NCBI GenBank assembly: GCA_964016885.1
Contig: OZ024745.1
Coordinates: forward strand, 111,662,001-111,726,000
DNA from: Eledone cirrhosa
Taxonomy: Eukaryota
DNA: 64,000 nucleotides
Reading direction: 5' to 3'
Under the pieces are notes generated by a model, which did no database searches, was not told the DNA's origin, and worked only from the letters and a program-made list of their open reading frames with translations. Shown here piece by piece: positions 1 to 64,000 of the stretch (positions are counted from its first letter, which is position 1; each line of letters opens with the position of its first letter). Made by a program: the position numbers and the translations under genes.

Positions 1-71
1 GTTTAAACAGAAAGGACAATAATGGAAAAGAGCAAAGAATTCCAGCAACCAATATAATACCTTCCACACAT

Positions 72-105
<34 letters not shown>

Positions 106-124
106 GATTATATATATATATATA

Positions 125-365
125 TCATCATCATCATCATCAACGTTTAACGTCCGTGTTCCACGCTTGCATGGGTTTGGACGGGGGTAGTCCCACTTGA
201 GGCAAGAGTGATTGTCTTGCTCGCATAGGACTGTCTGGCAGGTTTTCTACAGTTGGATGCCCTTCCTAACACCAACCACATTTACAGTGTGGGGCTGGGA
301 GGTTTTTACCGTGTTGCCTACACGGCCACATTACAGCGTGGACTGTGTGTTTTTTTGTCGTGACA
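125..365 (-). mobile_element. Fragment of the abundant RTE-tailed repeat (GGAAGGGCATCC block plus (GAT)n tail)
   Basis: (CAT)n then aacgtccgtgttccacgcttgcatggg...ggatgcccttcctaacaccaacc; near-identical to 53668..53817. Confidence 0.75.
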
Positions 366-388
366 CCTACACGATCTCATTTACACGA

Positions 389-425
<37 letters not shown>

Positions 426-428
426 ACA

Positions 429-662
429 CATCAAACCATAGAAAACTAAGACAAAAACGTATTGTATGAGCAAAATGTGGTCACATGACCTGTCTAGCCT
501 CATCATGTGACAGTTGGTGTAACCCATGGATGCATGGAAAATAAACATTAAATGATGATGATGATGATTACATCGGCTGTCACATTATGAGGCTAGACAG
601 GTCCGGGGGACCACATTTTGCTCATACAATACGTTTTTCTCTTAGTTTTCTATGGTTGGATG
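429..662. repeat. Fold-back inverted repeat, about 94-bp arms (429..522 vs 568..662)
   Basis: aaccatagaaaactaagacaaaaacgtattgtatgagcaaaatgtggtc is the near-exact reverse complement of gaccacattttgctcatacaatacgtttttctcttagttttctatggtt. Confidence 0.85.
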
Positions 663-1052
663 CTCTTCCTATTGCCAACTACATTTTAACATGTACTGTC
701 TGTTTTTTCCTTATGCAATCCAAAACAGCTTGACCAAATCAAATCAAATTTTACAAGGTATTAGACCCCGGAAGTAAAAACATATAATTTTTATTTTCAT
801 TTGGATTAAAATGATATAACACTTTATCTAAAATAATCTACTATAAGCTATAATTAAACGGATATTTTATAACACAATGACGACGTCACATTTTGTATAT
901 GAGTGTGTATGTATATAAGAGAGATACAAGCTCCCTACCTATTTGAGAGGCCTGCAGCTCTGATTAAATACTGCCTTGGTCTGTGATGAACTGACAGGTA
1001 TATATATACACACACATATATGCATGCAAAAACGCACACACGTACACATACA

Positions 1053-1084
<32 letters not shown>

Positions 1085-1289
1085 AAAGAGATTTAATGAA
1101 TGGATTTTGATAATTACATGAGTATAGTAGCCTTAAATTGAGATCCAAAAATATTTCATTGTGGTAGATGGTTAAAGGAAGAATAGAAAAGCATTTAATA
1201 TATATATATATCAAGTAATCAACATCATCTAACATCTGTTTTACCATGCTGACAATAATAAACAACAAAAAGAACAGCGTAGCAGAGGT

Positions 1290-1336
1290 TCAGGTCTGTG
1301 GGTGTGGAGGTGGAGGAATAGGAGGCAGAAAGGGTA
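1290..1336 (-). CDS. Candidate terminal coding exon (xPFLPPIPPPPHPQT*) of an unidentified minus-strand gene
   Basis: Minus strand ctaattcttacag acceptor with branch-like CTAAT, short Pro-rich frame ending TGA; no homology recognised. Confidence 0.2.
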
Positions 1337-1369
1337 CTGTAAGAATTAGCCAAGTTCTGAAGTAGTAGA

Positions 1370-2012
1370 AATAATTGTTTCTACTTTTGGCACAAGGCCA
1401 GCAATTATCCCAGTGCATTACTGGTACTTTATTTTATCGACCCCGTAAGGATGAAAGGCAAAGTTAACCTCGGCGGGATTTGAACTCCGATCATAAAAAG
1501 AGGTAACTCTATGCTTCAAAGCATGGCGTCCGACCCTTACCGATACTGCCAATCCACTGCCCTTTTTTTTCTGGAGTAGTAGAAATAATGGTTTGTGATT
1601 TAGGCACAAGGTTAAAATTTTGAGGCAAGAGAAAGTTGATTAAATTGACCCCCAGTGTATTACTGGTGCTTTATTTTATCAACCCTGTAAGGATGAAAAA
1701 TAAAGCCAACCTCAAAGGAATTTGAACTTAGAACGTAAAGGGCCATAACTTTATGCCACAAAGCATATAGTCCGATGCTCTACTGATACTTCCAATCCTA
1801 ATAATAATTATTTCTGATTTAGGCACAAGGCCAGCAATTTTGGGGGAGGGGAAAGTCAATTAAATCAACCCCAGTGTATTACTGGTACTTTATTTTATTG
1901 ACCCTATAAGGATAAAAGGCAAAGCTAACCTTGGCGGGATTTGAACTCAGAACGCAAAGGGCCATAACTCTATGCTGCAAAGCATAGTGTCCGACGCTCT
2001 ACCGATTCTGCC
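1370..2012 (-). mobile_element. Three tandem copies of tRNA-derived SINE family N (Nin/Deu-like central domain)
   Basis: Each copy has a tRNA-like head with B-box (gagttcaaatccc), gcctttcatccttacggggtcgataaaataaagtacc core and (ATT)n tail. Confidence 0.85.
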
Positions 2013-2409
2013 TAACATCAACTAGATTTGACTAGTCTTAGAAACTGAATTAATATTATCAATCACTGGCCATGGGAACAGAGTAACCATTATAAACCTG
2101 CTCTGCCACCTCCTATGACAAAGTCATGTATATAAGAAGAGGGAAAAAACCCCAAAATTAAAGAAAGGAGGTGATTAATAGGGATAGTCTCAGGCATTGG
2201 AAGTGAGTGTGTGTGTGGGGGGGGGGGGGTTTCCATGAAAGAGGTTCCTATACAACTATTATGTGAAATACCTCATGGCACTACAGCTATCATGGCTCAG
2301 GTAATTACACAAGAAAGAAACGGAATCTGAAATGGAGGCTATAAACTTAACTTGCACTTCTTAGTTTGTTGTTAATTCTAAGAATGCAAGAATCACTTTC
2401 TCGCCACCA

Positions 2410-2745
2410 CCACCCCTCCCTATCTCTCTCTCTCTCTCTTTCTCACATACATACAACATACACTCTTTCTCTTCTCACACACAGAATCACACACTTTCTC
2501 TCTGTCCCTCTTGCTCTCTTTCTCACACACACACACACACACTTTCTCTTTACCTCTCTCACACACACACACTTTTTCTTTTCCTCTCTCACACACACAC
2601 ACACACTTTTTCTTTTCCTCTCTCACACACACACACACACACTTTTTCTTTTCCTCTCTCACACACACACACACACTTTCTCTTTTCCTCTCTCTCACAC
2701 ACACACTCTTTCTCTCTCTCTTCCTTCTCTCCCCTCCTCTCTGTC
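2410..2745. repeat. Compound (CT)n/(CA)n microsatellite with higher-order units
   Basis: Repeated ttttcttttcctctctcacacacacac units. Confidence 0.9.
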
Positions 2746-3072
2746 TCTGCCATTCTTCTGCACTACAATGCTTCAAGCTTCTCACTGTTTTGATCCTTAA
2801 CAAGACAGAGGGTGAGGTTCTAGTCAGCTCTATGGTGATCATTGCAGTAAAACCAACTCTACATACAACCAGTTATTGAAGACAGACATCCTATAGTTTT
2901 TTTTTTTTTTCATTGACTTAACTCCAGTAACTTCTGTCTATTACATGCTGCCAATTAGTATATACAACTTTGCACCTGTAAAGTTGTCTCTATTGTGTAG
3001 AAAAGCAAAAGGATATTTACTACACCAACATGAATTGAAACTTCTTTCTACCATTTAAAAAAAAAAAAACTT

Positions 3073-3415
3073 TTGGTGTTACTGGTGGTGATGGTAGTGT
3101 TGGTGGTAGCAGCAACAGTAGAAGTGGTAGTGTTGGCAGTGACAGTGGTGGTAGTGGTGGTATTGGTAGTGGTGGTATTGGTGATGGTGGTATTGGTGAT
3201 GGTGGTGGTTGTTGTAGCAGTAGCGGTAGTGGTGGTGGTGGTGGCAGTGACAGATGTTGTGGTGGAGGTGGTAGCACCAATGGTAGAAGTGGTGGTGGTG
3301 GTGGAGGTGGTAGCACCAATGGTAGAAGTGGTGGTGGTGGTGGAGGTGGTAGCACCAATGGTAGAAGTGGTGGTGGTGGTGGTGGTAGTGATAGCAGCAA
3401 CAGTAGTAGTAGTAG
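3073..3415. repeat. (GGT/GTA)n trinucleotide tract with 39-bp higher-order repeats
   Basis: Three copies of gtggaggtggtagcaccaatggtagaagtggtggtggtg; poly-V/P/H ORFs are artefacts. Confidence 0.9.
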
Positions 3416-4349
3416 ATATAGTTTTTCTTCTTTTTTTTTGGTGTGAGTGTAAAAGTTAATAGAGTGGACGACAATAAAAAGTGCCTGGGAAGATAATGAA
3501 AGTAAAGAAATTTCAGTCCTTTTCATCTTCCTTTCTTATGAACAACACTTCTACCCTAAACATGACTGCAGCAGATATTGTCGACAATAAACTGGAAACA
3601 ACCATCTTGACACACACACACTCACTCACACTGAGCTGTATTTGCAAACTACAGCCATTATAAGAAAGCATATGGCGATCTGTAAAGTTTAGATGTGTTT
3701 ATTATATAAGGAAACTACAGGATTTTAAACAACTTTGTGATTGATAATTAGATAGATACTCCAGAAAAGTGCCAAACTCCAGGTAGCAACACAACTCATA
3801 TGTAATTGCTTTTTCCCTTCTTAAATTAACATAAACCCACCCCAGATATAAAGTTATTTAGCTTTAAGAAAATCTCCCACTTTTCTCTGTTTGTTAATAT
3901 TATTTTTTGTTGCTGAAAAGTAAACAATAATAAATAAGATGTTTTTTTTTTTCTTTTAAACAAGGTAACCTCAGCAGGAGAAAAGACAATGTTTAGTCTA
4001 GAGAAAGATTGTAAACCAAATCTAAGCTTCTTCATTCATTGTTTGAAATAGTGTACAATATTGGTTTGGAAGAAAGAAAAAATGTTTCATTTGCAGTCGG
4101 TTGAGTAACAATAAGAGAAAGCCATTAGTGAAGCAGTAAAGCAATGACTGTTCACATGCAATCATTGTTAGATGGACCCTGAATCCTATAACAGAGAAGC
4201 CTTCAGCCTCCTGAATTCTCTGCTTGCCAAATAAAGTGCCTAGCTGATCAAATCAAACCAGATGAGTGTATGCCTTTATTTTCACCTGTAAAAATGACAG
4301 TGCCTCAGTATAATCATGTCCCAATGACTGGAGCCCATCAAAAAATTAT

Positions 4350-4700
4350 AAGAGAATCAGATTCCAATCCAAACTAAGGCCTTCTCACTTCTGTTGGAGG
4401 AACCCCTCTCTGGTTGACCTCAACTGCCATCTGTTTGGTTTTGGTCATGTCAGGGGTGCAGCCATACTCATCCCGCTTGGCCAATTTCAGGTTGGTGAGG
4501 CTTTTTAATCTATAGTTAGGGTGGATGGCCGTTGACTCTGAAGAGTTCATCCACCCTTTTAACAGCTCTTATTTTTTGTACTGCTGAGGTACCACTTACC
4601 CTCTTCACCGGACCTGGGTTTGGTCGGGGAGCCGGTTTAAACATCAACCATTCAATTTCAATCATGAAGCAGGTTATACTGGGTTACATGGTACCAATCA
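4350..4700 (-). mobile_element. 5-prime UTR fragment of a LINE related to the 48830..51290 element
   Basis: Shares caggttatactgggttacatgNtacca, gccggttta and ggccgttgactct blocks with 51100..51265. Confidence 0.65.
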
Positions 4701-5349
4701 AGTACCAGAGTCAATTCAATTGCTCCTGTACATCCCCACCACAAAAAGAAAAAATAACATTTGCCAGCACGTGCCTAAATTAGAAACCAAGGAGACCACT
4801 AATCACGGGACTTAATACATAGGGAAATGCAGAATCAGTATAGAGAAGCCTGATCTGATATAAACTCAAATTACACTATTCATTTTTTAAATGTAAAACA
4901 GTGAGGAATCCTAAAGACAGTTGAGTTGATGCAGAGAGGAAATAAAGCCAGCGGGTTTCATACTTACTAACAACTTATATAGTTCAAATTTTATAAAGGA
5001 ATTATGAGAAAATAAAGACCACAGAAAGTAAAAAAGCAAACAATGTTTTGCTTTTTTTTCTAATATATGAATTAATTAGAAGAAGAACAGTACCCAAGAC
5101 TTTTGTTAGCTGATAAGGTTGATACTGTTAATGTCCCTCTGCATGAGAACAAAGAAAGAACAAAGAATTAAAAACTCAGAAGGAGTACATCCTGCCTGAG
5201 GAAGAAGCCCTGTGAGGCGAAGTGGTTGATGCAGCAGGTGTTGCTGGCTGTCCTTTGCATTTTGACTACATGGTGCAGCTGAGATACATTGCTGAGACCT
5301 GTAGTGTAATATCTGACACTCCCTTCTCCCTTTCCCCTACTTTCTTCTT

Positions 5350-5790
5350 TTTCACCCACTTATTCCTGGAAGTGTCGTAGGGGGCAGAGTCCTTGAGCTC
5401 GCCTTTCAGCGACATTCTAAGCACATGTCTGTAATATCATAGAGATATAGCGGCTCTACTTGGAGTGACTTTTTGATCTCTAAGCTATGCACGCTATCGA
5501 GTAACATCACTCCAAAGACCCTTCAGAGGAACCCCATTTCTGCCACTTTTATTCACATTTGTATTCTTTTAATCATTACCTAAGATTCAGGACCAGAAGT
5601 AAGGGTTGGTACAAATACCAAATTGAAGATAGTAAGATCGGCTTTTACTCCTACCTTTCTTCTTCTGATGACCAAATGCTGAAGCTGGACACATTACTGC
5701 ACTAGCTCCTGCAATTCATGCACTTAATTCAACCTCCTTCCTCCCATTATTCATGAGCACAGTCCCAAGATACTTGAATTGTAGCATAGA
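5350..5790 (-). mobile_element. Decayed RTE (Rex3/Expander-like) RT C-terminal fragment
   Basis: Minus frames give QFKYLGTVLMNNGRKEVE...IAGASAVM and an AEMGFL-like motif, broken by stops and frameshifts. Confidence 0.6.
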
Positions 5791-6756
5791 CTTTACTGGG
5801 GAGGCTTAACAAGATCCCTCTGTAATTAGAGCAATCTCTCATCTTCCTTTTTGGAAAGTTGGGATTATTACTCCCAATTGCCATTGCTTAGATATCTTTC
5901 CAGAAATGCAGGCTACCTGGCATACACTAGCCAACCAGAAAATACTTTCTCTATTTAAGGTTTTTAACATCTCGGAGCTCTTTAATTACTCATGTGACCT
6001 TGGATTCTGAGAGTTTAATCATTGCTACCAGATGCACCTCGTGTACATGAGAAGACTAGGTTTAGGAGATCAGCAAAGTATTTTTTCCACCTCACAAGGA
6101 TACACCTCACAAGGATACACCTCTCTGAAGAGAGGAGAACCTGAAACACGTTCTTGATAGCAGATGTGGAGGAGGGCTTCTTATAACGAAGTCGGTGGAT
6201 GGTCTGTCAGAACACTTGATTTGCTGATCTGAAGTCGGATTCCTTTTCCTCTATTCTCACAATTTAATTCTTTTTCGTTTTTTTTTTTTTTCATTTTTAT
6301 TGGAAACATTATATAATCTAATTGAAATTTGTTGAATAAAAATATCTCATAAAAAAAAAAAAAGAAATACTAAATAAATAAAGATCTCAGAACTCCACTT
6401 TTACCTTGTCAACTTTGTGGCAAACATTTTTGGAAAGGGTACCCATCTTAAACTAAGATTAACTTATTTTCTTTCTTTCAGTCTCTCTTCAAGCTGGTTT
6501 GGTCTTTTAATTAGGTTCAGAGATACAGATCATGTGAGTTATCTTTTAGGAAGTTTTTTTTTTTTTATTGTTTTTTTTTGTTTTTTTTTAGAATTTTCTA
6601 GAATATTTCATCTTTCAGCCACCTTAGTAACAGTTCAGCTTTCTAACACTATATGCAGGCAAGAAATTTTTCACAATGACTTTTCCTAATTAGAACAAGT
6701 TTTCTTGCCATAGAAAACTTCCTTCGTGTTAATTAACTCACTAGTACTCAGCCACT

Positions 6757-7272
<516 letters not shown>

Positions 7273-7589
7273 CAACTTAATTAATTTCAGTACAACCATT
7301 AGTTAGAAAGACACCAACTTAAACATAGTTCCAACAAATTAGTCTATGCCTTCAGACAGTTCTTCATTTTCTTACCATTCTTTCACTTTGGAATATTATT
7401 CATGTTTTATCCATTCCAGAACTTAGTCTTGCTATCTCCTGATTGCTAATTTATTAGTGTTTGGTGTGTGCATGTGTATATGTATGTGAATAATCACATA
7501 TACATATACACACACACACATATATTTATAGACACATATGCATATATATATCCACACATGGTGGCTGCCAACTCGTTTTCGAGTACGGC

Positions 7590-7950
7590 CACTACTTTAT
7601 ATCGATGTAGGAGAACCCCTACCGATGCGCTGAACAAGTGTGACTTTTTTAGTCCAGCCAGCGACTTGAAAACTCTGGTACAAACACTACACCTGTGACA
7701 ATTATTGACACATAGTGCTGGGCCCATGGTACCATGTGACGACAAGTGCAGAGAGATCTCCAGATATAAAGCAATGCCTGTGCCGTGAAGCTTTTATAGT
7801 GAGCAAAGGCACTGCACAAAGCCAGTCCCACTCTCTTAAACAAGATGATATTTACCAAAAAGAAGAACAAGTCAACATCATTGGATACCATCAGGGTTGC
7901 AGGTGTTATATCAGAGTTTTCCTTCTCCTAGAATTCTGCCTTGACAAAGG
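7590..7950 (-). mobile_element. RTE/BovB-like ORF C-terminal remnant with C2H2-like knuckle
   Basis: Minus ORF 7494..7745 contains CSVCTRVFKSLAGLKKSH, resembling the CxxCxRxFxSxxGLxSH motif at RTE ORF ends. Confidence 0.55.
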
Positions 7951-8399
7951 CTAAGGGGTCATATCCACACATACATATATACATACACAAATACATACAT
8001 ACATATATACATATATATACACATACATAGATATGCACATATGCATACACATATACATACATACAGGCATATACATATATGTATAGATGCATATATACAT
8101 ATACAAACAGATATATATATATATGTGTATATATATATATACACACACACACATACACACACACACACACACACATGAACCCAAGTTGAAGCATATATAT
8201 ATATATTTAGTCTACACCACCTTCACCTCTACCCCACCTCACTCTTCCATACACCTCCCATGCACACAGGCTGAAGCATACATCTCATGTGCACCACCTT
8301 GCCCCCCTTCTACTTACCTCCCACATCCTAACACTCCACTCCTCACACACGCCCATATAGCCACCTCCCTAATTCCCACACACCTCTCCCACTAAAGTT

Positions 8400-9256
8400 C
8401 CCAGGCAACACAGTAAAGTGGTCATGATAGCGACATGACTAAAAACACCCAGGCCACACTGTAAAATGGTCGTGTAGGTGTCACGCCAAAGAGCTCCCAG
8501 CCCACACTTCAAAGTGGTCATGTAGGAGTCACAACAAAAAGCACCCAGCCCACACTTCAAAGTGGTCATGTAGGTGTCACAACAAAAAGCACCCAGCCCA
8601 CACTTCAAAGTGGTCGTGTAGGTGTCACAACAAAAAGCACCCAGCCCACACTGTAAAGTGGTCGTGTAGGTGACACGACAAAAAGCACCCAGCCCACACT
8701 GTAAAATGGTCGTGTAGGTGTCACGACAAAAAGCACCCAGCCCACACTGTAAAGTGGTCGTGTAGGTGTCACGACAAAAAGCACCTAGTCCACACTGTAA
8801 AGTAGATGTGTAGGTGTCACGACAAAAAGCACCCAGCCCACACTCAAAGTGGTTGTGTAGGAGTCACAACAAAAAGCACCAGCCCACACTGTAAAGTGGT
8901 CGTGTAGATGTCACGACAAAAAGCACCCAGCCCACACTGTAAAGTAGATGTGTAGGTGTCACGACAAAAAGCACCCAGTCCACACTGTAAAGTAGATGTG
9001 TAGGTGTCACAACAAAAAGCACCCAGCCCACACTTCAAAGTGGTCATGTAGGAGTCACGACAAAAAGCATTCAGCACACACTGTAAATGAGGTTGGTGTT
9101 AGGAAGGGCATCCAGCTGTAGAAACCAAAACAAAATCAGTTCTGTATGAGCAAGACATGGATGGTCACCTGACCTGGCATTTCTCATAACAGGACAACTC
9201 ATCTAATTCATGCTAGCATGGAAAAATATACGTTAAACGATGATGATGATGATGAT
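8400..9256 (+). repeat. 48-bp minisatellite (about 14 copies, 8400..9085) amplified inside an RTE-tailed repeat
   Basis: Unit cacactgtaaagtggtcgtgtaggtgtcacgacaaaaagcacccagcc (period 48, e.g. 8647 to 8695), then ggttggtgttaggaagggcatccagc and (GAT)n tail. Confidence 0.9.
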
Positions 9257-9265
9257 ACATATATA

Positions 9266-10140
9266 TCATCATCATCATCATCATTTTACATCCGCTTTTC
9301 CCTGCTTGCAAGGGTGGGACGGGTCTTATTCAGCACAGCATCTCTCCACTTGTCACGGTCCTTCGTCATCTCCACCGTGAGCTTCAGCGATGTGCTATAA
9401 GAACCAGATCGTCAGCATAGAGAAGTTCCCATGGACAGCCAGTCTTAAACTCCTCTGTTATGGCTTGGAGGACTATAATGAACAAGAGCGGGCTGAGGAC
9501 CGAACCTTGATGTACTCCTACTTGTATCTGGAATTCCTCACTAAACTCCATTCCTACCCTGACTTTACTGACAGCACCTCTGTACAATGTTTGCACTGTC
9601 CTCACAAGCCATTCCTCAACACCTAGTTTCTTTAGGGACCACCAGATGACAGATTGGGGTACCCTATCAAAGGCCTTCTCTAGGTCAACAAAGGCTAAGT
9701 ATAGTGGCTTATTCTTCTCTAAGAACCTCTCTTGTAATTGTCTCACCAAGAAGAGGGCATCTGTTGTACTTTTCCCAGGCACAAAACCAAACTGCATCTC
9801 ATCTAGTTTGACCCTTTCTCTAATTAGTTGTGCTAATATCCTTTCTGCTACTTTCATAACCTGATCCATCAGTTTTATACCCCTATAATTGCTCCTCTCC
9901 AGAGCATCTCCTTTACCTTTGTAGCAATTTATGAGAATACTGCTGCACCAGTCTTTGGGTATGACACCACCATATATAGCCTGATTGATGATGTGTGCAA
10001 CCAGTTTAGTGCCTACGTCCCCTGATGCTTTCAGCATCTCAGCAACTATACCCGACGGTCCAGCAGCCTTACCATTTTTCATTGCCTTAATCGCCTCTTG
10101 GAGCCTATATTTGTCAATCACAATAGCTGGTCCCTCTGTC
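9266..10140 (-). mobile_element. RTE-clade LINE family A, 5-prime truncated with internal deletion
   Basis: ORF 9384..10121: NYRGIKL, QFGF, DLEKAFDRV, GVHQGSVLSP, LYADD; joined directly to the 3-prime end and (GAT)n tail. Confidence 0.95.
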
Positions 10141-10142
10141 AG

Positions 10143-10430
10143 ATCATCATTTCATTTTACGTCCACTTTTCCCTGCTTGCAAGGGTGGGACGGGAACTGA
10201 TTCTGGCTTGATTTCTACAGCTGGATGCCCTTCCTAACACCAACCTCATTTACAGTGAGTGCTGGGTGCTTTTTTTTGCCTATCATCTCATTTCTACAGC
10301 TGAGTAAACTGGAGCAATGTGAAATAAGGTGCCTTGCTCAAGGAAACAACACATCACCCGGTCTGAGAATTGAACTCACAACCTTTCGATTGCAAGGCCA
10401 ATGCTCTAACCACTAAGCCATGTGCCTCCA
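10143..10430 (-). mobile_element. tRNA-derived SINE family M (RTE-derived tail), internally shortened
   Basis: Head ggaggcacatggcttagtggttagagca...gagttcaattc, Meta/MESC-like core ccttgagcaag, tail shared with RTE family A. Confidence 0.85.
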
Positions 10431-10919
10431 TCTATATATATATATATATATATATGAATACATATATATATGATTATGATGATGGCTTCATCTTGTCAGA
10501 TGATAGTTGTCTCACCCTCCCATGTGCAAGGTGACTCTTCAATCCAGAAACAAAAGACATGATCAACACCACCGCCACCTGCCAAGGTACTAACAACACT
10601 ATAACACAGGAAACATCAGAACAGGTGACTGGAGAAACCTGACTGCTCCTGACTATACTACATCTGCTGAGGTGATGAAACTATGAAAGTGGTGGTATTT
10701 CATTGTCACAAATACGAGTAAAAACCCTATAGTTGTAGCTATAGGATCAATGTCTATATAGTGTCAATAATTTAGAGCCCTGTTCTGCATTGACTGGAGA
10801 TTACAAAAGAGACATCTGTATTTCATGGATTATAGAGACAAATGCTTGTACAACATATTGTCACTCTCTGTATCTAAGTGATTATAATCTGATGACAAGT
10901 GTAAGCAAGATGATGAGTA

Positions 10920-11310
10920 CTCATGTAAACTGTGGGCTTCACTTCAGAGTTTACCTCTCTTAAAAGAATGCTGTAACAACAGTTTGGGGTTCTTCACTCC
11001 CAGTGGACTTACTACATTCCCTGACACCAACTAGGTGGATTTCTGTCATAATTGTGACTAAGGAGCCCCATCTACCCCGGTCAGAGGGACCTTCTTTTAG
11101 ACAGACTGCCACTCAAGATTGACAAGCTCTGACTAGCTGGAGCAACTGATTTTAAGGCACCAGTAATTTTCCCTTTGCCCCTTACCTTGTCAGTTCCAAA
11201 CATCTCCACCACGTGAAGGCCAGGAGCTTGGCTTCAGATGTCAGGGGTTATGTGAGATGCAAACCATTTGGGGCATTTTTCAGGCCTACTCCCACCCTGG
11301 CAATGATAAC
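10920..11310 (-). mobile_element. RTE-like 5-prime UTR fragment with a degenerate HDV-like ribozyme motif
   Basis: Minus gacatct...ctcctggccttcacgtggtggagatgtttggaactgac; resembles RTE 5-prime termini from memory. Confidence 0.4.
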
Positions 11311-11705
11311 CTTATATGGTTATATACATATATATAGTATGGAAAATAGACATTAAACGATGAGGATGATGATATATATATATATATACACACACACATA
11401 CATGAAGATGATGATGATCATACATATATATACATTTATTTAGAAATAACAGAAGGCTGGACTAGAAATATACCTTTAAAGTTTTAATGTTGCAAAAAAT
11501 ACGATACATATTTCAATATTTAACTCCATTCCTGCACAATCCACGGGATACCACATCTACGATGGATGAGTTGCATAATATAGAGTGCTTTTCTTACTAT
11601 TACATCATGGTTTGCTAACTGGAATGACCAGTTCTACCCATTGGCAAACCACACAATCATCATCACCATTTAGCGTCCATTTATCCATGCTTGCATGGAT
11701 AAATG

Positions 11706-11741
<36 letters not shown>

Positions 11742-12135
11742 GGAGGCACATGGCTTAGTGGTTAGAGCATTGGCCTTGCAATCGAAAGGTTGTGAGTTCA
11801 ATTCCCAGACCAGGTGATGTGTTGTTTCCTTGAGCAAGACACTTTATTTCACATTGCTCCAGTTTATGCAGCTGTAGAAATGAGAGGATAGGGACCGGGG
11901 TCCCTATCATTCCACTACAAAGTGGTCGTGGAGGTACTACGGAAAAAAAAAATGCACCCAGCCTACACTGTAAAGTGGACGTGTAGGCGCCACGGAAAGA
12001 AAGCACCCAGCACTCACTGTAAATAAGGTTGGTGTTAGGAATGGCATCTAGCTGTAGAAATCAAGCCAGAATCAGTTCACGTCTGACCCTTGCAAGCAGG
12101 GAAAAGCGGACGTAAAATGAAATGAATGAAATGAT
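11742..12135 (+). mobile_element. SINE family M, full length
   Basis: tRNA head, ccttgagcaagacac core, two 48-bp-type units, RTE tail; flanked by (TA)n. Confidence 0.9.
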
Positions 12136-12874
12136 ATATATACACACACAATGCTATTGACCACATCATCTACAACACCACTTCTATTGCCGCTTGTGTA
12201 TTCTCAACCCAACTACACCCCCTTGTCTCCAATGCTAACAAAGGTAACCTTTTCCCTCCTACTCTCAACCCTATCAAATCATACCACATTTGCCATACAT
12301 CCATAACTACATACTTGTCTTTCTTCTCTTCTCCCCCCTCCCCCACCCCAACAGAACAGAGACAGTTTTTCAGTTGGGACAATAACTAACACCCTCTCTA
12401 ATGTTGGTGCCCCAAAAATGCACCCGGTACTCTCTGTAAGATAGTTGGCAATAAGAAAGGAACCTTGCTGTGAAAACCATGCTAAAAGGGTTGAGAGGAG
12501 CCCTCAGTTGTGTCAACAGCACAACTACCTCTCTCTCGTGTCGGTGCCATGATAAAATGCACTCAGTAGAGCATGGGCTCGTATGCAAGCAAGACGCAGA
12601 CTCCTGGCATGTGTGGGAGGTTAGTAGCCTCACTTCAGTACTGACCCTGTCTGTGAAGGTTCGTCCAACCCTTGGGAAAGCAGATGTTAAATGATATTAT
12701 CATCATCATCATCGAAGTCACAGTTTATTGTCCAGTGGGTTCTTTTTATAGTGGGGCCAAAACGACCATTTTACAATGTGGACTGGGGGCTGGGGTGTAA
12801 GGTTGTGGGTGAAGGGTGGTGTGTTAGGATTTGAGTGGAGTGTTAAGACTTGGGTGGTGTATTGCAGGGGGGAG

Positions 12875-12921
<47 letters not shown>

Positions 12922-13264
12922 GTGTATATACGTAAAAGTAATAGCAAAAATAACAAAACAAACGGTACAGTACATGAAAGAAATATATTAGTTTAACGCC
13001 TGAAATGGCAGGAAGATTGTATTTGAGTATGTTAAACCGGGATGTGACTATGGGGGTTGGTGTTAAAAAAGGGCATCAGGCTGGCTGTAAAACTGCCTCA
13101 AAAATATTCATGATAAGAAACAAACATAAAAACCATGCCATGTCCCAAAAAAAACAAATAAATTAAAGGGAAGCTACTTTGGGATTTTAGATGCAAGGGA
13201 AATAACTATAGAATTTATAAATTTCATTTATTTAGTTACGAGGCTTTGGAGACATCATTTTTTA

Positions 13265-13735
13265 ATAATTGTTTCTACTTTTGGCACAAAGCCAGAAATT
13301 ACCCAGTGCATTACTGGTACTTTATTTTATCAACCCCGTAAGGATGAAAGGCAAAGTTAACCTCGGCTAGATTTGAACTCAGAATGGCAAGGACCGTAAC
13401 TCTATGCGTCAAAGCATGGCGTCCGACCCTCTACCGATACTGCCAATGCCTTTCATCCTTACGGGGTCGATATAATAAAGTACCAGTAATGCACTGGGTA
13501 ATTTGCTGGCCTTGTGCCAAAAAGTAGAAACAATTATTTTTTAGTGGATTGGCAGTATCGGTAGAGAGTCGGACGCCATGCTTTGACGCATAAAGTTGCG
13601 GCCCTTTCCATTCTGAGTTCAAATCCCGCCGAGGTCAACTTTGCCTTTCATCCTTACGGGGTCGATAAAATAAAGTACCAGTAATGTACTGGGTAATTGC
13701 TGGTCTTGTGCCAAAAGTAGAAACAATTATTTTTT
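13265..13735. mobile_element. SINE family N cluster: minus copy, inverted partial copy, plus copy
   Basis: 13265..13450 (-), 13447..13540 (+, 3-prime half), 13543..13735 (+). Confidence 0.85.
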
Positions 13736-14369
13736 TAATAATGATCTAAAGATGTATGTACCCATAATTCCCGATGGAGATGTAGGGGCACCATATTGAC
13801 ATACAGCATCTCTTAGGCATTTCTAAACCTGGTGAAGTCCATCTTTTCTCTAGCTCTGAACACAGCAGATTTCTTTCAGAGAAGGATAGAGAGTGAATGA
13901 AAGGGAGTGAGAAAGATATAGAGTAAGAATCAGCCCTAGTACTAGTCTGGTACTTTTTTTATCAACCTCGAAAGGATGAAAGGCAAAGTTGACTTTGCCA
14001 AGATTTGAACGCAAGGAGCAGAGAGCCGGAACTGATGCCACAAAGCAGTCTATCCGACATTCTAACAATTTCTGGTTATAAACCACCTAAATTTGTAATT
14101 AATCAAAACAACGATGACACCAAATAAATAAATATTGATTACAATTTTATTTCACATTAATTTTCCTCATGAGATAACTTCTATAATATTTCTATTTTAG
14201 AAGACAATATTATCAGTAAACTAAATTTGAACATTAAGTCCCATGTCACGTCGTGGAAATAAGTCTAGGCATATTTCATTCTCATATTCATAGATATTAT
14301 CGTGTTTCTCTTCCACAGCTTTACTTATCGCATGTAAATTATTCTATTCTATTCCTTTTATTTCTAAAC

Positions 14370-14670
14370 AATTCCATGTCCGTGGACATGCTTACAAAAT
14401 CAGAAAACAGTACCGCCCCCATTACTTTCGGAAACATTTTTCACATTCAAAGTTGCTGAAGCATGGAACAAACTACCTGCATCAGTTGTTAGCTATCGAG
14501 ACACTGCATCCTTCAAAACTTCCATGCTTCACGAAATCTGCCAACACTATACCTGATATTCCCCACTCTATACACTCGCATGCATGTATCTGTGTGTATA
14601 TCATGACCCATACCCTGTTCCCTTTCCTGACATTTGTAAATTATTCTATGTACTATACATGCACCTTTGA
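14370..14670 (+). mobile_element. CR1-like LINE 3-prime fragment
   Basis: Homologous to the end of the CR1 at 36733..37672 (gttgctgaagcatggaacaaactacctgcatcagttgttagc). Confidence 0.8.
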
Positions 14671-17600
14671 AAAGTAAAGTTGACCTCAGTGGAATTTGAA
14701 CTCAGAGCTGAGAGAGCTGGGCATTCTGTTTGATGTTCTAACAACAACCAATTCATCACCATGGTGAATAGGTAGGAAGAGTACAAAACATAACTATATA
14801 TCTTAGTTATTAATCTCTTCTAGTTGTATTATGAACTGAAAGTTCACCAGACATGGCTCTGTGGTTAAGAAATTTACTTTGGAACTACAGGCTTTCAGGT
14901 TCAATTCCACTGAATGATACCAAATGTCTTATGTTATAGCCCCAGGTTGAACAATGCCTTGTGAGTGATTTCGGTAGATGGGTACTGTAAGAAAAATTGT
15001 TATGTATGTGCGTGTGTGTGTACATGTGTGTATGTATACATATCATCATCATCAACATTTGACATCTGTTTTCCCATAAAACGTATGCTCTCACCGCACA
15101 CCACTATTCTACATGGAAAAGCAGATGTTAAAAACGATGATGATGGTGATAGAGTGAGGACTTAGCTTTTTATGCTTTAGGGATTCACAAAACCAGTATC
15201 AATAAACCCATGCATTCAATGTCAAGTTGGAAGAGCATCCAGCTGCAGAAAAGCATGCCAAAAATTAAATGTATGAGCAAAACGTGTTCAGCTAGTGTGT
15301 CTCAACTCATATTGTGCAAGCATGGGAAATAGACATATGATGATGATGATTCAGTTTCATTGGCTGTACCAAATTCACAAAGCCAAACAAAAACAATAGC
15401 TGGATTGATTTTGTTTTACCAAGCAAACTTGGCACAGTCAATTAAATTACAAGTTGCTCAAGCCAATGAGAAAGCCTCTGCATGTTGTTATAGCTCACAC
15501 CAACATATATGTTTAGTTGGCCTCCAGTGAGGCTGCATCTTACAAGGGGTTTCTTGTGTGTTTTTATAACAGGAGGCTTCAGCCCTATCATGTCACTATT
15601 TTTTTCTGTATTAGCAGATGGGATTTGAACTCGGAATGCACAGAACTGGAATAGATATCACAATGCAGCATGTCTGACTTTCATAACTCTGCCAATCCCC
15701 CACCCTAGTGTGGTACTTTATTTATCAACCACACAATGATAGGAGGCACATGGCCTAATAGTAAAGGTATTAGACTTACAATCATAATCTCGTAGGTTCG
15801 ATTCCTGGACTGGGTTGTGTATTGTGCTCTTTAGCAAAAAACTTCATTTTACATTGCTCCAGTATACTCAGCTGAAAATGATTGCCAGTAATAGCTGAGA
15901 CTTTAACCCTGTGATGGACTGGCATCTTGTCCAAAGGGGAATCTTGTACTCTGTCACTTAACACCATGGAAACCAGGATAGGCTGATGAGCCTGCAGGCT
16001 CAATATAGACTTTAAACTTTTTTTTTTAGACAAAACAATGAAAGTCAAAAATAATCTCAGCAGAATTTGTAATCAGAGTGCAGACAGCCAGAACTAATAT
16101 CAGAAAGAATTTAATTTAACGCTCTAACAACTTGCTGCCTCAGCTTCTAACTCAACCTATTAGAAATAGCAGCCAAATCCCATTCAAATTACACCCTACT
16201 GTTTTTTAAAAAAGGATACAATGGAAAATGAGGTACATTATATCTAAGAAAAAAATAAGTAAGCAGAATGTTATTGACTGGAATCTTTTTTGTTCAACCA
16301 GGGCTGAACAACAAATCAATAGATGTATTTGTACCCTGTGAGTACCCAGGAAACAGAAGATAATATCTTCTTAACTAAATATGGATAACAACTTTAATTC
16401 TCAGTTGAAGTATTTTCACTACAAATTTCATTGCAAAGGTATAAATGCCACAACAACCCACCCTAAACCAGAATTTTAATACAATATATGAAATAAAAAT
16501 TGTTTGATAAAATGAAAAAACATATATTAAATTCCTAGATGGGTTGGAAGGTTACATCTCATTCATATGTTCCATTTTTTGGCATGGTTTCTATGACTGG
16601 CTGCCCTGCCTAACAAAAACAACTTTACAGTGTGCACTAGGTGAGTTTTATCATGGCACTAACTCTAGAGAAGTTACCAAGTCCTCACCAAAACTAACGT
16701 TTACCCTTTATACTATACTGTCTCTGCTTACTCGCCAACCACTTTGTATTTTATCATGGTACCAACACTAGAGCAGACGTCTTGTCTCCTGCAAGGCTAA
16801 AGAATCCTTTCCTCTCAAATGATGATACAGGGCTAATCCCCCAGCCACCGGACCACAACTGATTATGAGAACTGCTATGGCTGAAGTAGGATTGTACAAA
16901 TCCAGGGATAAAATATGTGATGGCATTTGAAAGATAATTTAGATGTAAATATAAACTTTAAATAAGCAGTGAATTGGCAGAGTCGTTCGAACGTCAAATA
17001 GAATGTTTTGTGGTATTCATTTATGCTCTCTTTGTTCTGGGTTCAAATCCCAACTTTACCTTTCATCGTTCTGAGGTCGATAAAAAAAGGACAAATCTAT
17101 TACTGGGGTAGATTCTTTTTCTATAACTCTTTCACACTTCATCTCTCTCTCTCTCTTTTTCTCTGGAATAAATCAGTTGTGTTCAGACCTGGAGTTGAGA
17201 TGAGCTCTGCTAGATTTTAAAAGTATCCACAAAACACTGAATGTCACTACGGCGCTCCTACTAATCCACAAGAATTTATAGGTGAAAAAAGAAGATAGAT
17301 TTAAAATATGTAGTTAATTGTCTGAAAATTATATTAAAACCTTCAAAAGTTATGAAGCATGAGTAGCTACAAACATTTCATCCAGTGTCACTACTATTTG
17401 AAATTCCTATAAATTCATCATTTCGTAAAATATTTATATGCAGATTTTAACTTCTTTTAATTACATTAATGAGATGAATACAACTGGTGTTTAGTTTTGG
17501 TTCTGTGTCTTACAGTTTCTTGGAAGAAATAATTAGGCAAAGTAAATATTTAGTGCATGATTTGAGATAGGAGACTCAGTAAAAAGCATTTAGTGAATCT

Positions 17601-19889
17601 TGATAGAGGGGGGGGGGGGGTATTTCAATTTTAGTAAGGGAGACAACTCACATTTCGCAACTTGAATCACATGACGATTGTTATTTCAAAGGAATCGAGG
17701 CTTATGTTGAAACGAGAAAAAAAAAGAAATATGTTTATGGGCGAGAAATTGTAGTGTGTTAGTGAATGAATGTTTGCCAATCAGCCAATGGCCAACTTTT
17801 ACTTCTTTTACATGCAGTCTATAGTAGTTGTGTATGTAGTAGCCGAATATAAAACATGAGCAGGGAGGGATTTCAGAGGATAATGTTTAGGAGAAAAAAG
17901 TAGTTAGTGGGTAACAAGTAAGTTGGATGAGCCTGAATAAAAGTGGCTTGGGATCAGCCAACTTCGAGAAACAGAGGTCACTATAACAGTAGAATAGAGA
18001 GAGGGGGAGAAAGAGAGCACATCTGTAGGTCAGAGATTAAGTCTAACTTTAAATTTGTAGGTGGTTTGCAAACTAATCAAGGCTGGTCTTAAAGTGGAAA
18101 CTTAGTCTTTACTGTGCAGATTTGGTGATGTTATGTTATGAAGGCGCATGAGGTTGCGTGTTTGATTCCCAAACAGAGCAATGCATTATATATACTGTAG
18201 TGCACCTAAGCACTGTACACAATAACTTTCATCCTTATGTCCTTGAGCAAAACATTTTATTTCACGTTGCTCCTTCTGCTAGGAGTTGTGATCAGTAAGT
18301 GAATGAGGTCTGGGAACTTGTCGATCGATTCCATTTATATAGGTACAGTCATCATGAAAGATCACATCTGTAATAACTCTAAGGATATAATTGTATATAA
18401 TTCGTTTATATGGAAGTTGTGCTGTTCATGTGTAGAGAGAGTGGTGTATAAGACTGTTTTCTTTGTGTCTTTGCACAAGAAAGAGGACTACACTGGTTTT
18501 GACATGTGATACATATGGATTGGATGAAGAATGTTAGGTGAAGAAGTGGAAGGTAGCTGTAGTAGAGGAAGAGTGAGAAAGGTGGTTACAGCTGATCTCA
18601 AAACACTGAACATTACAGAGGAGATGAAGAAGGAACAATGTGAGTGGAGAGAGGCTATGCTGTAGAGGACTTGTCCAACCCATGCAAGTAAGAAAAAGTG
18701 GATATAAAATGATGATGATGATGCCAAAAGAGATTAAATAGTCATGTTCCAGTTAAAAGATTTTCTCCAGTTAAAAGTTTTTATTCATAGAAACAAACTG
18801 TTGAATGCATGTACATGACACCTGTGAATAGCTGGTAAGGAAAGAGTGAAGTGTGTGTTCATTATCACCATTATTTGACTGTAGTAACAGATGGCTACAA
18901 TCCTGACTACACCTATTGCAGCTCCCATAATCAGTTGTGACCCCATGGCTGGGTGATTAGCCCTGTATCATCATCATCACCATTATTTGAGTGGTTCTGT
19001 GCCTGGGTGATTAGCTCTGTATCATCATCATCATCACCACTATTTGACTGTAGTAGGAAATGGCTACAATCCTACTTCACCTATTATTGCAGCTCTCATA
19101 ATCAGTTGTGGTTCTGTGCCTGGGTGATTAGCTCTGTATCACCATTATTTAACAGATGACTACAATCCTACTTCATCCATAGCAGCTCTCATAATCAGTT
19201 GTGGTCCCATGGCTAGATGGTTAGCCTTGATCATTAGAAGGATTTGAATCCCCAGATGGAATTTGAACTGAGAACACAAAAAGCCAGAATAAATTCCACA
19301 TGCCATCTTGTCTAATGCTCTATCAATTCCACCAATCCATTGTTGCTCTGGACTGGTACTTATTTGATTGATGCCTCCCCCTCCACCAAAAAAGGATGTA
19401 AAGCAAAGTTAACCTCACTGGGATTTGAACTCTAAGTGCTGTGAGCCAAAGCAGATAACACAAGATATAATAATAATATATAATGAAAATGATTGTGTAC
19501 AGTGCTCAGGTGCTCTACAACTCATCAAAGGTGCATGTATAGTACATAGAATAATTTACAAATATTCAATCCAACACCCTAATTACTCTGGTAATTTGCC
19601 ACCTTATAGTAAGAGAAAATGGTGTGTTACTATTTGCATAGAGGTGTGTTGTTAGGAGCAACAGTAAATCATTCATCATCATTTAACATCTATTTTCCAT
19701 GCTAGCATGAATAGGACAGGCTGTCCCTTTGGGAGAGATCAGGTCAGAGGGCTGCGTTTCGCTGACAGAACTCATTTTGGCTTGGTTTCTACGGTTGGAT
19801 GCCCTTCCTAATACCATGTGTTACCATTTGCAGAGAGATGTGTTGTTAGCAGCAACAGTAAATCATTAGTGACAGTAATTAAAAGTCAT

Positions 19890-20900
19890 TAATGTATAGA
19901 AGGAAGAGTTTAGGTGACATTAGAAAACCTTGAATTGATAGAATAAAAGTCAGAGAGAGCTTTATAAATATTTGCAACAATCCAACAGGAATCTTCCTGA
20001 TACAAAAGAAAATGAGAAATGGATGAAACCCAGATGTCGATATCAGATATGGTTGGAGATTTTCTTACTGCCAAGTGCACTGTTCCTTTTTGCCAAAGTT
20101 CCAAATGTCAATGGGGCACTCATGAGATATTGAAGACCGAGTCTGCAGTAAGTAGATCTGGATCTATGGAAGTCATTCTGGTAATAACTGAGGAGGAAGA
20201 GAGGCTCAAAGTATAGTGAAAGGTGATTATTACAGCTGTTTCCATCACCTTTGAGATGTTAGATGTGGAAGCAAAATGTCAGTAACTGGTAAGATCAAAG
20301 AGATCATCCTTTTTGAAGATCAGATATGTTATAGATTATATGCAGAGACTGAGAGGAGAGGAGAGCTATTGAAGGGACTTCATTGAGAAAAGGAGCCCAA
20401 TGTTTGAGGATGGTAGAAGGAAGTAGTGTTAGGAGCAATCACTTTGTTGGTTTAGAGCAATCAGAGTTGTTGTATATTGACGGCTGTGTGTGTGCAATTG
20501 ATACTATTGGAGTATACAGAAGAGGAGTTTGGGCAGGATTTTTTTAGAGCCTGCATTGCAGGAATGAAGGTGAAGCAAATAGCTTTCTGACATAAGTAGC
20601 AAATAACTTTTTTAGTGAGGAGGATTATGTGAACAGAATCCTTCTGGTTGAGAAATAATGAGCACGAAGATTCGTCAAAGTCAGTAGAACCCATCTTGAC
20701 AAATACCAGAAAATTCTTTTACAATTTGGAAAGAGCTTACAGGCTATGAGATACACAATGATATCCTTTCCTTTACTAATGGGAGTCTTGAAGGTATGTC
20801 AGAATTGTGTGACTTAATTCAGGTGTTTTAGGAAGTGTTGTTTGCCTGTATTCCATAACCACAGTAGATACAGGTAAACTCTTCACAATCCTTTGTCGAT
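19890..20900 (-). mobile_element. Heavily decayed LINE RT region (CR1/Jockey group)
   Basis: Remnants such as TSNISKVMETAV and a following ALDISK-like segment, with many stops. Confidence 0.5.
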
Positions 20901-21099
20901 GTGAAGGGATATGCCTAGAAAGATGGATTCAGTTACCCACTTAACTGTCTTAATGTAAAGAGGGACTGGGTAAAGGTTAGACCAAAATCTGAAGCACGTA
21001 AATTAAAAACAGGAAGGTGCAGTATATGGTATACTGTTGATATATTATTTCCATTCAATGAGTGGCGAATCTGGATAGTTCGAGAAATGAATAACAAAC

Positions 21100-21900
21100 G
21101 TCCCTCCTCCTCCTCCCCAAGCTGACGTCAAGTCCCCCCCAGAGTATTTGGGATGCCATCCAGTGCAACCTGGCCTCAGACAGGCCAGTGCGCCAGCTCG
21201 ACCAGCACCACCTTGCATCTTTTCACGCGGCCTCACAACCCCCACAGAGGTGCCTGGCTCCGTGCCTTACCCTCCTTCTTCATTGGCCATTGGCACGCAT
21301 CTGGACAACGATAGCCTGCGCATCGGAGTTTACCTGAGGCTTGGCCTCTGGATCTGCGAGCCACACAAATGTCACTGTGGATCCACCGTGAGCTCTTTCT
21401 GTCTCCACCCACTTTTCTGTCGCTACAGTGCTGGCCGCCTTCCACGAAATCATAAAGCATGGTTTGGATGCTGCAAGCTTCCCCTCCCAGCTCGAGCCGG
21501 TGGGGCTGAACCAAGGGGACGACAAAAGGCCAGATGGTATGACCATATTCCCATTCCGTGGTGGCAAACCCTTCGTCTGGGATGCCACTTGCAGCGACAC
21601 TTTCTCCAGCCGCAACCTGGTGCAGTCAGCGACTAACCCAGGTTCTGCTGCACTTCGGGCTGAGGAGGGCAAACTCTCCAAGTATCAGTCGCTCTCCGAC
21701 AGGTCATGCCCCTAGCAGTGGAGACTTCTGGTGTCCTCGGCTCTAGGGCTACCTCCCTACTTACCACCATAGGCACTGAGCTGGCTCTCTGCAGGTGTGA
21801 GCCTCGCGAGGTGGAATGGCTCTTCCAGCGCATCTCCCTTACCATTCTCCGGGGAAACGCCTTCTAGATTCTGTCCGCCCGAGCTGTGGGACGGCCATCA
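21100..21900 (+). mobile_element. CRE-type non-LTR retrotransposon C-terminal fragment (zinc knuckle plus restriction-like endonuclease), frameshifted
   Basis: LRLGLWICEPHKCHCG...HPLFC..AGR, EPVGL..DDKRPDGMT..P...GKPFVWDATCSDT, AEEGKLSKY, AVETSG, QRISLTILRGNA across three frames; GC-rich relative to flanks. Confidence 0.85.
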
Positions 21901-22416
21901 CGTGGGACCCTATTTGCTCATAATACAGAGATGGGGAGAACGAGAGAGATGGAGGAGATGACAGTGGGAGGTCGGCTCTTCCGTGTTCGGACACATCAAT
22001 TCTATGTTGTTGTTGATACTTAAATATCCGACCATTATTCCTTCATTAATACATCAGTAAGGGTAATGTATTTACGTTCGTACATAGAAATAATAACATT
22101 GATGAGTTGACCCCCCTTGCGACATTACCCTTCGTGTTTTTTAGACACGGTGTATCTCGAACTATATTATAAGGTTTTTGCTTTTTTAAAGATGATAGGG
22201 TGTTGTTGGGAGTCACTTAGGTGCTATTTCTAGCAGGTTAAATGACAGGGTGAAGTATCAGCTGTATAACACGAACATTGACAGTAATAAATATCAATAA
22301 ATTTTCTTTCTATTACTTAATTGAAACTATTCGCTTTCATGTATGTAAGAAAATAACTGCAACAAAGAATTTCTATCAAAGAATATTAAAATATAAATAA
22401 GTAAGAGCGAACCTAC

Positions 22417-22555
22417 CTGATTTCAATGACACCGGAGGGTACTCTTAAAACACATGTAAGTGTGTTAGCAACAGCACCGGCGGTGTAAATTCTGAATACA
22501 TACCCTCTTAAAAACTCTATTACATTATGTGCACATGGACACAACGAAAGTATTT
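22417..22555 (-). CDS. Exon of an unidentified antisense gene (EILSLCPCAHNVIEFLRGYVFRIYTAGAVANTLTCVLRVPSGVIEI)
   Basis: attatag acceptor, CAG|GTAGGT donor, 139 nt open in phase 1, matching the phase-1 donor of the 26919 exon. Confidence 0.55.
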
Positions 22556-22890
22556 CTATAATATTTTTAAATTAAAATGCAAATATGTAATTAAAACGCA
22601 TCTTTCTGAAATCAGTTTTTCTCGTTATCTCGTAGGTTAGTGGCAAAATAAAAGGCTATTCAGTGTTTCTTTTTGCTAAAAGCAAATTATTATTCAAAGA
22701 TATACTATTAGGGGTGTTTTTTATTATCTACAAATTGCATCAAGTATTAATCTGCAGCATATTTATAAAAACTATTATTCGGTTTATGTAAAGGGACACT
22801 CAATAGCTATCAAGGTTATAAATGCAAGGGAGATAACTAATAACTCTTGTTAGTCAATTTAATGTAAACAATATATTGTGATAGTTCATC

Positions 22891-24154
22891 ATGTTGTTTC
22901 AGCTTTCCTATTCAGTCAAAAGAATTATATACAATAAGGTAAGGAAACAGATTTCAAAATCTCTGTACGAGATATGCAGCACAAATAATGTGATTCGTTT
23001 TGATTATCCGCGATTCGATGCTTCAAAAATACGTCTTTTATCCACCGTACCCAACATCGGACTTTCTCAAAATGACATTAAGACATCACGAAAAATTACT
23101 AAGAAAGTTTCTCGAAGACAACCAGTTTCATTCAATGTCGGTTATGCTCTTTACAAGTCCTTAGCACTTTCAAAATATATACACCTTGTGGAAAATATGG
23201 AAACTTATGAAAAAATGAAAAACTCCGGCAATCAGTCTGCTAAGGAGTTACTTAAACACCTTCAGTCGGTTAGGCCATTATCTGTGCCTAAATTAAAAGA
23301 AATGGAACAAACTGCTATAGGAATTTTTTCTGAATTAGATTTGAACGAAAAGTTTTTAGTTGCTCATATATTTTTCTCGTCTTATTTTCGTTGCCCTAAA
23401 TATTTAAGTACATTATTTGAACACATCGACAACAAATTTGACGAGGTTATTCATGAACAAGGCACGTTACATCTAACCTTGTTCTATATATACTTTCATG
23501 GAAGTGGACCAGAAACTTTATTACAGAAAATCGAAGACCATTTATCTGGAATAGTAAATGACCTTAGTGCAGATGAAATAGGTTTGGCCTGTTTAGGATA
23601 TTTCCGTGCTAACCGAAGAATCTTTTCCTTCAATTTACTTGATGAATTTGCCGAAAAAACACTTTCATACTTAGAGTCAATTAATCCCAATCAGCTTATA
23701 AATGTACTAAAGGCTTTCCGCCACGCTGGTTATTCTAAAGTAAGTTTCTTTGAAAGACTTGCCAAACAATTAATCATGAATAATCTCTTAAATGAATTTA
23801 ATCTTAATCAAATCATGCATATCGTGATGGCATTTGCTTCCAGCAGAATACACCATCCTGCTTTGATTCATCACTGTTTACTGAGAGCTCTGGATGTTGT
23901 CAATTACATGCCATCTATTCGTTCCAAAGAAATAGGTAGGATCATATGGGCTGTGGGAACTTTAGGCATAGCTGAGGCAGATATGTCCATCGTTAAAACT
24001 CTTATAGATATTCATTCACGAATTGAAGATCAAAGCAACAAGGAATACCCAGAATCTGTCTGTGATACTGTTATGGGTTCCATATTTCTTGGAATTTTCC
24101 CACAAAATCTCATCAACTATTTAATGAAAGATGAAAATGTTAAACTATTGCAAG
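22891..24154 (+). CDS. FASTKD5: FAST kinase domain-containing mitochondrial RNA-binding protein (FASTKD5-like), coding exon 1
   Basis: 421 codons plus 1 nt of helical-repeat ORF with basic N-terminus (possible mitochondrial presequence); DEIGLACLGYF, RSKEIGRIIWAVGTL, YPE motifs; donor AAG|GTTTGT. Paralogue assignment is from remembered motifs. Confidence 0.85.
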
Positions 24155-24854
24155 GTTTGTTGTTTGCTTTTCTTTACAGCATTATATGTGGGTACAGTCT
24201 TGTGGTAAGGATATTGGATTTACGATCATAATGTAGTGGGTTCGATTCGTGAACTGGCTTGTGTGTTGTGTTCTTGAGCAAAATACTTCATTTCACGTTG
24301 CTCCAGTATACTCAGCTGAAAATGAGTATGAATAGTAGCTGGGTGTTTAACTCTGCAATGGACTGGCTGAGATTTCCAGGGGGGAAATCTTGTAGCATCA
24401 GCTGCTTAAGGGTAAGAAAATCGGGATAAACACTGGCCTAATGAACCTCAGGGCATGAGACAGACATTAGATAGCATGGTTGAATGGTTAAGAAGTTTGC
24501 TTCGCAATCATTATGTCTTTGGTTCAATCCTGCAGCATGGCATCATAGACAAGTGTCATTTACCATAAGCCTTGGGTCAACCAAAGTGAAATTGGATAGC
24601 TGGATTGGACTGTACTTATAATTCAAAGGCAAGGCTTTGTTGCACATTGTGCCAAACTGAATCTCCCTGACAATTACATTAAGAGAACATGGTCTGTGGA
24701 ATGCTCAACCACCTACACATTAATCTCAACAGTAGGCTGTTCAGTTGATCAAACAACTGGCTCACTCATCGTTGAAACCGATGGAGATCCATTCCAGCAT
24801 TAAACTCATTATTCTCTGAATAAATATTCTGAATACTTGTGACTTAGGTTAGGT

Positions 24855-25070
24855 AACAATTGTTTCTACTTTTAACACAAGGCCAGCAATTTAAAGGGAA
24901 AGGGAATGTCAATTAAGCCGAACCCTATGCATTACCAGTATTTTATTTCATCAACCCCGTAAGGATGAAAGGCAAAGCTAACCTTGCTAGGATTTGAACT
25001 CAGAACATAAAGGGCTGTAACTATATGTTGCAAAGCATGTTGTCTGATGCTCTACTGATTACTGCCATTA
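24855..25070 (-). mobile_element. SINE family N (FASTKD intron 1)
   Basis: Same head/core/tail as 1370..2012. Confidence 0.8.
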
Positions 25071-26011
25071 AATTATGTTGATTTAATTGCTGGCTTTGTG
25101 CCTAAATTAGAAATCAATATTACTCCAGTTGGAAATTGAAACTGTTATTAGACAAATCAGTTGTTTATTTGGAGTATTCCTTTATGTCAATAAATAAAAC
25201 GTTTAATACTAGTTGCCTCTATCTAACTGGAGAATATGCCCCAAGCCTTACAGAAAAATAAGCTGTGGTATCCCTTTTGATAGCAACCCACCCAAAAGCA
25301 GCTTTGGTTCTATGAAACAAAACCACCTACTTTAAAAGATTCCTATTTAAATTGAAATGTTCCTATATAATTTTAGATAAGAACCATATATTAAGTTACT
25401 ATCTTAGTAATGAATTAATGGTTTTAGTAAGTTCCTCAAAATTTTTCTTTTTTACCCACATATTCCTGGGAGGTTTGTGGGACCAGAATCCTCAAAAATG
25501 CCTTCTAGAGGGTCTCATCAGAAGCAACTCTCTCCAATCGTTCCAACTGGATCCCCAAGTGAGACCAACTGAGCTCATGAATTTTATCCGAAATTCCTCA
25601 TTAATTAATTGAAATAGAGTGTATTTCATTAGCAATATAGTCACAAAAGGATTAACTATATAAAATTGTCAGCAGTTGTGACCGGTAGTATCAGCAATGA
25701 AAGGACCAATGGAAACATTGTTTCCATGGTCCAATTTATTGAGATCCACCCCACTTGGTATGCGAATGAGGTCTGGAATCTTGTCAATTGATTTAATCGA
25801 TCAATATTTTTAAAATGCGATTCCACTCAACTGTTACCAGTAACAATAATGAACTGCTTAGAGTTGCATCTAACATTAGTGGTCTTTTAACATAACATCT
25901 GTTGTTGACAGAAAATGTTGATGAATAACACAATCGTGTTTCCACTTACATTTAGTTATTGAATAAAGATGGCTGCAATTTTGCAACTACCAGGTTCATA
26001 TTGTGCAATGC

Positions 26012-26235
26012 TAATATTGTTTCTACTTTAGGCACAAGGCCAGCAATTTGAAGGGGGAGGGAAAAGTCGATTAAATCGACCCCAGTGCTTACTGGTACTT
26101 TATTTTATCAACCTCGTAAGGATGAAAGGCAAAGCTAACCTTGGCGGGATTTTAAATCAGAATGTAAAGGGCCATAATTCTACTCCTTGAAGCATTTGAT
26201 CCAACACTGTACTGATTCTGCCAATCCACCAGCCT
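26012..26235 (-). mobile_element. SINE family N (FASTKD intron 1)
   Basis: Same head/core/tail. Confidence 0.85.
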
Positions 26236-26598
26236 TCATGTTGTCTTCACTTCTTCATCATCATTTAACGTCCATTTTCCCTGCCAGCAAATGTTCAATG
26301 GGTTGTCAGCAGACCATGTCAGTACTCAAGCAGAGCTACTGATATCTCAGTTAAGATGGTTGGGGGGGGGGGGGGGGGTCATCTTTCCTATGTTCCCCCA
26401 CACTACCCAGTGTTCAATGATATTGAAGCCTAGTGATTAACTTTGTCTTTACCAAATTTCTAATTAAAGTAATCATGGGTGGTGGTTTAGTAAAATAACT
26501 AACTTTCTCATTATTAAGTTAGTGTGTGGACATAAATTAACAAAAGTTCTTATATAAACTTATGTGGGAATGTTTTTAGATAAATATAAACACTTTAA

Positions 26599-26819
26599 CC
26601 CTTTAGCGTTTAAACCAGCCATATCCAGCCAGAATTCTCTCACCTCATCCTGTTTAAACCAGCTGTAACTGGCTACTCATACTGATGTTAAGGTATTGTT
26701 CTCAAAATAAATAATATCAAAATCTCATAGATTCGATATTATGTGAAATAATCATGTAAGGTAAAGCCTTTACCATGAAAATATAATAGTAAATATAGAG
26801 TAATGTAAATGCTAAGGGG
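26599..26819. mobile_element. piggyBac-like MITE (about 220 bp) inserted in an older MITE-like repeat
   Basis: TTAA|ccctttagcgttta ... taaatgctaagggg|TTAA; host repeat resembles 32268..32515. Confidence 0.8.
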
Positions 26820-26918
26820 TTAAAACAGTTTTTTTTTTATCATAGAACCTCAGGTGGTTTAGTTAGAAATGTTGAAATCCAAACACATTCACTACAATTA
26901 TAAAATTGAGTAAAGTAC

Positions 26919-27120
26919 CCTGAAGGACAGAAAATAAGTAGTCAGAAGCTACTACAGATGTTCTAATACTATTATCATTATGTGTGAATTTGTGTTTGGA
27001 TTTCAACATTTCTAATTCCAAATCATCCAAACGTCTCGATAAATCGTAAAATTTGTTTACTTCTAGCTCTAAAAGGATTTTTGGATTGTATTGTTCATGT
27101 TCTTCACCTGTGTTTTTCAT
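26919..27120 (-). CDS. Coding part of an antisense exon (MKNTGEE...KFYDLSRRLDDLELEMLKSK...DYLFSVLQ), coiled-coil-like
   Basis: Non-repetitive open frame inside ORF 26863..27183; donor CAGG|GTACTT (weak); best acceptor cctttccttatatttacctttgttag opens the exon at 27215. Confidence 0.5.
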
Positions 27121-27129
27121 TTCATGAAG

Positions 27130-27224
27130 GTCTTCGTGGTTTGGAGAAGAAAACCCAACTTCTTTTGATACATAACTCAACACTCATTGAATGCCCGACT
27201 TATAAAGGCTTAAAACTAACAAAG
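27130..27224 (+). CDS. FASTKD5: FASTKD5-like exon 2 (GLRGLEKKTQLLLIHNSTLIECPTYKGLKLTK)
   Basis: tttttcatttcatgaag acceptor, AAG|GTAAAT donor, phase 1 to 0; IECPxYxGxxL motif typical of the FAST region. Confidence 0.9.
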
Positions 27225-27319
27225 GTAAATATAAGGAAAGGTAAACCTTAACAATCATGCATACACACATATACACACTGCCACACATACATACACACCA
27301 CAACACACATACACACCAC

Positions 27320-27640
27320 ATCACAAAGACAGAAAACAGCACAGTTCCCATGACTTTCAGAAACATTTTTTCATGCTCAGAGTTGCTGAAGCATGGAACA
27401 AACTACTTGCATCAGTTGTTAGCTGCCGGGACACTGCATCCTTTAAAACCTCCATGCTTCCTGAAATTCGCCAACATTACACCTGATATTCCCCCTCGAT
27501 ACACACACACACATGTATATCATAACTCATACACTGTTTACTTTCCTGATATTTGTACATTATTCTATGTACTATACATGCACCTTTGATGAGTTGTAGT
27601 GCACCTGAGCACTGTACACAATAATTTCATTATTATTATT
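27320..27640 (+). mobile_element. CR1-like LINE 3-prime end with (ATT)n tail
   Basis: Matches CR1 3-prime UTR gagttgtagtgcacctgagcac...aatttcattattattatt. Confidence 0.85.
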
Positions 27641-28556
27641 ATTTATATATACTACAACCTCTTAGCCAGTTTTTCTATTAACTTATATATGCTTTGTCAT
27701 TCATGCACATTAATATTACCCATCCAGTGGAACATCAGTACCTCATTTCTTTTCAGCTTCCACACATATTCCACATTCAATGCCCATTTTTTTTCTACCA
27801 TACAAAATCCCACTCCATACACAAGCAGCTTACAATCTGTCCTTCACTCAGAGAAAAAATTATGTTTTGTTTCCCATCGAACTGCAATTGTAAACACAGA
27901 CATGTTGATAGTTCAAGCTTTTTCTTTTTTACAGTAGTATTCTGCTTCTAAAATTACATTGGCTTCAGTAAATATTGAACTCATAACCATTTGGTTAATA
28001 GTCTTTAATGCCATGGCTAATGTGTCACATCTTTGGCAAAGATAAAGTGAAGAGGTCTTCACAGACTTCTTTATAGTTTTTACACATTTCTTTTACTTTC
28101 ACTGACTGCTTCAGTCATTAGACTGCAGCCATAATTATTTTTGTTGTGTCTTTACTTTAAGTTAGTATCACAAGTATACCAAATAAAGAAATGTAGTGCT
28201 TAGGTTTGTCTTTCCTTTTTCTTCATTACCCAGATATATGTCTTATTACTTTCAATTATAGTCTTTGACTTGTTTTTATTCGATACAGATTTTCATTTTT
28301 TTTTTTGTTTTTTAGTGTAAGAAGCATTGGTAACGTTTGAAATTGGAAATAAAGTTGTCCCAATCTGAAATCACTATAGTAATAGACAATCACTATAAAT
28401 AAAAGTTGAGAAAAGCAGGTAAAATACCACTGAAAACAGAAAATAGCTGACAGTTTTTTTTTCCATTTTCAGGAGTATTTTACTCATTTTCACAATTATT
28501 ATTTAAATGCACTGGGTAATTGCTGGCCTTGTGCCTAAAGTAGAAACAATTATTTA

Positions 28557-30151
28557 CTAGCTGGCCTGTCTGGCTGGCGCCCGGCTATCATTGACGTGTT
28601 CTACGGCATCCATATATATATATAGCTGATGTACCTAGCTTCGCTTGGATAAACAAATGATAAGTCGTCTGTGTAGTATAGTATTACTGTTGAAAATGTA
28701 TAGTATAGTATTACTGTTGAAAATATATAGTATAGTATTACTGTTGAAAATATATAGTATAGTATTACTGTTGAAAATATATAGTATTAGTGTTGAAAAT
28801 ATATAGTACAGTATTACTGTTGAAAATATATAGTATAGTATTAGTGTTGAAAATATATAGTACAGTATTACTGTTGAAAATATATAGTATAGTATTACTG
28901 TTGAAAATATATAGTACAGTATTACTGTTGAAAATATATAGTATAGTATTACTGTTGAAAACATAGTATAGTATTACTGTTGAAAATATATAGTATAGTA
29001 TTAATGTTAAAAATATATAGTACAGTATTACTGTTGAAAATATATAGTATTAGTGTTGAAAATATATAGTATAGTATTACTGTTGAAAATATATAGTACA
29101 GTATTACTGTTGAAAATATATAGTATAGTATTACTGTTGAAAACATAGTATAGTATTACTGTTGAAAATATATAGTATAGTATTAATGTTAAAAATATAT
29201 AGTACAGTATTACTGTTGAAAATATATAGTATTAGTGTTGAAAATATATAGTATAGTATTACTGTTGAAAACATAGTATAGTATTACTGTTGAAAATATA
29301 TAGTATAGTATTAATGTTAAAAATATATAGTACAGTATTAATGTTAAAAATATATAGTATAGTATTACTGTTGAAAATATATAGTACAGTATATTATTAC
29401 TGTTGAAAATATATAGTGTAGTACAGTATTACTGTTGAAAATATGTACACAAATATATAATTAATTAAAAGTTGGTTAGAAGTGAAGTCCAGGCAGACAG
29501 AGAGATATTATAAGCGTGCAACGTTATAGCTATGTATCTATCTAAAAAGACAGAGTAAGAAAGAGAGAGGAATGTCGTATTATATATATTATATATAATA
29601 AAGTACCAGTAATGTACTGGGATAATTGCTGGCCTTGTGCCAAAAGTAGAAACAATTATACTTCTTTTTTATACAGCTGTAAATAACATGTTTATGTATG
29701 TATATATACGTATAAAGGAATGCTGTAATAAAATGTACAAATTAAACTGTCTCTTATTTATGATACTAACACAATATATACACACACACTATATATACAT
29801 ATATACACACACACAGATAGCGAAGCCAATGTACAGAATGGTTTTTGTAATGCGGACAGCCAGACATACAAACAGATATTATAAGGGCGCGACGTTATAG
29901 CTATGTATCTATCTAAAAGGACAGACTAAGAAAGAGAGAGATCGCTAACTGGAAATGTTGACATCTGAAAATTTTAAAGAAGTGAATATTTAAATAAACA
30001 ATAAAATATCTTTAATCTTTCAACTAAATTTAGTAGACAAAAATACCCTCACTTTCTTACTTGGAAAAAGTTACAGCTATGGTACTGTTTGGTCCAGCCG
30101 TTTGGCGAAAAGTTTGTTACATACATACAGCCGTCAGCTTTATAATATAGA
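28557..30151 (-). mobile_element. Non-autonomous Helitron-like element
   Basis: Minus strand A|TCtatattataaag 5-prime end, GC-rich subterminal segment and CTAG|T 3-prime end, no TSD; internal direct repeat 29502..29570 / 29873..29940. Confidence 0.7.
28672..29447. repeat. 27-bp minisatellite (about 28 copies)
   Basis: Unit agtattactgttgaaaatatatagtat with variants; 9-aa periodicity in overlapping ORFs. Confidence 0.95.
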
Positions 30152-30154
30152 TAG

Positions 30155-30708
30155 TGGGCAGTATCGGTAGAGAGTTGGATGCCATGCTTTGCAGCACAGT
30201 TACGTCCCTTTACGGACTGAGTTCAAATCCCACCGAGGTTAACTTTGCCTTTCATCCTTACGGGGTCGATAAAATAAAGTACCAGTAATACACTGGGATA
30301 ATTGTTGGCCTTGTGCCAAAAGTAGAAACAATTATTAGGCCAGCATAGAGTTACGGCCCTTTACAGTCTGAGTTCAATTCCTGCCGAGGTCACTTTACCT
30401 TTCATCCTTACAGGGTCGATAAAATAAAGTACCAGTAATGCACTGGGTAATTGCTGGCCTTGTGCCAAATTTAGAAACAATTATTAGGGCAGTGGATTGG
30501 CAGTATCAGTAGAGCACCGGACACCCTGCTTTGCAGCAGAGAGTTACGGCCCTTCACTGCTGAGTTCAAATACCGCCGAGGTTAGCTTTGCCTTTCGTCC
30601 TTATGGGTTCAATAAAATAAAGTACCAGTAACACACTGGGTCGATTTAATCGACTTTCCCCTCCTCAAAATTTGCTGGCCTTCTGCCTAAAGTAGAAATA
30701 ATTATTAT
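30155..30708 (+). mobile_element. Three tandem SINE family N copies (FASTKD intron 2)
   Basis: Repeated gagttcaa..cc.ccgaggt...gtcgataaaataaagtacc. Confidence 0.85.
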
Positions 30709-30786
30709 AGTCGTGTCTATGTTGGGATATATTTCAAATTATTAATTGGTTTTTTGGGTGTTTTTGTTTTTTTTTTGTCTTTGTAG

Positions 30787-30946
30787 CAATCAATAAAGAA
30801 ATTTCAAGTGTCAGATTTTACCAAAGCTATTAACTTTGAACTGAGCACTCGTTCTGGTTTGAATCCTATCTATGAAGAACTTGTAGCTCTGTTTGGTGAA
30901 GCAAAAGTACACTGCAACATGATACTACCACACTTTACAACTGCAG
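30787..30946 (+). CDS. FASTKD5: FASTKD5-like exon 3 (QSIKKF...VHCNMILPHFTTA)
   Basis: Long T tract plus tag acceptor, CAG|GTTAAG donor, phase 0 to 1; ILPHF..AD motif. Confidence 0.9.
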
Positions 30947-31988
30947 GTTAAGATTTATTTCTATTCTCATAGATAAATAATCTTTCAGTTTTTAAGTCAT
31001 CACAAGATTTTACAATACTTTTATATGTTATGCCAGTTTAGTTCAGACAATGCTGGTGCCTATGCAGAATTTTAACACTGTACTGTACTTCTAACATTAT
31101 ACTGTTCAAAATAAAACACGTTTTATGAAAATTGACCCATAATTAATGAGATTATTGACAGTTTTAAATAGGGAGTTTCTTTCCACTCACCCTGTAAATA
31201 TTGTATTATTATCATCATCATCACTGTTTAACGTCCATTTTCTACGCTGGCATGAGTTAGACAAGTTATCCTGTTGTGAGCAATGCCCGGTCAGGTGACC
31301 ATGTCTTGCTCATATAGAAACGATTTTGGCTTGGTTTCTACAGGTGGATGCCCTTCCTAGTACCAACCTCATTTACAGTGATTACTGGGTACTTTTTGTG
31401 GTGACACCTATACAACCACTTTACAGTGAGTACTGGGTGCTTTTTGCTGTAACACCTACTTGACCACTCTACAGTGTGGACTGGGTATTTTTTGCCGTGT
31501 TGCCATCACAACCACTTTCAGTGTGGACTGGAGGCTTTGTACCTGCTAAAATATTGTAGTTTAGATTAAATAATGAATAACACATAAAAGATGAAGTCTG
31601 AGTATTTTTGTGAATATTTTTCTATGCTATCCTAAGTGTAACTGTCATTGTTGGAGAAATTACCTCTATAACTAGATGCTCTTTTAATTGCTAGCCACTC
31701 AACCATGAACCAGAATATTTTATCTTATATATAACTTAAAACAGAGTTATGTACCTTGTCCTGTAGTAAAATAATTAATATGGGGGCACAATTACTATAG
31801 CAAGACTTTAAGATATGGACATTGTGATTAACAGGCTGTACTTTAACAACCCATGTAGCCAATATGGCCTCAACGATGTCTATGATGTAAAAATAATACT
31901 TTCTCCTCCACTATGCAATTTGATATTAAATATTTATATTTACATGAAAGTTGAATCTAATAAGTTTATTTCTATTATTTTTTTACAG

Positions 31989-32154
31989 ATATTGAGATTC
32001 ACCTAAATTCTGACAACTTTCCTCAAAGGTTCACACCATCAAAGGAGGTTTTAAATTCTCATAATATCCAAAACTTTACAATCCAACAGACTGTTACTGA
32101 AGATTTATTACAACAACTTATCAGACCATCAACAGACAAACAATCTAAATACAG
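31989..32154 (+). CDS. FASTKD5: FASTKD5-like exon 4 (DIEIHLNSD...VTEDLLQQLI...SKY)
   Basis: ttttttacag acceptor, CAG|GTACAG donor, phase 1 to 2, open frame. Confidence 0.88.
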
Positions 32155-32849
32155 GTACAGATCTGAATCATTCTTTTTTACTGACTTGTAAAGATATCCT
32201 GAATAATGATTCTATCTTTTGTTTTATTTTTATAACACATTTTATATTCTTAGTGCGATTTAGACTTTAACCTTTTCATTACTATATTTTTAATGAAGGA
32301 GATTGTTTATAATTTTCAAATAATTTTGCAAAATAATATATTTGATGGGATTTAGTAATATAACTTTCTCATTATCTATGTAGTGTTTGCAGCATAACTT
32401 AACAAAGATCCTTACATAAAATTATGATGGAAGATTTTTAGATAGATATAAACATTCTGAAATAAACAGATTTTTATTAAAGAACCAGAGGTGATTTGAT
32501 ATCAAAAGTGTTAGAATAGAATAGAAAATTGATCAATAAGATCCCAGACTTCATTCACTTAACAAGTGGAGTGAAACTCCTCAAATTGGACCAAGGAAAC
32601 AATGTTTCCATTGGTCTTTCAAATTGGTGATAATATCTACCAGTTGCAACTTGTGGTAGAAAATGTTAAAATGTTCTAAAGATTAAAAATGTTGTAAACC
32701 TAGCAGAAAAAAAGACAGGACTACCACCATCTAGAAAGTGACCGTGCTCAATATGCAAAAAAAGTGTAGGTAGGAATTCTTTATGTAAAATATAGGCACA
32801 CAAGAAGTGTAAAAAAAAAATAGGTATATATATTATTTATAAACACAGA

Positions 32850-33300
32850 GCACAATGTGGACATGGGGTGGAGTCTTAACTCTCTATCAAAGGTGTGGGT
32901 ATCTCCAATCAAGAAAACCACAAAAATGAGGCTATTCAAAGCAACAGTTGAGTCCATTCTCCTCTACAGATGTGAGTCATGGACACTAACAAAAACACTC
33001 ACAAAGAGGATTAATGGCATATTCATGCAAATGCTGAGAAAGGTCCAGAACATATCCTGGAGAATACACATGGCAAACAAATCGCTCTACAGCTGACATC
33101 ATAAAGTGTAGGAGACTTGCATTAGACGGACATGTGAAACGTCACAATGAACCTGCTGAGAGGGTTGTTTTCTGGAAACCTGATGTGTGTAGACGAAAAG
33201 GATGTTCTTGAAAATGACACTGGGCTGGAGGCAATGGAACTTCAGATGGCAATGTTGGACAGAGGGTGAGCTGGAGGAGGAACTTCGTCAGGGCACCAGT
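32850..33300 (+). mobile_element. RTE-group LINE 3-prime ORF fragment
   Basis: KMRLFKATVESILLYRCESWTLTK...MLRKVQNISW. Confidence 0.75.
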
Positions 33301-33752
33301 AACAGATAGAAGAAAAAGAAATGTAGTTAGATCAAAGACTTTGTATATTGCAGAGATATATAAATAGTTTGCAATCAGAGCACGAGTGAAATAAATTATT
33401 TCCAATGCTCTGAACACACCATAGATGTTGTGTGTTGTTAATGTACAAACACGGGGAGGTAAGTTTGTTAAACAGTTATTGGGGGATAGAGCAGTTTGAA
33501 AATTGAACCAGTGAAATAGCTCTCTGTCTCTCTCTCTCTCCCTCTCTCTCTCTCTCTTCATTGGTGTATTTTTTTTTATTATCTTTATATTATAAACTTT
33601 ATCTGAACAAAATCTTTTACAATCATATTTAAAATATTCTAAATACTTAAGAAATACCAACAAACAACATACATACATACATACCTCAGATGAGATAAAA
33701 TACTTTAGTCAAAATAAAACTACTTTTATAATCTTCTTTTCATCTGTTTTAG

Positions 33753-33773
33753 GAAAACCAACATCATCAGAAG
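33753..33773 (+). CDS. FASTKD5: FASTKD5-like 21-nt micro-exon (R-KTNIIR-R)
   Basis: cttcttttcatctgttttag|GAAAACCAACATCATCAGAAG|gtaaga; phase 2-2, frame preserving. Confidence 0.7.
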
Positions 33774-33910
33774 GTAAGAATCATTTTAACACTTGTAAAA
33801 CAACTGCGTCATTCTCTCCAATAATATATATACTATTCTTTGCTTTTTCAGATACAGATAATTTTTTACAGATTTTTATATAATTATTCTTTTAGTCTTT
33901 CACACACACG

Positions 33911-33944
<34 letters not shown>

Positions 33945-34029
33945 TCCCAAGTTCAATCAGGAGTAACCACAGTAAGTAAGGTACTCAATACATTAGTAGA
34001 GTGTAGACATCATGTTTAATATAGAAATG

Positions 34030-34078
34030 GATTCTACAGGTCTAGAACTGTTTCATTCAAAAGAAATCATCAGGAATA
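34030..34078 (-). ncRNA. Type I hammerhead ribozyme motif within a fold-back inverted repeat (34007..34125)
   Basis: attc CTGATGA tttcttttgaat GAAA cag..ctg TA gaat; first stem II pair is a U-U mismatch. Confidence 0.55.
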
Positions 34079-34209
34079 AAACAGTTCTAGTCTTGTAGAA
34101 GCCATTTCTATGTTAAACATGATGTATATATATATATATATTGTAGTATAAATTTGGTATAAATATCCAAGGGTTCTGAGCACTCAGTCCATCGAACGAG
34201 TTATATAAA

Positions 34210-34241
<32 letters not shown>

Positions 34242-34244
<3 letters not shown>

Positions 34245-34790
34245 CATCTGAGTGAGTTTCTTGGTCAGCGTCCAAGTCTCAGACCCGTACAGCAGCACAG
34301 ACTCCACTACAGCAACGAAGAGACGGATCTTCAGGTCTTTACAAAGGTCCGACTTCCACGCCGATCTCAAGCTGTGGCACTCCGCCTAGGCTTTGCTCTC
34401 CCTCGCGACCACATCATCTTCTCAGATGGTGGATGGGTGCTACACGAGAATGCTGAGGATGGCTCTGAACATTAATCAGTATACACTGAGGATGAAGAAC
34501 TCAGAGCTGTACGGGAGCCTCTCAAAAGTCAGCTCGAAAGTGACACAGAGGAGACTGGGGTTAGCTGGATATGCTCATTGGCATCCAGAGTTGACACTGC
34601 ACTCAGTGCTCCCATGGGAGCCCCTGCATGGACACACTGGAAGAGGAAGACCGAGGTTAACATATGTTGATGCCCTAAGGACAGACACTGGTTTCTTGGA
34701 GACACAGGACATGACAGCAATAATGAGGGACAGAGACCACTGGAGAGAACTCGTCCATGGATCTCGGGAATTTTACCCGCCTTAGATAGA
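34242..34790. mobile_element. RTE-group LINE insertion with 5-prime inversion
   Basis: 34242..34420 minus encodes ...VESVLLYGSETWTLTKKLTQMV; 34421..34785 plus continues QMVDGCYTRMLR...GRGRPRLTY. Confidence 0.85.
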
Positions 34791-36419
34791 TATATATATA
34801 CACACACGTATCCATAACTCTTAAATACTATATCATAAACGTTAACAAAGGGACTCTAATCCAACTGTATTCACAAACTCAAACAAATACCACCCTTACA
34901 CCTAAAGTCAACTTACCCTACTATATACATACCACACTAGACATAAAGTAAAATAACTAATCACACCCTTCAGAACCATACCCAAAATACACTCCCATGC
35001 AAAACAATAACAATGCCCATACTAATTACTGGTACAGATGTGATAGACATCATAAGGTTGCAGCTGTCATACATGATTTCTATATATATATCTGTTGTGA
35101 ATACTACTGCATTACATAATCAATATTGTACCTACACAGAATCAGAAGAACTCCAGCTGTTGGTGAAAAAGATCATACTCAAGGTCTCGTCAGACCCTCC
35201 AAGATTGGGATGGTTGATGTTCTTGAACAACAGCAAATTGACAGCTGCAGGAAAAATATGACAAAGGTTGACATTCTAGAGAAGGAAAATCTTCAAAGAG
35301 TGGTTTGTGAAATACCTGGAGTGAAGACATGATAGGGGTGATAAAAGGAAAAAAAATAAGTGAATTGGATGGGCCTGAGTGGTGTCATGAGATCAAGGAG
35401 CAGATGCCACTGTAGTTTATGTCAATTAATCAGGTGGCTTAGAGGAGACAGTCTGGGATGTCTATATGTGTAGCAAAATATGGCAATGCTACTCTATTGT
35501 GGGCTTACTTGAGCTTTGTTTAAATCTAGTAACTCTTGAGAGCTGAAATATTTTCCATACTTGAAGAGTAAAGCCAGGTTTTGCTTTGTTGAAGGTGTGA
35601 GATCACTCTGCTCTGAAATATCAGCAGTAATGGTGAGACTGTGACATTTCTTTTTCCAAACATTGTAGGCTATAGTCTGAACTGTTGCTATATAGGTATA
35701 AGTGGTCTACTTGGGAGATTTACGGTTATGAGTTATGCTTGCTTAAGAGGAAGGTTTTGGTCGCCCACTTAGCTGTCCCAGATGGGTCAGGGGTGAAGCA
35801 CATCCAGCTAGTGGAAACAGCATAGAACTGGCAAAGCTTGATCGGTTAGCTGACTTAAAGTACCATAGGAGGCAGTAGAACTACATTGAGTATTTGGCAC
35901 ATGATGACTGGAACAATCACACGTCTGCCTAATACATCATGTGTTAAAAGTAGTTGATAGTTGACAGGGATTTAAACTAAGAAAAAGTGTTTGTGTGTGT
36001 GTGTGTGTGTGTGTATTTTCCAACAGATGTTCAAGCTGGGCATCAACCACATCAATCTTTCTTGTCCAAGATTGTTTGCAAATATCACTTTTATGTGTGC
36101 CTGTCCAGTGTATCTAATTCAACATCTGTGTTCTAGATTTATATCCTTTCAGATTAATAAAAACAATGAGTAGGAAGGAGTGAGACCAATTCAGTAGCTT
36201 AGACACCTCCTTACCTACAGTAGTTGACTTAGACAAGACACCTACAGTAGTTGACTTTCTACCTTCTCAAACAAGTTAATATTTATTTCACATATCTTTT
36301 TTTCATTTGTTATAATTATCTGGTTTAGATTTTCTTTTTTTTTTTATTTATATATTTGGCTATTTTTACTTTTTCACAATATGAATTACTGATGTAATTT
36401 TATTTTATTCTACAACCAG

Positions 36420-36537
36420 AATTGCCATACAGGTGGCAGGGCCAAATCAGTGTTCTTTTACTGACCCACCTGTCATCTTTGGAATATATCGCACCAAACT
36501 GAGACAGTTACAGGTGTTAGGCTATGAAATTCTTTTT
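36420..36537 (+). CDS. FASTKD5: FASTKD5-like exon 6, RAP domain (RIAIQVAGPNQC...GIYRTKLRQLQVLGYEILF)
   Basis: Acceptor ...caaccag, donor TTT|GTAAGT, phase 2 to 0; RAP consensus (IAI.V.G..., K.R.L..LGY). Confidence 0.92.
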
Positions 36538-36732
36538 GTAAGTATTTTTACTTCATTACTAGACAAGGAATTCAATCTATTTATGTGACATCCAGTCCTA
36601 TCAGTTTTTGTAAAAATTATTCAACTAAAGAAATACTTAGTTTTTATATCCCCATCACAAAATGTCTCATGATAACTAAAAGTGCAAAATATGACTTTAG
36701 CATTTACATTACTCTATATTTACTATTGTATT

Positions 36733-37672
36733 ATAATAATAATAATAATAATAATAATGAAATTATTGTGTTAAGTGCTCAGGTGCACTACAACTCGTCA
36801 AGAAAGTACATAGAATAATACACAAATGTCAGGGAAGTACATGTGTGTATGTGTTAGCTGTAGTGTTGGCGGATCTCGGGAAGCATAGAGGCCTTAAAGG
36901 ATGCAGTGTCTCGACAGCTAACAACTGATGCAGGTAGTTTGTTCCATGCTTCAGCAACTCTGAGCGTGAAAAAATGTTTCCGAACGTCATGGGAACTGTG
37001 CTGTTTTCTTACTTTGTGGGCATGTCCACGTGTGTTAGACACATGGAAATCGAAAAGGCACTCAGGGTTGTTGTTGGCAACATGTTTAACAATTTTGTGG
37101 GTGTTTACCAAGTCAGTTGCCAGGCGTCGGAGCTTCAATGAATCCATGCCCAGGGAAGCAAGGCGCTCAGAGTATGGTAGATGCCTGATGGAGGGTATTC
37201 GCTTGGTTGCACGTCTCTGAACAGTTTCCAGGCGGTCAATGTCCTGAGCAAGATAGGGGTTCCAGACTGGTGATGCAAATTCTAAGTGTGGTCGCACCAT
37301 AGCTGTATACAGCCTTAAATAGATATCTGGAGAGCGGCTGACAAAGTGATGCTAAGACACCCTCGGCCCTCTTGACAATTTTAGAGACGTGCCTCGTCCA
37401 ACGCAAATCGCTGCTGACCGTAATGCCCAGGTCACGTTCACAGGAAGACTTCTTGATATTAGTGCTGTGGAGGGAGTATGTGGACGCTGGGTTTTTACTC
37501 CCAAAATGCATGGTGGTGCACTTGTCCACAGCTAGCTTGAGTTGCCAGTCTGAGATCCACTGTTGCATTGTGTCCAGGTCAGACTGCAAGCAAGATCTAT
37601 AGTGTTCAGGATCTGTCCTTTTTATCTCAAGGTACAGCTTGATGTCGTCTGCGTACTTTAGTACTGTGGCAT
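36733..37672 (-). mobile_element. CR1-clade LINE, 5-prime truncated, inserted in a piggyBac-like MITE (halves about 36695..36732 and 37673..37844)
   Basis: YADD, ERDLGI, VRPHLEFASPVWNP, LETVQRRATK, RKHFFTLRVAEAWNKLP; (ATT)n tail. Confidence 0.92.
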
Positions 37673-38442
37673 TTCACGGTAAAGGCTTTATCTCACATAA
37701 TATTGAAGCTACGAGATTTTGATGTTATTTATTTTGAGAACAATACCTTAACATTGGTATGAGCAGCCGATTACAGCTGGTTTGACGAGAAAGAGATGAG
37801 ATAATTCTGGTCGGATACGACCAGTTTAAATGCTAAAGGGTTAAACTATTTTGGAATTTGAGCTTGCATGCTCTTTATAAACAAAAGCCCAATATTTATG
37901 CTGTTGCCTTTTGTGACTATATTTCTAATATACTCCTTTTCAATTAATTTTATGGAGAATTTTGAGGGATTTACTAAAATTGTTATTTTATTACTAAGAT
38001 AGTAACTGTACATATGGTTCTTAAATAAAATTACGTGGGAAGATTTAAATTTAAATAGGAACCCTTTTAAGTGGGTAGTTTTATTTCATAGAACTGGAGG
38101 CAGTTTTGGGTGGTCGTTATCAAAAGGGTTAAAATGTGTTTCTCTTTTTTTATTTTTTGAAATCATCTCAAGTGATTGACTAACCAATTCATAAAATTAA
38201 CATAAATTCACTTTGTCTTTATCAAAACAATCAGTTTAGCTTGATGTAGTCACAATAAAGTACTTTTCTGAATACCCAATGACAAACATTTCTTAGTGCT
38301 TTGACATGTACATATAATATTGAAATTCTTCATTTATTTATTTGCTGGATAGTGTGGAAGAGTATATATATATATAGAGAGAGAGAGAGGGAGAGATATC
38401 ATGTCTATATATATATTACCATATAACCTTTTTTATTTTCAG

Positions 38443-38556
38443 GTAACTTCAAGTGAAGCAAAGCATTTAAATGAGAGACTGTCTCCTGATGAAAGAAAAA
38501 AGTGGGTTCTTCAGAATATCATTGAGAAATTGAACATCAATATTAACAGCACATGA
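38443..38556 (+). CDS. FASTKD5: FASTKD5-like terminal exon (VTSSEAKHL...ERKKWVLQNIIEKLNININST*)
   Basis: ttttttattttcag acceptor, phase 0, TGA at 38554..38556. Confidence 0.85.
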   Translation, partial: VTSSEAKHLNERLSPDERKKWVLQNIIEKLNININST

Positions 38557-38607
38557 ATCTCATTTATATCATTAACAATTTTTCATATTAACAAAGTCAT
38601 TAAAAAC

Positions 38608-38613
38608 AATAAA
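38608..38613 (+). terminator. Candidate polyadenylation signal of the FASTKD gene
   Basis: AATAAA 52 nt after the stop; ATTAAA at 38599. Confidence 0.45.
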
Positions 38614-39173
38614 AGATATTCTGCTGAAACATATATAGAAGTTGAATTAGTTTGTTAAATTCTACAGCTCTCCACTAATGCCCTGCGAATCTGATTCTTC
38701 ACTCTTTGATGATGCTTGATACTGGACAAAGCTTGATGATGCTTGATACAGCTGCTTGATGGTCAGACAATATCTTTAAGTGACATTCAAAGCCACACAT
38801 AACGTGTGTGTAGGCTCCATTTAATCTTCTTTCCAGTTTTGAGATAAAGGTTCATGCTGAGCAACTATACAATAAAACAGAGGTAACAGTTGCTTGAAAG
38901 AGGCTCCTTTGCATGTGAAGTTCTTTCGTGGGAGCCTACACAAGGAAGTGCTATCAGCGGACGACAAGCCAAGACATTTATCAAGCAGATTTATGATGAC
39001 ATGAACTGCAATCCCTCTGACAATCTCTATAATGAATAATAGAACTGGATGGTGACAGAGAGCCAAGGGAATTTATGTAAGCAGTGAAACTAATTAGTTG
39101 ATTGATTGAAATTCTATAGACTGTCAGCATACTTTCTTAAGATCATAATCTATACATGGCTACACTCATTTAA

Positions 39174-39394
39174 CCCTTTAGCATTTAAACCCGTCATATC
39201 CGGCCAGAATTCTCTCACCTCTTTCTGTTCAAACTGGCCATAACTGGCCACTCATATTGACATTAAGGTATTGTTTCCAAAATAAATAACATCAAAATCT
39301 CATTGATTCGATATTGTGTGAGATAATTATGTAAGATAAAGAATTTACCACAAAAATACAATAGTATATATAAAGTAATGTAAATGCTAAAGAG
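39174..39394. mobile_element. piggyBac-like MITE
   Basis: TTAA|ccctttagcattta ... taaatgctaaagag|TTAA; same family as 26599..26819. Confidence 0.85.
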
Positions 39395-40074
39395 TTAATG
39401 CAGTAATTTGGGCTTCTAACATTTGTAAAAAAATATTTGAAGAGTGACATAGGATGTAGAAAGACTACGTAGATATATCTTTAGGTTCCTTTGCATGTTT
39501 CATCATCATTGCAGTTTAACATCTATTTTCCGTGCTTACATGGGTTAGATGGCCGCCACATGCTGAGGCTTGACCAGTCAGGTGACTAGATCCTGCTCGT
39601 ATGTTTTGTTTGGGCTTGGTTTCTATAACTAGGTGTCCTTCCTAACACTAACCACTTTACAGTGAGTACTGGGAGCATACGTTTTTATGGCTGGATGCAC
39701 TTCCTGACACCAACCATTTTACATCATGCACTGGGAGCAGGATTTCTATGGCTGGATACCCTTCCTAACACTTACCACTTTACAGCATTTAGTAGGAGAA
39801 TGGTTTCTTTGACTGGATGCCCTTCCTGACACCAACCAATTTACAGCATGTAAAGGATGCATTTTATCATCTCATCGATGCTAACACTTTAAACAGGGTG
39901 GATTAGGTGCTTTTCATTATGGCACCAACTCCACCACCTTACAGAGTGGACTGAAATCCTTTCGCCATGGCTCTAGCACTATCTGAGTCATTGGTGGGGG
40001 TTAGGGCTGAGATACAAACATTGCATTGCTGGAGGTGGAGGTCATGGTGATGGCTTTGAAGTAAGTGGATAGTG

Positions 40075-40178
40075 TCTGAGATTGAGCCTTGTTGAGATCA
40101 AGCCTCGTTCTGAGATCGAGCCTCATTCTGAAATCAAGCCTTGTTCTGAGATCAAGCCACGTTCTGAGATCGAGCCTC
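40075..40178. repeat. 18-bp tandem repeat, 5-6 copies
   Basis: tgagatcaagcctcgttc at 40093, 40111, 40129 and on. Confidence 0.85.
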
Positions 40179-40689
40179 AATCGGAGTGTGCCCGGTTTCC
40201 CTTGACGGCCTAAAAAGGGTTTTTATATACTGCTTGAAGCAAGTGGATGGGTGATCTCTGTCATTTTGGAATGTTGATACACAATTTAGGTTAATACTAG
40301 GTTGTGGGAGCACAGATGCTATATTCCTAGTGAAATAACTGAAATAGAAACAGCTAAGGATAACATGACTCTTTGTTGATGTGTTTCTATAGAAAGTTTT
40401 TGAGCGATGGGAAAGCTTCACATGAAAGATTAGCTTGTAATGACTGGTGAAGGGTTAAACAATAAGTTAAAGTCTGTCACAACCCCACAGGCTCATCAGG
40501 CTAGTGCTTATCCCCATTTCCTCAGTATTATGACTTCCCCTGGATAGGATGCTAGTTCATCACAAGATTAACTCCTAGCTACTCCTGGTACTCATTTTCA
40601 GCTGTGTACAGCAACAATGTAAGTAAAATGAAGAGTTTTGCTCAAGATCACAGTCCAGGAATCGAACCCATGATGTTATGATCATCTGA

Positions 40690-41102
40690 CTGTCTGAATC
40701 GGCTCAGAAAAAATGACAGAGCTATGATCCGCTGGATGTGCGGTGTGACCACTGAGGATGATGTCAGCTCAACTGAACTCCTGAAAAGACTGCTGATTGA
40801 CGACCTCAAGGATGTGATTCACACGAGAGACATGTGCTGATATGGCCATGTCAGGCATAGTAAGGGCTAGATCAACAAAGTAATAAATGTCGATCCAGGA
40901 GGCAGCGGAGGCCCAGGAAGACCAAAAAGGACTTGGATGGAGGATGTCCATCGGGATCAAGCTAAGCTTGGCTTAGCCCAAGTGAGATCGGTGATCAAGA
41001 ACACATGGAACGGGATGCTAAGGAGCGCTGTCGGGCACGACCCACCCCTACTTAGGGATTGTGTCCTGCATAATAAAAAAAAAAACTGTATGATGATGAT
41101 GA
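40690..41102 (+). mobile_element. RTE 3-prime ORF fragment with (GAT)n tail
   Basis: LNRLRKNDRAMIRWMCGV, YGHV, GRPKRTWME motifs. Confidence 0.75.
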
Positions 41103-42616
41103 AGTCCAACACCACATGCCCAAGAATTAGAATAGAGTTAATGAGAAATAGGAATCAATATACAAGTAAATATCTACAAAGATTTTCTTGTCTACTCTCT
41201 TATAATCCTAGAATCAATTACAAAACAAATGCAAGATAAATTATTAAGTGAAGACTTATCTTATAAATTGAAATTACATTGTAGAATCTGTTAATGGATT
41301 GCAGAAACTTAAAAGCTGGGAAAATAGAAGTGGGACAAAAGGTATGGAGGTTTCCATGGTAAAAAGTAAATGAAAGTGGCTTTGTGCAGCACACAGGGAA
41401 GAAATCAATACTGTGGTGTAGCCTATGCAAATAGTAGATCCACAAACATTGCAGTTGAAATACTGATGTAGAAGAGTGTTGTGTAAAGAATATGACAGAA
41501 CTGTAATAGTATACAGAAATGAGACCTGGCTTGTGTATTTTGAAGAGTGTAGCGAGACAGGATAGTACTATTTTATCGCTGTGGCATAGTTTGGTCATGC
41601 TTGGTCAGTTACCAGCCCTGTAGGATTGGTGACGTATGAATACAAATGACCATTTCCAAGGCGCCTTTTGCAAAACCAACCAGTTGTGTATTGGACATTA
41701 GTAGTGCAACATCTCTTAACTAGCTTTCCCACTGTTTTTGATTTTTCATTGAGAGTAGTTTGTTAGACGGCCTTTCAGGGTTTTGCCATTTATCCGTCGG
41801 CTTTGTTTTACCAAATATTCCAATCCCTGACAATAAGTAAGGATAAATTAGTGCCTGTCTTGACGCATTTTTAGCTTACTAAGAAAAAACATTCACTTCA
41901 CTTATATCTTGCTGCATGCACTTTGTTCGTGTGTTCAAGCCAATCGGGAAAATAGATTGTTTTGTATAAAAAAATACACCTTGTGATCTATATTTTTTAA
42001 ACCATTGGAGCACTTTTTCCGCATCTCCATCTTCCTGGGGTGGCAATCTTGATAAAAGGTGATAATGACTACTAAAAGAGTATGAGGGATTATATATCAC
42101 TACCTCTGATGAAGGGTCCAAACCAAAACTTCAGAACCTACAATACAAACTTACGAGCCAATAAGGAAACTGCTCAATCAGTGTTTCCCAAACTTTTCTC
42201 ATGGAATTCACTCCTAGAACAACTGGATACTTACCCTCAACATTGTTTACAATCTTAATTATTCTTAATTTAATCACAGTAATTAACCATGTTTACTATA
42301 TAATTATTCTTTTAAAAAATCCTATTGTTGTTTAGGAAAAGAAAAGGAGCCCATCTTGAGATTAGACTAAGGAAATTATGTTTCCTTTGCTGACATCTTC
42401 TGGTTACAACTCCTAGTTAAAAGGGGTGGAATTTTAACTCAGAAGGCACAGAGACAGATCAGACCCTTCAAAACCTACTGACTAACTCTTTAAAAACTCT
42501 GCCAATTCACCATTGCCTCTTGACAGGTGCTTATGTATGGTATGTTATGGTCTTGTAACACCTGGTGGAGTTGTAGGGGCACTATAGTGGCATAGAGCAT
42601 TTCTTGCACACTTTAA

Positions 42617-43181
42617 CCCTTTAGCATTCACATTACTCTATATATACTTTTATATTTTCACAGTAATGGCTTTACCTCACATAATTCATCATCATCATCA
42701 TTTTACGTCCGCTTTTTCCCTGCTTGCAAGGGTGGGACGGGAACTGATTCTGGCTTGATTTCTACAGCTGGATGCCCTTCCTAACACCAACCTCATTTAC
42801 AGTGAGTGCTGGGTGCTTTTTTGCCGTGGCACCTTCACGACCACTTTGCAGTGGAATAATATAGACCCCAGTCCCTATCATCTCATTTCTACAGCTGAGT
42901 AAACTGGAACAATGTGAAATAAAGTGTCTTGCTCAAGGAAACAACACATCACCTGGTCTGAGAATTGAACTCACAACCTTTCGATTGCAAGGCCAATGCT
43001 CTAACCACTAAGCCATGTGCCTCCATCATTATCTCATATAATATCGAATCTATGAGATTTTGATATTATTTATTTTGAGAACAATACCTTAACATCAGTA
43101 TGAACGGCTGGTTATAGCTGGTTTGAACAGAGAGAGGTGAGAGAATTCTGGCTGGATACGCCCATTTTAAATGCTAAAGGG
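42617..43181. mobile_element. piggyBac-like MITE containing a SINE family M insertion (about 42687..43025, minus)
   Basis: TTAA flanks at 42613 and 43182, terminal inverted repeats, SINE body inside. Confidence 0.85.
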
Positions 43182-43677
43182 TTAAGCCCATCCCTCTCCA
43201 TGCCAGAACACAGCAGATTTCTTCTAGAGAAGGATAGGAAGTGAGAAAAAGATACAGAGGAAAAATTGATCCCAGTACGAGACTGGTACTTTTAATAGAC
43301 CTTGAAAGGATGAAAAGCAAAGTTGACCTTGGTGGAATTTGAGCTGAGAGAACAGAGAGAGCTGGAATGAATACCACAAAGCATTTTATCTCTAATGACA
43401 TTCTTATCATTTAAAGCATTTTATGTTCTAATGACTGCTAATTTGCCATACTTTATGTATTGACCCCCAAAAGGATGAAAGACAAAGTCTAATGGCTCTG
43501 CCAATTCACTACCTATAGGCGGGCATGATATCCGTTAATAAACTCTATCACTCTATTTATTCCCGCTTATCACCAAGCTGTGATAACTGCCTTATTATTA
43601 ATTCTCACATAAAATTTTGAAACAGTTTGATAATGACCTCCTGTACAAATATTGTTATCGAGCCTAAGATTACTTAC

Positions 43678-43719
43678 TTTCTAATTTCCTTCTCTACTTA
43701 ACTGGTTATAAAAGTCTAT
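43678..43719 (-). other. Candidate 42-nt exon of a minus-strand transcript
   Basis: ttttgtttttaag acceptor and AAA|GTAAGT donor; stops in all three frames (phase 0 reads IDFYNQLSREGN*). Confidence 0.25.
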
Positions 43720-44391
43720 CTTAAAAACAAAATGTTTTTGTTTGCTTTTTATTTACTAATTAACAAGTTTGTGTGGCTGTATATTGCTATGTGAGTGTGT
43801 GTGTGTGTGTGTATGTGTAATACAAATAAATACTGAATGTCATACAGAAACCATTTTTTATTATATATAAAGTGTAGGGTGGTGGATTGGAAGTATTGAT
43901 AGAGCATCAGACAACATGCTTTATGGCGTTGAGGTATGGCCCTTTACATCCCGAGTTCAAATCCTGCTGAGGTTAGCTTTGCCTTTCATCATTTGGGGTC
44001 GATTTAATCAGCTTATCCCTTCCCAGAAAATTGTTGTCCTTGCTTAAATCAGAAGCCATTATATATAAAATGTGATTTCAAATCCTGCCGAGGTTAACTT
44101 TGCCTTTCATCCTTACAAGGTCAATAAAATAAAGTACCAGTAATGCACTGAGGTTGATTTAATTGACTTTCCCCTCCCCAAAAATTATTGGCGTTGTGCC
44201 TGTTATATATAAAGTAAAATTAGATAAGATTATCACCTTGACAATAAGCAATCAATTTATCTAATAATTGGAGAGCCACCACTGACTTTATTATCATTGT
44301 GTAATGTATTCAGAAAGGGACAGGTGTATGGAGTTCATTCCTTTACAAGTTGAACTCTACACTTACTTTTACGTGTGCATGGGGTGTGTGT

Positions 44392-44530
44392 GTGTAAAAG
44401 GGTAAACAGAAATAACAAAAATAACAAAACAAAGAGCACAGTACATGGAAGAAATATATTAATTTAATGCTTAAAATAGCAGGAAGAGAGTCTTAACGTT
44501 TTGGACGCTAGTCCTTCATCAGAAGATCTA
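44392..44530 (-). mobile_element. Penelope-like terminal repeat fragment with degenerate hammerhead
   Basis: tctt CTGATGA aggactagcgtcc aAAA cgtt aaga (GAAA mutated); flank also at 12932..13017 and 46970..47060. Confidence 0.55.
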
Positions 44531-46026
44531 GAAATAGAAGATAAATGGAAAGGAAAGAGAGACGAGAGGAAGGAATGGGGAAAATTAGAACAAAAATGGG
44601 GAGAAAAAATCCACACATGTATGTTCAGTCAGCCATAATATATATGGACTGTCTACAGAGCAAAGAAATCAAATTAAAACAGCTGGGTTCACCATTAAAA
44701 TTCTACCTCTTCACTATATATATATATATATATATATGATTAAAATAGTCCTTCGTCAGTGATTTTCCAACCATCATTGGTATTTCATCGCATTAAAAAT
44801 CAGATACCTCAGGTTGGTGCGAGCAATAACTAAAAAAAGTTATTGGGACCAGAATTCGCGTAAGGCGAGGGGAACAAGTAAACAACATAGAAGGATAAAA
44901 GCAAACCGAAGATAGGAACATAAACAAGCAACATGGTTGTCCGGTCAGCATGAACTGGGTTGATTTCATGAGCGAGAGAGGTACAGACCATGTTGATGTG
45001 TGTGAGATGTGAGCAAGAAGAGACCCACACAAGTCAAACGGGAGGAAGTGAGAAGGGGAGAAACAGAGAGTGAGTGAGTGGAAGTGTGAGGAAGAGGTCA
45101 GTCGATATATATATATATATATAAATATTAAGTTTAACATGACAAAGTTTTGAGATTAATCTGCTACTATAATTATAATTAATCAAATAATATCATGGAG
45201 CTACGCTGCAAAGTGGTTGGTGAAAGGAAGGGCATTTGCAGAAACTATACCAAAAATTAGAATGAACAAAGCAGACAAGAACTCTGCAGGCCACAACACA
45301 GTTTACCCATCTAACTTCACATAAGAACTGATGAAAGGATAGAAGGAACACTTTAAGACTTTTCATACCAAAATGTCTGAAACCACCTTGGATTTATTAT
45401 ACAAAACTACTCGTTTTTAAATGTTTATACTTATATTAAAATCTTCTTTGCCCATTTATTTCTGGGAGGGTTGAGGAGTAAGTGTCCTCAAATACTCCTT
45501 CTAGTGGGTCCTATCAGAAGCAACTGTCTCCAATTAATCCGGCTGGATCCTCAAGCATGACCAATCTCTTATAAGCAAAATATTGTTTTAATATACATAT
45601 ATATGCTTGGTTTATAGTAAATATGTATCAGATGGAGTAAATCTGTTATAGTTTTATCATAGAAGCTCAGCAATTCCTTTTTATATTGGCCATAATAAAT
45701 TCTAAAGAGGGGAGAACAAAAACACCACAACCTATTTCCTAGCCAGATAGTTGAAGAAAGAAGGAAATATTTCTGTCTTAGTTGATAAACTGATAAAATA
45801 TTTCTTTCATACACAGATAAAATAAATAAGATTCATACATCAAATGTCTTAATTTCTATTGCAGCAGTTTGAGGTATCAAGGAAAGGGAAATATGGAAGC
45901 TGGGATTATAATGCCATTTTTAATGAAATGAAAAATCTAGAATTAGAAATGACGCGATTGTTGTTATTGTTATTTAGCACCAGGTGAGCACTGCTTCATG
46001 CTCTGTAAATGAATACACATTCATAC

Positions 46027-46148
46027 AATGATTATGCCCTTTGCAGCATCTTCTGAGAACCCATGCTTTTGTTCCAAATATTTTACTAATTGCTCCAAAT
46101 TAATTCTTAAAGATACCATTTCAGAAAACAGTGACATTTGTTTATGTC
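46027..46148 (-). CDS. Candidate exon (GHKQMSLFSEMVSLRINLEQLVKYLEQKHGFSEDAAKGIII)
   Basis: ttgcttatacag acceptor, ATT|GTATGA donor, open in phase 1, compatible with the 59090 exon. Confidence 0.3.
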
Positions 46149-46605
46149 CTGTATAAGCAATATGACCCACAGATTATTGGCTCAACAAAGATCAGTGGTG
46201 TATACCTTACTAATGAATAAGTACTGGTTGGCATCAGGAAGTGCATACACCTATAGAGTGCTGTCACCAAGAAAATGTCTCATACAACCAATACCACCAT
46301 GAAAAAATGGATATATAAAAATGACGTTGATGATAGATTCAAAATTTATCTCTACGCTTTACACTGAACAATAAATAATTATGCCTCTTGTAAAAATAAT
46401 ATGATAATATAAACTATTCTCCTAAAGGATAACAGTAAAAAAAGAAATCTATAATGCCACATGCAGGGCCAAACTTTCACCTGCTGAGGCCCGAAGCTCT
46501 ATGAAATTTGAGGCCCTTCTCAAAAAAGAATTTTGGTGAAAATATTTTTAATAATCATACAGGATTATAATTTTTTATATTAATTTTACTGGTGAAGAAT
46601 AAATT

Positions 46606-46663
<58 letters not shown>

Positions 46664-46906
46664 ACTCCTGCATTTGTTTCTTTGTCATTTTGAACTATAT
46701 ATATATATATACACATAATTTTTTATGATTTAGGGTTTTAGTGTTAAATAATGAAATTTTATGATAAAATAAAAAAATGCATTTTAAAAAAGACCAATGG
46801 AAACATTGTTTCCTTGGTTTGATTTGACGAGCTCCATCCACTCATTAAGCAAATGAGGTCTGTGATCTTGTCAATCAACTGTTATGTATATATGTATATT
46901 TGTATG

Positions 46907-46967
<61 letters not shown>

Positions 46968-47164
46968 ATGTAAAAGGTAAACAGAAATAACAACACAATC
47001 GGTACAGTATATGGAAGGTATATATTATGTTAACGCTTGATATAGCAGGAAGAGGGTCTTATATACAGGGTGTGTGAAAAGAAATGCCCTATTTACACAC
47101 ACACATATATATGTGTATGTGTGTGTGTAAATAGGGCGTTTCTTTATATATAAATCAAAACAAA

Positions 47165-48830
47165 AAAAGAGGCCTGGAAATGTCATTATGAGAGATTGAT
47201 GAATGTGGAGAATGAATGGAGAAAGAGAAATTACCCCCAGTAGATCCGACAGAGGGACCAGCTATTGAGATTGACGAATATAGGCTCCAAGAGGCGATTA
47301 AGAAAATGAAAAAAGGTAAGGCCGCTGGACCGTCGGGGATAGTTGCTGAGATGCTGAAAGCATCAGGGGACGTAGGCACTAAACTGGTTGCACGCATCAT
47401 CAATCAGGCTATATATGGCGGTGTCAAACCCAAAGACTGGTGCAGCAGTATTCTCATAAATTGCTACAAAGGTAAAGGGGATGCTCTGGAGAGGAGCAAT
47501 TATAGGGGTATAAAACTGATGGATCAGGTTATGAAAGTGGCAGAAAGGATATTAGCACAACTAATTAGAGAAAGGGTCAAACTAGATGAGATGCAGTTTG
47601 GTTTTGTGCCTGGGAAGAGTACAACAGATGCCCTCTTCTTGGTGAGACAATTACAAGAGAGGTTCTTAGAGAAAAATAAGGCACTATACTTAGCCTTTGT
47701 TGACCTAGAGAAGGCCTTTGATAGGGTACCCCGATTTGTCATCTGGTGGCCCCTAAGGAAACTAGGTGTTGAGGAATGGCTTGTGATTACAGTGCAAGCT
47801 TTGTACAGAGGTGCTGTCAGTAAAGTCAGGGTAGAAATGGAGTTTAGTGAGGAATGGAGTTTAGTGAGGAATTCCAGATACAAGTAGGAGTACACCAGGG
47901 TTCGGTCCTCAGCCCGCTCTTGTTCATTATAGTCCTCCAAGCCATAACAGAGGAGTTTAAGACTGGGTGTCCATGGGAACTTCTCTATGCTGATGATCTG
48001 GTTCTTATAACAGAATCAGTAGAGGAGCTAGAGAATAAATTCTGGCTATGGAAACAGCAGTTGGAAGCAAGAGGACAGAGTGATCATAGCTAAGACAAAA
48101 GTGTTGATGAGTAGAAAAGAGGACAAAACTCTGATTCCGTCAGGGAAATGGCTATGTTCGATATGCAGAAAAGGAACTGGCATAAATTCTATAAAATGTA
48201 CACAATGCAGATCTTGGGTATACAAGAGATGTAGTGGGATAGCAGGCAAACTAACAGGTAGGGAGAAATACGTATGCAGTAGATGTACAGGGAAATTAGA
48301 CAGTAGAAGTCGCATTGATAGACACATTTTTCAAATGCAGGCGGGTGCTATAGAAGTGGTTGATAGCTTCCAGTACCTAGGAGATCAGATTAGCATGGGA
48401 GGGGGTGTTCCGAGGCCATAATATTTAGAAGAAGGACGAGTTGGAAGAAGTTTAGGGAGCTGCTTCCTCTGCTGATGAGGAAAGGTTTCTCCCTGCGTAC
48501 GAAAGGCCGGTTATATGATGCCTGTGTGAGGTGCGCGATGCTGCATGGTAGTGAGATATGAGCAGCAATTGCAGATGATATGCAACGGCTGGAGAGAAAT
48601 GAGGCAAGCATGCTCTGTTGGATGTGCAATGTCAATATGCGTGAACGACCGAGCATGGATGTGTTGAGAGAGAAACTGTGACTGAGAGGGATAAATTGTA
48701 GTGTGTGGGAGAGGAGACTGCAATGGAATGGACATGTGATGCGCATAAAGGATGACCGATGGGTGAAGAAGTGCCAAGAAATGCCAGTTGAAGGTAGACG
48801 TAGTAGAGGAAGACCATGAAAAACATGGTT
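47165..48830 (+). mobile_element. RTE LINE family A, RT domain, truncated at both ends
   Basis: ORFs 47216..47887, 47854..48093, 48080..48421 near-identical to the 55-57 kb copy; 17-bp tandem duplication near 47836 frameshifts it. Confidence 0.95.
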
Positions 48831-50991
48831 TTAAGTATTTGCCCTGATGTTGATCTGTTGGTGCGGAAGCCATTTTGGTTTTTTCTCAGCAAGGGGTCAA
48901 TGACAGGTCTTATTCTGTCAAACAGCATGAGATTGTATATCTTTGCAGCAATTGCCATTAGTGTTATGCCACGGTAGTTTTTAGCCATTCCAAGATCGCC
49001 CTTTTTGGGAAAAGGGAGTATACATCCCTCAGTCCATTTGTCTATGGGGTCTTGATTATAGACACCATTACACAACTCTAGTAGGATTGGGTGAAATTCA
49101 GGTACCTTCCACACTTCAGCTGGGATCTCGTCGAGTCCGCACGCTTTTCCGTTACCAATACTTTTCACTGCCTTCTGTAGTTCCTCCATAGTGAAAGGAC
49201 CTTTCTGTATTTGGTGTTCCTCTGTAAAAACGGGTATTATTTCTTCTTCGATGATCTGTGGTGCTTTGCCAAGTAGGTTCTGAAAATGTTGTTGCCACAG
49301 TTTTAAACATTCGTCTTGGCTGGAGGCTTTCAGTTTGGCTCTGTCACTACTTTTTCTGCCACTAATTTCATTGACAGTTTTCCAGGCTTCAGCAGACTTC
49401 TTATTGGTGACAGTTCTCGAGATATGATTGATCTTTCTCTGCATGTATTCGGCTTGCTCAATTTCATACTCATTTTTCAGTCTGTACAAGCAGCACTGAA
49501 GTTATTAATGTTTTCTGGAGATCGTTGAGTGTCTTTCAATTCTGCAGCTTTTCGCAACACTTTGCGCTTTTGGCGTATCCTCTCTGTTTCCCAGGGTTTT
49601 CGATTTTTAACCTTGGGTTTTAAAGGGATGGTGTCGGCCGCTGCCTCTTTGAATGCCATTTGAAAGTGGTTAAATGTAGAATTTGACGATTTTGCTGGTG
49701 CATAGTCTTGTAGGGCGGCAAATTGGTTGCTCAGTTGGGTTACAAAGGTTTTGTAAGTCTCAGGATTGGTATTCAGAACTGCCCAGTTGTAAGGAGTAGC
49801 ATTTGTAGATTTCTTTTTATCCACTCGGAGACCTAATCGTATCTTGGCCGAGACAATACAATGATCCGAGTCAACACTAACAAACGAGTCATATGCTCTG
49901 CAGTTTTTTGCGCTGTTCTACCATTTTCGATTGATTATGATATAATCCAGTTGTGTCTTGTCGCCATTTGGAGATTTGTGTGTCCACCGCTGGCCTGGTC
50001 TTTTTTGGAATATGGTGTTGAGACATCGTAAATTGTTCTCACACGAGTAATCTTTTAGCATACAACCGTTTCTATTGGTTTGTGAGTGGTATGAGAATTT
50101 GAATCCATCAAGCTGTCCAAGACGCGCGTTGAAGTCTCCGCCAATGATGAGAACATTATGTTTCAGGATTTGTCCAGTGAGTGATGTTAGTTCCATGTAG
50201 AACCTCTCTACTTCGGCCATGTCACATACATTTGTTGGACTATAGCAAGAGATTACAGTGGTTTTAGGATTCCCGTTAAACATAGCTATCATTATCCTTG
50301 ATGTTATCATTTCAACACTCGCAAGTGCATCATAGGCACGCGGGCTGAAAAGCATTCCAACTCCACCATTTGCTGCATTCATGTTGTTTTTCCAAGCTGA
50401 GCAGGTTATCAGCCTCCAATTGCCAAATATTTGCTCCTTTGTTACAAGCTTTTCATGTATGAACCGGTGCTCCTGAAGACAGATAACATCATGGTTGGTC
50501 GCCCCCTGCTGAAGCAATCAGTTCAGGGATTTTATGGTCTTTCTGGAGTGTTTGAACATTGAGTGTACCAGCAAAGATGTCTTTCTTTCCGTGTACAAGT
50601 CGGGTTGGTTGTTTTCTCCGTGTATGTTTCCCAGTATCTGATTTTTCGACTGCAATCTGGGAATCCGTTGCAGGACGCGCTCCTTGTTTAACCGCGCGAC
50701 GAGCGCTGCGGGATGAACATCGAAGGATTTGTGTCATATTTAGCTTTCAATAGCTGGATATACACTTGCGGTCGCTACTCCATACAAGTGAAAGCAGTAC
50801 TCTGTATTAGAGCGGTTGTGCCTCACCAAAACATCCAACAATAGTTGATATGATCGCCTTGCCAGTAGTAGTATGAACCAAATTCACAGTTACTTGATCA
50901 TTGCCTTATCTACTGATACGATATCCTGCTTACCACTGTTGTCGTTTAACCCAGTCAGGATTGGTTTGACAGATTGCCGACCAAGGCTACC

Positions 50992-51041
<50 letters not shown>

Positions 51042-51290
51042 TATATAGTGTATATATATATATATATATATACACTATATACACATTTACACAATTTTTG
51101 GATAGCCGTTGACTCTTATGAGTTCTTCCGCCCTTTGTCAGGTTTTGTTTTTGTCCTGCAGGATGTCCAAAATCACCCTCCTCACCAAGTAACTTGATGG
51201 GGTTGCCGGTTTAGTCGCCAACGACCCGACCATGCGACAGGTTATACTGGGTTACATGTTACCAGTAGCACTCGAGAGTGGCCTGACATA
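48830..51290 (-). mobile_element. RTE-group LINE family B: 5-prime UTR, APE endonuclease and N-terminal RT, 3-prime truncated
   Basis: GTLNV, CLQEHR, YSPTN, GGDFNA, LDYIII (APE); PFPKKGD, NYRGITL, QNGFR (RT); stops and frameshifts. Confidence 0.92.
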
Positions 51291-51336
51291 AATATATATA
51301 CATACATGCACACACATATATATATGTACGTATGTA

Positions 51337-52050
51337 AGCTTGAAACTAGTATATCGTTCCTTTGCCAGTGTTGAACAAAAGGGCAATGATGATTGCTAAA
51401 CACTGTACGGCTTAGTTCGGGATGTTTGTTTACAAACAAACCGAGCATTATAATAAATGTTCGGTAAATCCATATATATATATGTGTGCATGTATGTATA
51501 TATATACATACTTACTGTACGTCTGTATACATATATGTATGTACGTATACATACTTATATTTAAGTAACAGCGGTACTAAGAGTGAGAAATGAAATTTCG
51601 TTTCATTTTTTCCATTTATCGTTTTCGGTGCGCCCGGCTGATTAACTCACTCGATATGCAAATTAGGCTGCTCAACCGTTAATATGCATATGGAAAGTAT
51701 ATACTTTCAGACGTTCAATCATCTGGCAGGAAGGTATACGGCGTTGACGATAAATAATAAGCTTGAAACTAGTACATCGTTCCTTCACCAGTGTTGAACA
51801 AAAGGGCAACGATGGTTGCTAAACACTGTACGGCTTAATTCGGGATGTTTGTTTATAAACAAACCGAGCATTATAATAAATGTTTGGTAAATCCATACAT
51901 ACATATATATATGTGTGCATGTATGTATATATATATATACTACTGTACGTCTGTATACATATATGTATGTACGTATACATACTTATATTTAAGTAACAGC
52001 TGTACTAAGAGAGAGTGAGAAATGAAATTTTGTTTCATTTTTTCCATTTA
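51337..52050. repeat. Tandem duplication, period about 423 bp, of a hairpin-rich repeat
   Basis: aagcttgaaactagt...gtttgtttacaaacaaac...gtactaagagtgagaaatgaaattt at 51337 and 51759. Confidence 0.85.
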
Positions 52051-52173
52051 TATATACTCTTTTACCTGTTTCAGCCATCCGGCTGAGGCCATGCTGGGGC
52101 ACCGATACAATGATATTAAATAAATGGAAACTATATTTATTAAACCATATTTATTCTATTATATATATTTCAA

Positions 52174-52358
52174 TGGCGGTGGATTGGCAGTATCGGTAGA
52201 GGGTCGGACGCCATGCTTTCCAGCATAGTTACGTCCCTTTACGATCTGAGTTCAAATCCCGCCGAGGTTAACTTTGCCTTTCATCCTTACGGGGTCGATA
52301 AAATAAAGTACCAGTAATGCACTGAGTAATTGTTGGCCTTGTGCCTAAAGTAGAAACA
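52174..52358 (+). mobile_element. SINE family N with 16-bp target-site duplication
   Basis: attatatatatttcaa at 52158..52173 and 52359..52374. Confidence 0.92.
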
Positions 52359-52360
52359 AT

Positions 52361-52414
52361 TATATATATTTCAAGGGTACCAAAATTTTGGTACGCTTTC
52401 ATCAGATAAAATAC
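52361..52414 (-). ncRNA. Minimal type I hammerhead ribozyme, stem I disrupted by the SINE insertion
   Basis: tattttat CTGATGA aagcgtaccaaaattttggtaccctt GAAA t atat a TA. Confidence 0.75.
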
Positions 52415-52490
52415 AAAGTGTGTTTTATAAATTTGAGTATACCTACACTATATATATATATATATATATATATAGTGTAGGTAGTACAGT

Positions 52491-52830
52491 GGAGGCACAT
52501 GGCTTAGTGGTTAGAGCATTGGCCTTGCAATCGAAAGGTTGTGAGTTCAAATCTCAGACCGGGTGATATGTTGTTTCCTTGAGCAAGACACTTTATTTCA
52601 CATTGCTCCAGTTTACTCAGCTGTAGAAATGAGATGATAGGGACTGGGGTCCCTATTATTCCACTGCAAAGTGGTCGTGGAGGTGCCACGGCAAAAAAGC
52701 ACCCAGCACTCACTGTAAATGAGGTTGGTGTTAGGAAGGGCATCCAGCTGTAGAAATCAAGCCAGAATCAGTTCCCGTCCCACCCTTGCAAGCAGGGAAA
52801 AAGCGGACGTAAAATGAAATGAATGATGAT
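52491..52830 (+). mobile_element. SINE family M, full length
   Basis: tRNA head, Meta/MESC-like core, GGAAGGGCATCC block, RTE family A tail. Confidence 0.92.
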
Positions 52831-52845
52831 ATATATATATATATA

Positions 52846-53580
52846 TCATCATCATTTAACGTCTATCTTCCACGCTAGCATGGGTTAGACGGGAATTGTC
52901 TCATTTGAGGCAAGATTAGTTGGGTGACCGTGTCTCACTTGTATAGGACTATCTGGCAGGTTTTCTACAGCTGGATGCCCTTCCTAACACCAACCAAATT
53001 TACAGTGTGGACTGGGAGGTTTTTAACCTGTTCCCTACACGACCACATTACAGCGTTGACTGTGTTTTTTGTTTGCTTTTTTATCGTGACACCCACATGA
53101 CCTCATTAGTTTGGACTGGATGTTGTGGTACCAACATAACTTTATAGAGAAAGGGTGGTGTTGGCGGAAGTGGAAGGATGGAGTAGGGGAGGTGGATTGG
53201 GTGTATGTTTGGTTTGGAGAGGCCTACAAAGTTAACTTTGCACATAGGGAAGGCAGGTGTCTGTATTTACTGAGTGGCGCCAAAGATCTCGATCCAGTGA
53301 CATTGTCTTAGAGAGGTGCAAGTGTGCAAGGTCGGAATTTATCAAGTCATCCCAGGTTTTTCTGGGTCTACCTACTCCGTAACTTCCATCGATTTTGATC
53401 GCACTGCAATTTTTTATACAGCTATCGTCTTTCATGTGCATCACGTGACCATACCAACATAATCTTTTCTCAAGTAAACAGCATCTGATCCCTCTTATAT
53501 CTAATTTCTCACTTAGTTCATTTATGTATATTACTATAACACATCCAACGGAACATGTATGCTTCGTTCCTTTCCAGTCT
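52846..53580 (-). mobile_element. RTE 3-prime ORF end followed by the GGAAGGGCATCC module and (GAT)n tail
   Basis: DDSCIKNC...GVGRPRKTWDDLI...DRDLWR in ORF 53232..53444. Confidence 0.8.
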
Positions 53581-53592
53581 GATATATATATG

Positions 53593-53669
<77 letters not shown>

Positions 53670-53877
53670 TCATCATCATCATCATCGTTTAACGTCCATG
53701 TTCCACGCTTGCATGGGTTTGGACGGGAGTTTTCCCACTTGAGGCAAGAGTGGTTGTCTTGCTCGCATAGGACTGTCTGGCGGGTTTTCTACAGTTGGAT
53801 GCCCTTCCTAACACCAATATATATATATAATATTAATTCAAATATTAACAAAATAGATATTCTTGTGATCAATTAAA

Positions 53878-53940
53878 TTTTATTATACATATTTCAGAGG
53901 AACTGAATTAAGTTCAACAGTACGTCCTCATCAGATAAAA
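53878..53940 (-). ncRNA. Minimal type I hammerhead ribozyme (Penelope-like)
   Basis: ttttat CTGATGA ggacgtactg..cagttcctct GAAA t atgt a TA ataaaa. Confidence 0.78.
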
Positions 53941-54067
53941 TAAAATGATACATGACATACCCTGACATGGTAGATGGTTAAGATTTAATCAAGGTACCAC
54001 TTGTAGAGTGCTTCCAATCTATTGTAAAACTCATTCTTTAAAGTACTCATTGAATCTTGTTTAACTC

Positions 54068-54132
<65 letters not shown>

Positions 54133-54136
<4 letters not shown>

Positions 54137-54194
54137 GTAAGTATGTATGTATACGTAGATACGTACATGTATACAGACGTACAGTAGCATGCAC

Positions 54195-54225
<31 letters not shown>

Positions 54226-54382
54226 CAGGTACACATACATATATGTACGTATCAGTTTAGCGGACGCTTATTATAGCGCCCGCTTTGTTCGTTTGTAAAC
54301 AAACTGAACAGCCTGAATTTATGCCGTACGGTGATAATAAGCGTCCGCTAAACTGATACGTACATATATGTATGTGTACCTG

Positions 54383-54460
<78 letters not shown>

Positions 54461-54519
54461 CATGCTACTGTACGTCTGTATACATGTATGTATGTACGTA
54501 TACATACATACTTACATTT
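54133..54519. repeat. Long fold-back inverted repeat (54133..54272 vs 54333..54519)
   Basis: gtacgtatcagtttagcggacgcttattat / ataataagcgtccgctaaactgatacgtac plus mirrored flanks; same family as 51337..52050. Confidence 0.9.
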
Positions 54520-54574
54520 AAGTAAGTGCCGTACTAAGAGTGAGAAATGAAATTTCGTTTTCATTTTATTACAA

Positions 54575-54675
<101 letters not shown>

Positions 54676-54879
54676 GGATATAGATAGATATAGATATAGA
54701 TATATACAGACAGAAATGCAAATAAGGTTAACAATAGGGAAACATGAGCCATAACAAAACAAATAGAGACATAAAGTATTGTGTCCAGATATATAAGTAA
54801 GACGAAGGAGAGAACCAAAATAGAATAGAGGGCTTAACTCTTGAGGTTGTTTAATCACATGAATATAAAACACACACAT

Positions 54880-55195
54880 ATCTCTGTCTGTATATGTATA
54901 GTTGCATGTATGTGCATATGTGAGTGTCTGTATGTACACACATATGTTAGTGTCTGTACACACATATATGAGTGTGTGTATGTATAGTTGCATGTATGTG
55001 CATATGTGAGTGTCTGTATGTACACACATATGTGAGTGTCTGTACACACATATATGAGTGTGTGTATGTATAGTTGCATGTATGTGCATATGTGAGTGTG
55101 TGTATGTACACACATATGTGAGTGTCTGTACACACATATATGAGTGTGTGTATGTATAGTTGCATGTATGTGCATATGTGAGTGTGTGTATGTGC
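54880..55195. repeat. 86-bp tandem repeat built from TG/TA microsatellite
   Basis: gttgcatg recurs at 54901, 54987, 55073, 55159. Confidence 0.9.
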
Positions 55196-55245
55196 AGTCG
55201 CATGTTTGTATATGAAATAACGAAATGAAATAATGAATATATATA

Positions 55246-57908
55246 TCATCATCATCATCATCATCATTTTACGTCCGCTCTTCCCTGCTTGCAAGGGTGG
55301 GATGGGTCTTATTCAGCACAATATCTCTCCACTCGTCATCTCCACCGTGAGCTTCAACGATCTGAGGTCTGTTCTCAACACCTCCGCCCATGTTTTTTGT
55401 GGTCTACCTCCACCACGTCTTCCTTTAACTGGCATTTCCTGGCACTTCTTCACCCATCGGTCATCCTCCATGCGCATCACATGTCCATACCACCTCAGTC
55501 TCCTCTCCCGTACACTACATTATATCCCTCTCAGACACAGTTTCTCTCTCAACACATTCATGGTGGGTCGTTCACGCACATTTACACTGCACATCCAACA
55601 GAGCATGCTTGCTTCATTTCTCTCCAGCCATCGCATATCCTCTGCAGTTGCTGCCCATGTCTCACTACCATGCAGCATCGTGCTCCTCACACAGGCATCA
55701 TACAACTGGCCTTTCATACGCAGCGAGAAACCCTTCTTCGGCAGCAGAGGAAGCAGCTCCCTAAACTTCTTCCAACCCGCCCTTATTCTAGATACTATGG
55801 CCTCGGAACACCCTCCTCCCATGTTAATTTGATCTCCTAGGTACCGGAAGCTATCCACCACATCTATAGCACCCTCCTGCATTTGAAAAATGTGTCTATC
55901 AATGCGACTTCTACTGTCTAATTTCCCTGTACATCTACTGCATACATATTTCTCCCTACCTGTTATTTTGCCTGCTATCCCGCTACATCTCTTGTGTGCC
56001 CAGGATCTGCATTGTGTGCATTTTATAGAATTTATGCCAGTTCCTTTTCTGCATATCGAACATGGCCATTTCCCTGACGGAATCAGAGTTTTGTCCTCTT
56101 TTCTACTCATCAACACTTTTGTCTTAACTAGGTTCACTCTCAGTCCTCTTGCTTCCAACTGCTGTTTCCATAGCCAGAATTTATTCTCTAGCTCCTCTAC
56201 TGATTCTGTTATAAGAACCAGATCATCAGCATAGAAAAGTTCCCATGGACAGCCAGTCTTAAACTCCTCTGTTATGGCTTGGAGGACTATAATGAACAAG
56301 AGCGGGTTGAGGACCGAACCCTGGTGTACTCCTACTTGTATCTGGAATTCCTCACTAAACTCCATTCGTACCCTGACTTTACTGAGAGTACCTCTGTACA
56401 AAGTTTGCACTGTCCTCACAAGTCATTCCTCAACACCTAGTTTCCTTAGGGACCACCAGATGACAGATTGGGGTACCCTATCAAAGGCCTTCTCTAGGTC
56501 AACAAAGGCTAAGTATAGTGGCTTATTTTTCTCTAAGAACCTCTCTTGCAATTGTCTCACCAAGAAGAGGGCATCTGTTGTACTCTTCCCAGGCACAAAA
56601 CCAAACTGAATCTCATCTAGTTTGACCCTTTCTCTAATTAGTTGTGCTAATATCCTTTCTGCCATTTTCATAACCTGATCCATCAGTTTTATGCCCCTAT
56701 AATTGCTCCTCTCCAGAGCATCCCCTTTATCTTTGTAGCAATTTATGAGAATACTGCTGCACCAGTCTTTGGGTATGACACCACCATATATAGCCTGATT
56801 GATGATGCGTTCAACCAGTTTAGTGCCTATGTCCCCTGATGCCTTCAGCATCTCAGCAACTATTCCCGATGGTTGAGCAGCCTTACCATTTTTCATTTCC
56901 TTAATCGCCTCTTGGAGCCTATATTCGTCAATCTCAATAGCTGGTCCCTCTGTCGGATCTACTGGGGGTAAATTCTCTCTCTCCCATTTGTTCTCCACAT
57001 TCATCAGTCTCTCATAATGACATTTCCAGGCCTCCTTTTTCTGATTCGTGACACTAAGTACACCGGCATCATTCCGGACACATTTATCTCCAACAACATC
57101 CTGATTTGCATTGACACACTGCCTTGCAATGTGGAATACTGCACGCCTCTGATCTTCCCGTCACAGAACATTGGCAAACCTCCTACTCTCAGCCTCCCTG
57201 CGTGCTAAGTACACCTGACGTCTAGATTCTCTCTTAGCGGCTGTATATTCTTCCCTACTCCCACCCTTTTTCCAAGCCTACCATGCTAGTCTCTTGTCTC
57301 TAATGACCTTATCTACTGTGCTGTTCCACCACCAGGTCACTCTCTGTCTGTTTCATCAGTAGCCTGCAGCAGTTGCCATCAGCAGTTTCATCAGTAGCCT
57401 GCAGCAAGTTGTCACGGAAGAAATTCCAGTTATTATCTATGTCATACGTCTCTAAATCGTCTTCTTTTTCGTCATATACATCTTGAAGGGCTTTCCTAAA
57501 TTTGTATTTTAGTGAAAGGTCTTTTAGCTTCCAGACCTTTCTTCTCCACACCTTCCTGTATGTCTCATTACATCTCTTGCTTACTGATATATCACTAACG
57601 ACTAACCTATGCTGTGGGGTACATTCTTCCCCAGGGTATGCCTTGGTATTAGACACTATCTGCCTGTCCCGCTGCCTAACTAGTAAGAAGTCAATCTGGC
57701 TTATGTGCTCGCCAGATTTGTAAGTTATTAGGTGATTGGCAGGTTTCTGGAAGTTTGTGTTGCAAATAGTCAGTGTACTTGCATCACAAAATTCAAGAAG
57801 TCTCACGCCTTCTTCATTTCTTGAGCCGTAACCATGCCCACCATGTACCCCAGTGTAACCATCCTGGAGCTGTCCAACATGACCATTGAAGTCCCCTGGT
57901 AGCATAAC
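55246..57908 (-). mobile_element. RTE LINE family A, longest copy (partial APE, RT, Cys-rich insert, intact 3-prime end)
   Basis: GDFNGHVG, QIDFLLV, QHRLVV; RT motifs; CxxC-rich segment; GRPQKTW; (GAT)n tail; premature stops. Confidence 0.95.
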
Positions 57909-57985
57909 GATATATATATATATATATATTGCCAAGCCTGGAATTGAACCATCAGCACAGTTGAGGTATGTCATACATCAATTTA

Positions 57986-58054
57986 TGTATTTTATCTGAT
58001 GAGGACGTACTGAAAAAACAGCACAGTACCTCCGAAATATATATAATAAAACAT
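57986..58054 (+). ncRNA. Minimal type I hammerhead ribozyme (Penelope-like), best preserved copy
   Basis: ttttat CTGATGA(57996) ggacgtactg..cagtacctcc GAAA(58034) t atat a TA ataaaa; predicted cut after 58045. Confidence 0.82.
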
Positions 58055-58295
58055 ATATTTTGATTACGTGAATGTCTCCATTTATTAATATTTTGAATAA
58101 TATACGCCAACACTCATCTTTTTCCATTTCTCCGAGGGTTATAAACCCCACTATCAGGCTAGAAATTTCTTTAGTCTAAAATACGGTGAAAGCTTATAAT
58201 TTCTAATTTCTAATTTCAAACTCGCGCACCGTTTCAAAAACGTACTTACATGTTTACGTTTATAATTACGTTTTAATTTAATATATATATATATA

Positions 58296-58787
58296 TCATC
58301 ATCATCATCACCGTTTTACGTCCGCTCTTCCACGCTAGCATGAGTTAGACGGGTTGTCCTGTTGTGGGCAGTGTCTGGTCGGCTGACCATGCCTTGCTCA
58401 TACAGGAACTGATTTGGCTTGATTTCTACAGCTGGATGCCCTTCCTAACACCAACCTCATTTACAGTGAGTGCTGGGTGCTTTTTCGTGGCGCCTACACG
58501 TCCACTTTACAGTGTGGGCTGGGTGCTTTTTTGCTGTGGCACCTCCACGACCACCTTGCGGTGGGGGGAGTGGGGGCATATTGTCTATATGCTTCAGCTT
58601 GTACCCATGGGAGGTCGGGTACTCTGTATTACTGCGTGACACCAGAAGTCACGGTCGTATGTCATTGCCTTTGAGAGGTGTAATTGGGTAAGGTCGGCTT
58701 TTATCACCTCATCCCAGGTCATCTTGGGTCTCCCCACTCCGCGGTTTCCATCAACTTCTAGTGCTCTGCACCTTTTTATGCAGCTGT
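58296..58787 (-). mobile_element. RTE 3-prime ORF end plus 48-bp-type units, GGAAGGGCATCC block and tail
   Basis: DSCIKRC...GVGRPKMTWDEVIKADL...DRDFW; same layout as 52846..53580. Confidence 0.8.
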
Positions 58788-59089
58788 CATATATATATAT
58801 ATATATATACATATAAATGAAAAGTATAGAAATTATTGTAGCAAGCCAATATACATATACATATATATATATATATATTAGTATTGGTGCTCTGAAATAG
58901 CGATGTATATATGAATGTATGTATAGTATATTTAATAATATACTGTATGTTTAATTAAAAACATTTTCATGACAATTCACTATGAATTTTAAAGTAGTGA
59001 CTATGTCACTTATTTATTCTCGGCAAAAACAAAGGGGAGTAATCCACAGTCCTGTTTCTCACTCATTAGAAGTTATCAAGACTACACAC

Positions 59090-59228
59090 CCCTTTGGTTC
59101 TGTCGAGAATTATAGAAGCTGGATTCATATAGAATTCCAGTAATATTTAAGAGCTGAATGAACAGAGCGGTTGGTGTTCCAGCAAAAATTATAATCTTGA
59201 TGCAATCTTTGTGCATCCACCCCCACAT
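59090..59228 (-). CDS. Candidate first coding exon of a minus-strand gene (MWGWMHKDCIKIIIFAGTPTALFIQLLNITGILYESSFYNSRQNQR)
   Basis: ATG next to the CpG-richer region, hydrophobic N-terminal stretch, possible donor GG|GTGTGT (phase 1). Confidence 0.3.
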
Positions 59229-59249
59229 CTCCCAGGACAGGACAGGTCG

Positions 59250-60120
59250 CAGGCCTATCGACAGTTTTTACAGACTGAAATGGAGACTGCAAAATATTTT
59301 CTACCTTGCCGCCCCAACTTTCCGAAGTTTGTAAGGTTAACTAAAAACGAATAATTTCCAACTGTTTTAAAAGTCAGATTCATTGCAAATAAAAGAAAAC
59401 GCGGGAAAAGTAAATTGTAAAGAAAATTCCGAGGGTTCAGCCCCCATCCTCCGTTTTCTAAAAAAAAAAGATTCGTTTCCGACTGTCTTGGAGGCCAGAT
59501 TCGTTTTAAAAAAACACACACACACAAGGAAAATGAACACTTTCCCACCGAACGGCTGGTGTTTTCTGTAAATTACCGAAAACTTCCTGAATATATATAA
59601 GTATGTATTCCTGAATATATATTTAATTTTTAAGTGAAAAGGGTAAGGGAGTAATTATCAGAATGTGTAACGGTTAGTAAATGGTTTGGGGTATCATTGC
59701 GTTGTGATTTCATGCCGGCCGATGTCGACTTGGCCAGTCATCATTACAGGGACAGATAAAATAAAGATAAAGTAGCAATCTAATCGATTGTACCAATCCC
59801 AGAATATATATGTGGAATTGTCGAGATCAAAAGGTGGATCTCGGAATTGGCGGGCTAAATCTCTTGCAGCATCCTATTTCACAACTTTATGTTCTGACTT
59901 CGTCCCCTCTTAAATAAACTCAACATTTCATCCTTCGAGGGTTCGAGAAAAATAAAGTACTAGTGAAATATGGAGGACTATTTAACCGACTCTATAATCA
60001 ATGACATAGAAAATGTGCCTTTGCTAAAAATCTTTATCAAGCTATTCGGCGAATGACGTAAACTGCCGAACATTACCGATTTCTATAACCGGAAGTTGTA
60101 TTTTTAATACAGAACGACAT
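59250..60120. promoter_or_regulatory. Putative, possibly bidirectional, promoter region
   Basis: CpG visibly more frequent than in flanks; ETS-type CCGGAAGT at 60089..60096; candidate exons diverge on both sides. Confidence 0.4.
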
Positions 60121-60328
60121 GCTTGGTACTTCGAACAGTTACCTTATTGCCTGTTCGAACGATTTATTACTTTAATATTATTATTATTATTGGGCTAGTT
60201 GATTTCATTGTGATTGCTGACTCACTTATTATCGTTAGCTAGAAGAACGTCATCTCCTTCGAAATACAGATTAAACGAATAGTTCACTTTCTTTATTGCT
60301 CTGTGTTCTTTTCCTGTTTACCTCGTAG

Positions 60329-60339
60329 GATATGTTAAC
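60329..60339 (+). other. Candidate 11-nt exon containing an ATG (start of a plus-strand gene)
   Basis: ttcttttcctgtttacctcgtag|GATATGTTAAC|gtgagt. Confidence 0.35.
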
Positions 60340-63300
60340 GTGAGTAAAATGTATACACATTTACCTATAATGAAACATACACACTATATATATATATATA
60401 TGTTTACATATATATGTGTATATAAATATATACACACATATATACATACATCCATATATTTGCTTCTTTAATTTTTAAATTTCTCCTTTTTTTAAGAAAA
60501 AAAAAGCATTTTTCCCGTTACCATTTCTGTCAATGTTTTAATTATGCGTTCATATTTTTATACGTATATGCTATATTTATAATAGTTGTTGAACCCAGGT
60601 CAGTGTTTATCAAGAAGGCGTTCCAACCGTAACCTTCCTGGCCTTGTTTGTATCTCAAGCTTAGTTTGCATTTTCCAGAGTGTCGTTCCCTTTGTGAAGA
60701 CAGTGGGATGTCATTTGGCTGCTATTTCTTGTAGGTTGAGCGATTAAGTAGAGGATTTTTGTTTTTTTCCTCATTATTCATAAGCGGGGTTTCGGATCAT
60801 GCATCCGCAGCACCCCGTTACGAAACTCTACCGGTTAACATTTCCGTTATAAAACTGAAAAGTATGTAAAATATGGTCTGTCTGAGAAAAATTATTTTCG
60901 TTATATAGTAGATGCCATTAAGAAAGGCATGAATACCACAAATTATTATTTCTTTTCTCCTCTTTCTCTCTCATCCTGGAGCTCATAATTTAATTCCATT
61001 TCCGTTTTGTTACTATCCGGTAAATTATTGAGTCATTTTGGTTGATAAATGTCGAATCTTGCTTGATTGGAAATGTTCAGGTATGTTTGCACTCTCATAC
61101 ACCTATAGATAATATGTTTGAAGAAAGATCTCTGCATAAAACATCAGAATTCACCTCATGACACGAACTTTAACAGTTTTTATATTTGTTTTTATTATCT
61201 TTATTTTACCAACACAGATTAATTACTTTCCTTATATTCTACTTTTTTCTTCTTTTATTCAGATTATTCCCTTTCTAGCTACTATTTTCAAATATGTGAT
61301 TAGCGAATTCTATATCTACCGATAACGTTTGTAGCACTTTTCATCTTAGAGAGGTATAAATTTATATTATGAGTTCAAATCTCGCCAAGGTCGATTTTTA
61401 CCATTCATTCTTCAGTAATCCACAACTCCTTTCTCCAAAGAAATTTATAGTTTCGTCACTGTTGTACAAATAAAAGAAAACTACCAAACCCGGTGTTGAC
61501 GCTGGTGGTGCTCTACTTGGGTCGCTCGATCTGCTAACAATAGCAGTCGAATCTGCCCCTTAGTAGGCCTATATATATCCACAAAAAGATTAGATCGTCA
61601 TTTCTGTACACGTATATCTATCTGTTCGGTCAGGGTTAAATGAAAAAAAAAAAGTGGTGAACTTATCGGTTTCTCATTGTATCTGATATATCTAACGATC
61701 GAAGTGTTTTGTTTTGCTTTGTGTTTTTTTTTTTAATCGTAAACATCTTGTTTTATGTTTATAACTTTCCAAACCATGGATGGAATTTTTTGTGCTTAAT
61801 CTCGAAAAAAGTTGTTTATGTTGTGTTGTATAGAATATGTTATTATTATGATCTGCATTGTACAATCAGCAGAGAAAACATCCGTTTGGAACTTTTCAAC
61901 TAACCTTCTTCGCCTTTTTCATTGATCTAAAGATAGCTATGTATAAGTTGGGTACTACATAAAATCTACTACCACCTGCAGTCGGTATTAAGCGTTTAGC
62001 CTTTCACCGAAGGTTCCTATCACCATACACGTCCCAGTCATTACCATACTGTCTTATTTTCGAACATAATGTATCTAGAACAACATTATCTAAAGTGTCC
62101 TTAGTTATTTTTCAGACAGTAGGGTATGATTTGATGCAAATTTGGCCACCATTTTTAGCGGGTCAAACCGACCGCTTAGAAGCTCCTTCGCTTGTTCGGT
62201 ATGTTATAGGTTAATTGTGAAGTATTTTAATCATGGCACCAGCAGATTAATTCATTAGATTAGAAACTAGATTTAGGACAGCATTTTCCTTATAACAAAT
62301 CATATGGTAAAATTTGAAGCAGTCTTTTTATACATAAGAACTGATAGCATGTTCGGTGGCTAATGTTCTATCATTACTATGTTTCTTAGAATACATTTAG
62401 ATGAGACCTCTCTACCCTGGCCCGTTAATATTTGGCACCCACTATATACGCTGCCTATGATTGTGACGAAGTTTTAAAATTGTTAGAGCTTTGGATTTAT
62501 GAGATTTGTTCTAGCTCTCAGCTTTTAAATTCCTTCTTCGCTCACTTATGAGGGCAGAGTCCTCAAACATTCCTTCCAGTGGGTCCTGTCAGATCCTGGC
62601 TGGATCCCCAAGTGAGACCAACTAAGCTCATGGCTGTTATCCAACCATCTTGCTCAGGGTCTTCTTCTAGGTCTCCTGCAGGTTGGTTTTGCCTGTAAAA
62701 TCTATCCAGTGATTCATAAATTCCACTGATGTTAAATCCACCTTTCTGTCAGGGTCAATAAATAAAGTACCAGTCCAGAGTGTGAGGTTGGCGGATTTGT
62801 TAGTATCAGACAAGATCCCTTGTGGTATCTATTTCAGCTCTGTGTGTTTTGAATTCAAATGCTACCTTTTATTACTAAAAAAATGGTGACATGACACAAC
62901 GAGCCTTTATTATTAAAACACCCAGAAAACAACCTGTAAGATGCAATATCATAGGAGGCCTGCTAAATCAACACAAGTGTGTGTCGTAATAACAATGTAT
63001 ATATACACACACACCTATATATGTATATGGTTGGTATTAGAAACCAAGCTAGAAAGAGTTCTGTATGAGCAAGACACTGTCATCTGATCTGACTTGTCTC
63101 ATAATGGGACAACTGATCTAACTCATGTTAGCATGGAACATGGACATTAAATGGTGATGATGATATATATATATATATACACACATACGTGAAACCATAT
63201 GTGAGATGCTAAGCTCCAGCCTGTATGGGAAATCAGTAGCCCCACTACAGTAGTGAGTTGGTCCGTGAAGACCCGTCCAACCTTTACTAGCAAGGGAAGT

Positions 63301-64000
63301 AGACATTAAAAGATGATATATATATACATGTTTATGAACATGAGCATTCAGTTTTTTTATCAACTGAATAGCCTATTTATTGACTTAGCATCCAGAGTGG
63401 TTGAGTATTCCACAAACACGTGTATCCATAATGTGATTCTCAAGAGGAATCCACAGGAGATGGCTGCATCTTTGAATTCCAGGTACACTCCTATCTCACC
63501 AGTTTGATGCATAGGGCTTGAGTTGACCCAAAGCAACACTAAAAGATACCAAGATGCCATGCTGCAGGCAGGACCAAACTCGAGACCTCATGATTGCTAA
63601 GCAAACTCCCTAATAGATGCACATGCATGCATGTATGTGTGTGTGTGTACGTGTGCCAATCAAATGTTTGCAAGTACCCTTCCGTTGTGTTAAAGACAAC
63701 CTATCCTGCGTACTCGTTAGAACCTGCTACCTTACACAAGTGAGATAACAGATCCCTAGCCTGTTTGGTAGGTCTGTAGCCCCACTTCAGTATTGACTTT
63801 GTCTATGTAGACCTGTTCAACTCTTGCTAGCAGGGAAAGCTCGTGTTAAAACAACGATAATGATATATATATATATTACCAATGTATCAAATAAATTGTA
63901 ATGGTTGTGGAGTCTGTCAAAATGATTTAGATAGTAATGCATTAATACACCACCATTAACACCTCTCAGTATCTATCTTTCCTCTTAGTTTAAATAGCCA

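What the first reader, a model, noticed from the sequence alone, without database searches (positions are those of the whole stretch)
22417..27224. Unannotated antisense gene interleaved with, and probably overlapping, the FASTKD5-like gene
Seen: two non-repetitive minus-strand exons splice in frame (26919 phase-1 donor to 22555 phase-1 acceptor) to give ...KFYDLSRRLDDLELEMLKSKHK...DYLFSVLQ|EILSLCPCAHNVIEFLRGYVFRIY... The whole 1.26-kb FASTKD exon 1 lies in that intron, the downstream exon sits about 335 bp upstream of the FASTKD ATG (its likely promoter/5-prime UTR), and the upstream exon, if it uses the strong acceptor at 27216, covers 86 of the 95 nt of FASTKD exon 2. Inference: a cis-antisense pair with possible transcriptional interference or dsRNA formation. 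I do not recognise the protein.
Basis: partly seen in the sequence, partly recalled or inferred. Interest (0 to 1): 0.75.

Follow-up and report, generated by a model that had tools for sequence, protein, structure and literature searches.

The report
Giant MRPS16 gene faces FASTKD5
Most of the proposed antisense gene's upstream 'exon' is a scattered repeat, but an RNA-like contig does splice out of its other exon on the opposite strand, and that exon is likely the non-coding first exon of the mitochondrial ribosome gene MRPS16, which would share a promoter with FASTKD5 and stretch over 426,000 bases.

Summary
The splice dinucleotides and the in-frame join exist, but the interleaved protein gene is not supported. 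The part overlapping FASTKD5 exon 2 has an in-frame stop. The 22555 acceptor scores below all real ones, and neither peptide has a credible homologue. The 22417 donor is real: one contig of an RNA-like run leaves there for a 27-nt exon 57 kb away, then continues with AGA. The genome's single detected MRPS16 coding exon lies 318 kb further on the same strand, starts with AGA two bases before its ATG, and has the best acceptor of 34,486 in 665 kb. So this is likely a head-to-head MRPS16/FASTKD5 pair on a CpG-rich promoter, with MRPS16 (129 aa) spanning 426 kb. That link rests on three read letters plus context. Predicted extras: a FASTKD5 5'-UTR intron that would make the two first exons overlap by at least 39 nt, and one ratchet-point-like site mid-intron. 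Ordinary kind of arrangement, unusual size.

The parts
22417..22485 (-). Spliced exon of the divergent transcript, likely the first 5'-UTR exon of MRPS16 (5' end not defined); carries a 10-codon uORF
   Evidence: X4 contig of 600 nt lies here with record positions 1-69 and leaves exactly at 22417; donor score 7.0, 99.9th percentile; uORF
1..22416 (-). Window part of intron 1 of that transcript (57,443 nt in all, to a 27-nt exon at G000:C5:111626973-111626947)
   Evidence: 27 of the 30 loose-end letters map once in 164 kb, between a canonical AG and GT
22486..22555 (-).
   Evidence: acceptor score -3.2, 73rd percentile, against 1.0-10.3 for six real acceptors; no credible homologue
22251..24000 (.). 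CpG-rich single-copy stretch, likely the shared promoter and 5' ends
   Evidence: CpG o/e 0.86-1.02 in 1-kb windows starting 22001-23001, median 0.22 over 607 windows
22456..22635 (+). Predicted 180-nt 5'-UTR intron of FASTKD5; would put a FASTKD5 first exon ending at 22455 across the MRPS16 first exon
   Evidence: best donor (4.8) and best acceptor (6.8) in 22000-22890; such an ordered pair occurs in 30 and 52 of 7635 windows per strand; no read support
22891..24154 (+). FASTKD5 coding exon 1
   Evidence: 75% identity to O. bimaculoides XP_014789256.1; joined to exon 2 in an X4 contig
26863..27073 (.).
26919..27215 (-).
27130..27224 (+). FASTKD5 exon 2
30787..30946 (+). FASTKD5 exon 3
31989..32154 (+). 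FASTKD5 exon 4
36420..36537 (+). FASTKD5 exon 5
38443..38556 (+). FASTKD5 exon 6 with stop; six exons give 638 aa without internal stop

Best explanation
An RNA-like contig splices on the minus strand from 22417 to a 27-nt exon 57 kb away, and this is likely the non-coding leader of MRPS16, which would be transcribed head-to-head with FASTKD5 from one likely bidirectional promoter. Shown: the 22417 splice, the 27-nt exon, the next three letters AGA, a single-copy MRPS16 with coding exons at C5:111308681-111308412 and C5:111258286-111258165, and the repeat origin of 26863-27073. Inferred: the leader joins the MRPS16 exon (directly, or through a 53-nt exon at C5:111611456); both mitochondrial gene-expression genes fire from the same unmethylated CpG-rich stretch and are co-activated; the 426-kb size comes from repeat build-up in introns; short uORFs in the leader may damp MRPS16 translation.
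For: Contig and loose end, mapped between canonical minus-strand AG and GT. MRPS16: PF00886 E 2e-15, one match in the genome, best PDB hits mitoribosomal bS16m, E 1.6e-19, 129 aa, AATAAA after the stop. Its coding exon starts AG|AGA, two bases before the ATG, so it needs an upstream exon; its acceptor ranks first of 34,486 AGs in 665 kb; AGA follows 2.0% of YAG and 3.8% of AG. Of seven CpG-rich patches between that exon and FASTKD5, the two AT-rich unexplained ones searched are young repeats. A-over-T skew on the plus strand: mean 0.044, 38 of 42 10-kb bins, inside the span against 0.020, 21 of 29, beyond it (p = 0.005, bins not independent). With the 53-nt exon the 600-nt contig would end 12 nt after the AATAAA. 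Repeat: 26 of 28 aligned copies frameshifted, 12 of 28 with stops, 1 of 28 clean; 18 of 28 lack the window's base at 26983; substitutions 146/922, 130/923, 152/905 at codon positions 1-3.
Against: Only three read letters tie the 27-nt exon to what follows; the splice evidence is one contig from one run whose kind is not on record. Fourteen AGA-starting acceptors scoring above 3 lie between the 27-nt exon and the MRPS16 exon, one of them strong (10.8, C5:111611456), and a 504-nt terminal exon there would end about 57 nt inside a repeat where an assembly could break. The 53-nt exon's donor is weak (0.3). Without it the contig would run 65 nt past the AATAAA. Four of the CpG-rich patches (-187, -137, -45, -35 kb) were judged mobile-element remains by eye from their open frames and not searched; windows rich in repeats were left out of the CpG scan. 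Star pN/pS in the repeat frame is 0.69, not 1 (comparisons share one reference). Splice matrices are recalled generic consensus, not trained on this animal.
Confidence: 0.85

Rival explanations
1. The 22417 transcript is a divergent lncRNA of the FASTKD5 promoter: 69 + 27 nt, then a terminal exon from C5:111611456; MRPS16 has its own promoter further down.
For: Strongest acceptor in the first 265 kb and starts with AGA; 504 nt from it ends inside a high-copy repeat; that model has no ATG frame above 20 codons; octopus has thousands of putative lncRNAs (PMC9115989, passages).
Against: Leaves MRPS16 without a found promoter or upstream exon and makes its AGA start a 2-4% coincidence; strand skew continues to the MRPS16 3' end.
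Confidence: 0.07
2. 22555-22417 is an internal non-coding exon of a longer MRPS16 leader that starts further up, inside FASTKD5, so the two genes do interleave.
For: An AG exists at 22555; contigs cannot show a start; a minus-strand pair of fair sites 27215/27108 exists (3.4 and 3.3).
Against: The 22555 acceptor is weaker than all six real acceptors; the CpG-rich stretch is centred on 22.2-24 kb, not in intron 1.
Confidence: 0.06
3. One reading: a protein-coding antisense gene joined 26919 to 22555, overlapping FASTKD5 exon 2.
For: Sites and frame exist; the 106-codon frame scored 14.3 in a codon-usage scan, among the higher values; the frame stays open through the 27-nt exon.
Against: Repeat origin with frameshifts in 26 of 28 copies; stop inside the overlap; both junction sites score below all real ones (0.2 against 0.6-7.0; -3.2 against 1.0-10.3); the frame stops a few codons into either candidate next exon; 45-aa peptide against 1.84 billion representatives gave one hit, a tandem-repeat protein at 25% identity, while 8 of 9 45-aa pieces of FASTKD5 found the O. 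bimaculoides protein at E below 0.001 at that database size; no hit at E 1 or better for either piece among longer proteins (weak searches).
Confidence: 0.02

Closest known systems
Divergently paired (head-to-head) genes on bidirectional promoters, e.g. HADHA/HADHB (PMC2568002, passages; PMC12672016, passages)
   Same: Opposite strands, 5' ends within 1 kb, housekeeping genes; mitochondrial ribosomal proteins are named among conserved human pairs' clusters.
   Different: This partner pair was not seen in the searches made; one partner's coding exon is 376 kb from the promoter.
Human FASTKD5/UBOX5 promoter sharing (PMC2568002, table passage)
   Same: FASTKD5 shares its promoter region with another gene.
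   Different: Human pair is same-strand; here UBOX5 (PF19318) is on another contig, C10, and the partner is opposite-strand MRPS16.
MRPS16 / bS16m (PF00886; PDB 5aj4_AP, 3j9m_AM)
   Same: S16 domain, conserved motif, 129 aa, single copy.
   Different: Predicted span 426 kb with introns of 57, 318 and 50 kb, against a median gene of 20,288 bp and median intron of 2,467 bp in O. vulgaris (PMC10700109, table passage).
Non-autonomous TIR elements / MITEs of octopus (PMC13282606, passages)
   Same: Short, dispersed, palindromic, no conserved reading frame.
   Different: Family and target-site duplication not determined; the window copy has a truncated arm.
Drosophila intronic ratchet points (PMC8605326, PMC6110457; search listing and start of abstract only)
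   Same: One juxtaposed strong acceptor and GTAAGT donor on the gene's strand near the middle of the 318-kb intron (C5:111480052).
   Different: One site only, no intermediates seen, no enrichment at a looser threshold.

Membership tests
FASTKD5 (FAST kinase domain family) | Full-length homology to annotated FASTKD5 with intact frame | tested here: met
   75% to XP_014789256.1, six exons, 638 aa
FASTKD5 (FAST kinase domain family) | FAST_1/FAST_2/RAP domains above Pfam cut-off | tested here: inconclusive
   FAST_1 22.6 bits under the 27.4 cut-off on exon 1; exons 2-5 singly 0 of 4 hits; the joined protein was not scanned
MRPS16 / bS16m | Ribosomal_S16 domain, closest to mitoribosomal bS16m, single nuclear copy | tested here: met
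MRPS16 / bS16m | The 22417 exon is part of the MRPS16 mRNA | tested here: inconclusive
Bidirectional promoter pair | Two genes on opposite strands, diverging, 5' ends within 1 kb | tested here: met
   minus exon 22485-22417 is 406-474 nt from the FASTKD5 ATG; true starts not mapped
Bidirectional promoter pair | CpG-rich, unmethylated intergenic DNA | tested here: inconclusive
   CpG o/e about 1 against median 0.22; methylation itself not measured; octopus promoters scantly methylated (PMC9476566, passages)
Bidirectional promoter pair | Promoter activity in both directions, co-expression | not testable with these tools
   needs reporter assay or many RNA samples
   26 of 28 repeat copies frameshifted, flat codon-position rates; no credible homologue; other cephalopod DNA not available
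   contigs show presence only; both sites weak
MITE / non-autonomous TIR element | Terminal inverted repeats, short, many copies, no coding frame | tested here: met
MITE / non-autonomous TIR element | Target-site duplication and superfamily-type ends | not tested
   element ends vary between copies
Recursive-splicing ratchet point | Strong acceptor directly followed by a consensus donor in a long intron, gene strand | tested here: met
   C5:111480052, scores 8.1 and 9.0, expected 0.006-0.07 by chance
Recursive-splicing ratchet point | Splicing intermediates or saw-tooth nascent RNA | not testable with these tools
   needs total or nascent RNA reads

The most novel reading that the evidence does not exclude
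MRPS16 and FASTKD5, a mitoribosomal protein and a mitochondrial RNA-processing factor, start from overlapping antisense first exons (at least 22417-22455), and the 600-nt MRPS16 mRNA is cut from a 426-kb precursor whose 318-kb leader intron is removed in two steps at a ratchet point, so a long transcription delay and uORF micro-exons set MRPS16 output apart from its promoter partner.
Probability: 0.15. Interest if true: 0.55.

Novelty: new member of a known kind. Interest (0 to 1): 0.3.

Why it matters
It removes a false novel gene and corrects the annotation: MRPS16 gene models built from protein alone would miss a promoter 376 kb away. If confirmed, a small housekeeping ribosomal-protein gene about 20 times the median O. 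vulgaris gene length is a clean case for asking how octopods tolerate giant introns in constitutive genes, and whether they use recursive splicing. Head-to-head mitochondrial gene pairs themselves are common.

Tried and rejected
No RNA holder was listed on record; X4 was treated as RNA only because its contigs join exons. X4 has no cover at 22486-23088 or 26868-27126 and no 26919-22555 joint was listed (572 joints not shown); contigs show presence, not absence, so this is not used as evidence. UBOX5 as partner: rejected, on C10. Pfam on 96 minus-strand frames in window 1-22400 (of 120 listed) and on 80 predicted exons within 300 kb: no credible hit, but the four FASTKD5 control exons also gave 0 of 4, so the test was blind. 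I first read the transcript as a lncRNA and changed my reading after extending to 700 kb. Rfam on 144 kb (window plus L011-L018): 0 matches, so no snoRNA/miRNA-host evidence there; the rest of the span was not scanned. CpG patches at -319 kb and -205 kb as MRPS16 promoters: young repeats. The AGA acceptor at -313 kb is a CT microsatellite. Ratchet enrichment at a loose threshold: none (4 minus against 3 plus inside the span, 6 and 4 outside). The protein atlas gave no result. Earlier findings near this place or by words: none. Literature search for divergent lncRNA in molluscs: 0 papers.
Full report
Setting. The window is G000:C5:111662001-111726000 of a 3.0-Gb octopus-like genome. The plus-strand gene is FASTKD5: exon 1 is 75% identical to O. 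bimaculoides XP_014789256.1, and six exons (22891-24154, 27130-27224, 30787-30946, 31989-32154, 36420-36537, 38443-38556) give 638 aa without a stop. FASTKD5 is linked to processing of mitochondrial transcripts that lack flanking tRNAs (PMC9525292, passages).

The observation. All four minus-strand splice dinucleotides exist, the 26919-22555 join is in frame, and the lengths and distances quoted are right. The join is not beyond chance: 33 of 120 GT/AG pairs between the two frames are in frame, the donor scores 0.2 (real ones 0.6-7.0) and the acceptor -3.2 (real ones 1.0-10.3), on matrices built from recalled generic consensus.

The upstream 'exon' is not unique. Its translation matches 8 other places; its DNA gives 66 matches including itself from 40 scored of 186 candidates. 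Copies cover 26863-27073 in both orientations, with perfect 25-nt inverted arms. The rest of the proposed exon is the back of FASTKD5 exon 2 and holds an in-frame TGA at 27186-27184. Searches with the two pieces found no credible protein; 8 of 9 equally short FASTKD5 pieces would have found the O. bimaculoides protein at that database size, though that protein need not be a representative in the library.

What is real. Four runs of one study hold the stretch; none is on record as RNA. X1-X3 run through introns; X4 joins FASTKD5 exon 1 to exon 2, so it behaves as RNA. One 600-nt X4 contig lies on 22485-22417 and leaves at the donor. Of its 30 loose letters 27 map once in 164 kb, to an exon at C5:111626973-111626947 bounded by AG and GT on the minus strand; the last three are AGA. 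Strand is inferred from these splice sites. Intron 1 is 57,443 nt.

Which gene. No coding exon was recognised in the first 300 kb, but that scan was blind to its controls. Extending to 700 kb, the top predicted minus-strand exon is MRPS16: PF00886 E 2e-15, one match in the genome, best structures bS16m. It is 270 nt, starts with AGA, has its ATG at base 3, and is followed 50,125 nt later by a last exon with stop and AATAAA; protein 129 aa, span 426,321 nt. Its acceptor ranks first of 34,486 AGs in 665 kb; AGA follows 2-4% of acceptors by chance. The 22.2-24 kb stretch is CpG-rich and single-copy. Six other CpG-rich patches lie between: two were searched and are young repeats, four were judged mobile-element remains by eye. 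Strand skew is higher inside the span than beyond it. Against: a second strong AGA acceptor at C5:111611456 could start a lncRNA terminal exon or a 53-nt leader exon; the latter would put the contig end 12 nt after the AATAAA, against 65 nt without it, but has a weak donor.

Mechanism. Likely one unmethylated CpG-rich promoter fires both ways (octopus methylation is on gene bodies and scant at promoters: PMC9476566, passages), co-activating two nuclear genes for mitochondrial gene expression. At least 42-49% of each MRPS16 intron is locally repeated sequence, so repeat build-up likely explains the size. The leader has uORFs of 10 and 3 codons; any effect is untested. Two predicted extras: (a) the best plus-strand donor (22455) and acceptor (22636) upstream of the FASTKD5 ATG form an ordered pair seen in 0.4-0.7% of 500-nt windows, which would make the first exons overlap by at least 39 nt; the 22636 site also reads as a donor, so this is open. 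(b) A ratchet-like site at C5:111480052 splits the 318-kb intron 147/171 kb, expected 0.006-0.07 times by chance; it was looked for after an earlier AI note suggested the idea, and looser thresholds show no enrichment.

Comparison. Divergent pairs are over 10% of human genes and lean to housekeeping roles (PMC12672016, passages). Human FASTKD5 shares a promoter with UBOX5 on the same strand (PMC2568002, passage); here UBOX5 is on C10. Overlapping coding/non-coding pairs number about 250 and 500 in two octopus species (PMC9115989, passages). Five papers hold both MRPS16 and FASTKD5; the one opened uses them in unrelated senses, the other four were seen as listings only; searches listed nothing on this pair. 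Median O. vulgaris gene 20,288 bp, intron 2,467 bp (PMC10700109). Unchecked AI notes report other giant-intron housekeeping genes in this genome, so the size is unusual but probably not unique.

Verdict. The finding as proposed is not a real gene; the underlying feature is likely an ordinary head-to-head MRPS16/FASTKD5 pair with a very long MRPS16. New member of a known kind; interest 0.3.

Noticed in passing
window 58750-62500: A second CpG-rich, mostly single-copy stretch (o/e up to 1.28, the highest 1-kb windows in 364 kb); may be another gene's promoter.
   Followed up: no
L029 / G000:C5:111480052 (minus strand): Ratchet-point-like site, strong acceptor directly followed by GTAAGT, near the middle of the predicted 318-kb MRPS16 intron.
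   Followed up: partly
window 22456-22635 (+): Strong donor and acceptor that may mark a FASTKD5 5'-UTR intron and overlapping first exons.
   Followed up: partly
L072:600-1620: Young 1-kb repeat set in AT microsatellite, 96-99% identical at 39 other scored places of 668 candidates.
   Followed up: no
L010 / G000:C10:114269-114868: UBOX5 (PF19318) lies in a 565-codon open frame on another contig.
   Followed up: no
window 22818-22850: The predicted N-terminal extension of O. bimaculoides FASTKD5 matches this 5'-UTR stretch in another frame (7 of 11 residues): likely conserved UTR, and that extension may be an annotation artefact.
   Followed up: partly
window 21091-21900, 36857-37673, 47216-50517, 55523-57977: Decayed retrotransposon-like reading frames (family names not tested), the first in the predicted MRPS16 intron 1, the second in FASTKD5 intron 5.
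   Followed up: no
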